Shown here: positions 1 through 58,273 of the stretch, piece after piece
How positions within the stretch are numbered: the stretch's first letter is position 1
Layout of the letters: the number at the start of each line of letters is the position of its first letter
Origin: Bacteroidota bacterium
GTDB taxonomy: Bacteria; Bacteroidota; Bacteroidia; JABEUT01
Reading direction: 5' to 3'
Assembly (NCBI GenBank): GCA_013285805.1
Contig: JABDGY010000005.1
Coordinates: 1 to 58,273 of the forward strand
Length of the DNA: 58,273 bases
Translations under genes and position numbers: made by a program
Notes under the pieces: model-generated
What the model was told of the DNA's origin: nothing
Databases searched by the model: none
What the model saw: only the letters and a program-made list of their open reading frames with translations

Positions 1-1
1 G

Positions 2-1393
2 CACCTGCGTGGCGATAAAGAAGCTTACGCTGACCCTAAGAAATACTTTGATGAAGTAATAGAAATTGACCTTTCAACACTTGAGCCACATGTAAATGGC
101 CCTTACACACCCGATTTAGCTTGGCCCATTTCTAAATTCGCTCAGGCAGTAAAAGATAATGGCTGGCCTGAAAAACTTGAAGTAGGACTTATCGGCTCTT
201 GCACCAACTCATCGTACGAAGATATTGGCCGTGCATCGTCGCTGGCTAAATATGCATCGGAGCATGGGCTAAAAGCAAAATCGGAATACACGGTTACTCC
301 CGGTTCCGAACAGGTTCGCTATACCGTTGACCGCGATGGTTACCTGCAATGGTTTGAAAAGATTGGTGGCGTAGTGCTTGCCAACGCCTGCGGCCCTTGC
401 ATAGGCCAATGGGCAAGGCATACAACTGACCCAAGTAAAAAGAATTCTATCATTACTTCGTTCAACCGCAACTTTGCAAAACGTAACGATGGTAACGAAA
501 ACACACACGCATTTGTAGCATCGCCTGAAATAGTAACAGCGCTGGCGCTGGCAGGTACCCTTGCATTTAATCCGCTGACAGACACTATTACCAACGACAA
601 AGGTGAAAAGGTAAAACTGCCTGAGCCTGTTGGAACAGAACTTCCTGCAAAAGGATTTGATGTAAAGGACCGCGGCTACCAGGAACCTGCAAAAGATGGC
701 AGCGGAGTGAAAGTACTTGTAGCACCTGATTCGCAACGCTTACAGTTATTAGACCCGTTTGCAGCATGGGAGGGAATTGACCTGAAAGGGCTCAGGCTCC
801 TTATTAAAGCAAAAGGCAAGTGTACTACCGACCATATATCAATGGCGGGTCCATGGTTGAAATACCGCGGCCACCTCGATAATATTTCGAACAATATGCT
901 TATTGGCGCCACCAATGCTTTTAATGGTAAAACCGATAATGTGAAGAACGAATTGGATGGCAAATACGATTCAGTGCCTAAGGTACAACGCGCATACAAA
1001 GCCGCCCACATTGGTTCAATAGTGGTAGGCGATGAAAACTATGGCGAAGGCAGCTCACGCGAGCATGCAGCTATGGAACCTCGTTTCCTTGGCGTAAGGG
1101 TTATACTGGTAAAATCGTTTGCACGTATACACGAAACCAACCTTAAGAAACAAGGTATGCTGGCGCTTACGTTTGCGAACAAAGCCGATTACGATAAGAT
1201 AAAAGAAGACGATACTATCGACATTATAGGCCTTACAAGCTTTAAACCCGGTGTGCCGCTTACAGTAGTGTTGCACCACGCCGACGGAACAAAAGATGAA
1301 ATTAAAGCCAACCAGAGCTACAACGAAAACCAGATTGAATGGTTTAAAGCAGGTGGTGCGTTGAATATAATCAGAGCAGCCGCTATTAGCTAA
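2..1393 (+). CDS. acn: Aconitate hydratase (mitochondrial-like Bacteroidota type), 5'-truncated by window edge
   Basis: Frame is open from position 2 (HLRGDKEAY...[11 protein letters not shown]). It carries Fe-S ligand motifs GSCTNSS and ACGPCIGQW, plus FNRNF, TTDHIS and [11 protein letters not shown]. Confidence 0.95.
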
Positions 1394-1421
1394 TGGCCAA
1401 TAGCTATTAGCCAAAAGCAAA
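1387..1421. repeat. Short degenerate heptamer tandem repeat (TAGCTAA-like)
   Basis: TAGCTAA TGGCCAA TAGCTAT TAGCCAA AAGCAAA spans the aconitase stop codon. Confidence 0.5.
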
Positions 1422-1426
1422 CAAAA

Positions 1427-1720
1427 GTGATTATAAGAGTTGTAAAAATGGAATTTGAACCGGGAAGGGTAAATGATTTTTTAGAGTTGTTTACCTCAAC
1501 TCGGGTTAAGATAGCAGGGTTTGAAGGATGCACAGGGCTACAACTACTCAATGATGTAAAATCTGCTAATGTATTTTTTACGTATAGTACATGGAAGTCA
1601 GAACAGCACCTGGAGAACTATCGCAACTCAGATTTATTTAAAGGCACCTGGGAAAAGACAAAAGCAATGTTCAGTAATAAAGCACAGGCATGGAGCCTAA
1701 AAGAAGTAAATAATGAATAA
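1427..1720 (+). CDS. Antibiotic biosynthesis monooxygenase (ABM) family protein
   Basis: 97 aa with the pattern IRVVKM...F.GC..L.LL.D....FFTYS.W.S...LE.YR.S.LF..W typical of Bacteroidota ABM proteins. Confidence 0.8.
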   Translation: MIIRVVKMEFEPGRVNDFLELFTSTRVKIAGFEGCTGLQLLNDVKSANVFFTYSTWKSEQHLENYRNSDLFKGTWEKTKAMFSNKAQAWSLKEVNNE

Positions 1721-1802
1721 CGAACATGGAATGTCGAACTCTGAAGTAAATACCCAAAAACATATTTCGGTATTCATTATTCAATGTTCAATATTCGATA
1801 TT
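1708..1802. repeat. Heptamer-periodic inverted repeat element, copy 1
   Basis: GAA recurs every 7 nt (GAATAAC GAACATG GAATGTC GAACTCT GAAGT), then TTC every 7 nt (GGTATTC ATTATTC AATGTTC AATATTC GATATT). Confidence 0.75.
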
Positions 1803-1809
1803 AAATAAT

Positions 1810-3057
1810 ATGGCGACTGACAACAATAAAGCTTCCAGCGCGAAACGCCTAAGGATTGCGGATATTAAACTGAACTCATTGCTTGAAATCACCAAGTCAA
1901 TCAACAAAAACGCCCCTATTGAGGAGCTGCTGGAGATTTATAAAAGTGTATTGCAGCATAAACTGTTCATTGGTAAACTTATACTGCTGAGGTACGACCA
2001 TGGATGGAGCCCCATGTTGCATTATGGTATGCGAGGAGATAATTACACGACTGTATTAGAGCATGCAAAAAAATATACCGATATACGCGAAATTACTTCT
2101 GTGGGTGGTGACCAATGGCCCAAGAAAGAAAGTTTTGAAATCATTATTCCTGTATATCATAAAAACAGCCCACTGGCCTATGTGTTTCTTGGCGACCTGA
2201 ATGATGATACTATTGGAGTGAGCCCTGCAATTAAGCACCTGCCGTTTATACAAACGCTTACCAATATATTAGTTGTTGCTATTGAAAATAAAAAGCTGGC
2301 TAAGGAAAGCATACAACAGGCCGTATTACAGCGGGAGCTCGACCTGGCCAAGGAAATACAATCTATTCTTGTACCCAGCATACTACCGCACACCCACGAA
2401 CTGGATATGGACGCGGTTTACCTGCCCTTCCACCAGATTAGCGGCGATTATTACGATTTTATCCCGCTCGATGAAAGCGAGTTTGCCATTTGCATAGCCG
2501 ACGTATCGGGCAAAGGTATAGCGGCAGCTTTGCTTATGAGTAACTTCCAGGCTAACCTGCTGGCCCTTATTGAACAAACATCTTCGCTTACCGAGCTTAT
2601 TATCCGCCTGAACAGGAAAGTGGTACAGACCGCAAGAGGAGAGAGTTTCATCACCTTCTTCATTGCGAAATATAACCGCCTTACACAAACATTGCATTAC
2701 ATAAACGCGGGCCACTACCCTCCCCTTCTTCACATGGAGGATACCGTAACCATGCTGAAATCGGGCTGCCCTGCCTTAGGCATGCTGAACGAAATACCCA
2801 ATGTAAAGGAAGGTATTTTAACCATCAGGCCGCCGGCTACATTCCTTACTTATACTGACGGTATAATTGAACTGGAGAATGATAACAAAGAAGAATTCGG
2901 CCTTGAAAAACTAACTGACTTATTTACCACCAACGTAAATGAGCACAGAACGGCAAAACAGCTTACCACCAGTATAATTGACGAATTAAAGAGCTTTAAA
3001 GGAACCAAAGAATATGTTGACGATATAACCCTGCTTGTCTGCCGGATTCTTAGCTAG
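1810..3057 (+). CDS. PP2C/SpoIIE-family (RsbU-like) serine phosphatase with N-terminal GAF-like region
   Basis: Motifs AKEIQ, SGDYYD, IADVSGKG, NAGHYPP, YTDGIIE and DDITLL. Confidence 0.9.
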   Translation: MATDNNKASSAKRLRIADIKLNSLLEITKSINKNAPIEELLEIYKSVLQHKLFIGKLILLRYDHGWSPMLHYGMRGDNYTTVLEHAKKYTDIREITSVGGDQWPKKESFEIIIPVYHKNSPLAYVFLGDLNDDTIGVSPAIKHLPFIQTLTNILVVAIENKKLAKESIQQAVLQRELDLAKEIQSILVPSILPHTHELDMDAVYLPFHQISGDYYDFIPLDESEFAICIADVSGKGIAAALLMSNFQANLLALIEQTSSLTELIIRLNRKVVQTARGESFITFFIAKYNRLTQTLHYINAGHYPPLLHMEDTVTMLKSGCPALGMLNEIPNVKEGILTIRPPATFLTYTDGIIELENDNKEEFGLEKLTDLFTTNVNEHRTAKQLTTSIIDELKSFKGTKEYVDDITLLVCRILS

Positions 3058-4513
3058 CCAGGGTTGCCGGCACTTCAGTTTTCTTTTTTCCGTAACTTAA
3101 ATCTATTGCAACAAGCATTCCTAAAAAGCCCCAGAAAGGTACCGCTGCTTTATCCGTATCAAGAAAGTTATTCATACCACCGTGAATGAAATAAGTAACC
3201 AGCCCAAGGTAAATACTCAAAACAATTATTCTCAGTTCCTTATCTTCAAGCCTGTAATAAAGATTAAATGACAGTATTGTAATTGCGACCACAATGGCAA
3301 GGAAAGAAAGCATGCCCAATACACCTTGTTCTGCTAATGGGCCAAGGTATTCGCTATGCGCGTTACCGCCATTACCGAGGTTTGTACTAATAATAGTACG
3401 GTTATACGAAAGCTGGTAAGGCGCATATTGAAACTGGTACGTTCCGGGGCCAAAGCCAACCCAGGGTTTATCTTTAAACATGCGTATAGCGCAACTCCAG
3501 CGGTTTATACGTTCTTTATTCGATGCGTCAGATGAAATGTTCGATATCGATTGTATTTCCGTACTTATGTCCTCTGATACTTCCTTGTTATTATGCTCAA
3601 GCTTCAGTATTATTTTATCCTGGTAAATAAAGGCAACCCCTAAAGCAATAATAAGCATAACCAATATGGTGCGTAATTTCACTTTTAACTTCATAATTAT
3701 AAACACCCCTAAAGCGCCTACAAGGCTTACCCAACCCGCGCGGCTATATGATAACCCGATAGCTATAATAAACAACCCAACCAGGAAGGGCGCAATGGCC
3801 TTGCCTTTTTTATTATCAGTCTTAAGAAAACATAAACCAATAACAATAGGAATGAACATGGCCAGTAAAGCGCCATAGGCTGTATGGTCATTATAAAAAG
3901 GAGTAGCAGCATCGTGTGCAGGTTTTTCAGCAAAATGGCCCTTTGCATGCCTCAAAATAGCATAAACAATAACCCCTGTTAATGATATAATATATAACCA
4001 CCAGAATGTAATGATGTTCTTTTTTTTGTCGAACAGGCAAAGGCCAAGAAAATAGAAAGCTACAACCCCCCAGCTGCGTTCAATAAGAAACTTAAAAGAA
4101 ACGAAAGGCATAGTGCTTGTAAAGCAGGTAATGAACATCCAGGCCAGGCCTGCAAGTATAACTATACTTACCGGGTGTCTTAATAATTTCTTATCTATTC
4201 CGCCATGGGCAAGCCTCAGGATAAACAGTAGCATGGCGCCGAACATAATTGGTTCGGTGGGCAGTGCAACACCAACACCTACCTGGCCAAGGCTAAGGCC
4301 TGGGATTTGTGTAATATTTAGCGATAAAGGGGTAAAAAAAACAACGGCAAGCAGTAAAGTATCGAGTTTAAAAAGCGCCATATATACAATGAGCAATGCA
4401 AACGGCAATAGCGCCATTAAATAGCTCTGGTTATATAGTACCAATAAAGCGTTGGCAAGAATGAAAATCGAACTTGCAACATAAAATGCAATTATATTTC
4501 TCTTGTCCGTCAA
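3050..4513 (-). CDS. O-antigen ligase/polymerase (Wzy_C) family membrane protein
   Basis: Multi-TM protein with SYSRAGW, SNKERINRW, P..GFGPG and NAHSEYL motifs; lies in a polysaccharide cluster. Confidence 0.85.
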   Translation of the reverse strand: MTDKRNIIAFYVASSIFILANALLVLYNQSYLMALLPFALLIVYMALFKLDTLLLAVVFFTPLSLNITQIPGLSLGQVGVGVALPTEPIMFGAMLLFILRLAHGGIDKKLLRHPVSIVILAGLAWMFITCFTSTMPFVSFKFLIERSWGVVAFYFLGLCLFDKKKNIITFWWLYIISLTGVIVYAILRHAKGHFAEKPAHDAATPFYNDHTAYGALLAMFIPIVIGLCFLKTDNKKGKAIAPFLVGLFIIAIGLSYSRAGWVSLVGALGVFIIMKLKVKLRTILVMLIIALGVAFIYQDKIILKLEHNNKEVSEDISTEIQSISNISSDASNKERINRWSCAIRMFKDKPWVGFGPGTYQFQYAPYQLSYNRTIISTNLGNGGNAHSEYLGPLAEQGVLGMLSFLAIVVAITILSFNLYYRLEDKELRIIVLSIYLGLVTYFIHGGMNNFLDTDKAAVPFWGFLGMLVAIDLSYGKKKTEVPATLAS

Positions 4514-4525
4514 GGCACTTTATTA

Positions 4526-5443
4526 TTACAACTTCTCTAATACTCTAATTGCAAGAACAGAGAACAGGAAAGATGATGCGCATGCTATAACTAAAATAAG
4601 CCAGCGCACCGGGTACGATTTCTTATCAGCTACAAAAGGAGTAGTAACCATGTTTGAATATGTCAGTTGCTTATTCACATCTTTCATAGCGTCTTCATAC
4701 TTAATCAATATATCATCGTAATTAGCAAGGGCCGAATTAAGGTGCTGGTTAACCGCATTCAATTCCATTCCCTTTTCTTCCATATTCTTCATGGCAGTTG
4801 AAACATCTGCATTTTTAGATGACTGGTAATATGCCCTGGTTACCTCGCGGGTCTGGTTACCGTAGTCCAGTAATCCGTATTCTGTACTGAGTGACTTAGA
4901 AAGGCCGGATAAAGAATCACATTCTTTCTTCTTATTATCAAGCAGTTTCTTCCATATTCTGGCCACCTCTACCGATTTTTCCTTCTGAACACCCAACACC
5001 TTTTGGTTAAGCACGTCAAGAACCCCGTTCACAATTTTATACGCCGTATCGGGGTTAATGTCAAAGACGCTAATCTCAACAGCTTCATATTCGGTAGCGC
5101 TTACATTTACGTTTTTATCATATTTTTCCAATAATTCTGTTTTCCAATCCTTCTCGGTGGTTGAATCTATTTTATAATGCTTAGTAAGGTTAAACCTATC
5201 GATAACCCCTTTCTTAATATCGGTCGAATTAAGAAACTCAAGCATCTGCTCGGTCGAAGTCTCACGAGAATAAGTAGAGAGATTATATGGATATACTACA
5301 GCTGTTGATTTAAACAGCGGGGGAATAAACGAAGGTGAAGAGAATATTACCGATGCCAGTATTGCCAATACCTGCACGGCAATAAGCGGCTTCCTATGCT
5401 TAAATAGCCATTTCAGGTAACCCGTATGATTAAAGGCATTCAT
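4526..5443 (-). CDS. Wzz/chain-length-determinant-like protein
   Basis: N- and C-terminal TM helices around a coiled-coil region; ADKKSYPVRW precedes the final TM. Confidence 0.75.
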   Translation of the reverse strand: MNAFNHTGYLKWLFKHRKPLIAVQVLAILASVIFSSPSFIPPLFKSTAVVYPYNLSTYSRETSTEQMLEFLNSTDIKKGVIDRFNLTKHYKIDSTTEKDWKTELLEKYDKNVNVSATEYEAVEISVFDINPDTAYKIVNGVLDVLNQKVLGVQKEKSVEVARIWKKLLDNKKKECDSLSGLSKSLSTEYGLLDYGNQTREVTRAYYQSSKNADVSTAMKNMEEKGMELNAVNQHLNSALANYDDILIKYEDAMKDVNKQLTYSNMVTTPFVADKKSYPVRWLILVIACASSFLFSVLAIRVLEKL

Positions 5444-5448
5444 GGGGT

Positions 5449-6498
5449 TTATCGGTTCAATTGTTGAGATGGTTTGTCCATCTGCTTTAACTTGGACATC
5501 ACCACCTTTACCCTTGGGGTAATTAATAGGAATACGAGGCCGAAAAAAAAAGCGGCTAGTGTGGAAATAAACACCACGATCCAGCGGACCGGCAGTGATC
5601 GCCTTTCAGGCTTAATAGCATGTTCCGCAACAAAGAATGGAGGAACCACTTTATCCATATTAGCTTTGGCCTCCAAATAACCTTGCTTTACCTGCAGCAT
5701 CCATTTATACTGGTCCTGTAAATCATTAAATAAGTCCCAATAACCGCTACCGAATATAGCAAAATTATTCAGTTTATCTTCCATTAATTTCGCTTCCGTA
5801 GCACTACCCTTGGTTTGCGCATCGGCATAGCCTTTTGTAAGTTCCTTTACCTGCAAATCGTAGCTCAGAATACCTTCCTTGCGGTAAAAATTCATTGAAT
5901 CATTAAGCTTCTTTAATACAATGCAGGCTGAATCATACTGGTGTTTAACAATTTCCAGCGCCGCTTTAGCACGTTTAAGAATTATCTGCTTGTAAATAGA
6001 ATCGGCTATGTCAGCAATTCCGGCTGCAAGAGCCGAATCTTTGGGGGGGCTTTCATCATAAACCGTAATCTTAATCGACTGGTATTCTGTTTGGTCGAAC
6101 TGGAAGTTCTCACTGTAATAGTCTTTTAAAGTGGCATTTTTATGCCAGTCCTTGGTCAATCCATAATAATTGAACAAATCATATTTCTTTGCCAGGGCAT
6201 ACATAACATCGTCAGACTTCAGTAACTGCATCATCTGCTCACAGTTCTTATCGTCGCCAAAAGCAAGGTAGTCCTTCGACTCATAGGCTTGCTCTTCAAG
6301 CAAAGCCCTTGATATATTGTTATTCTGCGCCGAAAACAATATAACGCTGGCTTTATATTTTACAGGTAACAATAAGGCTACTCCTGAACTAAGGATAGCT
6401 GCCACAACCGATATAATAAACAAGGCCTTGCGGTGCCTGAATAAGGTCACCACAAAATTTTCGGAATTCTGAAAAAACGGGTTATTCTCTTTTTCCAT
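5449..6498 (-). CDS. Wzz/chain-length-determinant-like protein (paralog of downstream gene)
   Basis: Same two-TM topology; PVKYKAS after TM1 and PERRSLPVRW before TM2. Confidence 0.75.
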   Translation of the reverse strand: MEKENNPFFQNSENFVVTLFRHRKALFIISVVAAILSSGVALLLPVKYKASVILFSAQNNNISRALLEEQAYESKDYLAFGDDKNCEQMMQLLKSDDVMYALAKKYDLFNYYGLTKDWHKNATLKDYYSENFQFDQTEYQSIKITVYDESPPKDSALAAGIADIADSIYKQIILKRAKAALEIVKHQYDSACIVLKKLNDSMNFYRKEGILSYDLQVKELTKGYADAQTKGSATEAKLMEDKLNNFAIFGSGYWDLFNDLQDQYKWMLQVKQGYLEAKANMDKVVPPFFVAEHAIKPERRSLPVRWIVVFISTLAAFFFGLVFLLITPRVKVVMSKLKQMDKPSQQLNR

Positions 6499-6552
6499 TA
6501 ATTATATACTTAGACCACGAAAGGGCAGCAAAAATAAAATAATTTCTGCATC

Positions 6553-7992
6553 TCAGCCGTTTTTCATCACATTTAGGAAGCCTTTTATGTTTAAAAGTCC
6601 CACTGCAAAGGCTAAAATGCCCGATGCGCCGCACATCAATACAAAGTTCAACTTCCAGTCAAAAGGTAATATAGAACTGAAATACCCCAAAACTATCACC
6701 CCAATTGCGAAAACCAAAAGGGTAGCAAACAGCCTGTAAATCATATTAAACTTGAATATGCGCTGCACTACAATAACCTGTATTGTGGGAACAAGTAACT
6801 GGGTGGTAAGGCTTACACATGCAGCGCCAACGGCATGAAAACGTGGAATAAGTATAAGATTACATACTATATTGAATACCATTCCGGAAGCAGCTATAAT
6901 ATTGAGATATTTAAGGTTTCCATTAGCAGTAAGCAAGGTTCCGAAAACATATTGAGTGGCAGTACCCAAAAAACAGCACATAAGTATTGAAAATACAGCA
7001 GCAGCCTCTTCCACATCATTTTTATAAAGCATCTTCATGATATTATAAGAATTAAAGTAGCACGATACAGCCACTACAATTGCCAACGCAAACAGCAATG
7101 TATACGACACCTTCACCATCGACTCAACCGATTCTTTGAACTTTAGCATACGGGAAAAAATGGGCAGTAGCAGCCCTGCCGACAGCACGGCTATCATATT
7201 AGTCGCATCCAGTAATCTGAAAGCCTGGGCATAAATACCATCCTGTACACCATTATCTTTCACAAGCCTTTCTATCAAATAACCATCAACGCGATTGTAG
7301 AATGACATAATCATAGCCAGCAAGGCAAAAGGAAAACTTTGCTTCAGTATCATAATACTAAAAGTACGGTTCCAGTCAAATGAAATAAAGCCTGCCTTGC
7401 GGAATACAATAATAAAGGCTATAAAGGCTGTAAGCCCGTAGGCTATTAACTGCGCATATACATAGTCCATTATATCAATGGATCTACTCATAAAATGAAA
7501 CCATAGAAACGGAGCACAAAGTGCAATGGCAATTAAACGATCCATGGCAGACAGTATACTATCGGTTTTAAATAGGTGCAAGCCCGATATATTTGAACGC
7601 AGGTAGGCAATGAATGAAATGAAGAACTGCATAAGGCATAAAATCAACAACAATTTCATCCGCCTGAAATCATAGCCAGATGCCAACCCCACCGTCATAG
7701 AAATAGCAAGGTAAACAAGGGCAAGGGTGAGTTTCAAAATGATCATCCTCGAAAAATGCTTGGAAAGCAGGTGCGTATTCTGGGCTATGTTCCTATTATT
7801 AAAATTGGTTATACCCAGGTCGAGTATTACGTTAAAAAGGAATGAGAAGCTATATAGCCCGAAAAACACACCATATTCAGAAGGGCCTACAGTGTTCTGC
7901 ACACCTCTGTCAATAGCAAAAATGAAGAAGGGCTTAATCGAGAGGTTTAAACCAAGTACAAGAGCAAGATTGGTGATAAAAGCTTTCTTCAT
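6553..7992 (-). CDS. Polysaccharide flippase (Wzx/MOP superfamily)
   Basis: Many TM segments; motifs DLGITNFNNR, FYNRVDG, GIYAQAFRLLDA and N..LIP....GAA. Confidence 0.85.
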   Translation of the reverse strand: MKKAFITNLALVLGLNLSIKPFFIFAIDRGVQNTVGPSEYGVFFGLYSFSFLFNVILDLGITNFNNRNIAQNTHLLSKHFSRMIILKLTLALVYLAISMTVGLASGYDFRRMKLLLILCLMQFFISFIAYLRSNISGLHLFKTDSILSAMDRLIAIALCAPFLWFHFMSRSIDIMDYVYAQLIAYGLTAFIAFIIVFRKAGFISFDWNRTFSIMILKQSFPFALLAMIMSFYNRVDGYLIERLVKDNGVQDGIYAQAFRLLDATNMIAVLSAGLLLPIFSRMLKFKESVESMVKVSYTLLFALAIVVAVSCYFNSYNIMKMLYKNDVEEAAAVFSILMCCFLGTATQYVFGTLLTANGNLKYLNIIAASGMVFNIVCNLILIPRFHAVGAACVSLTTQLLVPTIQVIVVQRIFKFNMIYRLFATLLVFAIGVIVLGYFSSILPFDWKLNFVLMCGASGILAFAVGLLNIKGFLNVMKNG

Positions 7993-8165
7993 TAATTTAA
8001 AATGGGTTGCTAAAATATAAGTTTTATCCCAAATAGGTCAAAAGCTCTAAGTTAAAGAGAGTTAAAAGACACCATAGGTGGACTGCATATTAACCTCTGA
8101 TTACTTGCAATGGGCACTCGAAGGCTTACATTAGCCTTTACACAAAACTATTAAAACCTGTTTTA

Positions 8166-9278
8166 TCAGGAAGGTATTGGCGGAGGGGCTGAACCAAATA
8201 CGTTCGATACTTCAGGAACTTGTCCTGCTGCGGTCCATGCGGCCATGCCTGCTTTCCATATAAGTGTTTCACGTTTCAATGCACCCGACTGCACCATTTC
8301 TGCCAGTTGCTGCTCATTAAACGGGCCTGCCTGCTTACCATCAACCGCTACAAAGAATTGCACTGCCTGCGGTATTGGAGGTGGCGGAGGAGCAGCTTGT
8401 TGCTGTTGGTTCATCTGGTTAACTGCTTGGCCCATAGTATTAGCCATCATATTTCCCATTCCAAGACCAACACCAACACCCATACCCATTCCGGCCAATC
8501 CGCCCTGGTTAGCGGCTGCGGTTTGCACTGAGTTAGCGATATTCATTTGAGTCAACTTGCTCATATCAATCTTGCCAAGCCTGCTGTATTGGTAAATTTC
8601 CTTTTGAAGTTCCGGAGGAAGAGATACATTCTCTACTATAAAGTTAGTAAGCGTTAGCCCGAAGTTGCCAACAGTAGGCTCTAATTTCTCCTTAGCAAAA
8701 GTAGAGAATTCCTCAAGGTTAGCCGAAAATTTCTCTATTCCAAGGTTACTCTTGGCAACAGCATTGGTAAGATTGCTCACCATCATACTGCGTATCTGTC
8801 CGCCAATATCTTCAGTAGTAAACTGGCTATTGGTTCCTGTAAGCTCTTCCACAAACTTTTTAGGGTCCGATACTTTGAAAGAATACGTACCGAATGCACG
8901 CAGGTCAACCATACCGAATTTTTCATCGTTCAGCATTATAGGGTTCTTCGTTCCCCATTTCTGGTCCGTATACTGGCGTGTGTTCACAAAGTAAACATCT
9001 ACTTTAAACGGACTATTAAAGCCATATTTCCATCCTCTAAGGGTGGTAAGTACTGGTATATTCTTCGTTTCCAATGTGTGTGTACCCGGCATGAAAACGT
9101 CGGCAATCTGCCCTTCGTTTACAAATACCGCTGCCTGCGACTGGCGAACAACGAGCTTTGCGCCGTTCTTTATTTCGTCTTGCCAGCGTGGAAAACGCCA
9201 GAGCAGTGTATCGCTCGAGTCATCGTTCCACTCAATAATATCAATTAATTCGTGTGAAATACCGCTAAATAATCCCAT
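8166..9278 (-). CDS. SPFH (band 7) domain protein with C-terminal GYF_2/DUF4339 domain
   Basis: VRQSQAAVFV..G, KWGT.NPI, LRAFGTY; Gly/Met-rich linker, poly-Pro, then GKQAGPF...TLIWKAGM..W. Confidence 0.85.
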   Translation of the reverse strand: MGLFSGISHELIDIIEWNDDSSDTLLWRFPRWQDEIKNGAKLVVRQSQAAVFVNEGQIADVFMPGTHTLETKNIPVLTTLRGWKYGFNSPFKVDVYFVNTRQYTDQKWGTKNPIMLNDEKFGMVDLRAFGTYSFKVSDPKKFVEELTGTNSQFTTEDIGGQIRSMMVSNLTNAVAKSNLGIEKFSANLEEFSTFAKEKLEPTVGNFGLTLTNFIVENVSLPPELQKEIYQYSRLGKIDMSKLTQMNIANSVQTAAANQGGLAGMGMGVGVGLGMGNMMANTMGQAVNQMNQQQQAAPPPPPIPQAVQFFVAVDGKQAGPFNEQQLAEMVQSGALKRETLIWKAGMAAWTAAGQVPEVSNVFGSAPPPIPS

Positions 9279-9383
9279 AGTAGATAGATTTGATTAAGGC
9301 GAATTTAAGCAAAATATAATACCAACCGCTTTTTACTTATTTATAGTCTTTTACTATATTAGCTTTCCTTATTTAAGCTAACT

Positions 9384-9917
9384 ATGAAGACGATAAAAGG
9401 CCTTTTTTACCTTGTTACCGTTTGTTTATTTATGATATCATGCGATTCCGTTAAAATAGACCATAAAAACCAGGAACTACCACAGTTCAGTATTATAGGT
9501 ATCTCGGTACACACTACCAATGCAGGCGGGCAATCTCAAAAGGATATTGGCGACCTGTTTACCAAATTCATGATTGAAAATACCATGGCTAAAATACCGG
9601 GCAGGCTATCTGATGAAACATATTGCATGTACACCGACTATGAAAGCGATTTTCAAGGGCCTTATACTTGTATATTAGGGTGCAAGGTAAAATCGCTTGA
9701 TAGCATACCTGCCGGAATGATAGGGAAGGAAATACCTGCTACAAAATACAATGTATATACATCAACAGGCAAACTACCCGATTGCGTAATGAACACCTGG
9801 ATTGGAATATGGAAATCTGCTCCGGATAGAAAGTATTCAGCCGACTTTGATGTTTATGGCGACAAGGCTAAAAACCCTGCTAACGCCGAAGTTGAGACTT
9901 ATGTTTCTGTAAAATAA
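9384..9917 (+). CDS. GyrI-like / effector-binding domain protein, probable lipoprotein
   Basis: Signal peptide ending MISC; motifs YTDYESD, W..IW and ADFDVY. Confidence 0.75.
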   Translation: MKTIKGLFYLVTVCLFMISCDSVKIDHKNQELPQFSIIGISVHTTNAGGQSQKDIGDLFTKFMIENTMAKIPGRLSDETYCMYTDYESDFQGPYTCILGCKVKSLDSIPAGMIGKEIPATKYNVYTSTGKLPDCVMNTWIGIWKSAPDRKYSADFDVYGDKAKNPANAEVETYVSVK

Positions 9918-9918
9918 G

Positions 9919-10512
9919 CTATTGCTTTTCCCAAAGCTTCAGTTCCTTATCAAAATAGGCAGCAACCATTCTGTAGCCTGCAGGCACTTCTTTTAACTGG
10001 CTCCAGTAAGTAGCTAACCTTGTACCACTTGGCATTTTAGCCAATTGCTCCCGAACATAGACCGTATACTTATCATATTGCTCGTTGCCCATTTCTACAG
10101 AATCATCAATCTGTGCCGTGATGTCTATATGCTCCTGGAAGGGATTAAAAAAGTAGAAAGAATCATACTCACGGAAATCAATATTGGCAATATCAGAATT
10201 AATGAAGTGCACATTAATCAGTCCCTGCGACTTTACTAGCCCGCAGGCTATCTCATGCAGGTTTTCTCTGTATTCCACTCCGGTAAAAACTCCTTCGGTA
10301 TAAGTAGCACCAAGCATACAAAACTTTCCTACTCCTGAACCGATATCAAGAATCTTTTTGCCAGGTTTATCTGCCAGGAATTTTGCAGCCTCTTTAGCTA
10401 CATTAATGGGTGTCCAGTGCCTTCTTGAAAAAGTATACAACCAGTTAGGAAGCATCTTATTGAACTCCTCATCGCCAACTGGCAACCGCATTTTAAGAAA
10501 CTGGAAAAGCAT
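9919..10512 (-). CDS. Class I SAM-dependent methyltransferase
   Basis: ILDIGSGVGKFC motif I, plus HWTP and YFFNPF motifs. Confidence 0.8.
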   Translation of the reverse strand: MLFQFLKMRLPVGDEEFNKMLPNWLYTFSRRHWTPINVAKEAAKFLADKPGKKILDIGSGVGKFCMLGATYTEGVFTGVEYRENLHEIACGLVKSQGLINVHFINSDIANIDFREYDSFYFFNPFQEHIDITAQIDDSVEMGNEQYDKYTVYVREQLAKMPSGTRLATYWSQLKEVPAGYRMVAAYFDKELKLWEKQ

Positions 10513-10625
10513 AAACTGAGTAAATATATACCTCTTACGTCTTTATTCAGAGCCGACAAAAATATAAACTTTACCTATTACTGCCCACTATTAAAGAAAA
10601 AGCGGGCAATGCTTTATAATCTCTC

Positions 10626-10633
10626 TACCTTTG
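10626..10633 (+). promoter_or_regulatory. Bacteroidota -7 promoter element (TACCTTTG) for ABC-F gene
   Basis: Matches TAnnTTTG; 4 nt before the ATG. Confidence 0.6.
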
Positions 10634-10637
10634 TGCC

Positions 10638-12527
10638 ATGAACCTGTTATCTATAGAAAACCTGACCAAAGCATACGGAGATAAGCAACTATTCTCCTCC
10701 ATAAGCTTTGGTATTGAGCAGGGGCAACGTGTGGCATTGGTTGCACGCAATGGTGCAGGTAAGTCAACTTTGCTAAGGATAATAAGCGGAAAAGATATAG
10801 CCGACGGCGGTTTGGTTACTTTCCGGAACGATATACGTGTTTCTTTTCTTGATCAGGATCCTGAGTTTAAAAAGGGCGATACTGTTTACAAAGCCTTGTT
10901 CCATTCAGAAAATGCAATGCAAAAGGCCATAAGCAGTTATGAAATTGCATTAGAGAAGCATGAAGAAAATCCTTCTGCCGAGAATCAGAAGAAACTGGAA
11001 GATGCCATGCAACAGGTAGAAACCCATGACGCATGGAACTATGAAAGTAAGGTAAAGCAGATATTATCATCACTCAACATACATCATTTAGAACAGAATG
11101 TAGATTCACTTTCAGGTGGCGAGCTTAAAAGGCTTGCGCTGGCACGAGTGCTGATTGAAGAGCCTCAATTACTGATTATGGATGAGCCTACCAACCACCT
11201 TGACCTTGATATGATTGAGTGGCTGGAAAATTACTTTGTACGCAACAATGTTTCATTATTGGTTGTAACTCACGACAGGTACTTTTTAGATAATGTGTGC
11301 ACCGATATACTGGAACTGGATAACCTTACCTTATACAGGTATAAAGGCAACTACGAGTATTTTATAGAGAAGAAAGCAGAACGCGAATTCAATGAATCTA
11401 AAGAATTAGATAGGGCAAAAAACCTGTTCAGGCGTGAACTGGAATGGGTGCGTAAAATGCCAAGGGCAAGGGGCACAAAATCGAAGTCGAGGGTTGATGC
11501 ATTTAATAAACTCAATGATTCGCTTTCAGGCAGAAAAAAGCAGCAGGAGTTGCAGCTAAGTGTGAAGATGAACCGTATTGGCGGTAAGATACTTGAACTG
11601 AAAAAAGTAACTAAAAGCCATGGTGATAAACTAATATTAAAGGGATTCGACTATACTTTTAAAGCCGGCGAACGCATTGGTATTGCAGGCAAAAACGGAG
11701 TTGGCAAAACCACTTTTCTTAATATAATTACCGGCTTGGAACAAGCTGATTCAGGCAAGATAAATGTGGGAGAAACCATAGTATTCGGCTATTTCTCGCA
11801 AAAAGGCATTGAGCTGAAAAACGATAAACGGGTTATAGAAGTTATAAAAGAAGTAGGCGACTTTATTCCTATGGGCGATGGCTCAAAGTTATCTGCCGGG
11901 CAATTGCTACAATTGTTCCAGTTTCCACCCGAAATGCAATACACTTATGTTTCGAAATTAAGCGGTGGAGAAAAGAAAAGGCTTTACCTACTTACCATAC
12001 TGATGAAGAATCCGAACTTCCTGATACTCGATGAGCCCACTAACGACCTTGACCTTATTACATTAAGTACGCTGGAACAGTTCCTGTTGGATTTCAAAGG
12101 TTGTTTGATGATTGTATCTCACGACCGCTACTTTATGGATAAATTAGCTGATGAGCTATTTATACTTACAGGAAACGGTGAGGTGAAAATCTTCTATGGT
12201 TCTTACACTGACTTCAGAGAGTTTGAAAAAGAAAGCGAGAAACTGGAAGCGCAGCAAGCAAAAGAGGTTGAAGCCGAAGTGCAAATTGAAGCCACTACCG
12301 ACAAGACAAAAAGAAAACTAAGCTATAAGGAGAAGTTCGAGTTTGAAAATCTCTTTAAAGAGATTGAAAAACTGGAAAAGCAAAAAAGTCAGCTTGTTGA
12401 AAAACTTAACAATGCGACCAGTAATCATGAAGAGTTACTCCGTATATCTAGCGAACTGGGTGAAACCACCAAAGCCTTAGATGAAAAGCAATTGCGCTGG
12501 CTCGAACTAAGTGAATTTGCTGAATAA
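10638..12527 (+). CDS. ABC-F family ATPase (Uup/YfmR-like)
   Basis: Two NBDs (NGAGKST/LSGGE/DEPTNHLD and NGVGKTT/LSGGE/DEPTNDLD), no TM segments, C-terminal coiled coil KRKLSYKE. Confidence 0.92.
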   Translation: MNLLSIENLTKAYGDKQLFSSISFGIEQGQRVALVARNGAGKSTLLRIISGKDIADGGLVTFRNDIRVSFLDQDPEFKKGDTVYKALFHSENAMQKAISSYEIALEKHEENPSAENQKKLEDAMQQVETHDAWNYESKVKQILSSLNIHHLEQNVDSLSGGELKRLALARVLIEEPQLLIMDEPTNHLDLDMIEWLENYFVRNNVSLLVVTHDRYFLDNVCTDILELDNLTLYRYKGNYEYFIEKKAEREFNESKELDRAKNLFRRELEWVRKMPRARGTKSKSRVDAFNKLNDSLSGRKKQQELQLSVKMNRIGGKILELKKVTKSHGDKLILKGFDYTFKAGERIGIAGKNGVGKTTFLNIITGLEQADSGKINVGETIVFGYFSQKGIELKNDKRVIEVIKEVGDFIPMGDGSKLSAGQLLQLFQFPPEMQYTYVSKLSGGEKKRLYLLTILMKNPNFLILDEPTNDLDLITLSTLEQFLLDFKGCLMIVSHDRYFMDKLADELFILTGNGEVKIFYGSYTDFREFEKESEKLEAQQAKEVEAEVQIEATTDKTKRKLSYKEKFEFENLFKEIEKLEKQKSQLVEKLNNATSNHEELLRISSELGETTKALDEKQLRWLELSEFAE

Positions 12528-12529
12528 GC

Positions 12530-13051
12530 CTACTTGCTCTTATTCAAAACAAAAACAGAAAACTTCTCAAACTTACCGGTATACACAAAACCATTTCGTT
12601 CCAATAATTTAAGAGAAGCCTCATTATCAGGATATGTTTCAGCGCCTATTGAATTAAGATTAAGCGTATTGAATCCGTAATCAATAACCTTTACAATTGC
12701 TTCATTCATAATTCCCCTACCCTTCCATTCAGGCAATAACTCGTAACCTATTTCGGCCTTATCTTTATTCTCACTGAACTGCCAAAGACAAACCGTACCA
12801 ATTATCTTATCATTATTTCCTATTGTTATTCCCCACAAAACCGATTCATTGTTGGCTATAAATTTGGTTATTCTTTCAATGAATTGCCCTGCATCTTCAA
12901 CTGTTTTAGCTGGTTGCCTGTCAACATATTTCCCAACAATTTCATTAGACCGGATAGCGAAAAGTTCATTCGCGTCATTATAAGTTAACTGCCTTAACAC
13001 AAGGCGCTTGGTGATAAGTACAGGAAAAGGACAGAAACTAATCACATTCAT
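12530..13051 (-). CDS. GNAT acetyltransferase, RimJ/RimL family
   Basis: TKRLVLR, AEIGYEL...GRGIMNEA and N.AS..LLE..GF. Confidence 0.88.
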   Translation of the reverse strand: MNVISFCPFPVLITKRLVLRQLTYNDANELFAIRSNEIVGKYVDRQPAKTVEDAGQFIERITKFIANNESVLWGITIGNNDKIIGTVCLWQFSENKDKAEIGYELLPEWKGRGIMNEAIVKVIDYGFNTLNLNSIGAETYPDNEASLKLLERNGFVYTGKFEKFSVFVLNKSK

Positions 13052-13054
13052 TTT

Positions 13055-14284
13055 TTATTTGTTTACTGAACATAACTTGCCTGCTATAAACCCCGTGGTC
13101 CATGCTGCCTGGAAATTAAAACCGCCTGTAACCCCGTCAATATCCAACACTTCGCCTGCAAAATACATTCCCGGGCATGCTTTGCTTTCCATTGTATCCA
13201 TTGATACATTACTTAAACTTACTCCACCGCAGGTAACAAACTCTTCTTTAAAAGTTGTCTTCCCTTCTACCTTATATTCATCATTCACCAAAGTATTCAA
13301 CAATCTGTTTCGGTTCTTTTTACCTAGCTCACCTAATTGTACTTCAGGGTCTATCTCCAATTTGGAAAGTAAAAAGAGATAAAGTCTATTTGGTAATTTA
13401 AACAAATTACTGTTGCTCATTTTTTTCATGGGGTGTGCTTCTGCTTCTTTCATAAGCATTTCGCGCGCCTGTTCTTCATTTATATCTCCCAGCCAGTTGA
13501 CTTGTATAGTAAAGTTATAATCTAAATCATGTAATACCCTTGCTCCCCAGGCCGAGAGTTTCAGTATGGCCGGACCACTCATTCCCCAATGTGTAATAAG
13601 CAAGGGACCTTCGTTCTTCAATTTCGTGCCGCTCACTTTTACACTCGCATTATCAACCGAAACACCCATGAGCGAAACAATATTTTCATGAGGCATGTTG
13701 AACGTAAACAACGAGGGTACCGGTGGCTCTATTTCATGCCCCAGTTTTTTGAGCCAGTCAAAGCCCTCCTCCTTAGGTGAGCCACCTGTTGCAACAATTA
13801 CTTTATCAACGATAATTTCTTTCTCTCTAAACCTTAACCTGAACTTGTCGCCTTCCTTCTCTATTGCCATTACAGGTTGATGCTTCTCTATTCTTATGCC
13901 CAGTTTATATGTCTCATCTGACAAGCAGTCAATAATAGTCTGTGAACTATCTGTAACAGGAAACATCCGGTTATCCTCTTCTATTTTTAACTTCACTCCC
14001 CTGCTCTCAAACCACTTTACAGTGTCATTGGTATTGAAATAGGCAAAAGCTTTTTTCAGGTATTTCTCCCCACGCGGATAAAACTTCGCCAGTTGCGGAA
14101 CACTGAAACAGGCATGGGTAACATTGCATCTTCCGCCACCTGATACCCTTACTTTAGCCAGTAATTTATCGGCCTTCTCATATATAGTAACCTGGGCATT
14201 CGGGTGATGCGTTTTCGCAGATATAGCCGCAAAGAATCCTGCCGCACCACCGCCTATTACCGCCACATTCAATTCATCTTGCAT
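13055..14284 (-). CDS. HI0933/BaiN/RdsA-family flavoprotein
   Basis: IGGGAAG, KV..SGGGRCN.T, ATGG, LITHWGMSGP, VTCGGV and GE.LD.DG.TGGFNFQ.AW. Confidence 0.92.
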   Translation of the reverse strand: MQDELNVAVIGGGAAGFFAAISAKTHHPNAQVTIYEKADKLLAKVRVSGGGRCNVTHACFSVPQLAKFYPRGEKYLKKAFAYFNTNDTVKWFESRGVKLKIEEDNRMFPVTDSSQTIIDCLSDETYKLGIRIEKHQPVMAIEKEGDKFRLRFREKEIIVDKVIVATGGSPKEEGFDWLKKLGHEIEPPVPSLFTFNMPHENIVSLMGVSVDNASVKVSGTKLKNEGPLLITHWGMSGPAILKLSAWGARVLHDLDYNFTIQVNWLGDINEEQAREMLMKEAEAHPMKKMSNSNLFKLPNRLYLFLLSKLEIDPEVQLGELGKKNRNRLLNTLVNDEYKVEGKTTFKEEFVTCGGVSLSNVSMDTMESKACPGMYFAGEVLDIDGVTGGFNFQAAWTTGFIAGKLCSVNK

Positions 14285-14326
14285 GTGTCAAATATATGGT
14301 ATCTGTTTTTATTGTATCTTTAGTTT

Positions 14327-15973
14327 ATGCGATTAAGAATTACTCTTTTAATAGGCATACTCTGTTTTGGCTTTATCAATATTCTTTTAAGCCAAAGCCC
14401 TCAAATATTGTGGCGCTTTAATACACACGATGAATCATTTGGCAATGCTGCCATTGGAAAGCTTACAGGTGATGGTTCAATCCAAATAGCATTTAGCTGC
14501 TATTGGGGAGATAGTAATATTTATGTGTTAAATGCTGCCGATGGCTCGCTGGTTTGGAAACGAAATATGGGCGGATGCAATGATGCTGCCCCTATAATTT
14601 ATGATGTTGACAGCAGCGGGCAACTTGATGTAATTCTTGCTTCTTCATGCAACCCGGTTCTTACATGCTTTAATGGCAAAAATGGCACAACTAAATGGCA
14701 AACCGCCTTTGGCGGCTCAGATTCTCCACCCTCTATTGCAGATATTGACGGCGACGGAAAACCTGAAATACTTGTCGGGGATTTTGAAGGTTACTTAAAC
14801 TGCTTTACCGCCGATAGCGGAAAATTAAAATGGAGAGTTGCGGTAGATACCAATTCAACTATTGAAGCGTCTCCAGCATTAGTAGACATAAACGGGGACG
14901 GGCATCCTGATATTATAGTTTGTACCTGGGCTTATGGCGGGAACGGAGATAGCACTGCTATATATGCATACGACGGAGTGACACATAAGTTAATCTGGAA
15001 AGACCCAAGGCCCACCGATAAAATATACCACGGAGCTGCTTTCGGTAACATTATTGAAAACGGAAAACCCCAATTAGCCATTTCATCATACGATGGCCAT
15101 GTCTATTTATTAAACGGCCCTAACGATTCACTTATTTGGGCATATCCCACACCGGGATTGGCCTATATAGGAGACCCGGTTGCAATAGGCTCTTTACATA
15201 ACAATGGCCACCTTGATATGGTTTACAGCAATGGTAACGGAGAAGTGGATGCATTGGACAGATTCGGCAATCTTGAATGGTCATTCTTTCTTCCGCTTTA
15301 TGAATCTTCTTTCCGTGGCGCTACACTTGCGGACGTAAATAATGACGACACACTTGATGTTGTATTTGCTGCCAGTGATGGAAAAGTTTATGCCCTGAAT
15401 GGCAGCAATGGTAGCCTGTTGTGGGATATCAACCTTCGGGCCGATTATGGTGATTCTAATTTTACATTGGAACACGGGGCAGTTGTTGCAAGCTTTAAAC
15501 AAGATGATACACTGGACGTATTTGTAGTGGGCGGTTATACCGATTACCCCAATATTCAAAATGACTTTGGCCGTGCTTATGCCCTTAAAATAGGCGTTGG
15601 TACAGGGCCTGACTGGGGCATGTTTCAGCATGATTATACGCGTAGCAACTGTGTTTGTAATCTCTCACCATTTACCGGATTTACCGAAGTAAACACACCA
15701 CAAATTAAAGTGAATGACTACCCTAACCCTTTTTCGCAAACGGTCAACTTTAACATTACACTTGACAGAAGTCTCTTTGTTTCTGTTATAATTTATGATG
15801 AGTTAGGTAAAGCAGTAAAAACCTTTTCGAACAAAACGATTGCGCAAGGCAACTACCAATTCACCTGGAACGGAACAGATAATTCAGGTAATATAGTACC
15901 ACAAGGAGTTTACTATTGCAGAATTTTAGCCGGCAATACTTCTGTGACCAAGAAACTGGTGTTTATACACTAA
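14327..15973 (+). CDS. Secreted FG-GAP/PQQ-like beta-propeller protein with T9SS type A C-terminal domain
   Basis: Signal peptide; repeated D.DGDG..EI and G...W motifs; C-terminal YPNPF...WNG.D..G......GVY.......TKKLV. Confidence 0.8.
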   Translation: MRLRITLLIGILCFGFINILLSQSPQILWRFNTHDESFGNAAIGKLTGDGSIQIAFSCYWGDSNIYVLNAADGSLVWKRNMGGCNDAAPIIYDVDSSGQLDVILASSCNPVLTCFNGKNGTTKWQTAFGGSDSPPSIADIDGDGKPEILVGDFEGYLNCFTADSGKLKWRVAVDTNSTIEASPALVDINGDGHPDIIVCTWAYGGNGDSTAIYAYDGVTHKLIWKDPRPTDKIYHGAAFGNIIENGKPQLAISSYDGHVYLLNGPNDSLIWAYPTPGLAYIGDPVAIGSLHNNGHLDMVYSNGNGEVDALDRFGNLEWSFFLPLYESSFRGATLADVNNDDTLDVVFAASDGKVYALNGSNGSLLWDINLRADYGDSNFTLEHGAVVASFKQDDTLDVFVVGGYTDYPNIQNDFGRAYALKIGVGTGPDWGMFQHDYTRSNCVCNLSPFTGFTEVNTPQIKVNDYPNPFSQTVNFNITLDRSLFVSVIIYDELGKAVKTFSNKTIAQGNYQFTWNGTDNSGNIVPQGVYYCRILAGNTSVTKKLVFIH

Positions 15974-16110
15974 TTGCTATACAAGGCACCTCAAACATTG
16001 TTTAGGCCACCTATTCAACTAATAATTAGCATTATATGCGCTTTATCTCAATTTTTAGTTAATCGTTTTAGATTTCCTGAAAAAGCCTTGGATTTTAGAG
16101 GGTGATTTCA

Positions 16111-16118
16111 TATATTTG
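16111..16118 (+). promoter_or_regulatory. Bacteroidota -7 promoter element (TATATTTG)
   Basis: TAnnTTTG match 20 nt upstream of the 1048-aa gene. Confidence 0.6.
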
Positions 16119-16138
16119 TATTATATAATCTCCCTACT

Positions 16139-19100
16139 ATGAAAAAGTATATTCTTTCTTTTGCTGCATCAATTTTAGTTTCAACCTGCATTTTTGCCCA
16201 GGATTGGAGGGTAATGATGAAAGACCCTACATATAATGTGCATGATGTGCAAAAGGCATTTTATAAATGGTATGCATCTCAGCCCGCAAGGAATAAAGCT
16301 GCTAAAGCCGGCGATGAAGAAGAATCAAACGGCGCGTATACTTTATTTAAACGCTGGGAGGCATTTTATGTGCCCCGTACATTCCCTTCTGGTGTAAGGC
16401 CCAATATAGGCACACTGGAAAAAGAATACCAGACTTTTCTCAGCAGTCAGTATGGCCGTAATAATTCCCATAAACCGGGTTTCAAAGCAGCTTCCGCTTC
16501 CTCTAATTGGTCTTATGTTGGTAATACTGGTGACGCCAACCTATCGGGTGTAGGCCGCGTGAATCATGTTAGGTTTATGCCCGGCAACCCTAATACAATA
16601 TTTGCTTGTACTCCTTCAGGTGGCCTTTGGAAATCGACCAACGCAGGAACTAGCTGGACTACCAATACTGACCAGCTTATAGATATTTCAGTAGATGATA
16701 TTGCCATTAACCCGCTCAACACCAACATTCAGTATATAGCGATGGGAGATGGTGACGGAGGATACGCAGGATTTACACCCAGTACTGTTGGCGTTTTAAA
16801 ATCAACCGACGGCGGCAATACCTGGAACCCTTCAAACCTTTATTTAACCCTGCCAAGCACAGGGCCTACCGCTACAACCATACAACAGCTTCTTATTAAT
16901 CCTGTTGATACGGGAGTATTGTTTGCCGCTGCAACAAATGGTTTATGGTATACTTCAAACGGAGGGCTTACATGGACCAAGGTTATTGCAGGCCACGATA
17001 TAAGAGATGTTGAGTTCATGGCAAAACATACTGATGTAGTTTTTGCTTCCGGCTTCGACGGCACCTTTTGGCGCTCCACTAATTACGGTACTTCTTTCAC
17101 GCAAGTTACCGGTGGCTGGTCTTCATCCGACAGGCTCGAGATAGGCGTTACACCTGCGGACTCTGAATACGTTTATATACTGGCAGGCAATAGCAGTACA
17201 GGCGGATATGACGGCACTTACTTGTCTACTAATGGTGGGATTTCTTTCACTGCCAAATCAACCAGCAGCCTTTCAGTTAACCCTATGGGATGGAACAGTA
17301 ACGGAAGCGATAAAGGCACCGGCCAAGGCTGGTATGATTTATCGATTGCAGTTTCTCCGACAAACAAAGACAGCATAATCATAGGAGGTGTCAACCTATG
17401 GGCTTCTGCAAATTCAGGTACAAGTTTTGGAAGCAAGGCAATTACGTATTGGGATAATAACCCATACGTACACGCAGACATACATTATATAAGCTTTGAA
17501 CCCGGAGGAGGAAAATACTTTATAGTAGGTTGCGACGGTGGCGTGTTCAATGTTGCACTCTCTGGAAGCAGCGCAAACCCTACCGATATAGGTAACAACC
17601 TTGGTATAGCGCAACAATATGGTATTGGTAATTCCCAGCACACTTCTACATTGTTTTTAACTGGCTGGCAGGATAATGGTACAAACCAATCAGCCCCGGT
17701 AAGTACTAACTGGTCACAGGTAGTGGGTGGCGACGGAACCCTATGCTTTATTGATTATACAAACGATAATAACCAATATGCATCTTATCCTGAAGGTACT
17801 TTGTATGCTAATATTGGTGGCAGCGGATTTAATCAAATAACTAATGGCTTACCGGGTAACGGTCCCTGGTTAGTTCCATTCCTCGAAGATCCTAAAACAC
17901 CCAATACTATTTTTTGTGGCTTTACCGATGTTTATAATTCTACCAACCAGGGAAGTAACTGGACAAAGAAGAGTACCTGGGGCGGGTCCAATAGCTTAAG
18001 CCAGATTTCAGCTATCGCGATAGACTCATCAAACAATAGTGATGTATATGCGGCAGGATATTCTAACACATCGGGACTTATAGAATTTACTTCCAACATA
18101 ACTGCAGGAACACCAACATGGACAAACATTACCGGTTCACTTCCTGTAGCAGCAGCAGTTATAAGTGGTATTGCAGTAAATCCTAAAAACCCTGCCCAGG
18201 TTTGGGTTACATTCTCAGGTTATGTTGCAGGCACAAAAGTCTTTTACTCAGCTAATGGAAATACGGCTACCCCCACATGGACTAACATTTCAGCGGGTTT
18301 GCCCAACCTGCCTGTAAACTGTATTACTTATGAAAGCGGAACAGCTAATGGTATTTACATAGGCATTGACGGAGGCGTGTATTACCGCGACAATACTACT
18401 CCGGGCTGGGTTGATTTCAGTAATCAAATGCCAAACGTAGTAGTTCAGCAACTGGCATTTTATAACGCAACTCATACATTAAGGGCTGCTACTTTTGGAC
18501 GTGGTACATGGGCTACACCGCACTGGACCCCTCCGTCATCGGCACCTGTTGCCATGTTTACAGCTTATCCAACCACGTATTGTGTGAATGATACTGTTCA
18601 GTTTACAGATACTTCTTCAAACCAGCCTACCAGCTGGAGTTGGACATTTGCCGGCGGAAACCCTGCAACGTCTACAGCACAGAACCCTGTTGTAGTGTAC
18701 ACTACACCCGGAACCTATTCGGTTTCACTTACTGCAACTAACAGTGCCGGAAGTAATACTGCAAACAAAACCAGTTATATTGTTGTCAACCCGCTGCCCA
18801 CAACACCTAATATTACTCAGTTAGGGCAAACGCTTACATGTAACACAGCAGGCACCACCTATCAGTGGTACTTTGGCGGAGTTCCTATAGCCGGCGCTAC
18901 TTCAAGTACTTATACCGGGTCGCCCACTTTACCGTTAGGTAATTACGAGTGTACCATAACCAATAGTTTTGGATGCAGCTCCGATACAGGTTCGTTTACA
19001 GTGACCACACTTACGGGTATCAATGAATTATCATCCGGCAATAACTTTGTAATTTATCCTAACCCGACCAATGGAAATGTCACTCTATCAGTAAACACAG

Positions 19101-19285
19101 GTAAAGAAGGTGATTACACGTTGGAAATTGCAGATGTATTAGGGAGGACAGTTTATTCAGGCAGCATACATGTTAAAGGCACCTATACCGGCAACATCGA
19201 TTTATCCGGTTATGGCAAAGGAATTTATCTTGTATCGGTTAAAAGCACCGGATTCCTTACGGTAAAGAAAGTAATAGTTTACTAA
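16139..19285 (+). CDS. Secreted BNR/Asp-box (sortilin/GH74-like) beta-propeller protein with PKD domain and T9SS type A CTD
   Basis: Repeated S.[DN]GG.TW Asp-boxes, HADIH, AATFGRG.W, PKD (WSWTF.GG.P..ST.QNP) and C-terminal YPNPT...KGIYLV...KKVIV. Confidence 0.85.
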   Translation: MKKYILSFAASILVSTCIFAQDWRVMMKDPTYNVHDVQKAFYKWYASQPARNKAAKAGDEEESNGAYTLFKRWEAFYVPRTFPSGVRPNIGTLEKEYQTFLSSQYGRNNSHKPGFKAASASSNWSYVGNTGDANLSGVGRVNHVRFMPGNPNTIFACTPSGGLWKSTNAGTSWTTNTDQLIDISVDDIAINPLNTNIQYIAMGDGDGGYAGFTPSTVGVLKSTDGGNTWNPSNLYLTLPSTGPTATTIQQLLINPVDTGVLFAAATNGLWYTSNGGLTWTKVIAGHDIRDVEFMAKHTDVVFASGFDGTFWRSTNYGTSFTQVTGGWSSSDRLEIGVTPADSEYVYILAGNSSTGGYDGTYLSTNGGISFTAKSTSSLSVNPMGWNSNGSDKGTGQGWYDLSIAVSPTNKDSIIIGGVNLWASANSGTSFGSKAITYWDNNPYVHADIHYISFEPGGGKYFIVGCDGGVFNVALSGSSANPTDIGNNLGIAQQYGIGNSQHTSTLFLTGWQDNGTNQSAPVSTNWSQVVGGDGTLCFIDYTNDNNQYASYPEGTLYANIGGSGFNQITNGLPGNGPWLVPFLEDPKTPNTIFCGFTDVYNSTNQGSNWTKKSTWGGSNSLSQISAIAIDSSNNSDVYAAGYSNTSGLIEFTSNITAGTPTWTNITGSLPVAAAVISGIAVNPKNPAQVWVTFSGYVAGTKVFYSANGNTATPTWTNISAGLPNLPVNCITYESGTANGIYIGIDGGVYYRDNTTPGWVDFSNQMPNVVVQQLAFYNATHTLRAATFGRGTWATPHWTPPSSAPVAMFTAYPTTYCVNDTVQFTDTSSNQPTSWSWTFAGGNPATSTAQNPVVVYTTPGTYSVSLTATNSAGSNTANKTSYIVVNPLPTTPNITQLGQTLTCNTAGTTYQWYFGGVPIAGATSSTYTGSPTLPLGNYECTITNSFGCSSDTGSFTVTTLTGINELSSGNNFVIYPNPTNGNVTLSVNTGKEGDYTLEIADVLGRTVYSGSIHVKGTYTGNIDLSGYGKGIYLVSVKSTGFLTVKKVIVY

Positions 19286-19302
19286 GGGAATATATTTAAA
19301 CG

Positions 19303-19358
19303 TGCAGGTTAATAGAGGCATGGACATTCGTTCACCTCTATTAACCTGCAATGTTTTT
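19303..19358. terminator. Inverted repeat between convergent genes, probable (bidirectional) terminator
   Basis: Perfect 16-bp stem TGCAGGTTAATAGAGG / CCTCTATTAACCTGCA with a 16-nt loop, followed by a T-rich tract. Confidence 0.7.
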
Positions 19359-19376
19359 TAATGAGAATTTAAAAGA

Positions 19377-21185
19377 TTACCTTACAATCGTAACACTGCC
19401 AATATAACGGCGGTCATTGCCAAATGCATCTGTCAGCTCAACCAGCCATACATAGGTATCTTCCTGGCACTTGGCGCCTGAGCCATTTTGCACCTTTCCG
19501 TCCCATGGTTTGTTCATGTCAGTACAATGATAGATTTGCTGCCCCCACCTGTCAAAAATCCACATTTCAAAAGTGGTAATACCTTCACCTTTCGGGCCAA
19601 ATAAATCATTAAGCCCGTCGCCGTTAGGGCTGAAAGCATCCGGCATCCAGAAATAATACTGGGGTTCCACATCAATACAATGAGTTGTGGTGTCAATACA
19701 ACCATGTTTATTTGTTACGGCTAACGTTGCACAAAAGGTACCGGGGGTTGAATACGTATGGGTTGGATTTTGTTGTAAGCTTTTACCCGTATCTCCAAAT
19801 GTCCAGAACCATGCGCTTATTCCATATACATCCGTTGACTCATCTGTAAAATTCACAACAGGGTCGGCAATACTCATTGATGTTGGAGAATAGGTAAAAG
19901 CGGCATTGGGTACCTGGTAAACAGTAATCATGTTTGGCACTGACTTGGTTGCTGCACATCCCGCATTTGAGGTAACACCGAGCGTTACGCCATATTTACC
20001 GGGAGTATTATAGCAATGTATTGGATTCTGAATTGTAGAAGTAGAACCATCGCCAAAATTCCAGGTCCAGTCTTTTATACCGCCAATAACAGAAGTAGAA
20101 TCATAGAATTGTACACAAAGCTCGGGGCAGCCGCTCATTGTATCAGGCACAAAATTAACCTTAGGACGTTGGGCTACATTTACCACCACACTGTCGGTAG
20201 CTATACAGGCACCTACCATATCAGCGCTCACAGTATAGGTTGTTGTAACCGTTGGTGTAGCCGTAACTGTTGCACCTGTTGTAGAACTTAAGCCTGTGCC
20301 AGGGCTCCAGGTATAATTTGACCCGCCGGTAGCACTTAAAATAACCCCGCTGCCATTGCAGACTGTAGTATCAGGCAGATTAACCGATAATACCTGGTCG
20401 GCAGCGCATGAAAGGCTTTTGAATTTTAAAAACACCCATGAATCGTATAATGGATTACCGATATCAACTACAGCTACTTTCATATGGTAGCTCTGGCATG
20501 CTACTACAGGTATAGTAGCTGTTAAGGGAACTGTAAGTCCATTGGGTTGAAAATCGTTATATAGGTTACTGGCTGTAGTATGGTTATCCCTGTAATAGGC
20601 AGTGTTGGTCTTGAAGTTTACGTTATTTATAGTAACGGGAGTATTTGTTCCGGGTATAAGCGCAAAGTCCTGGCAGGCATAAGACCCTCCTAAAGGATTA
20701 GGGCCAGATACAAAGAATCCGAAAACATCATTATATCCGCCTATGCCTGTATTGTATTCTTCTGAGCCAAAAACATAAGTTACGTTAAACGTATCGCATT
20801 GCGGTACTATATCAAATTCAATTATGCAAGGGTCATATTGTGATTGCGGACTGCCTAATGCTGCATTAATACATGCATCTGTAGCAGTAGTACCCACTGT
20901 AACAGAAGCACAGCATTGGTTATCGGGGCCTATGGCTTCCTGTATTGTGCCGGTCGATATTAATATACCGCTGTCGATACCCAACTGGGTGAATTGCGCA
21001 TTAAATGTGCCATATTGATTAGCGCCTGAACAATTGAAAGTAAGATTGGTGATTTTAACTCCCGCCCCAAAAAGATAGTTAGAGAAAGTTGGGTTTGAAA
21101 TTCCGCCCGTTACTTTTAACTGGCCATAGGAATTATCGAAAATCAATAATACGGTTAAAACAAAAAGTAATCTTCTGAATGTCAT
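19377..21185 (-). CDS. Choice-of-anchor L / PKD domain protein with gliding-motility-associated (T9SS type B) C-terminal domain
   Basis: YVFGSEEY, NDVFGFF.SGP, two PKD repeats (W.W.FGD) and C-terminal PDAFSPNGDGLND...IFDRWG...WDG. Confidence 0.85.
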   Translation of the reverse strand: MTFRRLLFVLTVLLIFDNSYGQLKVTGGISNPTFSNYLFGAGVKITNLTFNCSGANQYGTFNAQFTQLGIDSGILISTGTIQEAIGPDNQCCASVTVGTTATDACINAALGSPQSQYDPCIIEFDIVPQCDTFNVTYVFGSEEYNTGIGGYNDVFGFFVSGPNPLGGSYACQDFALIPGTNTPVTINNVNFKTNTAYYRDNHTTASNLYNDFQPNGLTVPLTATIPVVACQSYHMKVAVVDIGNPLYDSWVFLKFKSLSCAADQVLSVNLPDTTVCNGSGVILSATGGSNYTWSPGTGLSSTTGATVTATPTVTTTYTVSADMVGACIATDSVVVNVAQRPKVNFVPDTMSGCPELCVQFYDSTSVIGGIKDWTWNFGDGSTSTIQNPIHCYNTPGKYGVTLGVTSNAGCAATKSVPNMITVYQVPNAAFTYSPTSMSIADPVVNFTDESTDVYGISAWFWTFGDTGKSLQQNPTHTYSTPGTFCATLAVTNKHGCIDTTTHCIDVEPQYYFWMPDAFSPNGDGLNDLFGPKGEGITTFEMWIFDRWGQQIYHCTDMNKPWDGKVQNGSGAKCQEDTYVWLVELTDAFGNDRRYIGSVTIVR

Positions 21186-21454
21186 TTTATTCTCTATCCA
21201 GGGTAATAGATGATTTTGAAGTGGCGTAAATACTAAATAAAAATTAATTACCCGTTAAATTTGTATTAAATATCAAAATTCATAAGGTTTTTGCATCTGT
21301 TACCTAATGATAATTCGGCATTTATGCGATTCTACCCTACACTAAAGTTTCCTAAGGATAACGAGCGTATTTAATGGTTCTGCCCATATAATTAAGTATC
21401 GACATTAGAAATATTATAGCTATAATCTCTATCTTTGCCTTGAACCAGCATTTA

Positions 21455-22264
21455 ATGAAACACAATAGTAAAAAGGCGATTTTGTCAGCGTTTGCCCTGC
21501 TGGCTTTATTTACTGTAAAAGCACAGGATTATGTTCGCCCCGGCGGAAGCTATACCCCTTCTACAGATAATAACCCTACAGCTACTGGCCCTAAAAAATT
21601 CAGCCTTAGCCTATCAATGGGCTCAGCAATACCCTTAAAGGAGTACGCAAGCACTTATGTAAAAGGCTCTTTCTGGGATTTTAACTCACCCGACTCTACA
21701 CATTTACAAGGGTTTGCACAATCCGGATTCAATATGAATGTTACAGCCTCCTATTTGTTTTCCGATGAATTCGGTATAAAAATGATGCTTGGCTATAGTT
21801 CAAACCCATTTAATATCAATACATTCTCATCAACTGTGGGGTTTCCTTCTTATGCGTCTACCCAGACAAATTATCACGTAACTGAATACATGATTGGGCC
21901 TTATATGTCGTTATTGGTTGCCCCTAAACTACGGGTAGAACTAGGTGCAATGATTGGGCTGGTTACTATAAGCTACCCTGAAATTGTAGTTGCCCTTAAC
22001 GATACACTTACCGATACCTATGACTTTAACGGAGGTAATGGATTTGGATATTGTTTTGATGCAGGAGCTGAATACAGTATTACAAGCAACCTTAGTATCC
22101 TTATTAATGTCGCCTACACAGGCTCAACTATAAAATACAACGGGTTCGATGAAACACTCAACTCACCGGGCTATTATCCATATACCTTCTCTCACGATAC
22201 CGATGTACCTTATATGACTACCGCCATTATTAAACCCACCATAGGCATTGCGCTGAAATTTTAG
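21455..22264 (+). CDS. Outer-membrane beta-barrel protein
   Basis: Signal peptide, amphipathic beta strands and terminal Phe (IGIALKF). ATG 21455 is preferred because TATCTTTG lies at 21430-21437. Confidence 0.65.
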   Translation: MKHNSKKAILSAFALLALFTVKAQDYVRPGGSYTPSTDNNPTATGPKKFSLSLSMGSAIPLKEYASTYVKGSFWDFNSPDSTHLQGFAQSGFNMNVTASYLFSDEFGIKMMLGYSSNPFNINTFSSTVGFPSYASTQTNYHVTEYMIGPYMSLLVAPKLRVELGAMIGLVTISYPEIVVALNDTLTDTYDFNGGNGFGYCFDAGAEYSITSNLSILINVAYTGSTIKYNGFDETLNSPGYYPYTFSHDTDVPYMTTAIIKPTIGIALKF

Positions 22265-22292
22265 CGGCTTGCATAAAACCGGGCTATGCAAT

Positions 22293-22307
22293 TTATTCGT
22301 ATATTTG
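22293..22307 (+). promoter_or_regulatory. Extended -7 promoter TTATTCGTATATTTG (identical 15-mer at 27305 and 29258)
   Basis: Contains TAnnTTTG; 24 nt upstream of ATG 22332. Confidence 0.7.
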
Positions 22308-22331
22308 AAAAACAAACTTAATACCTATCCT

Positions 22332-22586
22332 ATGAAAAGACTTCTGTTTACCGCCGCATTAATCGGAATGACTGGTTTCCTTGCTCAACCCGCTTTTGCC
22401 GGAAACGGTGGTGGATGTAAAGGCAAAGGTTGCACCTGCACAGGCAGTTGCAAAGATGAAAAATGTACCATGAAATGCTGCACCGGCGACAAAGATGATA
22501 AATCTTGCAAGAAAGGTGACAAGAGTTGCACCAAAGATTGCAAGAAATCGACAACTTCAACAACTACCACCGACGACAAGAAATAA
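22332..22586 (+). CDS. Small secreted Cys/Lys-rich (metallothionein-like) protein, 84 aa
   Basis: Sec signal ending AFA; mature part of about 61 aa has 10 Cys and no aromatic residues. Has its own promoter and terminator. Confidence 0.75.
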   Translation: MKRLLFTAALIGMTGFLAQPAFAGNGGGCKGKGCTCTGSCKDEKCTMKCCTGDKDDKSCKKGDKSCTKDCKKSTTSTTTTDDKK

Positions 22587-22609
22587 TAACCTTATCTCGA
22601 ATGATAATG

Positions 22610-22646
22610 CCCTGTAGCATGAAAATTGCTGCAGGGTTTTTATTTT
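22610..22646 (+). terminator. Rho-independent terminator
   Basis: Stem CCCTGTAGCA/TGCTGCAGGG followed by TTTTTATTTT. Confidence 0.8.
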
Positions 22647-22675
22647 ATATCTGGTGGAAATAGTAGTTTTGTTGC

Positions 22676-23527
22676 ATGCCAGCAACAGCAACTATAAAAG
22701 TACCTGGAACGGAAGTTGAAAAGCTAACGGGTGAAAAATTCCCGTTAACAAACCGAAACCTGCACCTTTCAATTGAATTAAGGGAAAATCAGTTATTGGC
22801 TGTGTTGCTCGACAAAAGAAGCAATCAATATATTGCATGGGCTTCCTATCCGCTAAATAAAGACAACTCACTTGATAAAATACTTGAAGATGAAATGCTA
22901 AGCACAGCCGCTTCAAGCGTATCTGTGGCTTTTACATCGAACAATTACATACTGGTACCTGCTTTATATTTTAAGAAAGAAGCCCTGAAGGATTACCTTA
23001 CTACCCAGCAGTTATATAAAACCGACGAAACTCCCTGCTACGACTACATAAAGAACCTTGATAGCTACAACCTGTATACTACAGGCAAAAGCCTCGATAC
23101 ATTACGCAAGAAATACCCCGGTGCGTCTTTCAGGCATAGTTCAAGCCTATTTCTTGAACAACTGCTGACAGAAAATAAAAACACAGAAGACGATAAGGTA
23201 TTTGCCTGCGTTTTTTCTAATTACGTTGATGTGGCTGTTATACAATCGGGTAAACTTTTATTATCGAACCGCTACCAGTTTCAAAACACCAACGACTTTA
23301 TTTATAACCTGCTTTGGGTTTATGAACAGCTTAAGCTAAATGCAGAAAAAGTACCCTGCATATTTTACGGTGAAATTGAAAAGGACTCAGAGCCCTATAA
23401 GCTCTCTTCAAGATACATTAAGAAATTAAGTACAGGCGATAAAGGCATGCCACCCTGCACTGCACCTTTAAACACTTTACAGCCCCATACGTATCATTCA
23501 TTATTTACACAGTATTTATGCGTATAA
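22676..23527 (+). CDS. DUF3822-family protein
   Basis: LVPALYF motif and L.N.Y.F....DF.Y.LL pattern; overlaps the rsmD start as is usual in Bacteroidota. Confidence 0.7.
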   Translation: MPATATIKVPGTEVEKLTGEKFPLTNRNLHLSIELRENQLLAVLLDKRSNQYIAWASYPLNKDNSLDKILEDEMLSTAASSVSVAFTSNNYILVPALYFKKEALKDYLTTQQLYKTDETPCYDYIKNLDSYNLYTTGKSLDTLRKKYPGASFRHSSSLFLEQLLTENKNTEDDKVFACVFSNYVDVAVIQSGKLLLSNRYQFQNTNDFIYNLLWVYEQLKLNAEKVPCIFYGEIEKDSEPYKLSSRYIKKLSTGDKGMPPCTAPLNTLQPHTYHSLFTQYLCV

Positions 23528-24078
23528 GCGGGGGTAACCTGAAAGGGCGCAAGGTGCCGGACAAAAAACTGAACCTTCGCCCCACAACCAACAGAGCAAA
23601 ACAAGGCTTATTCAATATTCTGCGCAACCGCATGGACTGGACACAGTGCACAGCGCTGGACCTATTCAGCGGCACAGGTAGCATGGCTTATGAGCTATCG
23701 TCAAATGGGTGCATACAGGTAACCGCGGTTGATATAAGCTCCGCTAATTGCAACTTTATACGCACCAATGCCAAACAATTTAACATTACTAACCTGGTAA
23801 TTGTCCGTAGCGATGCCCTTTCATTTTTAAGGAGCCACAGCGAACCTTACGACGTAATTATTGCCGACCCTCCTTACGATTACACACATTTTGGTGTTAT
23901 ACCCGAATTGGTATTTCAACGGAACCTTTTAAAAGAAAATGGCTGGCTGATAATTGAACACTCCCGAAGGACTTCATTTAAAGATGCACCATTCTTTTCC
24001 GAACAACGAAACTATGGAGAGGTTCATTTCAGCTTTTTCTGCAAGGAAAATACACTAAAAGAAGAGGCTCCAAGTTAA
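23518..24078 (+). CDS. rsmD: 16S rRNA m2G966 methyltransferase RsmD
   Basis: MRISGG.LKGR, RPTT.RAKQGLFN, LDLFSGTG, ADPPY and IEH. Confidence 0.9.
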   Translation: MRISGGNLKGRKVPDKKLNLRPTTNRAKQGLFNILRNRMDWTQCTALDLFSGTGSMAYELSSNGCIQVTAVDISSANCNFIRTNAKQFNITNLVIVRSDALSFLRSHSEPYDVIIADPPYDYTHFGVIPELVFQRNLLKENGWLIIEHSRRTSFKDAPFFSEQRNYGEVHFSFFCKENTLKEEAPS

Positions 24079-24120
24079 TATCTATAGTTGAGTCTTTTTC
24101 TTTCGTAACTTTACACAGTT

Positions 24121-25068
24121 ATGGCAAATAACAGGTTATATATTTTACTGCTTATTGTTGCTGTAAGTTGCTTACACCCTTCCCGGGCCTTTGCCCTCAG
24201 CAAGGATTCTTCAAATTACATTAAATTATACGAGGATACCCTTAAAAAACTTCAATTCGGGCGTATAGCTGTACATACATCTGATAAACAAAAGGAAGCG
24301 GCAAATACCCGATTCCTGAACATAATGCAAAAGGCATTAAACCTGCCTAATTCCTTTAATTACCCTTTTGATTCCTTAAAAACCATTGGCCATTTAACGT
24401 CCGATGATAAACAATTCCGTATACTAAGCTGGAACCTGGCCAAAGCTGATGGCACCTATGAGTATTTCGGGTTTATTCAGTCGCTTAACCCCAAAACAAA
24501 GAAATATGTGCTTTATCCCTTAAAGGATAAATCGGCTGAAATAACTAATCTCGGGGGCGAAACCCTTACCCCAGATAAATGGCTGGGCATGGTCTATTAT
24601 AAAATTGTCAGCATGAAAGATGAGAAGTTTTACATGTTGCTTGCATGGTCAGGCTATAACAAACTCATTACCAGGAAGATTATAGATGTAGTTACATTCA
24701 ATACTGAAGGGGTACCAAGCTTTGGTAAGAATGTTTTCAGCCACCTGCCATCGAAATTCAAGGGAGCTTCTAAGCGCATTGTTTTCCAGTATTCTGCATC
24801 AAGTACCATGTCGTTGGAATATAACCCCGGTAAAGATGTTATTGTTTTTGACCGTTTAGAACCCACCGAGGCGGGTTTAGAGGGCCAGTACGAATATTAT
24901 GCCCCTAACCTTATGGCAGTTGACGGCTTAGCCTATAAAGATGGCAAATGGGAATACGCCGAGGACATTGGACCTCGTAATTCGTCGCAGAAGGTAGACA
25001 ATATGTATCACGATGAAAAAGACGGTGATAAACAGGGTGATAAAAAACCTGTATATACTCCACATTAA
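24121..25068 (+). CDS. Conserved exported hypothetical protein
   Basis: 315-aa ORF with signal peptide; SF.YPFDSL, FRI.SWN and W.G..YY motifs; function not recognised. Confidence 0.7.
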   Translation: MANNRLYILLLIVAVSCLHPSRAFALSKDSSNYIKLYEDTLKKLQFGRIAVHTSDKQKEAANTRFLNIMQKALNLPNSFNYPFDSLKTIGHLTSDDKQFRILSWNLAKADGTYEYFGFIQSLNPKTKKYVLYPLKDKSAEITNLGGETLTPDKWLGMVYYKIVSMKDEKFYMLLAWSGYNKLITRKIIDVVTFNTEGVPSFGKNVFSHLPSKFKGASKRIVFQYSASSTMSLEYNPGKDVIVFDRLEPTEAGLEGQYEYYAPNLMAVDGLAYKDGKWEYAEDIGPRNSSQKVDNMYHDEKDGDKQGDKKPVYTPH

Positions 25069-25104
25069 AAATATAAATTTGCATCAACTTATACATCCTC
25101 TCTT

Positions 25105-26196
25105 ATGAAAAAAGTTCACAACTTCAGCGCAGGACCCGCAATTCTTCCTGCCGAAGTACTTAAAGAAGCATCGCAAGCGGTCATTGAATTCAACAACTCA
25201 GGTATGTCGTTGCTTGAAATGTCGCACCGCGGCAAAGATTTTATTAACGTAATGGAAGAAGCTCGTGCCCTTGTAAAAGAGCTTATGGGCCTTGGTAACG
25301 ACTACCAGGTTTTATTCCTTGGCGGAGGCGCAAGCATGCAATTTGCTATGGTGCCGAGTAACCTGCTCATCGCAGGTAAATCTGCAGCCTATGTAAATAC
25401 AGGAGTATGGGCAAGCAAAGCCATAAAAGAGGCAAAACTGGTGGGAGATGTAAATGTTATTGCTTCTTCTGAAGATAAAAAATTCAGCTATATACCCAAA
25501 GGCTATACCATACCTGCCGATTCAAGCTACCTGCACATTACTTCGAACAATACCATATATGGTACCCAAATGCACAGCTTCCCCGATTCACCAATCCCGG
25601 TAGTGTGCGATATGTCGTCAGATATTTTCAGCCGCAGGGTCGATTTCAGCAAATTCGGACTGATATATGCAGGCGCTCAAAAGAACATGGGCGCTGCCGG
25701 CGCTACTATGGTGATAGTAAAAGAAAGCCTGTTGGGAAAAACCGGAAGGAAAATGTTCTCCATGCTCGATTACCAGGTGCACATTAAAGGAGAATCTATG
25801 TTCAACACCCCACCGGTGTTCCCTATATATATAAGCCTGTTAACTATGAAATGGCTTAAGAAAAACGGCGGGCTGACATGGATTGAAAAAGTGAATAACG
25901 AGAAAGCTGAACTCTTCTTCAATGAGCTGGATCGTAACTCTCTCTTCACCGGCACATGCGCCAAGGAAGACCGTTCTAAGATGAACCCTACCTTCCTCCT
26001 TACGAAACCTGAACTGGAAGAGTCATTCAATAAAATGTGGAAAGAAGCAGGAATAGATGGCATAAAAGGACACAGGGATGTGGGCGGCTATCGTGCATCG
26101 ATGTACAATGCGCTTACACTCGACAGTGTAAAAACATTGGTTGATGTAATGAAAGAATTTGAAAAGAAGTACGCTGACGCCAAGGTGACGGCGTAG
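25105..26196 (+). CDS. serC: Phosphoserine aminotransferase
   Basis: NFSAGPA.LP, SHR, DMSSDI.SR, YAGAQKN (PLP Lys), NTPP and GHR.VGGYRASMYNA; promoter TAAATTTG at 25074-25081. Confidence 0.97.
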   Translation: MKKVHNFSAGPAILPAEVLKEASQAVIEFNNSGMSLLEMSHRGKDFINVMEEARALVKELMGLGNDYQVLFLGGGASMQFAMVPSNLLIAGKSAAYVNTGVWASKAIKEAKLVGDVNVIASSEDKKFSYIPKGYTIPADSSYLHITSNNTIYGTQMHSFPDSPIPVVCDMSSDIFSRRVDFSKFGLIYAGAQKNMGAAGATMVIVKESLLGKTGRKMFSMLDYQVHIKGESMFNTPPVFPIYISLLTMKWLKKNGGLTWIEKVNNEKAELFFNELDRNSLFTGTCAKEDRSKMNPTFLLTKPELEESFNKMWKEAGIDGIKGHRDVGGYRASMYNALTLDSVKTLVDVMKEFEKKYADAKVTA

Positions 26197-26198
26197 CC

Positions 26199-26278
26199 GA
26201 ATAATGAATAACGAATCATGAATATCCAATACTGAGATACTTCGAAATTCAAAATTCCTTGTTCGATATTCGATATTT
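26199..26278. repeat. Heptamer-periodic inverted repeat element, copy 2
   Basis: GAATAAT GAATAAC GAATCAT GAATATC CAATACT ... GAAATTC AAAATTC CTTGTTC GATATTC GATATTT fills the serC-serA gap. Confidence 0.78.
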
Positions 26279-26290
26279 ATAAAACAGATT

Positions 26291-27238
26291 ATGAAAAAAA
26301 TACTTGCCAACGACGGCATGGAGGCTGAAGGCATTAAACTCCTCGAAAAAGCCGGCTACATTGTTATCACTGAAAAAGTGGCCCAGGACGAGCTTTCTGA
26401 AGCTATTAATGAAAACGATTATGTGGCACTTACCGTTCGCAGCGCTACTAAAGTAAATAAAGAACTTATTGACCAATGCCCTTCACTGCGTGTTATTGCA
26501 CGTGGCGGTGTTGGTATGGATAATATTGATGTGGAATATGCCAAGAAGAAGAATATACAGGTAGTAAATACTCCTGCAGCTTCTTCCTTATCGGTTGCGG
26601 AACTGGTTATAGCACATATCTATAGTATGTCGCGCTGGTTACACGAATCGAACCGCACTATGCCTGTGCAAGGTGGCACCGAATTTGCCGCGTTGAAAAA
26701 GAAATATTCCAAAGGCTATGAACTTGGCGGTAAGACTATGGGCATTATCGGATTCGGACGTATTGGCCAAAGTGTGGCAAAACTCGCATTAGGCAATGGC
26801 ATGAAGGTAGTAGCTTATGACCCTTTTATTGCTGATGCTAAAATTGATGTTGAGATTTTCGGAGCAGGAAAAGTAACGGCCCACATTAAAACATCTTCAC
26901 TTGATGATGTGTTAAAGATGAGTGACTATATCACCTTGCATGTACCGGGCGGCAAGCTTATTGGTAAAGACGAGATTAAGAAGATGAAAAAAGGTGTAAT
27001 GCTGGTTAATGCATCTCGCGGTGGTGTTATAGATGAAAAAGATTTACTGGAAGGTTTGAACTCAGGACATATAGCCCATGCTGCTTTAGATGTTTTTGAA
27101 GGAGAACCTACACCAAAGAAAGAATTACTGCAGCATCCTAAAATATCAATGACCCCGCACATTGGTGGCTCTACTGAAGAGGCACAACAACGTATTGGTG
27201 TTGAGTTAGCTGAAAAGATTATACATTTCCTCCGCTAA
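26291..27238 (+). CDS. serA: D-3-phosphoglycerate dehydrogenase (D-2-hydroxyacid dehydrogenase family)
   Basis: VRSAT, RGGVGMDNID, GIIGFGRIG, NASRGG, LDVFE.EP and TPHIGGST.EAQ; follows serC. Confidence 0.9.
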   Translation: MKKILANDGMEAEGIKLLEKAGYIVITEKVAQDELSEAINENDYVALTVRSATKVNKELIDQCPSLRVIARGGVGMDNIDVEYAKKKNIQVVNTPAASSLSVAELVIAHIYSMSRWLHESNRTMPVQGGTEFAALKKKYSKGYELGGKTMGIIGFGRIGQSVAKLALGNGMKVVAYDPFIADAKIDVEIFGAGKVTAHIKTSSLDDVLKMSDYITLHVPGGKLIGKDEIKKMKKGVMLVNASRGGVIDEKDLLEGLNSGHIAHAALDVFEGEPTPKKELLQHPKISMTPHIGGSTEEAQQRIGVELAEKIIHFLR

Positions 27239-27273
27239 TATTTAAGATTTAGGAATTGAGATTTAAGATTTGA
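27239..27273. repeat. Heptamer tandem repeat (ATTTAAG-like)
   Basis: ATTTAAG ATTTAGG AATTGAG ATTTAAG ATTTG directly after the serA stop. Confidence 0.6.
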
Positions 27274-27339
27274 CAACGTGAGAGTCATGCTGGAATCGGT
27301 TCACTTATTCGTATATTTGTATATAATAAAACTATAGAA

Positions 27340-27612
27340 ATGATTAAGGCGGTTGCTGTAAAAGTATTAAATAACTATAATCTCTATATAAAGTTTAACG
27401 ACGGCGTTGAAGGTACTGTTGATTTATCCCACCTTAAAGATGGAAAAGCTTTTAGCATGTGGAAGGAACAAGGTAATTTTGAAAAAGCGCATATTGAAGG
27501 GGAAGCTATAGCATGGGATGAAAATCTGGATATCGACGCATTGAGCCTTTATCTACAGCTCACCAAACAAACATTTGCTGATTACACCGCCAAGCAAAAG
27601 AACCATGCCTAA
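27340..27612 (+). CDS. DUF2442-family protein (putative antitoxin)
   Basis: Y.L.I.F.DG..G.VDLS...IAW....DID...LY pattern; promoter TATATTTG at 27312-27319. Confidence 0.75.
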   Translation: MIKAVAVKVLNNYNLYIKFNDGVEGTVDLSHLKDGKAFSMWKEQGNFEKAHIEGEAIAWDENLDIDALSLYLQLTKQTFADYTAKQKNHA

Positions 27613-27865
27613 AATATCTTTTTTCTACGGCATAGTTATTTACATGTATTTTAATGACCACCATCCGGCACATTTTCATGCTATTTATGGAGAATACAGC
27701 GCCAAAATAGGAATTAACGACTATGCATTACTTGATGGATACCTTCCGCCAAAAGCATTCTCTCTTGTGGTTGAATGGGCAGCATTGCATAAAAGTGAGC
27801 TACTGAGCAACTGGGATAATATGTTGAAAAAAGAACCGTTCAACGCAATTGCTCCTCTTGAATAA
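27605..27865 (+). CDS. DUF4160-family protein (putative toxin)
   Basis: MPKISFFYGIVIYMYF.DH.PAHFHA.Y...LV.EWA..H..EL..NW...I.PLE; overlaps the upstream gene. Confidence 0.85.
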   Translation: MPKISFFYGIVIYMYFNDHHPAHFHAIYGEYSAKIGINDYALLDGYLPPKAFSLVVEWAALHKSELLSNWDNMLKKEPFNAIAPLE

Positions 27866-27875
27866 AGAAAAATTT

Positions 27876-28337
27876 ATGAAAAAATTAATCATATTACTGA
27901 CTGCAATTGCCCTAACTTCATGTAATCATTATACTACTGATAACAATTCGGAAAGCCAAGCCGTTCTCAATACCGATAAAGAGTTTAATGACTATTGTGC
28001 TAAAAATGGGCAGGCGGCCGCGTTTGTTAAGTATGCCGACTCATCACTCATTGCATTGGGTGAAGGCAGGCTACCTATACGTGGTATTGAGGAATTAAAA
28101 CAAGACTATGCCAAACGACATGACAGCAATAAACTGGCATGGATGCCTGAACGTGGCGAAGCATCAGGCAATATGGGATATACTTTTGGCTGGTGGAAAT
28201 ATTACACCAAAACCCGTGCAGGGCATGATACCGTTTACCAGGGCGATTATGTAACCGTCTGGAAAAAACAAAAAGACGGCTCGTGGAAATATGTGCTTGA
28301 TGGAGGAAACGATACCCCGGCGCATAATAAGTTTTAG
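27876..28337 (+). CDS. NTF2-like / DUF4440 (YybH) lipoprotein
   Basis: Lipobox LTSC; SG.MGYTFG.W and G.Y.TVWKKQ.DGSWK..LDGG. Confidence 0.82.
   Translation: MKKLIILLTAIALTSCNHYTTDNNSESQAVLNTDKEFNDYCAKNGQAAAFVKYADSSLIALGEGRLPIRGIEELKQDYAKRHDSNKLAWMPERGEASGNMGYTFGWWKYYTKTRAGHDTVYQGDYVTVWKKQKDGSWKYVLDGGNDTPAHNKF
28303..28336 (+). repeat. Direct repeat A, copy 1 (3' end of DUF4440 gene)
   Basis: GAGGAAACGATACCCCGGCGCATAATAAGTTTTA; 32 of 34 nt match 29213-29246. Confidence 0.9.
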
Positions 28338-28861
28338 GTTTTTTTTCTTCCGAAGAACTTCTTTAACCACGCTACTATTCTTTTGTCAGTAGAATATTTA
28401 TTGATGTTATGTAATTGCTCAACGTCAGCCGCATCTTTTAACCGGCCTGTTAACATCTTATTCACAATTAAATCCTGCAGGTGAATAAAATTCACCACTA
28501 AATTATCTACATACTTATATGAAATGCTCCTTTCCCGGGCATCTGTATACTCTACTCCAGTAATAGCATTAAACAAATCTATTTGTATGGGTTCGGCTCC
28601 AATCTTAACCGCGAATGGCTTTTTAAAGTCAGTGTTTTTGATGTGATCAACCAATTTCGAGGGGAACTTAAGCTCTTTAAATGCTGTAATAAGTCTTTTT
28701 TTATTCCTATCTTCAGGATTTATCCATATATCTAAATCACCCGTTGTTCTACCATATCCATAAAATACAACCGCATATCCGCCGACAATCATAAAATCGA
28801 CTTCATTATTATTGAGGGCATGCAATACATCCTCAAAATTCTCAGCCAGCTTTAGTGACAT
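28334..28861 (-). CDS. Nucleotidyltransferase (Pol-beta superfamily; putative TA component)
   Basis: VGGYAV..YG..RTTGDLDIW signature and C-terminal L..NK...GR.KD..D. Confidence 0.82.
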   Translation of the reverse strand: MSLKLAENFEDVLHALNNNEVDFMIVGGYAVVFYGYGRTTGDLDIWINPEDRNKKRLITAFKELKFPSKLVDHIKNTDFKKPFAVKIGAEPIQIDLFNAITGVEYTDARERSISYKYVDNLVVNFIHLQDLIVNKMLTGRLKDAADVEQLHNINKYSTDKRIVAWLKKFFGRKKT

Positions 28862-29141
28862 ACGGAAGCATTATTTTGAATACTTTTTCAAGTACCGGCC
28901 ATGAACCGTCGGGGTGCAGAAACTTGTTATAAACTTGTTTACGCAGAAACTCTAAGTTCTCCATACGTTGGTCGTATGACAGTGACGCATTTTCCTTCGC
29001 AGTAGCCTGGCTCATTTCTTCAAATGAATTGAAAACAGCTACACTTACCTTTTTATTCCTGTTGAAGGTGTAAGTAGCCATTGGCTCTGCAACTTTAGCT
29101 GTTTTTTTAACAACCTTCTTTTTATAGTTTTTACTTTTCAT
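28842..29141 (-). CDS. Small hypothetical partner of the nucleotidyltransferase
   Basis: 99 aa, overlaps the NTase start; FNSFEE...R...L..LR pattern; promoter TATATTTG on the minus strand at 29157-29164. Confidence 0.65.
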   Translation of the reverse strand: MKSKNYKKKVVKKTAKVAEPMATYTFNRNKKVSVAVFNSFEEMSQATAKENASLSYDQRMENLEFLRKQVYNKFLHPDGSWPVLEKVFKIMLPYVTKAG

Positions 29142-29212
29142 GCTATCTTCCTTATTCAAATATACGTATTTCAGGTAAGTATATTAGTTGTAATCACAGA
29201 TTAACACTTACA

Positions 29213-29246
29213 GAGGAAAAGATACTCCGGCGCATAATAAGTTTTA
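29213..29246 (+). repeat. Direct repeat A, copy 2 (orphan duplicate of DUF4440 3' end)
   Basis: GAGGAAAAGATACTCCGGCGCATAATAAGTTTTA; still encodes GKDTPAHNKF-stop. Confidence 0.9.
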
Positions 29247-29291
29247 AACTTTACTTTTTATTCGTATATTTGAAAGTATACATTCATTCTC

Positions 29292-29471
29292 ATGGGCACA
29301 TTACAGGAAAATATACCAATAAATCCTGAAGAAGTTATTCAGGCAGCTCATGAAACCTTATTAAAAAAGGTTGTCATGAAGACTTTGAACATCGTGGTTC
29401 TTGTAGTTCTTGTTGCAATTACCGCAGGTATTATCCTAACACTCGGATTGAGTAGCTACCACCCGGGATGA
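29292..29471 (+). CDS. Unannotated 59-aa single-pass membrane protein
   Basis: MGTLQENIPINPEEVIQAAHETLLKKVVMKTLNIVVLVVLVAITAGIILTLGLSSYHPG; promoter TTATTCGTATATTTG at 29258-29272. Confidence 0.65.
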   Translation: MGTLQENIPINPEEVIQAAHETLLKKVVMKTLNIVVLVVLVAITAGIILTLGLSSYHPG

Positions 29472-29485
29472 TAGTGTAGTCATTA

Positions 29486-29613
29486 CTAAAATCCTTCGCA
29501 TTACTTCTCCGCATTAAGTCGTATCTTTGGGTATATGAATTTTGAATTAGAATCAGACTTTTCACCCACCGGCGACCAGCCACAGGCGATATAGCAGTTA
29601 GTAAAAGGGATTA
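29486..29613 (+). pseudogene. uvrB: Orphan copy of uvrB promoter and first ~26 codons (direct repeat B, copy 1)
   Basis: Aligns with 33391-33518; reads MNFELESDFSPTGDQPQAI*QLVKGI with TAG at 29592-29594. Confidence 0.92.
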
Positions 29614-29698
29614 TTAATTCAGGGCATAATCAACTATTGGATTGCATCAGAATAATAAAAAGTTTGTATTTTTGGACTCAGAATAATACCGCTTGAAA

Positions 29699-32600
29699 AT
29701 GAAAAGAATTATTGTTCTATTCTTGTTGTTGCCAACACTATCTCTATTTGCACAAACCTATACTGTCAATACATTAGTCGGCTATTTTGACGGCAATGGC
29801 CATCCGGCTGATTCCATCGCAGTGTTTACACCAGGAGGGCTTGCCTTCGATTCTACAGGTGCCTTATATATTAGTGATGGAGGGAATTATATGGTTAGAA
29901 AGATAGACACCAAAGGTAATATCTCTATCATAGCAGGTACTGCAATACATGGGAACCATGGCGATGGAGGGCCTGCTACAAAAGCCTTGCTTGGTAACAT
30001 TGCAGGGATAAACTTCAGTAAGTCTGGTAATCTTTATATAACAGACGCGGAACACAGGTGTATCAGAATGGTTGATAAAAGTGGCATTATCAGTACAATT
30101 GCAGGTAATGGCACAGCTGGCTGCACCGGCGATGGGGGCTCCGCCAAATTAGCTGAATTTAATGACCCTCTGAATATAGTCACAGATAAGTCCGGAAATA
30201 TTTACGTTGCCGATGCCGGAAGTAATGAAATACGTAAAATAAACGCTTCAGGAATAATCTCTACAATAGCAGGGAATTGCAGTTTTGCAGGCTCTTATAC
30301 AGGTGATGGTGGGCCAGCAACTGCAGCATTATTGTCTTCCCCTACAACCATTGTGCTGGATATCTATGGTAATTTATTTATTGCCGACCAGAGTGGGGCA
30401 TGCATCCGCAAAATTGATACAACCGGTATTATTAAAACCATAGCAGGAACTGGTGTTGGAGGATATTCAGGTGATGGCGGCCCTGCTAAATCTGCTCAGT
30501 TGGATTTAACACAAGGAATTGGAATAGATTCTGCAGGAAATATTTACTTAGCTGATGCAGGAAATAACCGTATACGTAAGGTAAATGTTTCAGGAACAAT
30601 AACTACGATAGCAGGAAATGGAACTGCTGGTTTTACGGGCGATGGAGGATCAGCGAGTTCGGCAGAATTCAATGAACCTGCTGCTCTCGCAATTGCAAGT
30701 AACGGAAACATTTACATTGGCGATTATCTTAATCATAGGGTACGCATGATTAATAAAGCAGGTATTATAAATACAGTTGCCGGCAGTGGTAATCGTTCTT
30801 CCTATGGTGATGGAGGGCCGGCCCTTGATGCAGAACTTAGCGGACCTGGAGAAATAAGGCTGGATAATTACGGGAACGTTTATATAACAGATGGCCACAA
30901 TAATGCAGTCAGGAAGGCAGAAAAAAGCACAGGTATTATCACAACAGTGGCAGGTGCAAATAATGGAGATATTTTTGGATATAATGGAGATGGTATTTTG
31001 GCTACCGCCGCATGGCTAAACCAGCCCGGCTATATTTATGTCGACAATGCCGGCGATATCTATATATCAGACGGCAACAACAAACGTGTTCGCATGGTTA
31101 ATCCTTCGGGCATAATAAGTACAGTTGCGGGTAATGGTACAACAGGTTACTCGGGCGACGGAGGGCCTGCTACAGCTGCTGAGTTAGCTGGTCCGGACGG
31201 AGTAGTTAAGGATAAGCATGGTAACTTATATATAAGTGATGCGCCAAACTATCGTGTACGTAAGGTTGACGTAAGTGGTAAAATAACCACATTTGCCGGA
31301 AATGGAACCTTCGGCTATTCCGGCGACGGAGGGCCGGCGACGGCTGCAGAATGCACTCCCACCAATCTTTTGCTTGATAAAAATGGTGATTTAATAATCA
31401 GTGACCTTCTTAATCGCCGTATCCGTAAAGTGGACACAACTGGTAAGATTACAACTATAGCAGGAACAGGAACTCTTGGTTATTCGGGAGATGGGGGGCC
31501 CGCGACGGCTGCTGAAATAAGTGGCGCCACGGGAATGATTGTTGACACGGCGGGTAATATTTACTTTAATGACTATGTAAACCTGAGATTAAGAAAAATA
31601 AGCACTTTGGGAATAATAAGTACTATTGCAGGAAACGGCAGCCCCGGATATGGGAGTACTTCAGGCCCCGCAACCGCTGCACAATTTGATTTAAACTCAG
31701 GGCTGGCGTTAGATTCTACGGGTGTATTTTATGTAGCCGATGCTTATGATAATGATATCCGCAGGTTGTGCCCCGACCCTGCCTCCCCGGGCACCATAAC
31801 AGGTAACAAAACCGTGTGCCCCGGTAGTATACAAACTTACAGTATTAATAAAGTGACTAACGCTTATTCTTACACATGGTCATTACCGGCCGGATGGACA
31901 GGCACATCAACTGATACGTCAATCACTGTAACTGTAGGCTCTTCAGGTGGCAAAATAAGTGTTGTTTCTAATGGAATATGTAGTAGCAGCACTACTTCCT
32001 CTACGCTGACAATTACCGTTAAAACTTACGTTATTACAGTTAACCCTTCTTCAATTAACATATGTTCAGGTAGCCAAACCACATTAAATGCCCGCGGTGC
32101 TTTAACATACAGCTGGGCCCCGGCAGCCGGCTTAAGTAATACAGCGGACTCTGTCGTTACGGCAAGTCCGGCAATCAATACAACATATACCGTAACAGGC
32201 ACATTTAGTAATGGTTGTGTAAGTAGCGATACGATTAGTATTAATGTCTATCCTGTTAATGGCTTCGACCTTACCGGCAATCTTTATATATGTATTGATA
32301 CACCCAGCTTCTCTAATGCTTCTATAAGTGCATGTATTTTCAATAACCGATGTTTGCCCACCAAGGGAACGTTGAAACTTGTTGTTGATACAGCGTTTCA
32401 TATTAGCCACATAATCTCCGACAGTACGGCCATAACTAATGGTGATACCCTTATATGGCATTATGATAGCCTTTCAGATGCAGGGAACTCGCATAATGTA
32501 TCTTTGTCTGGAAATGTGGATTCACTTGGGGTTAATGACAGTGTATTTGTAACAGAAATAATAACACCCATAGCCGGAGACAGTGTTCCGTCAAACAATA

Positions 32601-33325
32601 GCGTTACGTATTGGGTAAAACTTTTCCCGCATAATTGCGTCGGGCTACCCTTTGACCCTAACACAAAAAGTGTGCTGCCCGCAGGTAATATAACCGATAC
32701 GACATTATTGCATTACACCATTCATTTTCAGAATACCGGTACCGCAATATGCAAAAACGTGATAGTATTAGATACCCTAAGCCAGTACCTTGACCCCACC
32801 ACACTCACGATAACTTCAAGCAGTAGCACCGTTGCTGTTACTATTCTGGCAGGACATATTGCAAAGTTTGAATTTGATAATATTGATTTGCCAGATACTA
32901 CAATGAGCAAAACAACCAGTATTGGTGTTGTAAAATTTAATATTCTTCCTCTAAGTAGTGATATAGCAGGAAGCGTGATAAAAAATAAGGCGGGCATCTA
33001 TTTTGATGGCAATCCAGTAGTGACGACCAACTCTACAATTAATATTATTTCATCGATTATTACATCTATAGGTAATATTACACCGCCTTTAAAAATAGCT
33101 TGCTTTCCCAATCCATTCATAACAAATACAAGCATAGTATTTAATTCAAATGGAGCGCATTATTTGGATTTATACGACATTACGGGCCGGAAATTGGAGC
33201 ATATAGAATGCACTGGCTCACAATACGAACTGAAACGAAATGATATAGCTGCCGGTGTCTATTTCATTAAAGCATACGATACAACCAATAAGAATATTGC
33301 GGTAAGCAAACTAATAGTTCAATAA
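29699..33325 (+). CDS. Large NHL-repeat (teneurin-like) surface protein with Ig/PKD-like domains and T9SS type A CTD
   Basis: About 11-12 repeats of ~56 aa (G.SGDGGPATAA...GN.YI.D..N.RIRK), an FDPN.K...YTIHFQNTG..A.IYFD domain and C-terminal FPNPF...YDITGR...GVYF..KLIVQ. Confidence 0.85.
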   Translation: MKRIIVLFLLLPTLSLFAQTYTVNTLVGYFDGNGHPADSIAVFTPGGLAFDSTGALYISDGGNYMVRKIDTKGNISIIAGTAIHGNHGDGGPATKALLGNIAGINFSKSGNLYITDAEHRCIRMVDKSGIISTIAGNGTAGCTGDGGSAKLAEFNDPLNIVTDKSGNIYVADAGSNEIRKINASGIISTIAGNCSFAGSYTGDGGPATAALLSSPTTIVLDIYGNLFIADQSGACIRKIDTTGIIKTIAGTGVGGYSGDGGPAKSAQLDLTQGIGIDSAGNIYLADAGNNRIRKVNVSGTITTIAGNGTAGFTGDGGSASSAEFNEPAALAIASNGNIYIGDYLNHRVRMINKAGIINTVAGSGNRSSYGDGGPALDAELSGPGEIRLDNYGNVYITDGHNNAVRKAEKSTGIITTVAGANNGDIFGYNGDGILATAAWLNQPGYIYVDNAGDIYISDGNNKRVRMVNPSGIISTVAGNGTTGYSGDGGPATAAELAGPDGVVKDKHGNLYISDAPNYRVRKVDVSGKITTFAGNGTFGYSGDGGPATAAECTPTNLLLDKNGDLIISDLLNRRIRKVDTTGKITTIAGTGTLGYSGDGGPATAAEISGATGMIVDTAGNIYFNDYVNLRLRKISTLGIISTIAGNGSPGYGSTSGPATAAQFDLNSGLALDSTGVFYVADAYDNDIRRLCPDPASPGTITGNKTVCPGSIQTYSINKVTNAYSYTWSLPAGWTGTSTDTSITVTVGSSGGKISVVSNGICSSSTTSSTLTITVKTYVITVNPSSINICSGSQTTLNARGALTYSWAPAAGLSNTADSVVTASPAINTTYTVTGTFSNGCVSSDTISINVYPVNGFDLTGNLYICIDTPSFSNASISACIFNNRCLPTKGTLKLVVDTAFHISHIISDSTAITNGDTLIWHYDSLSDAGNSHNVSLSGNVDSLGVNDSVFVTEIITPIAGDSVPSNNSVTYWVKLFPHNCVGLPFDPNTKSVLPAGNITDTTLLHYTIHFQNTGTAICKNVIVLDTLSQYLDPTTLTITSSSSTVAVTILAGHIAKFEFDNIDLPDTTMSKTTSIGVVKFNILPLSSDIAGSVIKNKAGIYFDGNPVVTTNSTINIISSIITSIGNITPPLKIACFPNPFITNTSIVFNSNGAHYLDLYDITGRKLEHIECTGSQYELKRNDIAAGVYFIKAYDTTNKNIAVSKLIVQ

Positions 33326-33390
33326 AATTACTGCACCATAGACAAATACAGCGTAGCAAAAAACATGATACATTCATATAGAAAGTGGTG

Positions 33391-33518
33391 CTAAAATCCT
33401 TCGCATTACTTCTGCCGTATAAGTCGTATCTTTGGGTATATGAATTTTGAATTAGAATCAGATTTTGAGCCCACGGGCGACCAGCCACAGGCCATAGAAC
33501 ATTTGGTAAATGGCATTA
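33391..33518 (+). repeat. Direct repeat B, copy 2 (functional uvrB promoter and 5' end)
   Basis: CTAAAATCCTTCGCATTACTTCT...GTCGTATCTTTGGGTATATGAATTTTGAATTAGAATCAGA...; TATCTTTG at 33427-33434. Confidence 0.92.
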
Positions 33519-35473
33519 AATCGGGTAACAAAAACCAGATTTTACTTGGCGTTACCGGTTCGGGTAAAACATTCAGCATTGCCAATGTAATTGCCCAGGT
33601 GCAGCGCCCTACGCTGGTTTTCAGCCATAACAAAACCCTGGCGGCCCAGTTATTCGGGGAGTTCAAGCAGTTTTTCCCGAGAAATTCGGTTGAGTATTTT
33701 GTATCCTATTACGATTACTACCAACCCGAGGCATACCTGCCAACAACCGATACTTATATTGAAAAGGACCTTTCCATAAATGATGAACTGGAGAAACTGC
33801 GCCTCAGTGCTACCTCTGCCCTGCTCTCGGGTAGGCGCGATATTATTGTGGTTTCATCGGTATCGTGCATATATGGTATTGGTAACCCGGTTGAATTTGA
33901 AAAGAATGTAATACCCCTGCAAAAGGGAATGAAGATAAGCCGCAATAAGCTGCTTAATATGCTGGTTACTTCCCTCTATTCCCGCACGGAGAGTGATTTT
34001 CTCAGGGGTAATTTCAGGGTAAAAGGCGATACCATAGATATCTATCTTGCCTATGCTGATTACGCCATTCGTGTGCAGTTTTTTGGCAACGAGATTGAAT
34101 CAATGGAAAGCTTTGAAGCCTCTACAGGCAGGAAAATAGAAAACGTAGAAGCGATACGGATTTATCCTGCAAACATATTTGTCACTTCACCCGATACGCT
34201 TAGTAAATCTATTGAGCAGATACAAAAAGACTTAGCTTCACATGTGGCCTATATGGAAAGTGTAGGCAAGGAAGAAGAAGCTAACCGCCTGCAAAAGCGC
34301 GTGAACTATGACCTGGAGATGATGCGCGAATTAGGTTACTGTTCGGGCATTGAGAACTATTCCCGCTATTTCGATGGCCGCCCGCCGGGTGCAAGGCCAT
34401 TCTGTTTGCTCGATTATTTTCCTAAAGATTACTTAATGGTAATTGACGAGAGCCACGTTACCATTCCGCAGATAAGAGGTATGTATGCAGGCGATCGTTC
34501 AAGAAAAGAGACATTGGTTGAGTATGGATTCCGCTTACCTTCTGCATTAGATAACAGGCCGTTGAAGTTCGATGAGTTCGAGGCCATGGAAAACCAGGTT
34601 ATTTACCTGAGTGCAACCCCATCGGACTTTGAATTACAGAAATGCGAAGGTGTGTTGGTAGAACAATTAATCCGCCCTACCGGCCTGCTTGACCCGATTA
34701 TAGAAGTGCGCCCTACCCTCAACCAGATTGATGATCTGCTGGAAGAAATACATAGGGTAACCGCGAAAGATGAACGTACTATTATAACCACGCTTACCAA
34801 GCGCATGGCGGAAGAGTTAACTAAATATTTAACTAAACTGGATATTCGCTGCCGTTACATACACTCTGAAGTTGAGACATTGGAAAGGGTTGAAATACTG
34901 CGTGACTTACGTCTTGGCTTATTTGATGTGCTTATTGGCGTGAACCTTTTAAGAGAAGGTATTGACTTACCCGAAGTATCATTATTAGCTATACTTGATG
35001 CAGATAAAGAAGGCTACCTGCGTTCGGAACGTTCACTTACGCAGATTATTGGGCGTGTGGCACGTAATGCCAACGGCAGGGTTATTATGTATGGCGATAA
35101 GGTAACGGTATCTATGCAGAAGACTATTGACGAGACATTGAGGAGAAGGAAGAAACAGATTGCCTATAACTTTGAGCACAATATCACTCCTGAAACCATC
35201 TATAAATCGAAGGAAGCGATTATAGAACAGACCAGTGTTATTGACTTAACGAGAGGAAGAAATACACCTAAAGTGTATATAGAAGCATCTGCTCCTACCA
35301 TAGCGGCAGAGCCGGTTGCAGGTTACTCTGATAATGCACTGGAAGAAAAGATAAAGAAGTTAAAGAAGGAAATAGAAAAAGCAGCTAAGGAATTGGATTT
35401 CCTTGAAGCTGCCCGGTTAAAAGACCAGCTTTTGTCATTGCAAAAGTCCCTCGACGATAGAAGAAAGAAATAA
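33440..35473 (+). CDS. uvrB: Excinuclease ABC subunit B
   Basis: PTGDQP, GVTGSGKT, YYDYYQPEAY, IDESHVT, GFRLPSA.DNRPL and a C-terminal UVR domain. Confidence 0.98.
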   Translation: MNFELESDFEPTGDQPQAIEHLVNGIKSGNKNQILLGVTGSGKTFSIANVIAQVQRPTLVFSHNKTLAAQLFGEFKQFFPRNSVEYFVSYYDYYQPEAYLPTTDTYIEKDLSINDELEKLRLSATSALLSGRRDIIVVSSVSCIYGIGNPVEFEKNVIPLQKGMKISRNKLLNMLVTSLYSRTESDFLRGNFRVKGDTIDIYLAYADYAIRVQFFGNEIESMESFEASTGRKIENVEAIRIYPANIFVTSPDTLSKSIEQIQKDLASHVAYMESVGKEEEANRLQKRVNYDLEMMRELGYCSGIENYSRYFDGRPPGARPFCLLDYFPKDYLMVIDESHVTIPQIRGMYAGDRSRKETLVEYGFRLPSALDNRPLKFDEFEAMENQVIYLSATPSDFELQKCEGVLVEQLIRPTGLLDPIIEVRPTLNQIDDLLEEIHRVTAKDERTIITTLTKRMAEELTKYLTKLDIRCRYIHSEVETLERVEILRDLRLGLFDVLIGVNLLREGIDLPEVSLLAILDADKEGYLRSERSLTQIIGRVARNANGRVIMYGDKVTVSMQKTIDETLRRRKKQIAYNFEHNITPETIYKSKEAIIEQTSVIDLTRGRNTPKVYIEASAPTIAAEPVAGYSDNALEEKIKKLKKEIEKAAKELDFLEAARLKDQLLSLQKSLDDRRKK

Positions 35474-35602
35474 GCCTGTTAGCTTAGTTCCACCTCGATT
35501 CGCCGCGAACATTTTCCCTGTGCGGGGCTGAAGGAGGAGGCGCAACTGACTTGCACGAAGCAAACGCCATTGACATAAGAATTACTCCCAACACAAACAG
35601 GC
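35474..35602. mobile_element. Possible MITE-like or structured element
   Basis: 129 bp bounded by GCCTGTT/AACAGGC, starting right after the uvrB TAA, with GC-rich internal hairpins. Confidence 0.35.
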
Positions 35603-35625
35603 AGATGTTTTTGTATGATTTCATA

Positions 35626-36303
35626 TTACACTTTTACTTTTTCTGTTTTCTGTGAAGCTGCTTTATGGTCAGCTAAGAATTTTTCAAGGCCAATATCGGT
35701 GAGCGGGTGTTTTAATAATGCCAGTATAGAACTTAACGGGCAGGTTGCCACATCGGCACCAACCTCGGCACATTGAATAATGTGAACAGGGTGACGGATA
35801 GAAGCGGCCAGAATCTGTGTGGTAAAGCCATAGTTATCGAATATCAGGCGGAGTTGGGCAATAAGTTCCATACCATCAACTGAAATATCATCCAACCTGC
35901 CAATAAAAGGCGATACGTATGTAGCTCCCGCTTTAGCAGCCAGTAATGCCTGCCCAGGCGAAAATATAAGCGTGCAATTAGTCTTTATTCCTTTTGATGA
36001 CAAATACTTAATGGCTTTAACACCATCCTTAATCATGGGCACCTTAACAACAATATGCTTATGGATTTTAACAAGTTCTTCGGCTTCTTTTATCATACCG
36101 TCAAAATCGGTAGAAATAACCTCAGCGCTTACATCACCATGCACAATCTCGCATATCTTTTTGTAATGGGCAAAAATGTTCTCTTTACCGGTAATGCCTT
36201 CTTTAGCCATTAACGAAGGGTTGGTTGTAACCCCATCAAGTATGCCCATATCATGGGCCTCTTTTATCTGCTCAATATTAGCTGTGTCTATGAAAAACTT
36301 CAT
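35626..36303 (-). CDS. tal: Transaldolase (MipB/TalC, FSA-like family)
   Basis: [38 protein letters not shown] and LAASIR. Glu and Phe at the diagnostic positions favour transaldolase over FSA. Confidence 0.9.
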
Positions 36304-36398
36304 GATTATTTTTTTTACTAAGCTACAAAGTTAAGATATTTTCAAATCTTTATCTAATCAATGCCTGTTTTTATTCCAATTTGATTGTGAATAACTTA

Positions 36399-37103
36399 CT
36401 ATATGGCGCTAATAGTATCGGCGCAGCCTATCGATGCAATACTAATTGAGGCAGGATTTGCCTTCAATAATTCTACAGCGCAGGCCTCAATGGTGGCCCC
36501 TGTGGTTATTATATCATCCACCAGCAAAACATGCTTATTTATCAACTCTTCAGGCTTGTCGACCTTAAATATACCCTCTACATTGGCCCAGCGCTCAATG
36601 CGCGATTTACGGGTCTGGGTATCAGTATTTTTTACCCTGGAAAGGGCTCCATGTAACACAGGCACGACCATACTTTGGGCTAATCCTTCGGCAAATAACG
36701 CACTCTGGTTATACCCTCTTTTCTTAAGTTTTGTGGGGTGCAAGGGTATATAAACTATAGCGTCAACCTTATTGAATAGCGGAGATTCTTTCAAATCATT
36801 CCCATACCATTTACCCAAATAGGTACCCAATTGCTTTTTGCCATTATATTTTAGCTCATGCACTAAATCCTGCACTGAATTGCCTTTCTGGTAATGGCAA
36901 TACGCTGCAACTGCATTTACCTCTACCCTGCCCCAAAATACTTTTGCCAGTGGGTTATCTGTATTAGTATGGTAATTAGTTTTAGGCAATTTATACATGC
37001 ACATGGTACAGACAAACTCTTCCTTTGAGTTTAAGCCTTCACCACAAACAAGGCAAACTTCCGGGTAAAATAAAGATATAAAGTCTCGCAGAAACCTAAT
37101 CAT
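36399..37103 (-). CDS. comF: ComF family phosphoribosyltransferase-like protein
   Basis: CxxC...CxxC, LKY.G, PLH......RGYNQS and LLVDDIITTGAT. Confidence 0.9.
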   Translation of the reverse strand: MIRFLRDFISLFYPEVCLVCGEGLNSKEEFVCTMCMYKLPKTNYHTNTDNPLAKVFWGRVEVNAVAAYCHYQKGNSVQDLVHELKYNGKKQLGTYLGKWYGNDLKESPLFNKVDAIVYIPLHPTKLKKRGYNQSALFAEGLAQSMVVPVLHGALSRVKNTDTQTRKSRIERWANVEGIFKVDKPEELINKHVLLVDDIITTGATIEACAVELLKANPASISIASIGCADTISAI

Positions 37104-37136
37104 TTGCTAAAATTAAAAAACTGTTTGTAATTCTCA

Positions 37137-37222
37137 GGGCTAAAGCCCACAAGTATCATGTTTTTGTAACCCCAGCCTTAAGGCTGGGGTTAATCAATAA
37201 ATATTTCCAATGGCTTCAGCCA
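37137..37222. repeat. REP-like three-hairpin element
   Basis: GGGCTAAAGCCC (37137-37148), perfect 26-bp palindrome TAACCCCAGCCTTAAGGCTGGGGTTA (37167-37192) and TGGCTTCAGCCA (37211-37222). Confidence 0.75.
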
Positions 37223-37242
37223 TGACAAATCTGCCTGGAAAC

Positions 37243-38013
37243 TTAAATTCCAAAAACCTCAACAGAGTTTTGGGTGGTTATCTCCGCAATTTTCTCTATG
37301 GGAAGATTATATACACCAGCAAGTTTTTCTGCCACATAATAAATATACGCACTCTCGTTACGCTTTCCCCTGAAAGGCATAGGGGTCAGGTACGGAGAAT
37401 CGGTTTCAAGGACTATATGCTGCAAGGGAATATTTGCAAGAACCTGTGGCAAGGTGCTGTTTTTATAGGTAACCACTCCACCAATGCCCATTTTAAAATC
37501 ACCAAGGGCCATTATCTTTTGTGCATCTTCCGGCGAACCTGAAAAACAATGAAATATCCCTTTGAGCTTTTCGTCTTTCAGCTCGGTTACTATTTCCATA
37601 ACCTCGTTAAACGAATTACGGCAATGAATAACAATCGGCAAATTCATTTCCTTCGCCCACTCTATCTGTTTGCGAAAAGCCAGTTTCTGCTGCTCTGCAA
37701 AGGTTACATCATGGTAAAGGTCAATACCGATTTCACCAATGGCATAAAACTTTCTTTTACCCAGCCACTCTTTCACAATATCTAGCTGCTTTTCATAATC
37801 GGCAAAAACCGAGCAGGGGTGCAGGCCCATCATAGGAAAGCATTTATCTGGAAAAGCATCACACATATTCAGCATGGGCTGAATGCTTTCTGAATCTATA
37901 TTGGGAAGAAAAAAACGAGTAACGCCCTTTTCAACAGCCCTGTTTATCATTTCAGGGCGGTCGGCATCAAATTCAGCGGCAAATAAATGAGTGTGCGTAT
38001 CGGTTAACTGCAT
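37243..38013 (-). CDS. tatD: TatD family DNase
   Basis: DTHTH, GLHP, IGEIGID, IHCR, FHCFSG and LETDSPYL.P.P.RG. Confidence 0.95.
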   Translation of the reverse strand: MQLTDTHTHLFAAEFDADRPEMINRAVEKGVTRFFLPNIDSESIQPMLNMCDAFPDKCFPMMGLHPCSVFADYEKQLDIVKEWLGKRKFYAIGEIGIDLYHDVTFAEQQKLAFRKQIEWAKEMNLPIVIHCRNSFNEVMEIVTELKDEKLKGIFHCFSGSPEDAQKIMALGDFKMGIGGVVTYKNSTLPQVLANIPLQHIVLETDSPYLTPMPFRGKRNESAYIYYVAEKLAGVYNLPIEKIAEITTQNSVEVFGI

Positions 38014-38014
38014 A

Positions 38015-39169
38015 TCACTTAGCCGATGCAGTTTGCTGTTCAGCCGCGAATATGGTTTTCAGTTTTTCTACTACAAAATCAACTTCCTCTTTGGTATTGT
38101 ATTTGCTGAACGAAAAACGGATTACAGGGCGAGATTCTATATTCTTGCCCAAGGCCTCTATTACGTGCGAACCCTTCATACTGCCCGATGTACAGGCGCT
38201 ACCTGCAGAACAGGCCACACCATTAATATCAAGCTTCATCAGGAACATTTCAGCATCGTCGGTTGGTGGCAGCATAACGTTAAGCACGGTATATAAGGAA
38301 CGGCCTTTAGCATCGCCGTTAAATTCAACACCCGGCAAATCCGATTCCAGCTTCTTAATCATATAATCCTTTATGCCTTGTATATGCTCCGCATGTTCTT
38401 TCATTTCTTTATGCGCAATTTCCATAGCCTTGCTGAGCCCGGCTATACCGGCAACATTCTCGGTGCCTCCGCGCATATTACGTTCCTGTGCACCACCAAA
38501 AATAAGGGGAGCTATCTTTAAGCCACCATTGATGTAAATAAACCCTACACCCTTAGGTCCATGAAATTTATGCGCAGCGCCGGCTATAAAATGGACCTTT
38601 GTCTTTTGCAGGTCTATAGGATAGTGTGCAACCGATTGTACCGTATCGCAATGAAATATGGCATTGTATTTGGCACATAATTCCGATACCTCTTCAATCG
38701 GCAACAGGTTACCGATTTCATTATTGGCATGCATTAACGATACAAGGGCATGCGGATATTCCTTCAACAGTCTTTCTAAATCCTGGATGTCGATATGGCC
38801 GTCTTTCTTCAATTTTACATGGTGAACCTTTACTTTGCCTGCTTTTTCAAGTTCTTCAATGCTATGAAGCACCGCATGGTGCTCTAACGGGCTGCTGATA
38901 ATGTTTTTTATATTGTAAGCCTCTACAGCAGAGCGTATTGCCATATTATCCGCCTCCGTTCCACCCGAAGTGAAAAATATTTCGGCCGGAGAAGCGTTAA
39001 GGTATGATGCCACAGCCTTGCGTGCCTTTTCAATGATTGCTTTAGCCTCGCGCCCATACGAGTGTATAGAGGAAGGATTACCGAACTTGCTATCCAGCAC
39101 GGCAATCATTTCTTTTACTACTTCGGGGTCCATGGGGGTGGTGGCAGCGTTGTCAAAATATACTTTCAT
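38015..39169 (-). CDS. iscS: Cysteine desulfurase (IscS/NifS group I)
   Basis: YFDNAATT, GNPSS.H, FTSGGTE, ANNEIG, AHKFHGPKG and SAGSACTS. Confidence 0.92.
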   Translation of the reverse strand: MKVYFDNAATTPMDPEVVKEMIAVLDSKFGNPSSIHSYGREAKAIIEKARKAVASYLNASPAEIFFTSGGTEADNMAIRSAVEAYNIKNIISSPLEHHAVLHSIEELEKAGKVKVHHVKLKKDGHIDIQDLERLLKEYPHALVSLMHANNEIGNLLPIEEVSELCAKYNAIFHCDTVQSVAHYPIDLQKTKVHFIAGAAHKFHGPKGVGFIYINGGLKIAPLIFGGAQERNMRGGTENVAGIAGLSKAMEIAHKEMKEHAEHIQGIKDYMIKKLESDLPGVEFNGDAKGRSLYTVLNVMLPPTDDAEMFLMKLDINGVACSAGSACTSGSMKGSHVIEALGKNIESRPVIRFSFSKYNTKEEVDFVVEKLKTIFAAEQQTASAK

Positions 39170-39218
39170 AGTGTCCGTTAAGTTTACTGCAATATCTTTG
39201 TATCCTTATAAAAGTCCG

Positions 39219-40511
39219 ATGCGCAAAGTTAGTCATTTTACCCTTATCCTTCTTACACTTTTCTCTCTTTGTAAACCCCTTATTGCGCAAGACGGGTATA
39301 CCGATTCCCCCGTTATGAAGTACGAGGACCGCACCTACAGGAGCTATATAAAGACTGTGCAGCTTCACCAGGTGGGCTGGAAATTCTCACCCCCTTCTAT
39401 TGAAATGAATGCCGGCCAGCAGTTACAGCTCGATTTTGACGACCTGCAGGGCGATTTTAAGTCCTATTACTATACCTTTATTCACTGCGACGCCGACTGG
39501 ACCCCCTCGGATATTAATAATTTCGACTACCTGAAGGGCTACGAACAGGATTTTTTGACCAATTACGCCACATCGTTCGGTACCACACAGGGCTATACCC
39601 ATTACACCCTTGTTTTCCCCAATAACAATATACAATTGCTGCTTTCGGGTAATTACCTGTTAAAGGTTTACCTTAATAACAATCCCGATAGCGTGATTTT
39701 AACCCGCCGCTTTATGCTCTACAGAGACAAGCTGATTATTCACCCCCGTGAAACACCGGGAATAGGCGATGAAATGTTCACCAAGCAGGAAATAGTGTTC
39801 AGCATTAATACTACACGATATAATATCATGGACCCCTTCCATGCCCTAAGAATATTCATACAGCAAAATGGCAGGTGGGACAATATAATAAGCGACGTTC
39901 AGCCACAGTTTGTGCAGGATACATCGCTGCAATATTATTCCGACTTCGGCAATATGTTCGATGGCGGAAACCAATTCAGGAACTTCGATATGACTACCCT
40001 GCACCTGATAAGTGACCAGATACAGCGGTTTGTACCCGGCAAGGAAGAGGAAATTGATTTGAAGCCCGATAAGCCACGCGGAAGTTTACCTTATATAACC
40101 CTACCCGATATCGACGGTCAATTCTATATTTTAGATAAAGATGCCGACAGTACCCCTATTAATGGCGAATATGTAAGGGTGCACTTCTTTATGCCCTACG
40201 ATTCGGCCATTACCACAGGCAATGTTTATATTTTCGGGGGCCTGTCGGACTGGCAATGCAAAAAAGAGTTTCGCATGCATTATGTCGACTCCCTGAATGG
40301 TTATGCCGCCACACTCTATTTAAAACAAGGGTTTTACGATTATCAATATGCTTATTTAAAGGATAAAAGCACCGTAGCCGATGTTACCCCTTTCGAAGGC
40401 AACCACTCCGAAACCGAGAATACATATACCATATATGCCTATTACCGCCCTCCCGGCCTTTATTACGACGAGCTTATAGGTATAAAAACCTTTCATGCGC
40501 CAAGCAATTAA
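39219..40511 (+). CDS. DUF5103-family protein (T9SS SprA plug-type)
   Basis: Signal peptide from ATG 39219 (TATCTTTG at 39193-39200); L.FDDL, HCDADW, Y.HY, F.GGN.FR.FD and LKQG.Y.Y...ETEN.Y. Confidence 0.78.
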   Translation: MRKVSHFTLILLTLFSLCKPLIAQDGYTDSPVMKYEDRTYRSYIKTVQLHQVGWKFSPPSIEMNAGQQLQLDFDDLQGDFKSYYYTFIHCDADWTPSDINNFDYLKGYEQDFLTNYATSFGTTQGYTHYTLVFPNNNIQLLLSGNYLLKVYLNNNPDSVILTRRFMLYRDKLIIHPRETPGIGDEMFTKQEIVFSINTTRYNIMDPFHALRIFIQQNGRWDNIISDVQPQFVQDTSLQYYSDFGNMFDGGNQFRNFDMTTLHLISDQIQRFVPGKEEEIDLKPDKPRGSLPYITLPDIDGQFYILDKDADSTPINGEYVRVHFFMPYDSAITTGNVYIFGGLSDWQCKKEFRMHYVDSLNGYAATLYLKQGFYDYQYAYLKDKSTVADVTPFEGNHSETENTYTIYAYYRPPGLYYDELIGIKTFHAPSN

Positions 40512-40524
40512 AAAGCCCTCTCAA

Positions 40525-40555
40525 CTCCCCCGAAGGGGGAGCTTTGATTTTTATT
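40525..40555 (+). terminator. GC hairpin, terminator or REP-like
   Basis: CTCCCCC-GAA-GGGGGAG followed by CTTTGATTTTTATT. Confidence 0.55.
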
Positions 40556-40574
40556 CAATCACGCCCGCACCCCT

Positions 40575-40602
40575 CTTAATACTTAATACCTAATACTTAA
40601 TT
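40575..40602. repeat. Heptamer tandem repeat (CTTAATA)
   Basis: CTTAATA CTTAATA CCTAATA CTTAATT upstream of the pdhB promoter (TACATTTG 40614-40621). Confidence 0.65.
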
Positions 40603-40645
40603 CCCATATTTACTACATTTGTAACCTTATAAACCAGCCAAGGAT

Positions 40646-41629
40646 ATGAAAACGGTATTTTTCAGGGAAGCATTACGTGAAGCTATGGTGGAAGAGATGC
40701 GCCGCGACGAACGGGTATTTCTTATGGGTGAAGAAGTGGCCCAATATAACGGGGCATATAAAGTGAGCCAGGGCATGCTCGATGAATTTGGCGCCCGACG
40801 CGTGATTGACACCCCTATTGCTGAGCTTGGCTTTGCCGGTATAGGCGTGGGAGCAGCTATGAATGGCCTCCGCCCTATTATCGAATTCATGACCTTCAAC
40901 TTCTCGCTGGTGGCTATTGACCAGGTGGTAAACTCGGCCGCCAAAATGCTCGAAATGTCGGGCGGGCAGTTACCTATGCCAATAGTGTTCCGCGGGCCAA
41001 CAGGCTCTGCCGGTATGTTAGCGGCACAGCACTCCAACTCGTTCGATAACTGGTACGCTAACTGTGCCGGGCTTAAAGTAATAGTGCCTTCAAACGCTGC
41101 CGATGCCAAAGGCTTGTTGAAATCGGCTATACGCGACGACGACCCTGTGGTATTTATGGAATCGGAGCAGATGTATGGCGACAAAGGCGAAATACCCGAA
41201 GGCGAATATATTATACCCATTGGCGTGGCCGATATTAAGCGCGCCGGAACCGATGTAACCATTGTATCATTCGGTAAAATAATGAAAGTGGCTTTGGCCG
41301 CCGCCGCTGAACTGCAAAAGGAAAACATATCGGCCGAGGTTATTGACCTGCGTACCATACGCCCTATTGATTATGCTACCGTTATAAACTCTGTTAAAAA
41401 GACCAACCGCCTTGTGATACTCGAAGAAGCATGGCCTTTGGGCTCTATAGCTACTGAAGTGGCCTTTAAAGTACAAAAGGATGCATTCGATTACCTCGAT
41501 GCTCCTGTGCTGCGTGTTACCTCTGCCGATGTGCCCCTGCCTTATGCCCCTAACCTTATTGAGGCTGCCTTACCCAATGTACCCAAGCTGGTTAAGGCCG
41601 TTAAAGAGGTAATGTATGTGGCCAAATAA
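40646..41629 (+). CDS. pdhB: Pyruvate dehydrogenase E1 beta subunit
   Basis: [40 protein letters not shown]....AQHS and EVIDLRT.RP.D. Confidence 0.95.
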
Positions 41630-41657
41630 AGGCTGCTTCCCCTTACAATTAGAGTAG

Positions 41658-41904
41658 TCCCGATTAAGCGCAGCGAAAGTCGGGGTACGTGGCTAAGTAG
41701 TTGCTGACCGTCATTGCGAGGAACGAAGCAATCTTATGTCACACTGAGCCTGTCGAAGTGTTTTGCTTTGCACATCGTAGCTTTCTTTGTTCACCGAAGC
41801 CTTGCGTAGGAGAAAGCGAAGGTGTGGGCGTTTCCCTCCTCATGGTCGGGTCGCGCTTTACGCTCATACTCCGCACTGCGTTTGCGGGGTATCCGTTACA
41901 ACCC
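41658..41904 (+). repeat. Left composite REP-like cluster
   Basis: TCCCGAT..GTCGGGG hairpin; CCGTCATTGCGAGGAACGAAGCAATCT (41708-41734); GTCACACTGAGCCTGTCGAAGTG (41738-41760); CACCGAAGC..GCGAAGGTG; GGGCGT..GGTCGGG..TATCCGTTACAA. Confidence 0.75.
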
Positions 41905-41957
41905 CGAAGGGCTCGTGAACTCCTTAATTTAAAAATTAGCAAATCGGTGAACAATCG

Positions 41958-43541
41958 CTAACGCGGGGCCGCGTATTTACCTTTTGGCTCGGCTGCAATA
42001 GTTAAGTGCTCTTTTGGCTCTTTGTATGCAGTACCTTTTTGTTCATGCGAAGGCATTCCTTCGGAAAATGCCTCTTTAAGCACTGCTTGCAATAATTGTT
42101 CTGCCTGTTTTTGGCTTTGAGTAATACTTTGTTCTAATTCATTACAATAGGCCATTAACTGCTCTATTTTAGCAACTATACGCTGTTGTTCAGGAAGTGG
42201 AGGAAGCGGAATTAATAATGAGGTAATTTGCCCTTGGTTAATTGAGGCTTGCCCTGTCATTTTTTTAAATTTTTTGAAAATCTGATCCTTTATTATTGAT
42301 GATTGGAATAAGTAATTAATATACCTAGGCAATATCTTTGCTTCAAATAGTCTAACTCTTATATTTTTACTTTCATACACAAATACCTCATTTAATTTAT
42401 CTATATATGCTGACTTGCCAAGTAACTCAATACTATTAACTCGATTAAGAAGTAAGTCACCCGGCTTTAATGAGTAAGTTTCTATTTCAGAAATGGTTAA
42501 ACTCATCCTTTTTAAATTATGAAAACTTATTTCTCCATTCTGAATATTATACATTCTTAGGCAGGCTATTCCATCATCATTATAATACTTATCTTCTTTA
42601 TAAATTCCATTATTCATAGTTAGAACAATACTACCTAACCTACACCAAACCCAACCTTTAGGTAATTCATAAGGAATTTCATCGTTAGTGATTGGAGGCA
42701 ATGGCTTTTCCTTTTTTAGTTTGCCTTGTGCAGTAAGCTTTTCTTTCTCTGCTTTAATTCTTTTTAGTAATTCGCTTGCGGGTTCATCTTTAGGGTTTTG
42801 TGGAACAAGTTTGCCTTGCACTGCATCTTGTAATATGGCTTGGCGGAGTTTATTGATTATATCCGTTTGTTGGTGGAATTGGGCAGAAGTATTTGAAATA
42901 GATTCGCCTAATTCCTGCAGCTTCAAAATCTGTTCTTCAACCTTATCATTGAAGTACGTTTGTTTTTTTAAAGTACCATTCTTTAAATCATTAAAAAATG
43001 AGACAATTTTGGCTTGAATATTCTTTCCGGGGAATGGTAATTGCATTGCCTCAATTTGTGCATTACCTATATTCGGCTGTGCTCCACCATAACCCATATT
43101 TTTTACCTTATCTTGAATTCCTCTTGCAATCCAGTAAATATATTCCGGAATAAATTCAATCGGGTTAAGAATAGAAAACTTACCAACACGCTGATTCAAA
43201 TACAATTTACCTAAACCACTCTGAACTATTGCTAATTTCCCTATTGTTCCACCTGTCATTGCTATTATTATATCGCCCTCACTTAATTCAAATCTTTCAA
43301 ATTCTTTACTCTCTTTATAATAGCGTACGCTGGATAAATCAATTTTCTCATCTTGAAAATCAGAAATTCTAATTATAGGAATTCCAGTTGATCGATACTC
43401 TCCAGATTTAAATGAGTATCCTCCAATAATTTTAATGTGCTTAGAAATAGGCTCTATAGGGATTGTTTTTTCCAGCTCATTATTTACAATAGTAATATAT
43501 GCTGAGATATTCTTAAAGAAAACCTTTTCTCGCATTGTCAT
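41958..43541 (-). CDS. hsdS: Type I restriction-modification specificity subunit
   Basis: Two AT-rich TRDs separated by LRQAILQDAVQGKLVPQ.P.DEPASELL...PYELPKGW.W; PLPPLPEQQRIV. Confidence 0.93.
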   Translation of the reverse strand: MTMREKVFFKNISAYITIVNNELEKTIPIEPISKHIKIIGGYSFKSGEYRSTGIPIIRISDFQDEKIDLSSVRYYKESKEFERFELSEGDIIIAMTGGTIGKLAIVQSGLGKLYLNQRVGKFSILNPIEFIPEYIYWIARGIQDKVKNMGYGGAQPNIGNAQIEAMQLPFPGKNIQAKIVSFFNDLKNGTLKKQTYFNDKVEEQILKLQELGESISNTSAQFHQQTDIINKLRQAILQDAVQGKLVPQNPKDEPASELLKRIKAEKEKLTAQGKLKKEKPLPPITNDEIPYELPKGWVWCRLGSIVLTMNNGIYKEDKYYNDDGIACLRMYNIQNGEISFHNLKRMSLTISEIETYSLKPGDLLLNRVNSIELLGKSAYIDKLNEVFVYESKNIRVRLFEAKILPRYINYLFQSSIIKDQIFKKFKKMTGQASINQGQITSLLIPLPPLPEQQRIVAKIEQLMAYCNELEQSITQSQKQAEQLLQAVLKEAFSEGMPSHEQKGTAYKEPKEHLTIAAEPKGKYAAPR

Positions 43542-44974
43542 TGTGGTAATTCAGATTTTATTTTAATTAAAATATCATTACTTAATTTAATTGATGAAGC
43601 AAGCATATTAATTAATTCCTCACTTGTATATTGCTTTTCCTCTTCTTTAATTGTGGGGTTCTTTATATCAAGGTTATAATTTCGTTTCCTAATTTCTTCA
43701 ATACTTACTTTCCAGGCATATTCATTCTCTACCCTTTTTTTCCACCATTTCTTTTCTAAATCAAACTCCTTTATGTTAATGGGTTTGGTCTTGTTGTAGT
43801 TCTTTACCCCTTCAGGGTAAGGGTGTTCAAAATACCATATATCCTTTGTGGGCTTACCTTTCTCAAAAAACAGCAAGTTGGTTTTAATGCCTGTATAAGG
43901 CGCAAATACTCCATTTGGCAAGCGTACAATTGTATGCAGATTGCAATCCATTAAAAGTTTCTCCTTTATTCGTGTAGCTACACCTTCACCAAATAAAAAG
44001 CCATCGGGCAAAACTACGCCGGCCCGTCCGCCATCTTTAAGTATATGCACTATTAAAAATAAAAACAAGCTCGCGGTTTCCCGTGTACGGTAAGAAAGAG
44101 GGAAATTATTTTCAACCCCGTCTTCTTCCATTCCGCCAAAGGGCGGGTTGGTTACTATAACATCTACTCTGTTAGCATTGCTCCACGAGCTGAGAGATTG
44201 CATTAGCAAATTATCATGCTCAATAGAAGGTATTTCAATACCATGCAACATTAAATTGGTACTTGCCAACATGTGGGGCAATGGCTTCTTCTCAACTCCT
44301 CGTATGCTCCTTTGCAAGGTATTTAATTTAATAGGAGAGTCAATTGTTTCGCTTTTGCGAATATGTTCAATGGCGTTTACCAAGAAGCCTCCGGTGCCAC
44401 AGGCAGGGTCAAGTATGCTTTCACCCAATTTAGGGTTCACCATTTCAACTACAAATTGGGTAACGGCACGGGGAGTATAAAACTCCCCCGCGTTGCCTGC
44501 GCTTTGCAGGTCTTTCAGTATCTGCTCGTAAATATCATTAAACAGGTGGCGTTCGGCGCCTGTGCCAAAATGAATGTCCTTGTTTATTTTATTAATAACC
44601 TGCCTTAACAGGGTGCCGTTTTTCATATAATTATATGAATCTTCGAACACACCACGCACCATTAATCCTGTGTCTTTGTTATTGCGGGGCTTTAACTCTT
44701 TAAGCGTAGGGAAAAGATTGTTATTTACAAAGCTTAGTAATTCATCCCCGGTCATTCCTTCCTCATCAGTGGCCCAATTGCGCCAGCGCAAATCTCTCCG
44801 AATGGGCGATTTATAATCCTCATCTGTTGCTTCCCAATCGTTTTCTTTTTCATCAAATATTTTCAAAAACAGCATCCAGCCAAGCTGAGATATGCGTTGC
44901 GCATCGCCATCAACACCCGCGTCTCTGCGCATAATGTCTTGAATGGATTTTATGGTAGAGGATAGGTTACTCAT
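43538..44974 (-). CDS. hsdM: Type I restriction-modification N6-adenine methyltransferase
   Basis: GEFYTPR, DPACGTGGFL, TNPPFGG and IVRLP.GVF.PY; overlaps hsdS by 4 nt. Confidence 0.96.
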   Translation of the reverse strand: MSNLSSTIKSIQDIMRRDAGVDGDAQRISQLGWMLFLKIFDEKENDWEATDEDYKSPIRRDLRWRNWATDEEGMTGDELLSFVNNNLFPTLKELKPRNNKDTGLMVRGVFEDSYNYMKNGTLLRQVINKINKDIHFGTGAERHLFNDIYEQILKDLQSAGNAGEFYTPRAVTQFVVEMVNPKLGESILDPACGTGGFLVNAIEHIRKSETIDSPIKLNTLQRSIRGVEKKPLPHMLASTNLMLHGIEIPSIEHDNLLMQSLSSWSNANRVDVIVTNPPFGGMEEDGVENNFPLSYRTRETASLFLFLIVHILKDGGRAGVVLPDGFLFGEGVATRIKEKLLMDCNLHTIVRLPNGVFAPYTGIKTNLLFFEKGKPTKDIWYFEHPYPEGVKNYNKTKPINIKEFDLEKKWWKKRVENEYAWKVSIEEIRKRNYNLDIKNPTIKEEEKQYTSEELINMLASSIKLSNDILIKIKSELPQ

Positions 44975-45002
44975 AGTTTTTTAGTATCTTTGTGTAAATG
45001 AA

Positions 45003-45164
45003 ATGCGCATGGCAAAGGTTGTAAAGATATATAAACCCACACACGAGGAAATATTGAAAAATGTTCTTGGTTCATTCGAAATTGAGAATATTAAAATTTC
45101 ATATACAACTGCCAAAAAATCAATGCAAAAAGTTCTCGATAAAATCAAAAAAGAGAACGTATAA
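45003..45164 (+). CDS. Unannotated 53-aa antisense micro-ORF with Fic-antitoxin-like motif
   Basis: MRMAKVVKIYKPTHEEILKNVLGSFEIENIKISYTTAKKSMQKVLDKIKKENV; TATCTTTG at 44985-44992; SFEIEN fits (S/T)xxxE(G/N). Confidence 0.55.
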   Translation: MRMAKVVKIYKPTHEEILKNVLGSFEIENIKISYTTAKKSMQKVLDKIKKENV

Positions 45165-45194
45165 TTTCTTCCATTGGCTTATAGTCTTGTTAAA

Positions 45195-45833
45195 TTATAT
45201 AGTCAGGCTTTCATGATTGTTTTTATCTTTTTCCCAATTCATTGGATTATTCTGAATATATTTTCGTATTGTTATTAAATCGTTTTCAGATTTAATAATA
45301 TGATCATAATAACGGGGTTGCCATTCAAATTCTATTTTATTAGTTGTGGCAAATGTCTTTACACCGGCTTTATATCCCCGTATTATGGAGCCAAGGTTTT
45401 TCGATTGGGGGCCAAATTTATTGGGTTGCCGTGGAGATGCAAAGTCTTGTGCCTGTGCCTTATTAATAAATAATATCCCATGAATATGATTCGGCATTAT
45501 TATAAATTCATCCAATTCAACAAATGGGAAATGTTTAGGAATGTTTGTCCAATATTGGTATGCAATATTTCCAATTTCGGTTGCCTGTAGAGACGGCCGG
45601 TTTTGTGATAGAGACGCAAAATATTGCGTCTCTACGGTTCCGTTGGTGGTGTTCCGTAGAGACGGATGATTATCCGTCTCTACCACATTGCGTGTTTCTA
45701 CAATTGCAATATCACCAAAATAATGTGCCCTGTTTTTCGTGCAAATGGTTATAAAATACATGGCATTTGACCCATAATCCCAATTTTTTAGTCGGGTGGT
45801 TTCAATTCTGTATTTATTTTGAAATTTCTCCAT
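45195..45833 (-). mobile_element. REP-associated tyrosine transposase (RAYT, HUH Y1 family)
   Basis: RL..WDY.....YFITICT..R...FG, MPNHIHGI (HUH), LGSIIRGYK and WQPRYYDHII........YI.NNP..W. Confidence 0.9.
45586..45702. repeat. GTAG-type REP hairpins inside the RAYT ORF
   Basis: ATAGAGACGCAA-AATA-TTGCGTCTCTAC (45608-45635) and GTAGAGACGGAT-GATT-ATCCGTCTCTAC (45656-45683), with half-sites at 45586 and 45691-45702. Confidence 0.88.
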
Positions 45834-45842
45834 TTACCTTAT

Positions 45843-48212
45843 TTAGGCAGTTTTATAAAGCTCATCTTCCAATTCCTTTAATGCTTTTCTAAAATGGGTT
45901 GGACCACCAAACCATTTTACAATTTCGGCAGGCGTACCCATTTGGCTTAAGGGTTCTAATTCCAATACCCTGGCACTTTCAATATTCTCAATTCCTTTAT
46001 CGGCATATTTCTCAAGCAGGGCTTCCAATACCTTCCGTGCTTGTTCGCCATATTTAGTAAAGTAATTACGTTTCTTAACGTTGTTTGCTCTTTCTTTTCG
46101 TGTAAGCGGAGGCATATCAAAAGCCACATGGCAAATCAGGTCAAAGGTATCCAAATCTTTATTTACACTTTCCTGCAATTCATCTAAAAATATACCGTGT
46201 TCAAGCAATTCGGCATGTATCTCTTGTTTCTTTTGCGCCTGGTTCCATTTGTTTATAAACTCATTTAATGAGCGGAACTCCTTTTGCAAATGCTTTTTGC
46301 TGTAATCTTTCAGCGTTTCGCTAATCAGCTTTCCGTCAACCCCATAATATTGTACCCGCTCATTCAATACTTTTACTTCAACGCCGCGCACAAAAACCTT
46401 TCTTAAACGTTGCCCGTTTTCGCCGCTTTCAATTATTTGCTCTTGCCCTAATGTTTTCACCTTTACTCTTTCCCCATCTATTTCAATATAGTCCCCCTCT
46501 TCATCTGCTTCAACAACCTGCAAAATATCACCTGCTTTTGGCTCATAAATTTTTACAGGCTCGCCATCAAAATCTTTATCGGCAAATAAATTGGTAGCAT
46601 TCCTGAAATCCATTATGGTAAAATAGTATTTGCCGTATTCTTCATTAATACGTGTTCCCCTGCCAATAATCTGCTTAAACTCAGTCATGCTTTGTATATT
46701 GGCATCAAGCACAATCAGTTTACAGGTCTGGGCATCAACGCCAGTAGTCATTAGTTTCGAGGTGGTTGCAATTACAGGGTACTTCTGTTCAGGGTCAATA
46801 AAATTGTCCAGTTCACGTTTGCCTTCATCATCATCTCCCGTAATTTTCATTATGTATTTATGGTTCTCTTTTACCAAGTCGGCATTTTCATTTGCAAGGC
46901 ACTGGCGCATGCGGTCAGCATGGTCTATATCCACGCAAAAAATTATCGTTTTATCAAAACGATTGGTGAGTTTTAAATACTCTGTAACTTTTTTTGCCAC
47001 TAACCTTGTTCTTTCTTCTATTACGAGGGTTCTGTCAAAATCGCGTGTATTATAAAGCCTGTCTTCAACCAAATTCCCTTCTGTGTCTTTCTTTCCTTTT
47101 TCGGGCCTGTAACCTTCAAGGTCTTTATCGAGCCCAATTCGCACCACCTTATATGGCGCAAGAAAACCATCTTCAATACCTTGCTTTAATGAATAGGTGT
47201 AAACAGGTTCCCCGAAATAATCAATATTCGAAATGTCTTTTGTTTCTTTAGGTGTTGCGGTTAAACCTATCTGCGTGGCAGATGTAAAATATTCCAGTAT
47301 TTCGCGCCATGCGGCATCGTCTGCGGCGCTGCCACGGTGGCACTCATCTACAATAACCAAATCAAAAAAGTCAGGAGAGAATTGCTTATAAATATTCCTG
47401 TCTTCTTCATTGCCTGTTAACCCTTGGTACAAGGCCAGATATACTTCATACGATTTATCTACTTTATGATTGCGCACCATAGTCATCTTATCGCCAAAGT
47501 ATTTAAAGTCGCCTCGCTTTGCTTGCCCTATAAGTGCATTTCTGTCGGCCAAAAACAAAATGCGTTTTTTCTTTCCCGCTTTCCATAACCTCCACGCAAT
47601 TTGAAAAGCGGTATAGGTTTTTCCAGTACCGGTAGCCATTACAAGTAATACCCTGTCATTGCCCTTGGCAATAGATTCAATAGTACGGTTAATGGCAATT
47701 GCCTGATAGTATCTTATTTCGCGTCCGACGGCTTCGTAATAATCCTGTGCGACTACTTTTTCAACTTCTAGGTGGGCAATACCCTTCAATATTTTGTACC
47801 TGCGCCACAATTCCTCAGGCGATGGAAATTCTTCTAAACTGATTTCTCTTTCCAGTGCACCGTTTACCAATGATTTGTCGTGCTCATAAAAAGCATCACC
47901 ATTGCTGCTATATACAAATGGAATATCAAGCGTTTTTGCATATTCCAATGCTTGCTGAATGCCAGCCTTAACGCTGTGGTTATTATCTTTTGCTTCTATT
48001 ATAGCAATTGGAATATTAGACTTATAATAAAGAATATAGTCGGCTCTTTTCTGCTTGCCCCGAACATGAAGCTTGCCTTTTACATAAATCCTTCCGGCTG
48101 TAAACGATTTTTCCTCCCTTACCTGTAAATCAATATCCCAACCCGCCTGCTTAATAGCAGGCGTAATATATTTAGTGCATATATCTCTTTCCGAGAGTTC
48201 CTTCTTTGACAT
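45843..48212 (-). CDS. hsdR: Type I restriction endonuclease subunit R (EcoAI/EcoEI-like)
   Basis: SE.DIC.KYITPA, ADY.L...IEAK nuclease motif, ATGTGKT, DECH, TATP and QIIGRGTR. ATG 48212 is preferred over the longer ORF-track start. Confidence 0.96.
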   Translation of the reverse strand: MSKKELSERDICTKYITPAIKQAGWDIDLQVREEKSFTAGRIYVKGKLHVRGKQKRADYILYYKSNIPIAIIEAKDNNHSVKAGIQQALEYAKTLDIPFVYSSNGDAFYEHDKSLVNGALEREISLEEFPSPEELWRRYKILKGIAHLEVEKVVAQDYYEAVGREIRYYQAIAINRTIESIAKGNDRVLLVMATGTGKTYTAFQIAWRLWKAGKKKRILFLADRNALIGQAKRGDFKYFGDKMTMVRNHKVDKSYEVYLALYQGLTGNEEDRNIYKQFSPDFFDLVIVDECHRGSAADDAAWREILEYFTSATQIGLTATPKETKDISNIDYFGEPVYTYSLKQGIEDGFLAPYKVVRIGLDKDLEGYRPEKGKKDTEGNLVEDRLYNTRDFDRTLVIEERTRLVAKKVTEYLKLTNRFDKTIIFCVDIDHADRMRQCLANENADLVKENHKYIMKITGDDDEGKRELDNFIDPEQKYPVIATTSKLMTTGVDAQTCKLIVLDANIQSMTEFKQIIGRGTRINEEYGKYYFTIMDFRNATNLFADKDFDGEPVKIYEPKAGDILQVVEADEEGDYIEIDGERVKVKTLGQEQIIESGENGQRLRKVFVRGVEVKVLNERVQYYGVDGKLISETLKDYSKKHLQKEFRSLNEFINKWNQAQKKQEIHAELLEHGIFLDELQESVNKDLDTFDLICHVAFDMPPLTRKERANNVKKRNYFTKYGEQARKVLEALLEKYADKGIENIESARVLELEPLSQMGTPAEIVKWFGGPTHFRKALKELEDELYKTA

Positions 48213-48340
48213 TAAGGTGGTCTTATCCTGCGAAAATATTAAATATAAAGGAACCTTCAAAAAACCTTAAAGGGGGGGTGTTAATAATAACTGCACATTT
48301 CTCTTTAATAAGGTTTATGGCTGGAGTAAATTTGCTTTGA

Positions 48341-48472
48341 CCGCCGAAGCTTTACTTGTGCCCGCTGAAGCTTATGCGCAAGCGAGGGCGGAGGTGGTAG
48401 AGTTCTTTGAGAAAATAGGGATAAGTCTTTGCGCCCTTTGCGTGGCTGTTTGCTTTGCGTACTTTGCGGTAA
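48341..48472 (+). repeat. Two further REP-like elements upstream of hsdR
   Basis: CCGCCGAAGCTTT...GGCGGAGGTGG with a nested hairpin; CTTTGCG repeated four times in 48427-48469. Confidence 0.55.
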
Positions 48473-48530
48473 AAAAAAGAAACAACACTATTAACGGGGC
48501 CGGGAAAAACATTTAAAAATGCCCAAAATG

Positions 48531-48570
48531 GTGACATATAGTGAAGCATAGTGAAAAATAGTGACATTTT
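48531..48570 (+). repeat. 10-bp phased direct repeats (GTGA x4)
   Basis: GTGACATATA GTGAAGCATA GTGAAAAATA GTGACATTTT. Confidence 0.65.
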
Positions 48571-48905
48571 CGCTAATATACTTAGCAAATATTTCACTAA
48601 AAAAACAGCTTTGTGTCACTACATTAAATTCCGGCCTTGTGCCACCGCTAAGACTGACTTCAAACTCTTTCTCCGCTCTTCGCTCCTATATGGTACACAC
48701 ATTTCTTAATCCAGTGTGCAATGAATGTGAGTCAATAGATTGAAAAACAACAACTTAAATACGAATGTCTTTTTGTCATGTGTGTAGTGCCAACCGGGTG
48801 GCAGCTAAAAAAATTAGCCGGAATTTTAACATTTTGCACGTAAGGGCGAATGGAAATTGAAAACCGATGAAAATCAGCCTTATGCAAAAAGTGGCTGCCT
48901 TAAAA

Positions 48906-48933
48906 CGGACATTTTCGGACAGTTTTGGACACG
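48906..48933 (+). repeat. 10-bp phased direct repeats (GGACA x3)
   Basis: CGGACATTTT CGGACAGTTT TGGACACG. Confidence 0.65.
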
Positions 48934-48948
48934 AAATGCACATAGGGG

Positions 48949-49099
48949 CCTTCGACAGGCTCAGGCTGACGAACAGGTTTGCGTGAGGGATAGAAGTGAA
49001 AAGCCCACAGCGCAGCGAGGACTTGTAACGGATAGCCCGACCCGTAGGGGCACGCCCAAATAAAAGGCTGAGATTGCCACGCTTCACTCGCAATGACGG
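48949..49099 (-). repeat. Right composite REP-like cluster (inverted relative to left cluster)
   Basis: The minus strand reads CCGTCATTGCGAGTGAAGCGTGGCAATCT, GGGCGTGCCCCTACGGGTCGGGCTATCCGTTACAA and GTCAGCCTGAGCCTGTCGAAGG. Confidence 0.78.
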
Positions 49100-49232
49100 C
49101 CTTGTGCCACCGCTAAAGCTAAGGTACAACATAACTAACCCAATGAACCACAATACTTAACATTAACTTAAAACCGCATAATAGAATGACAGCCAGAATT
49201 TTTGCTATCATTGCCGCACAAAAAATATTGAC

Positions 49233-49859
49233 ATGAAAAAACTATTATTAGCCTCGGCCCTGTTACTTACTACAATAGCCATATATTCATTTACAAGCGG
49301 TAAAGGAGACACCTGCCCTGCAGAAGGTAAACAAAAGAAAGGTAAAGCCGAATTAAAACCACGCGAGCAGAACCTTAATAAGCATATTAACCGGAACAGT
49401 GTACCTGCAGAAGGGGATTTCGATTACAAGGCTACCACCGATAAAATGTACAACAGCAAAGACGATTCGATATGGAGTGAAGAGAAAGCGGGAAAAATAA
49501 CCGGCTACTATTTCAAAGCTGTTGATGATGGCGCTGCATCGTGCAATTGCTATACCGATGATAATACTAAGTACAGCACTAAAATATACATATCGGTAAC
49601 CCCGGTAGATAAAAACACCCGCATGGCCGATTGTATTGTGGCTGTAATTACCCCCTACTCGCGCAGTCTGCACCCTGAATGGACCGCTGATAATCTGAAT
49701 TCAAAAATGGGTGGCAATAAAGTAACCATATCGGGCTGGCTGATTTATGACTACCTGCACAGTGCAGTTTCTATAGAGACCAACTCAAACAGTTCAAAGC
49801 CTGAAAGGCGCACTATATGGGGTATTTGCCCGGTTACCAGCGTAGTATCGGAGGATTAA
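49233..49859 (+). CDS. Exported hypothetical protein
   Basis: 208 aa with signal peptide; SCNC, V.ISGWLIYD..H and R.TIWGICPV motifs. Confidence 0.7.
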   Translation: MKKLLLASALLLTTIAIYSFTSGKGDTCPAEGKQKKGKAELKPREQNLNKHINRNSVPAEGDFDYKATTDKMYNSKDDSIWSEEKAGKITGYYFKAVDDGAASCNCYTDDNTKYSTKIYISVTPVDKNTRMADCIVAVITPYSRSLHPEWTADNLNSKMGGNKVTISGWLIYDYLHSAVSIETNSNSSKPERRTIWGICPVTSVVSED

Positions 49860-49921
49860 GAAAATTTCATTTTTTGTTCTTCGGTAATATTTACGACCTT
49901 TAGGCTCCAAATCCGGCACTA

Positions 49922-50677
49922 ATGCACAGAGCCATATATGATTCGTTACTTACTGCCCGTAAGGATAAGCAGAAAAAGCTAGCCCTGCTTATTGACCCTG
50001 ATAAGTTCAGTACTACTGGGCATGTAAGCAATGCGGAAAGCATGGGCGTCGACTTCATTTTCATTGGAGGCAGCCTGGTATCGAAAGGCGATTTTAACCG
50101 ATGTGTTGAGGTAGTAAAGAAAAACACAAACCTGCCTGTAGTGCTTTTCCCGGGCAATGTCGACCAGGTATCGCCCTTAGCCGATGGAATACTGTTCCTC
50201 TCGCTTATATCGGGCCGCAACCCTGAGAACCTTATTGGCAAACATGTTCTGGCCGCCCCTATATTGAAAAAGACCTCGCTTGAAATAATACCAACGGGCT
50301 ATATGCTGGTTGACGGAGGCAAGGTTACCACAGCAACATACATGAGTAATACAGTTCCTATACCTCACGATAAAAACGATATAGCCTCGTGTACCGCCAT
50401 GGCAGGCGAAATGCTGGGCCTTAAGCTTATATATATGGATACAGGTAGCGGAGCCGACAAGCATGTATCGCTTTCTATGATAAAGGAAGTCCGCAAAAAC
50501 ATTGATATTCCGCTTATTATTGGCGGCGGTATACGCAACCCTGAAGACACCTATGAAATATGCAAAGCCGGGGCCGATATGGTAGTAATAGGAACCATAG
50601 CTGAACAGTCGCCCGAAATGGTTGCCAGTATTGCCAAAGCTGTACATTATAACACCTCAGGAAAAATACGCTTATGA
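49922..50677 (+). CDS. Geranylgeranylglyceryl/heptaprenylglyceryl phosphate synthase (PcrB/GGGPS family)
   Basis: LIDPDK, IGGS, LFPG, LSLISGRNP..LIG, PTGY.L, YMDTGSGA and GGGIR. Confidence 0.9.
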   Translation: MHRAIYDSLLTARKDKQKKLALLIDPDKFSTTGHVSNAESMGVDFIFIGGSLVSKGDFNRCVEVVKKNTNLPVVLFPGNVDQVSPLADGILFLSLISGRNPENLIGKHVLAAPILKKTSLEIIPTGYMLVDGGKVTTATYMSNTVPIPHDKNDIASCTAMAGEMLGLKLIYMDTGSGADKHVSLSMIKEVRKNIDIPLIIGGGIRNPEDTYEICKAGADMVVIGTIAEQSPEMVASIAKAVHYNTSGKIRL

Positions 50678-51303
50678 AGTTTATTGTCCTTACTCCCTCA
50701 AAAAACGTTATTGATGAATATAACCTGGTAAGCCATATGCTGAAGAATGGTTTGCCTACTATTCATATCCGCAAGCCCAGCTTTACTTCGGAAGAAATGG
50801 TAAACTACATTGAGCATTTCACAGATGAGGAACAAAGTAAAATGGTGCTGCACTCTCACCACCGCATATTACTTGATTATGACATGAAAGGCATACACCT
50901 CAGTAAGCGCCACAGGAGTAAGGAATTCAGGTCGTGGGTGACAAAAACACTGGTAGAAATGAGGATGGGTAAGAAAATAACGCTTAGCACTTCGTGTAAA
51001 AGCCTCTCGTCAATGGCTAATAACTACAGCGACTTCGATTACGTGATGCTGACGCCTGTTTTTACCGACCCACAGGGGCACAGGCCAAGTTTTAGCCCTA
51101 CGTTGCTGCAACAAATTATGCGCAAATACCCGGATAAAGTAGTGGCAAGGGGTGGCTCAAGTGCCGAATCTATTGAAAAAGCAAGGGATATGGGGTTTGC
51201 CGGAATTGCGTTCCATAATTATTTATGGTCTAAATCAGAGCCGGAAAAAGAGTTCAATAAAATTGTTGACCGATTTGGCCAGCTTGGCATCAATGTTCAT
51301 TAA
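50674..51303 (+). CDS. Thiamine-phosphate synthase (ThiE/TenI)-like protein
   Basis: HIRKP, LHSH, GIHL, STSC.S, DYV.L.PVF and V.ARGG; ATGA overlap with the GGGPS gene. Confidence 0.7.
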   Translation: MKFIVLTPSKNVIDEYNLVSHMLKNGLPTIHIRKPSFTSEEMVNYIEHFTDEEQSKMVLHSHHRILLDYDMKGIHLSKRHRSKEFRSWVTKTLVEMRMGKKITLSTSCKSLSSMANNYSDFDYVMLTPVFTDPQGHRPSFSPTLLQQIMRKYPDKVVARGGSSAESIEKARDMGFAGIAFHNYLWSKSEPEKEFNKIVDRFGQLGINVH

Positions 51304-51317
51304 CCGAAATATAAGAA

Positions 51318-52790
51318 TCAGAAATTAACCCCGAAGGTAAGAGCTACGCTGGATACATTAACAGTATTCTGTGCAGGGGTTCCGCCGTAATCAGCGCCAT
51401 ACAAGTAATAATTCCCGGTATACGTAGTCAGCACATAAGCAGCATCAATAAAGCAACGTCTTATCCTCACCCCTGCTCCAACCGAATAACTGTCTTTTAC
51501 AGTTGAGTTTCCTGCCATTGATGTGTAAGGGTTACCGTACATAGCGTATCCTGCGCGGATACTGAAAGGATATAAAACCCATTCGGCGCCAACACGAAAG
51601 TTGTTAGCTGCCATATATTGCTGGGCTATAGCTGAGTTAACAGTAGAATAAGCATAACCGGGAGAATTAAATGATGCCGTAGCATAATCTACATATTCAT
51701 ACTCAGCACTCAATATGCCTTGGTGATGTATAATAAATGCGACACCTGCCATTGCCCTCATTGGCGTAATAAGTGTATAACTATAGTTGCCGTTTGCAGC
51801 ATTGTCAGCTACACCGCCGGAACCGGAATAGGGGCTTGCATCATACGTAGCATCCCATTCTGTGGAGTAATTGTCAGTAAGTGAAAAGACAGTAGGTGTG
51901 TGGATAGCCGCACCAATTCTGGCCCATTGATTTATCCTGTATATGGCACCAATTTTAAAGTTAATCCCTGCTCCCGATGTGTTTATTGTAGACCCGAGAG
52001 TATAGCCCTGCAATCCAAATGCGGTATCGCGGTATGATGGTGTTTCTGAATAGGTAGAGCTTTCATTATAGTATATGTCTGCTATTCCGATTGATGCCCC
52101 AAGGTATAACTTACTCTTATAGTTCGCCCCGAATGATATATCTGTTTCACCCATGGAACCGCTTGTCTGTTTATTAAGCTGCTGTAAAACATAATTAGTA
52201 CCATTACCAAGGTATGGATGTATTAAATTAAAATAACTGTTCCCGTGAATAGTATCAAGCAAGTATGTTTTAAAGGCAGGGCCTGCATAAAACTGGTCAA
52301 GATTAGCATAAGGGGTTCCATTAGCCTGGGCTGTATATTCATCTAACAGTGTACTATTATAATTATTACCCTGTATATTTAGCTGTGAGTTGAAATCGTT
52401 TGTCCTGTTATATACCAGGCCAAATGAAAGTCCTTTCCACATGGCATCACCCCTGGTATTTTTCCATGAAGCAACCCATCCTGCATTCTGCATATTTACA
52501 GACCCCTGGTTAGCTGTCATTTGAACTCCATTATAATTGGAAGATACATTCTGAAAAGCAAAACCAGGAGTAAAGGCAAACTGGCTTTTATTAAATACAG
52601 CAATCCCTGCAGGGTTAAAGGTCAGTGTCGACATATCTCCGCCAATGGCACAAAAAGCGCCACCCATAGCCATAAACCTAGCCGTTCCGCCAAATGTAAG
52701 CTGAGAATACCTTAAGGCATCTGTTTGGTCCTGTGCATATCCCGCTAAAGGTATGCCTGCAATTAGCGCTGCATAAATCAACCTTTTCAT
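51318..52790 (-). CDS. OmpP1/FadL-like outer-membrane transporter
   Basis: DALRYS....GTARFMAMGGAF.A.GGD......NPAG, G.A.HTPT and terminal Phe. Confidence 0.82.
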   Translation of the reverse strand: MKRLIYAALIAGIPLAGYAQDQTDALRYSQLTFGGTARFMAMGGAFCAIGGDMSTLTFNPAGIAVFNKSQFAFTPGFAFQNVSSNYNGVQMTANQGSVNMQNAGWVASWKNTRGDAMWKGLSFGLVYNRTNDFNSQLNIQGNNYNSTLLDEYTAQANGTPYANLDQFYAGPAFKTYLLDTIHGNSYFNLIHPYLGNGTNYVLQQLNKQTSGSMGETDISFGANYKSKLYLGASIGIADIYYNESSTYSETPSYRDTAFGLQGYTLGSTINTSGAGINFKIGAIYRINQWARIGAAIHTPTVFSLTDNYSTEWDATYDASPYSGSGGVADNAANGNYSYTLITPMRAMAGVAFIIHHQGILSAEYEYVDYATASFNSPGYAYSTVNSAIAQQYMAANNFRVGAEWVLYPFSIRAGYAMYGNPYTSMAGNSTVKDSYSVGAGVRIRRCFIDAAYVLTTYTGNYYLYGADYGGTPAQNTVNVSSVALTFGVNF

Positions 52791-52817
52791 ATCCTATTTC
52801 GGTTTAAATTTTCAGGG

Positions 52818-54104
52818 TTATCTGTGACCACCTCCACCTCCGGAATGGCCTCCGCCACCACCACCAAAGGAGTGACTGCCTCCGCCGGAATAACGGCTAC
52901 CACCTCCTCCGCCAAAGGAGTGGTTTCCGCTATTGTAACTACGGCCGCCTCCATAACTGCTCCTTCCTGAATTAGAAGTATGATAATTATAAGAACCGTT
53001 ACTTCTGCCACCCTGGCTTGGAGCTACACGGCTTGATGACCTGGAGGAAGAAGACCTGCTGTAGTTATTATAATTTGGTCTGGCACTTGTTGTACTCCTA
53101 CTCGTACTATTATAACTTTGTGCAGCACTGCGTGTACCGGTCGAATAGCTGGCGGTATTTGGCCTTGCAGTGGCAGTATTTCTTACTGCAGGGTTCATGC
53201 TTGAATTTGTTCCCCTGAAAGAAGCTGAAGGGCGCAAAGATGAAATGCTTGAAGGGCGCATTGAAGAAGCAACCGCAGGTGCAACATGAATAGAACCATT
53301 ATGAGAGGTAGTAAAGCTTTCAGGATGAGCTGATGCCTCTGAGCGAACAGCATTCTGGTACATTTCACCAAAACTACCGGGGCTTTCAAAACTTCTTGCA
53401 CCAGGGCCAACTGCAGGGCCGGGTTTCCCAGAAGAAGCGCTTACTACACCAGTTATACCAGGGCCTGTTCTGAAAGCAGTACCAGATGAACCAACTGTAC
53501 GCGGGGCAAAGAAACTGCTGCCTTCATAACTATTATAATAGTAGCCTCCGCGGCAGCCCCATCTGTAACCACCCCAGCCAGGATAGAAACCACCCCAGTA
53601 TGGGTATCCCCATCCGAAACCATAGCCAAAGCCTAACCCAAAGCCCCAATAATATGAAGGGTAAAACGAATACCAATAAGCAGAAGGCCCCCACCATGGG
53701 TAACCCATATAAATACTCATTCCAAATTGGTAAGGATTATAACTATACCAGTAACTATTAGTGTAAACGTCGTCGTAATAACCCCAATCGCCCCAGTTAT
53801 CATCATATCTTCTTATCCGTGAAGAATAACCGTAATCATTGTAATCATCAGAATAGTAATTATCATTTGCACTGTAATTATTAGAATCTGCTTCGGCAGG
53901 AGCAGGAGTATTTTGGGCAGGTTGCGGAGCCTGTGTATAAGCTCCGTTGTTACTTGGAGCCGCAGGCTGGCTTGGAACAGTATTATCAGCATTATAAATT
54001 CCATCATCCTTGATGCCACCCGAAGAAGACAGATTTTGCTGGGAAGTGCAGGATGTCATAAATACAACTACCGCTGCTGCTGTTAAACCGATTAGTGTTT
54101 TCAT
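52818..54104 (-). CDS. Low-complexity lipoprotein (Tyr/Trp/Gly-rich core, Ser/Arg/Gly-rich tail)
   Basis: Lipobox MTSC; DD.Y and Y..RIRRY motifs, a W/Y/G-rich block and a GGGG-rich C-terminus. Confidence 0.75.
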   Translation of the reverse strand: MKTLIGLTAAAVVVFMTSCTSQQNLSSSGGIKDDGIYNADNTVPSQPAAPSNNGAYTQAPQPAQNTPAPAEADSNNYSANDNYYSDDYNDYGYSSRIRRYDDNWGDWGYYDDVYTNSYWYSYNPYQFGMSIYMGYPWWGPSAYWYSFYPSYYWGFGLGFGYGFGWGYPYWGGFYPGWGGYRWGCRGGYYYNSYEGSSFFAPRTVGSSGTAFRTGPGITGVVSASSGKPGPAVGPGARSFESPGSFGEMYQNAVRSEASAHPESFTTSHNGSIHVAPAVASSMRPSSISSLRPSASFRGTNSSMNPAVRNTATARPNTASYSTGTRSAAQSYNSTSRSTTSARPNYNNYSRSSSSRSSSRVAPSQGGRSNGSYNYHTSNSGRSSYGGGRSYNSGNHSFGGGGGSRYSGGGSHSFGGGGGGHSGGGGGHR

Positions 54105-54275
54105 AATGTTTTGCCTTTGTTTATTAGACTACCTATTCCTTAAAAGGTTTATTCCTATTTTTGCACTCTTTATTATTAGCCGCTTCAATCTATTTTGATG
54201 CTAAGTTAAACCAAAAAGATGAAGCATTTATGAAGAGATATATAACAAACTTAGTTATTAGAATATTCTAATCTT

Positions 54276-55745
54276 ATGAGCAAAGTCATTACACCAAAAG
54301 AACAAGATTATTCCCAATGGTACAACGACCTGGTAATAAAAGCCGGATTAGCTGATTATTCAGCAGTTAGGGGCTGTATGGTCATTAAGCCATATGGATA
54401 TGCTATATGGGAAAAAATGCAGTCAGTTCTTGATGGAATGTTTAAAGCAACTGGGCATTCTAATGCCTATTTTCCTTTACTTATCCCTAAGTCGTTTTTT
54501 GCAAAAGAAGCATCACATGTCGAAGGCTTTGCAAAGGAGTGTGCAGTGGTGACCCATTATCGTCTGAAAAACAGCCCTGACGGTATTATAGTTGATGAGA
54601 CAGCAAAACTGGACGAAGAATTGATAATTCGCCCTACATCTGAAACCATAATATGGAATACCTATAAGAGTTGGATACAATCGTACCGTGACCTGCCTCT
54701 TTTAATTAATCAGTGGGCAAACGTGGTGAGATGGGAAATGAGAACCCGGTTATTTCTCAGAACAGCCGAATTTTTATGGCAGGAAGGGCATACAGCCCAT
54801 GCAACTAGGGAAGAAGCAGTGGAGGAAACCGAAAAAATGCTTGGGATTTATGCTGAATTTGCCGAGAAATGGATGTCGATGCCTGTCATTAAAGGCACAA
54901 AGACAGAAAGCGAGCGTTTTGCCGGTGCTTTAGAAACATATTGTATAGAAGCTATGATGCAAGACTGTAAAGCATTACAGGCGGGAACATCGCACTTTTT
55001 AGGGCAAAACTTTGCGAAGGCTTTCGATGTAACCTTTCTTAATAAGGAAAATAAGCCTGAATTGGTGTGGGCCACTTCATGGGGTGTTTCTACGCGCCTG
55101 ATGGGTGCTTTGGTTATGACGCATGCAGATAATGAGGGCCTTGTATTACCGCCGCTACTGGCACCCATACAGGTAGTTATTGTACCTATATTCAGAGACG
55201 AAGAGCAGTTGAAAAAAATAAATGAGGTAGTTGGAAACATTAGAAAAGGGCTCACTGAACAAGGTATTTCATCAAAATACGACACGGATGATAACCGTAG
55301 CCCCGGATGGAAATTTGCGGAATATGAATTGAAAGGAATCCCTTTGCGAATTGGCATTGGTCCTAAAGACCTGGAAAAAGGAACTGTTGAATTATACCGG
55401 AGAGATACTAGACAAAAGCAGTTTGTTCCTGTGGATGGACTTGATAGGTATATTAAAAATCTGTTAGCCGAGATACAGGAAAACTTATTCAAAAAAGCGC
55501 TTGATTTAAGAGAAACGAATACAGTAAAGGTTGATAATTACGCTGACTTTAAAGACATCCTCGACAAAAAAGGTGGTTTTATTCTTGCTCATTGGGACGG
55601 AACGGCTGAAACAGAGGAGAAGATTAAGGAAGAAACAAAAGCTACCATACGTTGCATTCCTCTCAATAATATTGTGGAAGAAGGAAAATGTATTTATTCG
55701 GGTAAACCCTCAAAACAAAGAGTTATATTTGCTAAAGCATACTAA
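54276..55745 (+). CDS. proS: Proline--tRNA ligase (archaeal/eukaryotic type)
   Basis: [57 protein letters not shown] and C-terminal FAKAY. Confidence 0.97.
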
Positions 55746-55753
55746 CCGGAGGA

Positions 55754-56446
55754 ATGGACAAGCTGTCACCGCAAGACCTTATTCTTAAACTGCTGAAAGA
55801 AAAAACTCTCGTGCAACTCGATGTTCGCCACAGAACCGAGGATGTATTTCGCATAATGAAACAGGTATTAGCTGAAATGGCGCACACACTGTCTAAACAG
55901 GCTGCTTTAATTGATAAGAGGATACAAGTACAGTATAAGGAAAACAATGAATTTGAAGTAACCTTAACAGTGGCGGAAGACGTTCTGATTTTCTATATGC
56001 AATCGAATATTTTTACATTTGACCGTACCCACCCTATTTGGCAAACTTCTTATGTAAAGGGTAACGAAGCCAATGCCTATTGCGGGTCTATCAGCATTTA
56101 TAATTTTCTTTCAGATTCTTTTAAATATAACCGCAGTAATGATCTGGGCTATCTTATTGCCCGCATTTTTATTAATCACGACCTCCATTACTTCGTGGAA
56201 GGCAAAAGGCAGTTAGGATTCCTTTACAATAATTTTTCCTCGGCGGTTCTTGATAAACCTGCTATTGCCGATATTTTCAATTCTGCCCTTCTTTATACAC
56301 TCGACTTTAGCTTATTTGTTCCCCCATTCGATAATGTGAAAGAAGTAAGTGTTTCAGCTATGGAAGAAGAAACCAATAAAATGCAGCTACAGACTGGCAA
56401 ACGACTTGGATTCCGCTTCAGCGCCGATAATGACCAAGTTAAGTAA
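55754..56446 (+). CDS. Conserved hypothetical protein
   Basis: 230-aa ORF 8 nt after proS; YNFL.DS.KYNR..D.GYL..RIFIN...H.FVEG. Confidence 0.75.
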   Translation: MDKLSPQDLILKLLKEKTLVQLDVRHRTEDVFRIMKQVLAEMAHTLSKQAALIDKRIQVQYKENNEFEVTLTVAEDVLIFYMQSNIFTFDRTHPIWQTSYVKGNEANAYCGSISIYNFLSDSFKYNRSNDLGYLIARIFINHDLHYFVEGKRQLGFLYNNFSSAVLDKPAIADIFNSALLYTLDFSLFVPPFDNVKEVSVSAMEEETNKMQLQTGKRLGFRFSADNDQVK

Positions 56447-56531
56447 GAAGCAGTATTAGCTTTTTTTTCTAATCCTACATTAATTTACCGAAGAAATATC
56501 CTATAAAAAGGCTTGCTCTTGGATTTTTTTT

Positions 56532-56539
56532 TACATTTG
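56532..56539 (+). promoter_or_regulatory. -7 promoter element for tRNA-Glu
   Basis: TACATTTG, 18 nt upstream of the tRNA. Confidence 0.7.
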
Positions 56540-56557
56540 CACCTCCAAAAAAAATTT

Positions 56558-56629
56558 GGCCCGTTCGTCTAGGGGTTAGGACGCCAGGTTTTCATCCTGG
56601 AAACAGGGGTTCGATTCCCCTACGGGCTA
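56558..56629 (+). tRNA. tRNA-Glu (TTC), CCA not encoded
   Basis: Acceptor stem GGCCCGT/ACGGGCT, anticodon arm CCAGG-TTTTCAT-CCTGG and T-arm AGGGG-TTCGATT-CCCCT. Confidence 0.97.
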
Positions 56630-56761
56630 CTTCAATTATTTGTAACGTGTAACAAAAAGGGCCTTTCAGGCACTTTCTATTATACCTTTTTCAGGAGATA
56701 GATATACTGCGATCCTACATTCGCACAAATACCATACAACTCTTTTATAAATACGTCTCCC

Positions 56762-58273
56762 TTAAAATGCTGCGCTAAGCCCTACATAAAAAGTTCTTGG
56801 GGGGGGCCGGAATTATACCCGGACCAGGGTATTCATCGGTACGCAAATTAAAATATTTAGTGTTGGCAAGGTTGCTTATTCCAAATTTAATATCGTAGTT
56901 CTTAAGCTTTAAAGTAGATGACCAGTCCATTACAGTATAAGCCGGAATAGGTCCGGTAATAGCATTTGTAGAAGGTATTAGCGAATTAGCTGCATCAGCA
57001 AATGATATACTTGTATAGCTATAAATAAGTGTAGTTGATAATATTTTATAGGTGTAATTTATGCCAAGACGCTCAATACTCTGAGGGGCCATTTCTTCAA
57101 AGTTTCCTGCGTATGGCCCTGAAACGTAACGCGAATCATCGTAAGCGTATGAATTGAAAAAACTGAAATCGCCAATTTTTGAATTGTCTGAGAAAATTTT
57201 AAAAACATGTATCTCAACATAAGTTTCTATGCCTTTATGTACAGCATTTCCTACATTAGTACGATACTGATAGGTTGAATCGGTATAAGGGTTAATTCTA
57301 TTTTCCAATCCAATTTCCTGGTTAAATACCATGTAAAAACCATCCACATCAAAATTAAACACTTTGCCTATTTTCCCTCTCCAACCTAAATCGGAATTGA
57401 AACCGTTTACGTCCTGCAAATTAGGGTCAATAACAGTTGTAGTGCCAATAGGTGTCAGATTTTCGTATGTTGTTGGTTCATACGCTTGCACAATGTTGCC
57501 ATATATATTAGTGAAGTCGCTTGTCTTAAATTGCAACGCACAGCCTGTAAGCGGAATAAGCCAGGTTCGGGATACGGAAACATTTACGGGTACTCCTGTG
57601 CTGTCAGGGGTTACATAACCGTTGGCAGTAGAAATAATATATTCGAAACGAAAACCAGGAGTAACCGAAAGCCTACCGAAATGGAAAGTGTTTTCAATAA
57701 AAGGGGCAACGTTCGCTGTAGTAAAGAATAAGCTATTACCAAAAACAGGATTAGGGCCATACAGGGTCAAATCGTACCCGGTACCTGTTGAACCCGGGCC
57801 TTGCTCCTGCCGAACCATATCACCCTGAAAATAACGTGCACCGGTTGCAAGCGTAGAATTAATGCTACCTATATGCCATTGAGTGGTAAAACGCAATTCA
57901 TTGGTAATGCTTAAAAAGCCTTCATGTTCAACCTCGCGGGGAGAGTATGAATTATTAAAAATGGAGTCTGGTGACTCTATTCCACCATCCTCATTTCTCC
58001 ATACTAAGTTCCTGGCGCTGTTATTAATTACAGATTGCTCGCTAAGCATTGTATTATCCGATATTTTATACTTGGCTGTAAATGTAAGCAGGTTCCAGGG
58101 GCTTGAAAGCCAGTTGCGGGAACGAAAAGATTGGTCGGGGTTCTGTTCAAATTCCGCATCATCAAGGCCGCCCGACATGTGAATCATGTTTCTTAACATT
58201 GTGTACTCAAGGCTTAAACTAAGCTTCTTACTTGCATCATATTCTACTTTGGCAAAACCTGTTACCTGCTTCA
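56762..58273 (-). CDS. TonB-dependent receptor (FecA-like), 5'-truncated by window; C-terminal +1 frameshift in a C8 tract
   Basis: Frame is open to the window end; PGFRFE, G.A.H.G.E and N.....YF..R...PGPG. As given it stops at 56775; removing one C gives ...PAPPRTFYVGLSAAF ending at 56762. Confidence 0.85.

Follow-up and report, generated by a model that had tools for sequence, protein, structure and literature searches.

A single T9SS surface-protein gene lies between two diverged alleles of the uvrB start in a soil Bacteroidia genome

In the genome of a soil member of the Bacteroidia (a MAG, 60% complete, 110 contigs, 2.05 Mb) a single NHL/T9SS gene was found directly upstream of uvrB, with a uvrB start on both of its sides. 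The explanation that we favour, with a probability of about 0.6, is a lineage-specific insertion of this one gene by homology-driven recombination with a diverged close relative, which left the two uvrB starts as alleles flanking the insert. The features of the locus are listed in Table 1. The window, i.e. the whole stretch of DNA that was analysed, is 58,273 nucleotides long.

Table 1. Features of the uvrB locus and of the neighbouring DUF4440 locus (positions in the window)
Feature	Position	Strand	Basis
Two-gene cassette between both DUF4440 3' ends: DUF2204/DUF6036 nucleotidyltransferase and 105-aa partner	28334..29159	-	family search
Orphaned DUF4440 gene end: last ~11 codons and stop; second member of repeat D9	29213..29259	+	repeat search
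ORF of 59 codons, one membrane helix predicted; lies between the orphaned DUF4440 and uvrB ends	29292..29471	+	ORF list, helix prediction
Orphaned uvrB allele: promoter-like region, ATG 29535, ~35 codons, one TAG	29486..29639	+	alignment, protein comparison
43-nt block of perfect identity between the copies	29515..29557 = 33420..33462	+	alignment
TATTTTTG, candidate -7-like box of the NHL gene, 25 nt upstream of ATG 29699	29667..29674	+	sequence; function presumed
Cargo gene, 1210 aa: NHL beta-propeller repeats, PKD-like and Ig-like domains, DUF7619, T9SS C-terminal sorting domain	29693..33325	+	family search
Working uvrB promoter region and first 26 codons	33391..33518	+	repeat alignment, codon comparison
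Intact uvrB, 677 aa, all UvrB domains	33440..35473	+	family search

The NHL gene is bracketed by a 128-nt direct repeat (29486-29613 and 33391-33518, repeat family D5), whose copies align without gaps and are 87% identical. When the segment 29440-29660 was compared with the whole 2.05-Mb assembly, only two sites were matched, the segment itself (E=3.5e-112) and the second copy (E=6.2e-40). This two-copy match is far beyond chance. Both copies contain TATCTTTG (29522-29529 and 33427-33434) followed by the uvrB ATG (29535 in the upstream, 33440 in the downstream copy) and uvrB codons. The longest perfect homology between them is the 43-nt block, which is likely to be the zone of a crossover or gene conversion. 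UvrB encoded behind the downstream copy is 75-85% identical, over the full length, to the UvrB proteins of the same genus. An earlier note, made from the sequence alone, had described a repeat of ~128 bp at these positions, bracketing a single 3.6-kb T9SS gene; the repeat was confirmed, and so was the gene, whose product matches Por_Secre_tail.

At the protein level the upstream, orphaned copy resembles UvrB up to ~29639 (35 residues, 71% identity, one TAG), and the likeness stops immediately upstream of the Walker A motif. The orphan thus comprises ~35 uvrB codons rather than 26: the ~26 codons claimed in the earlier note are correct for the 128-nt DNA repeat but too few for the protein-level match. 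The premature stop reported there is present (codon 20, 29592-29594) and leaves a 19-codon ORF. Within the 26 codons the orphan and the working copy differ at 12 nt, nine of which are third codon positions (P=0.004). Five codons carry silent differences, and all five synonymous pairs named in the note (GAC/GAT, ACC/ACG, GCG/GCC, TTA/TTG, GGG/GGC) were found. Besides the stop codon, the amino acid differences of the orphan are S10, Q21 and K24, and the same residues occur in the UvrB of 5, 13 and 7 of 13 relatives, respectively; the sequence QLVKGI is also found in a 94% identical UvrB (P0003). The third-position bias and the relatives' residues indicate that the orphan is a second, once-working allele and not a decayed local copy, in agreement with the previous suggestion that both copies diverged as coding DNA. 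Judged by these differences, the orphan would have functioned as a uvrB allele until the recombination event, and would have gained one stop codon since.

The two uvrB starts are each other's nearest sequence. They have 66 of 78 coding nucleotides in common, whereas with the 13 relatives the number is 49-58; in the promoter region the values are 44 of 49 nucleotides versus 11-25. This suggests that the second allele came from a close relative.

An entirely different origin would be a neutrally decaying local duplication of the uvrB start, or a metagenome assembly artefact in which two strain variants had been placed in series. Neutral decay should show no synonymous bias, as the earlier note had pointed out, and it is opposed by the third-position bias and by the consensus-like residues of the orphan. 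An artefact is conceivable given the incompleteness and fragmentation of the MAG. Moreover, k=31 contigs are blind to the difference between a linear insertion and an empty site plus a loop, and the left junction is bridged by the assembly itself but by none of the independent contigs listed; a stretch lacking contig cover does not count as evidence here. However, pieces of the locus were reproduced by independent k=31 contigs in four other public runs from four studies: record 25 of run X6 (2481 nt) is continuous from the NHL 3' end via the block into uvrB, and record 1 of run X1 holds the neighbouring DUF4440 repeat pair and its cassette within one contig. In addition, the 43-nt identical block can be spanned by ordinary reads. 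Decay or artefact therefore appears very improbable.

In run X1 the 43-nt block is a k=31 contig of its own, and the graph contains a block-NHL-block loop, compatible with a linear insertion, a tandem array or a circle. The depth of the NHL segment was 47.5 versus 13.2 for the left flank (3.6 times), and that of the block 70. The 3.6-fold depth is not explained by a plain single-copy insertion.

The earlier note had proposed to look for empty sites in related genomes. Twelve same-genus relatives had assembled DNA upstream of uvrB (1.2-10 kb each), and all 12 lack the NHL gene there, as well as a second uvrB start. The flanks are collinear in two of them (G002 and G015), where the order serA-DUF4440-uvrB is retained with gaps of 557 and 1350 bp. 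Measured against each of the 12 relatives, the NHL gene is an insertion; these empty sites are comparisons between species, the nearest genomes with context having 84-85% UvrB identity. In metagenome contigs the exact 32-nt core pattern had no match. A UvrB protein scan of such contigs, in which at least 80 loci were kept, gave 84% as the best identity among the matches listed. When 70 of the loci listed were inspected for a second uvrB start, none was seen in 69, and the remaining one had a weak, non-coding match. Among the genomes and metagenome matches listed, neither a within-species empty site nor a donor arrangement was found.

The same footprint is present at two other places in this genome. 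One is the C17 locus, where an OstA-like gene is followed by a 462-aa T9SS gene and then by a second version of its last 33 codons. Fourteen of these codons differ, 13 of them silently, and the single amino acid difference falls on the first codon of the likeness; the silent differences extend through the stop codon. This T9SS gene is absent from the corresponding loci of all seven relatives compared, and in five of the seven the flanking genes are adjacent. The other locus is next to the uvrB insertion, where the end of a DUF4440 gene (28303-28349) recurs behind the nucleotidyltransferase cassette, a cassette absent from the relatives' loci. Here the repeat pair has only six differences, and their distribution is statistically weak evidence (P=0.1). 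The 59-codon ORF that separates the orphaned DUF4440 and uvrB ends had no tblastn match in the loci of 13 relatives. No further orphan ends were found genome-wide beyond these three loci, either by DNA self-comparison or with the first 60 and last 40 residues of 1660 ORFs; the other hits of the search were internal protein repeats, tandem paralogs, T9SS tails and intergenic repeats.

We infer the route of the recombination and its direction from the final arrangement of the uvrB locus. A single event with DNA of a diverged close relative would deliver the cargo gene together with the adjoining uvrB start, using the short homology at the uvrB start for recombination. The incoming DNA might have been a circularised fragment integrated by a single crossover, or one end might have been joined by a homologous crossover and the other by an illegitimate joint. 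Either the resident or the incoming uvrB start would be stranded as the orphan, and no dedicated recombinase would participate. uvrB itself retains a full promoter and reading frame. Through ordinary homologous recombination at the 43-nt identical block, the cargo could now be lost or amplified in tandem.

The differences between the two uvrB starts are unevenly distributed, with 5, which are clustered, in the left 72 nt and 12 in the right 56 nt of the repeat (Fisher p=0.02). Third-position differences were found in none of codons 1-7 but in nine of the 19 codons 8-26. This unevenness is not predicted by a simple one-event import, and requires a crossover in the block, or else gene conversion or replacement of the allele at a later time. 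It would fit an import tract ending at ~33462, as expected if the incoming gene had been surrounded by a local target duplication of ~150 nt (long target duplication or template switching) and the working uvrB start had subsequently been replaced by the allele of a diverged strain. The orphan would then be a fossil of the old uvrB allele, and long target duplications made without mobility genes are on record in the cases described in PMC2853133. Such a course requires two events where one is enough. The C17 locus also speaks against it: as the silent differences there run through the stop codon, the donor of the later import would already have needed the same cargo gene, and the orphan has retained all but one amino acid in 33 codons despite 13 silently changed ones. 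We consider duplication followed by replacement unlikely, and prefer a single recombination event with DNA of a diverged close relative.

The earlier note had also proposed that the insert is an attP-bearing element, while stating that no integrase or transposase is attached to it. The latter statement was borne out: none of the 49 window ORFs scanned belongs to an integrase or transposase family, and PF00589 has just two matches in the genome, both on other contigs (C20 and C17). The former was not supported. Besides the lack of an integrase, there is no other copy of the repeat in the genome and no recurrence of the arrangement in the 12 relatives or among the 70 metagenome loci inspected. 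One could still think of a satellite or remnant of a site-specific integrative element, whose attP carried a replacement uvrB promoter and 5' end in the manner of the dusA islands and whose integrase was lost or acted in trans. The 43-nt identical core within both repeats, the restoration of an intact target uvrB and the mostly silent differences of the displaced end, as in known gene-end-replacing elements, would agree with this, and the block-NHL-block loop of run X1 with its increased NHL depth could reflect excision or amplification of the insert. But in X6 record 25 uvrB is joined to the NHL 3' end within a chromosome, the cargo is limited to a single gene, flanked by 45-80 nt per side, and the repeat occurs as a single pair, with no second uvrB start in the 12 relatives or in 69 of the 70 metagenome loci inspected. 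At the two other loci of this genome the footprint is the same but the target sequences are unrelated. The same footprint on two quite different targets fits homology-driven recombination and does not fit a single site-specific enzyme. An integrative element is, accordingly, a distinctly unlikely source of the insert. The ComEC family is present in the genome but also in 10 of 14 control genomes, so its presence tells nothing about competence.

The protein encoded by the inserted gene matched the families TEN_NHL, NHL, PKD_6, DUF7619 and Por_Secre_tail, the last with 30.1 bits (cut-off 27) at residues 1138-1209. Its N-terminus, MKRIIVLFLLLPTLSLFAQ, is hydrophobic and, judged by eye, a putative signal peptide. 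The NHL protein is thus predicted to have both features of T9SS cargo, the C-terminal sorting domain and the N-terminal signal peptide. No ortholog was found among 40 relatives, the best non-self matches being 55-62% identical and confined to the C-terminal part. As a query, the protein found matches in all 17 same-genus genomes, with 45-219 candidates per genome at first look. The GC content of the gene (42.2%) is close to that of the genome (41.2%), therefore it does not look compositionally foreign. Its flanks (29614-29692 and 33326-33390) have no further copy in the whole genome, indicating that the insert is not a recurrent cassette here.

The NHL gene is preceded by TATTTTTG, which we take to be a promoter box similar to the TAnnTTTG motif of Bacteroidetes promoters. 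No terminator-like site was detected on the + strand between the orphan promoter and the NHL gene, thus read-through is possible. The NHL gene may be expressed from its own promoter-like box, perhaps supplemented by read-through from the orphan promoter; with a box of its own, it would not require capture of the orphan promoter. A sigma-70 promoter scan yielded 19 sites versus 16.8 expected, the model being uninformative for this phylum. An Rfam search gave no match at E<=0.1, and a tRNA scan found no tRNA near the locus.

If the insertion arose by homology-driven recombination, the locus would be an example of a fast-expanding family of secreted surface proteins being placed beside essential genes without disturbing them and without a transposase or integrase, and the stranded gene ends would be dated fossils of recombination among diverged lineages. 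Whether soil Bacteroidia of this genus generally swap single promoter-bearing surface-protein genes across diverged lineages in this recombinase-free manner, landing on the ends of housekeeping genes and leaving allelic orphans, is a more speculative idea, which we put forward as an outside chance. On that idea the flanking repeats would permit tandem amplification or shedding of the cargo, which would explain the 3.6-fold NHL depth in one soil sample. If the pattern were general, orphan gene ends with silent differences only might offer an easy way to map where uncultured bacteria have gained genes without a recombinase.

In Campbell-type insertion-duplication, defined in the laboratory, a circular fragment enters by one crossover, and the insert always ends up between two copies of the homologous stretch. 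Homology-facilitated illegitimate recombination, also defined in the laboratory, is a recombinase-independent gain of foreign DNA beside a short homology (PMC3240628). The uvrB insert would resemble both processes, as far as the latter is described in that paper, in being a recombinase-free addition beside a short homology. Recombination between related strains is known to leave an anatomy of this kind, which is found here without the enzyme of a mobile element; as a single case it is only moderately surprising.

Insertion into gene ends is also familiar from site-specific elements. The E. coli prophage e14, for example, occupies the 3' end of icd. Islands and prophages integrate within the 5' end of dusA (PMC4482086). 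As with these elements, in the form in which the dusA cases are described, the insert lies in the end of a housekeeping gene, a replacement end has been supplied and the displaced copy is stranded; both repeats contain the same invariant core, most of the changes outside it are silent, and the target gene has stayed whole. In contrast, such elements have an integrase beside the att site and recur at their target in many genomes; for the uvrB insert, with its single cargo gene, no recombinase was found among the 49 ORFs scanned and no recurrence in the 12 relatives or the 70 metagenome loci inspected.

The insertions with long target duplication described by Furuta, Abe and Kobayashi in 2010 (PMC2853133) involve no mobility genes and have repeats of 46 to ~420 bp, mostly in naturally competent species. 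The identities of the repeats given there range from 44/46 to 417/423, the cargo consists of restriction-modification systems, and amplification via the repeats has been proposed. Like those reported in that paper, the uvrB insert is a short block without integrase or transposase between direct repeats longer than 30 bp (128 nt here), and the repeat sequence is single-copy in genomes without the insert (here the 12 relatives). Unlike the near-identical repeats of that report, the uvrB repeats are 87% identical and carry allele-like coding differences. Further differences from the cases presented there are that the cargo is a T9SS surface-protein gene, that the host is a soil Bacteroidia MAG and that the empty site comes from other species only.

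At the uvrB locus an insertion separates two alleles of the uvrB start. Two copies of this start, one of them stranded (the orphan copy), enclose a single T9SS gene (the NHL gene; see the table), as the earlier note had correctly described; they align without gaps over 128 nt with 87% identity. When the entire 2.05-Mb assembly (a MAG, 60% complete, 110 contigs, the window being contig C5) was searched, only these two copies were found, the second with E=6.2e-40. Both contain TATCTTTG, an ATG five bases on and then uvrB codons, and share a block of 43 nt without differences. Codon 20 of the orphan copy is TAG, leaving the 19-codon ORF previously noticed. The earlier estimate of about 26 uvrB codons holds for the DNA repeat, in which 26 codons are shared, but at the protein level the likeness reaches 35 residues, to approximately position 29639. 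It stops exactly ahead of the Walker A motif GVTGSGKT, which is present in every relative.

Features of the uvrB locus and of the related loci (window positions unless a contig is named)
Feature	Position	Description
DUF4440 gene 3' end	28303-28349	last ~11 codons and stop
DUF4440 gene 3' end, repeated	29213-29259	
orf59	29292-29471	59-codon ORF
uvrB start, orphan copy	29486-29613	upstream copy
Identical block, orphan copy	29515-29557	43 nt
NHL gene	29693-33325	cargo between the copies; 1210 aa; NHL/TEN_NHL repeats, PKD-like and Ig-like domains, DUF7619, T9SS sorting tail
uvrB start, working copy	33391-33518	
Identical block, working copy	33420-33462	43 nt
uvrB	33440-35473	working gene, intact
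C17 case	G000:C17:33302-36473 (L056:3303-6474)	462-aa T9SS-tail gene between the working OstA-like/LptD_N 3' end and its orphan copy

The locus was compared with 12 same-genus genomes having 1.2-10 kb of assembled DNA upstream of uvrB. The NHL gene was absent from this position in all 12 (tblastn) and none of the upstream regions contained a second uvrB start; in one relative the search for a second start returned a non-coding match that was inverted and unrelated. In G002 and G015, the two closest relatives with synteny, serA and the DUF4440 gene are followed by uvrB 557 and 1350 bp on. The NHL family is much expanded in the genus. No ortholog of the NHL gene was found, the best non-self matches being 55-62% identical in the C-terminal part only, and its GC content (42.2%) is like that of the genome (41.2%). 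A DUF2442/DUF4160 pair (27239-27848) lies between serA and the DUF4440 gene, which are separated by 4 nt in G002 and G015; no flanking repeat was seen at this pair.

Divergence between the copies is of the coding type, as had been proposed. Nine of the 12 nucleotide differences in the 26 shared codons are at position 3 (binomial P=0.004), a bias whose absence would have spoken for neutral decay; five of the differing codons are silent and four non-silent. For three of the four non-silent differences the orphan residue is also found in the UvrB of relatives (S10 in 5, Q21 in 13 and K24 in 7 of 13), and P0003, a protein-database UvrB with 94% identity, likewise has EQLVKGI. The TAG is the one change in the orphan that looks like decay. 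Residue 21 of the working UvrB (33500-33502) is H, the orphan, P0003 and all 13 relatives having Q. The two copies have 66 of 78 coding and 44 of 49 promoter nucleotides in common, compared with 49-58 of 78 (13 relatives) and 11-25 of 49 in comparisons with relatives. Each copy is thus the nearest sequence to the other, and the source of the second allele was therefore a close relative, more similar than all 17 species representatives of the genus. The differences are unevenly distributed: the left 72 nt contain five, clustered, whereas 12 lie in the right 56 nt (Fisher p=0.02), which suggests a crossover or conversion boundary where the identical block ends.

The footprint was found at three loci of the genome (uvrB, DUF4440 and contig C17), with T9SS cargo at two. 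The repeated DUF4440 ends enclose a minus-strand two-gene cassette, absent in relatives, which encodes a DUF2204/DUF6036 nucleotidyltransferase and a 105-aa protein and looks like a toxin-antitoxin module. This repeat is short and not significant alone. The segment 29213-29639 (DUF4440 end, orf59, uvrB start) can thus be read as part of the plain haplotype, with one cassette on each side. On C17 the last 33 codons of the OstA-like/LptD_N gene are repeated 14 nt past the stop of the T9SS gene. Thirteen of the 16 nucleotide differences are at position 3 (P=1e-4), and 13 of 14 differing codons are silent, including TGA/TAG. Neither the T9SS gene nor the second gene end was present at the loci of seven relatives, in five of which the OstA-like gene is directly followed by a conserved 707-aa neighbour. 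A whole-genome DNA scan and a survey of the ends of 1660 ORFs gave no further clear orphan-end cases.

Other repeats were also observed. On C20 two genes are bracketed by a 94-nt direct repeat (6915-7006 and 11038-11131) with 84% identity, a hairpin and T-rich sequence. This repeat adjoins a minus-strand tyrosine-recombinase gene (11434-12309), one of only two in the genome. Intergenic direct repeats of 40-78 nt (85-100% identical) surround single small genes at C36:9882-10861, C6:46518-48695 and C31:14509-15091, and may be common promoter or terminator modules. A complete type I restriction-modification system (HsdS, HsdM, 212-aa ORF, HsdR; 41958-48260) lies amid housekeeping genes.

The stretch was found in six soil-metagenome runs, four of which were compared, all as k=31 contigs. 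In run X1, possibly the source sample, one contig extends from the left flank to 29544, including both DUF4440 ends and the cassette, a second covers 29528-33449, block to block, and the block forms its own 43-nt contig. The pieces in X4 begin at the same block edges and have similar depths (5.5, 5.6-10.2, 6.8). A single 2481-nt contig of X6 runs across the NHL 3' end, the block and uvrB. Independent contigs thus support the right-side arrangement, which is continuous in X6, and the left-side pieces; none of the contigs listed bridges the left joint, which is therefore known from the assembly itself. Depth in X1 was 47.5 for the NHL segment (29528-33449), 13.2 for the left flank and 70 for the block. 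Either a tandem array or a unit carried by more genomes than have this left flank would fit the excess. One X4 contig, from a co-occurring strain, matches rightwards from 29381, inside orf59, and carries other, unrelated DNA before it, indicating that the left-hand context differs between strains. A low-depth X6 contig skips 1036 nt within the NHL repeats (30111-31148) and has 10 different letters where the sides meet; a variant in repeat number or a paralog may account for it.

uvrB retains a full promoter copy. No terminator-like site was found on the plus strand from the orphan promoter to the NHL gene, and read-through across the 19-codon ORF would be possible. A TAnnTTTG-like box 25 nt ahead of ATG 29699, resembling the Bacteroidetes promoter motif, is a candidate promoter element of the NHL gene itself. 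Within 33427-33442 the TATCTTTG box ends 5 nt short of the uvrB ATG; from the promoter geometry, the uvrB mRNA may be leaderless or nearly so. The 12-mer CCGCTTGAAAAT, which occurs three times in the genome, opens both inserted T9SS genes (29689-29700 and C17:34965-34976) at a similar spacing downstream of a TAnnTTT-like box.

None of the 49 window ORFs matched an integrase or transposase family, as the earlier note had maintained, and the two tyrosine-recombinase matches of the genome lie outside contig C5. There was no Rfam match, no tRNA nearby and no further copy of the NHL gene flanks in the genome. Homology-driven recombination with a close but diverged relative is the reading favoured by the three different targets, the lack of a recombinase and the allele-like character of the repeats. 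A site-specific element that lost its integrase, close to the attP-bearing type first suggested, is the weakest of the biological readings. In homology-driven recombination the incoming DNA would have brought the cargo gene together with the gene end next to it, and either the resident or the incoming end would be left stranded. This could occur if a circularised fragment recombined by a single crossover, or by a homologous crossover at one end and an illegitimate joint at the other (PMC3240628). The uneven divergence at uvrB would fit two steps, a true long target duplication and then replacement of the working uvrB allele, but this is less economical at C17, where silent differences extend through the stop codon.

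Two results deserve following: the depth excess in X1, and the fact that the footprint recurs at three loci, with T9SS cargo at two of them. Element e14 in icd is a gene-end-replacing island. Islands of this kind in the dusA 5' end are described in PMC4482086. The outcome at uvrB is alike, but such islands encode their own integrase whereas the uvrB locus has none. Among described kinds, the closest is that of restriction-modification units that show 'insertion with long target duplication' (PMC2853133), without mobility genes and with repeats of 46 to ~420 bp; these insertions occur mainly in competent species, and amplification via the repeats was proposed. The repeats in the cases covered there are near-identical, whereas the uvrB locus has two alleles. 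The uvrB locus is best classed as a known footprint in a variant that lacks a recombinase.
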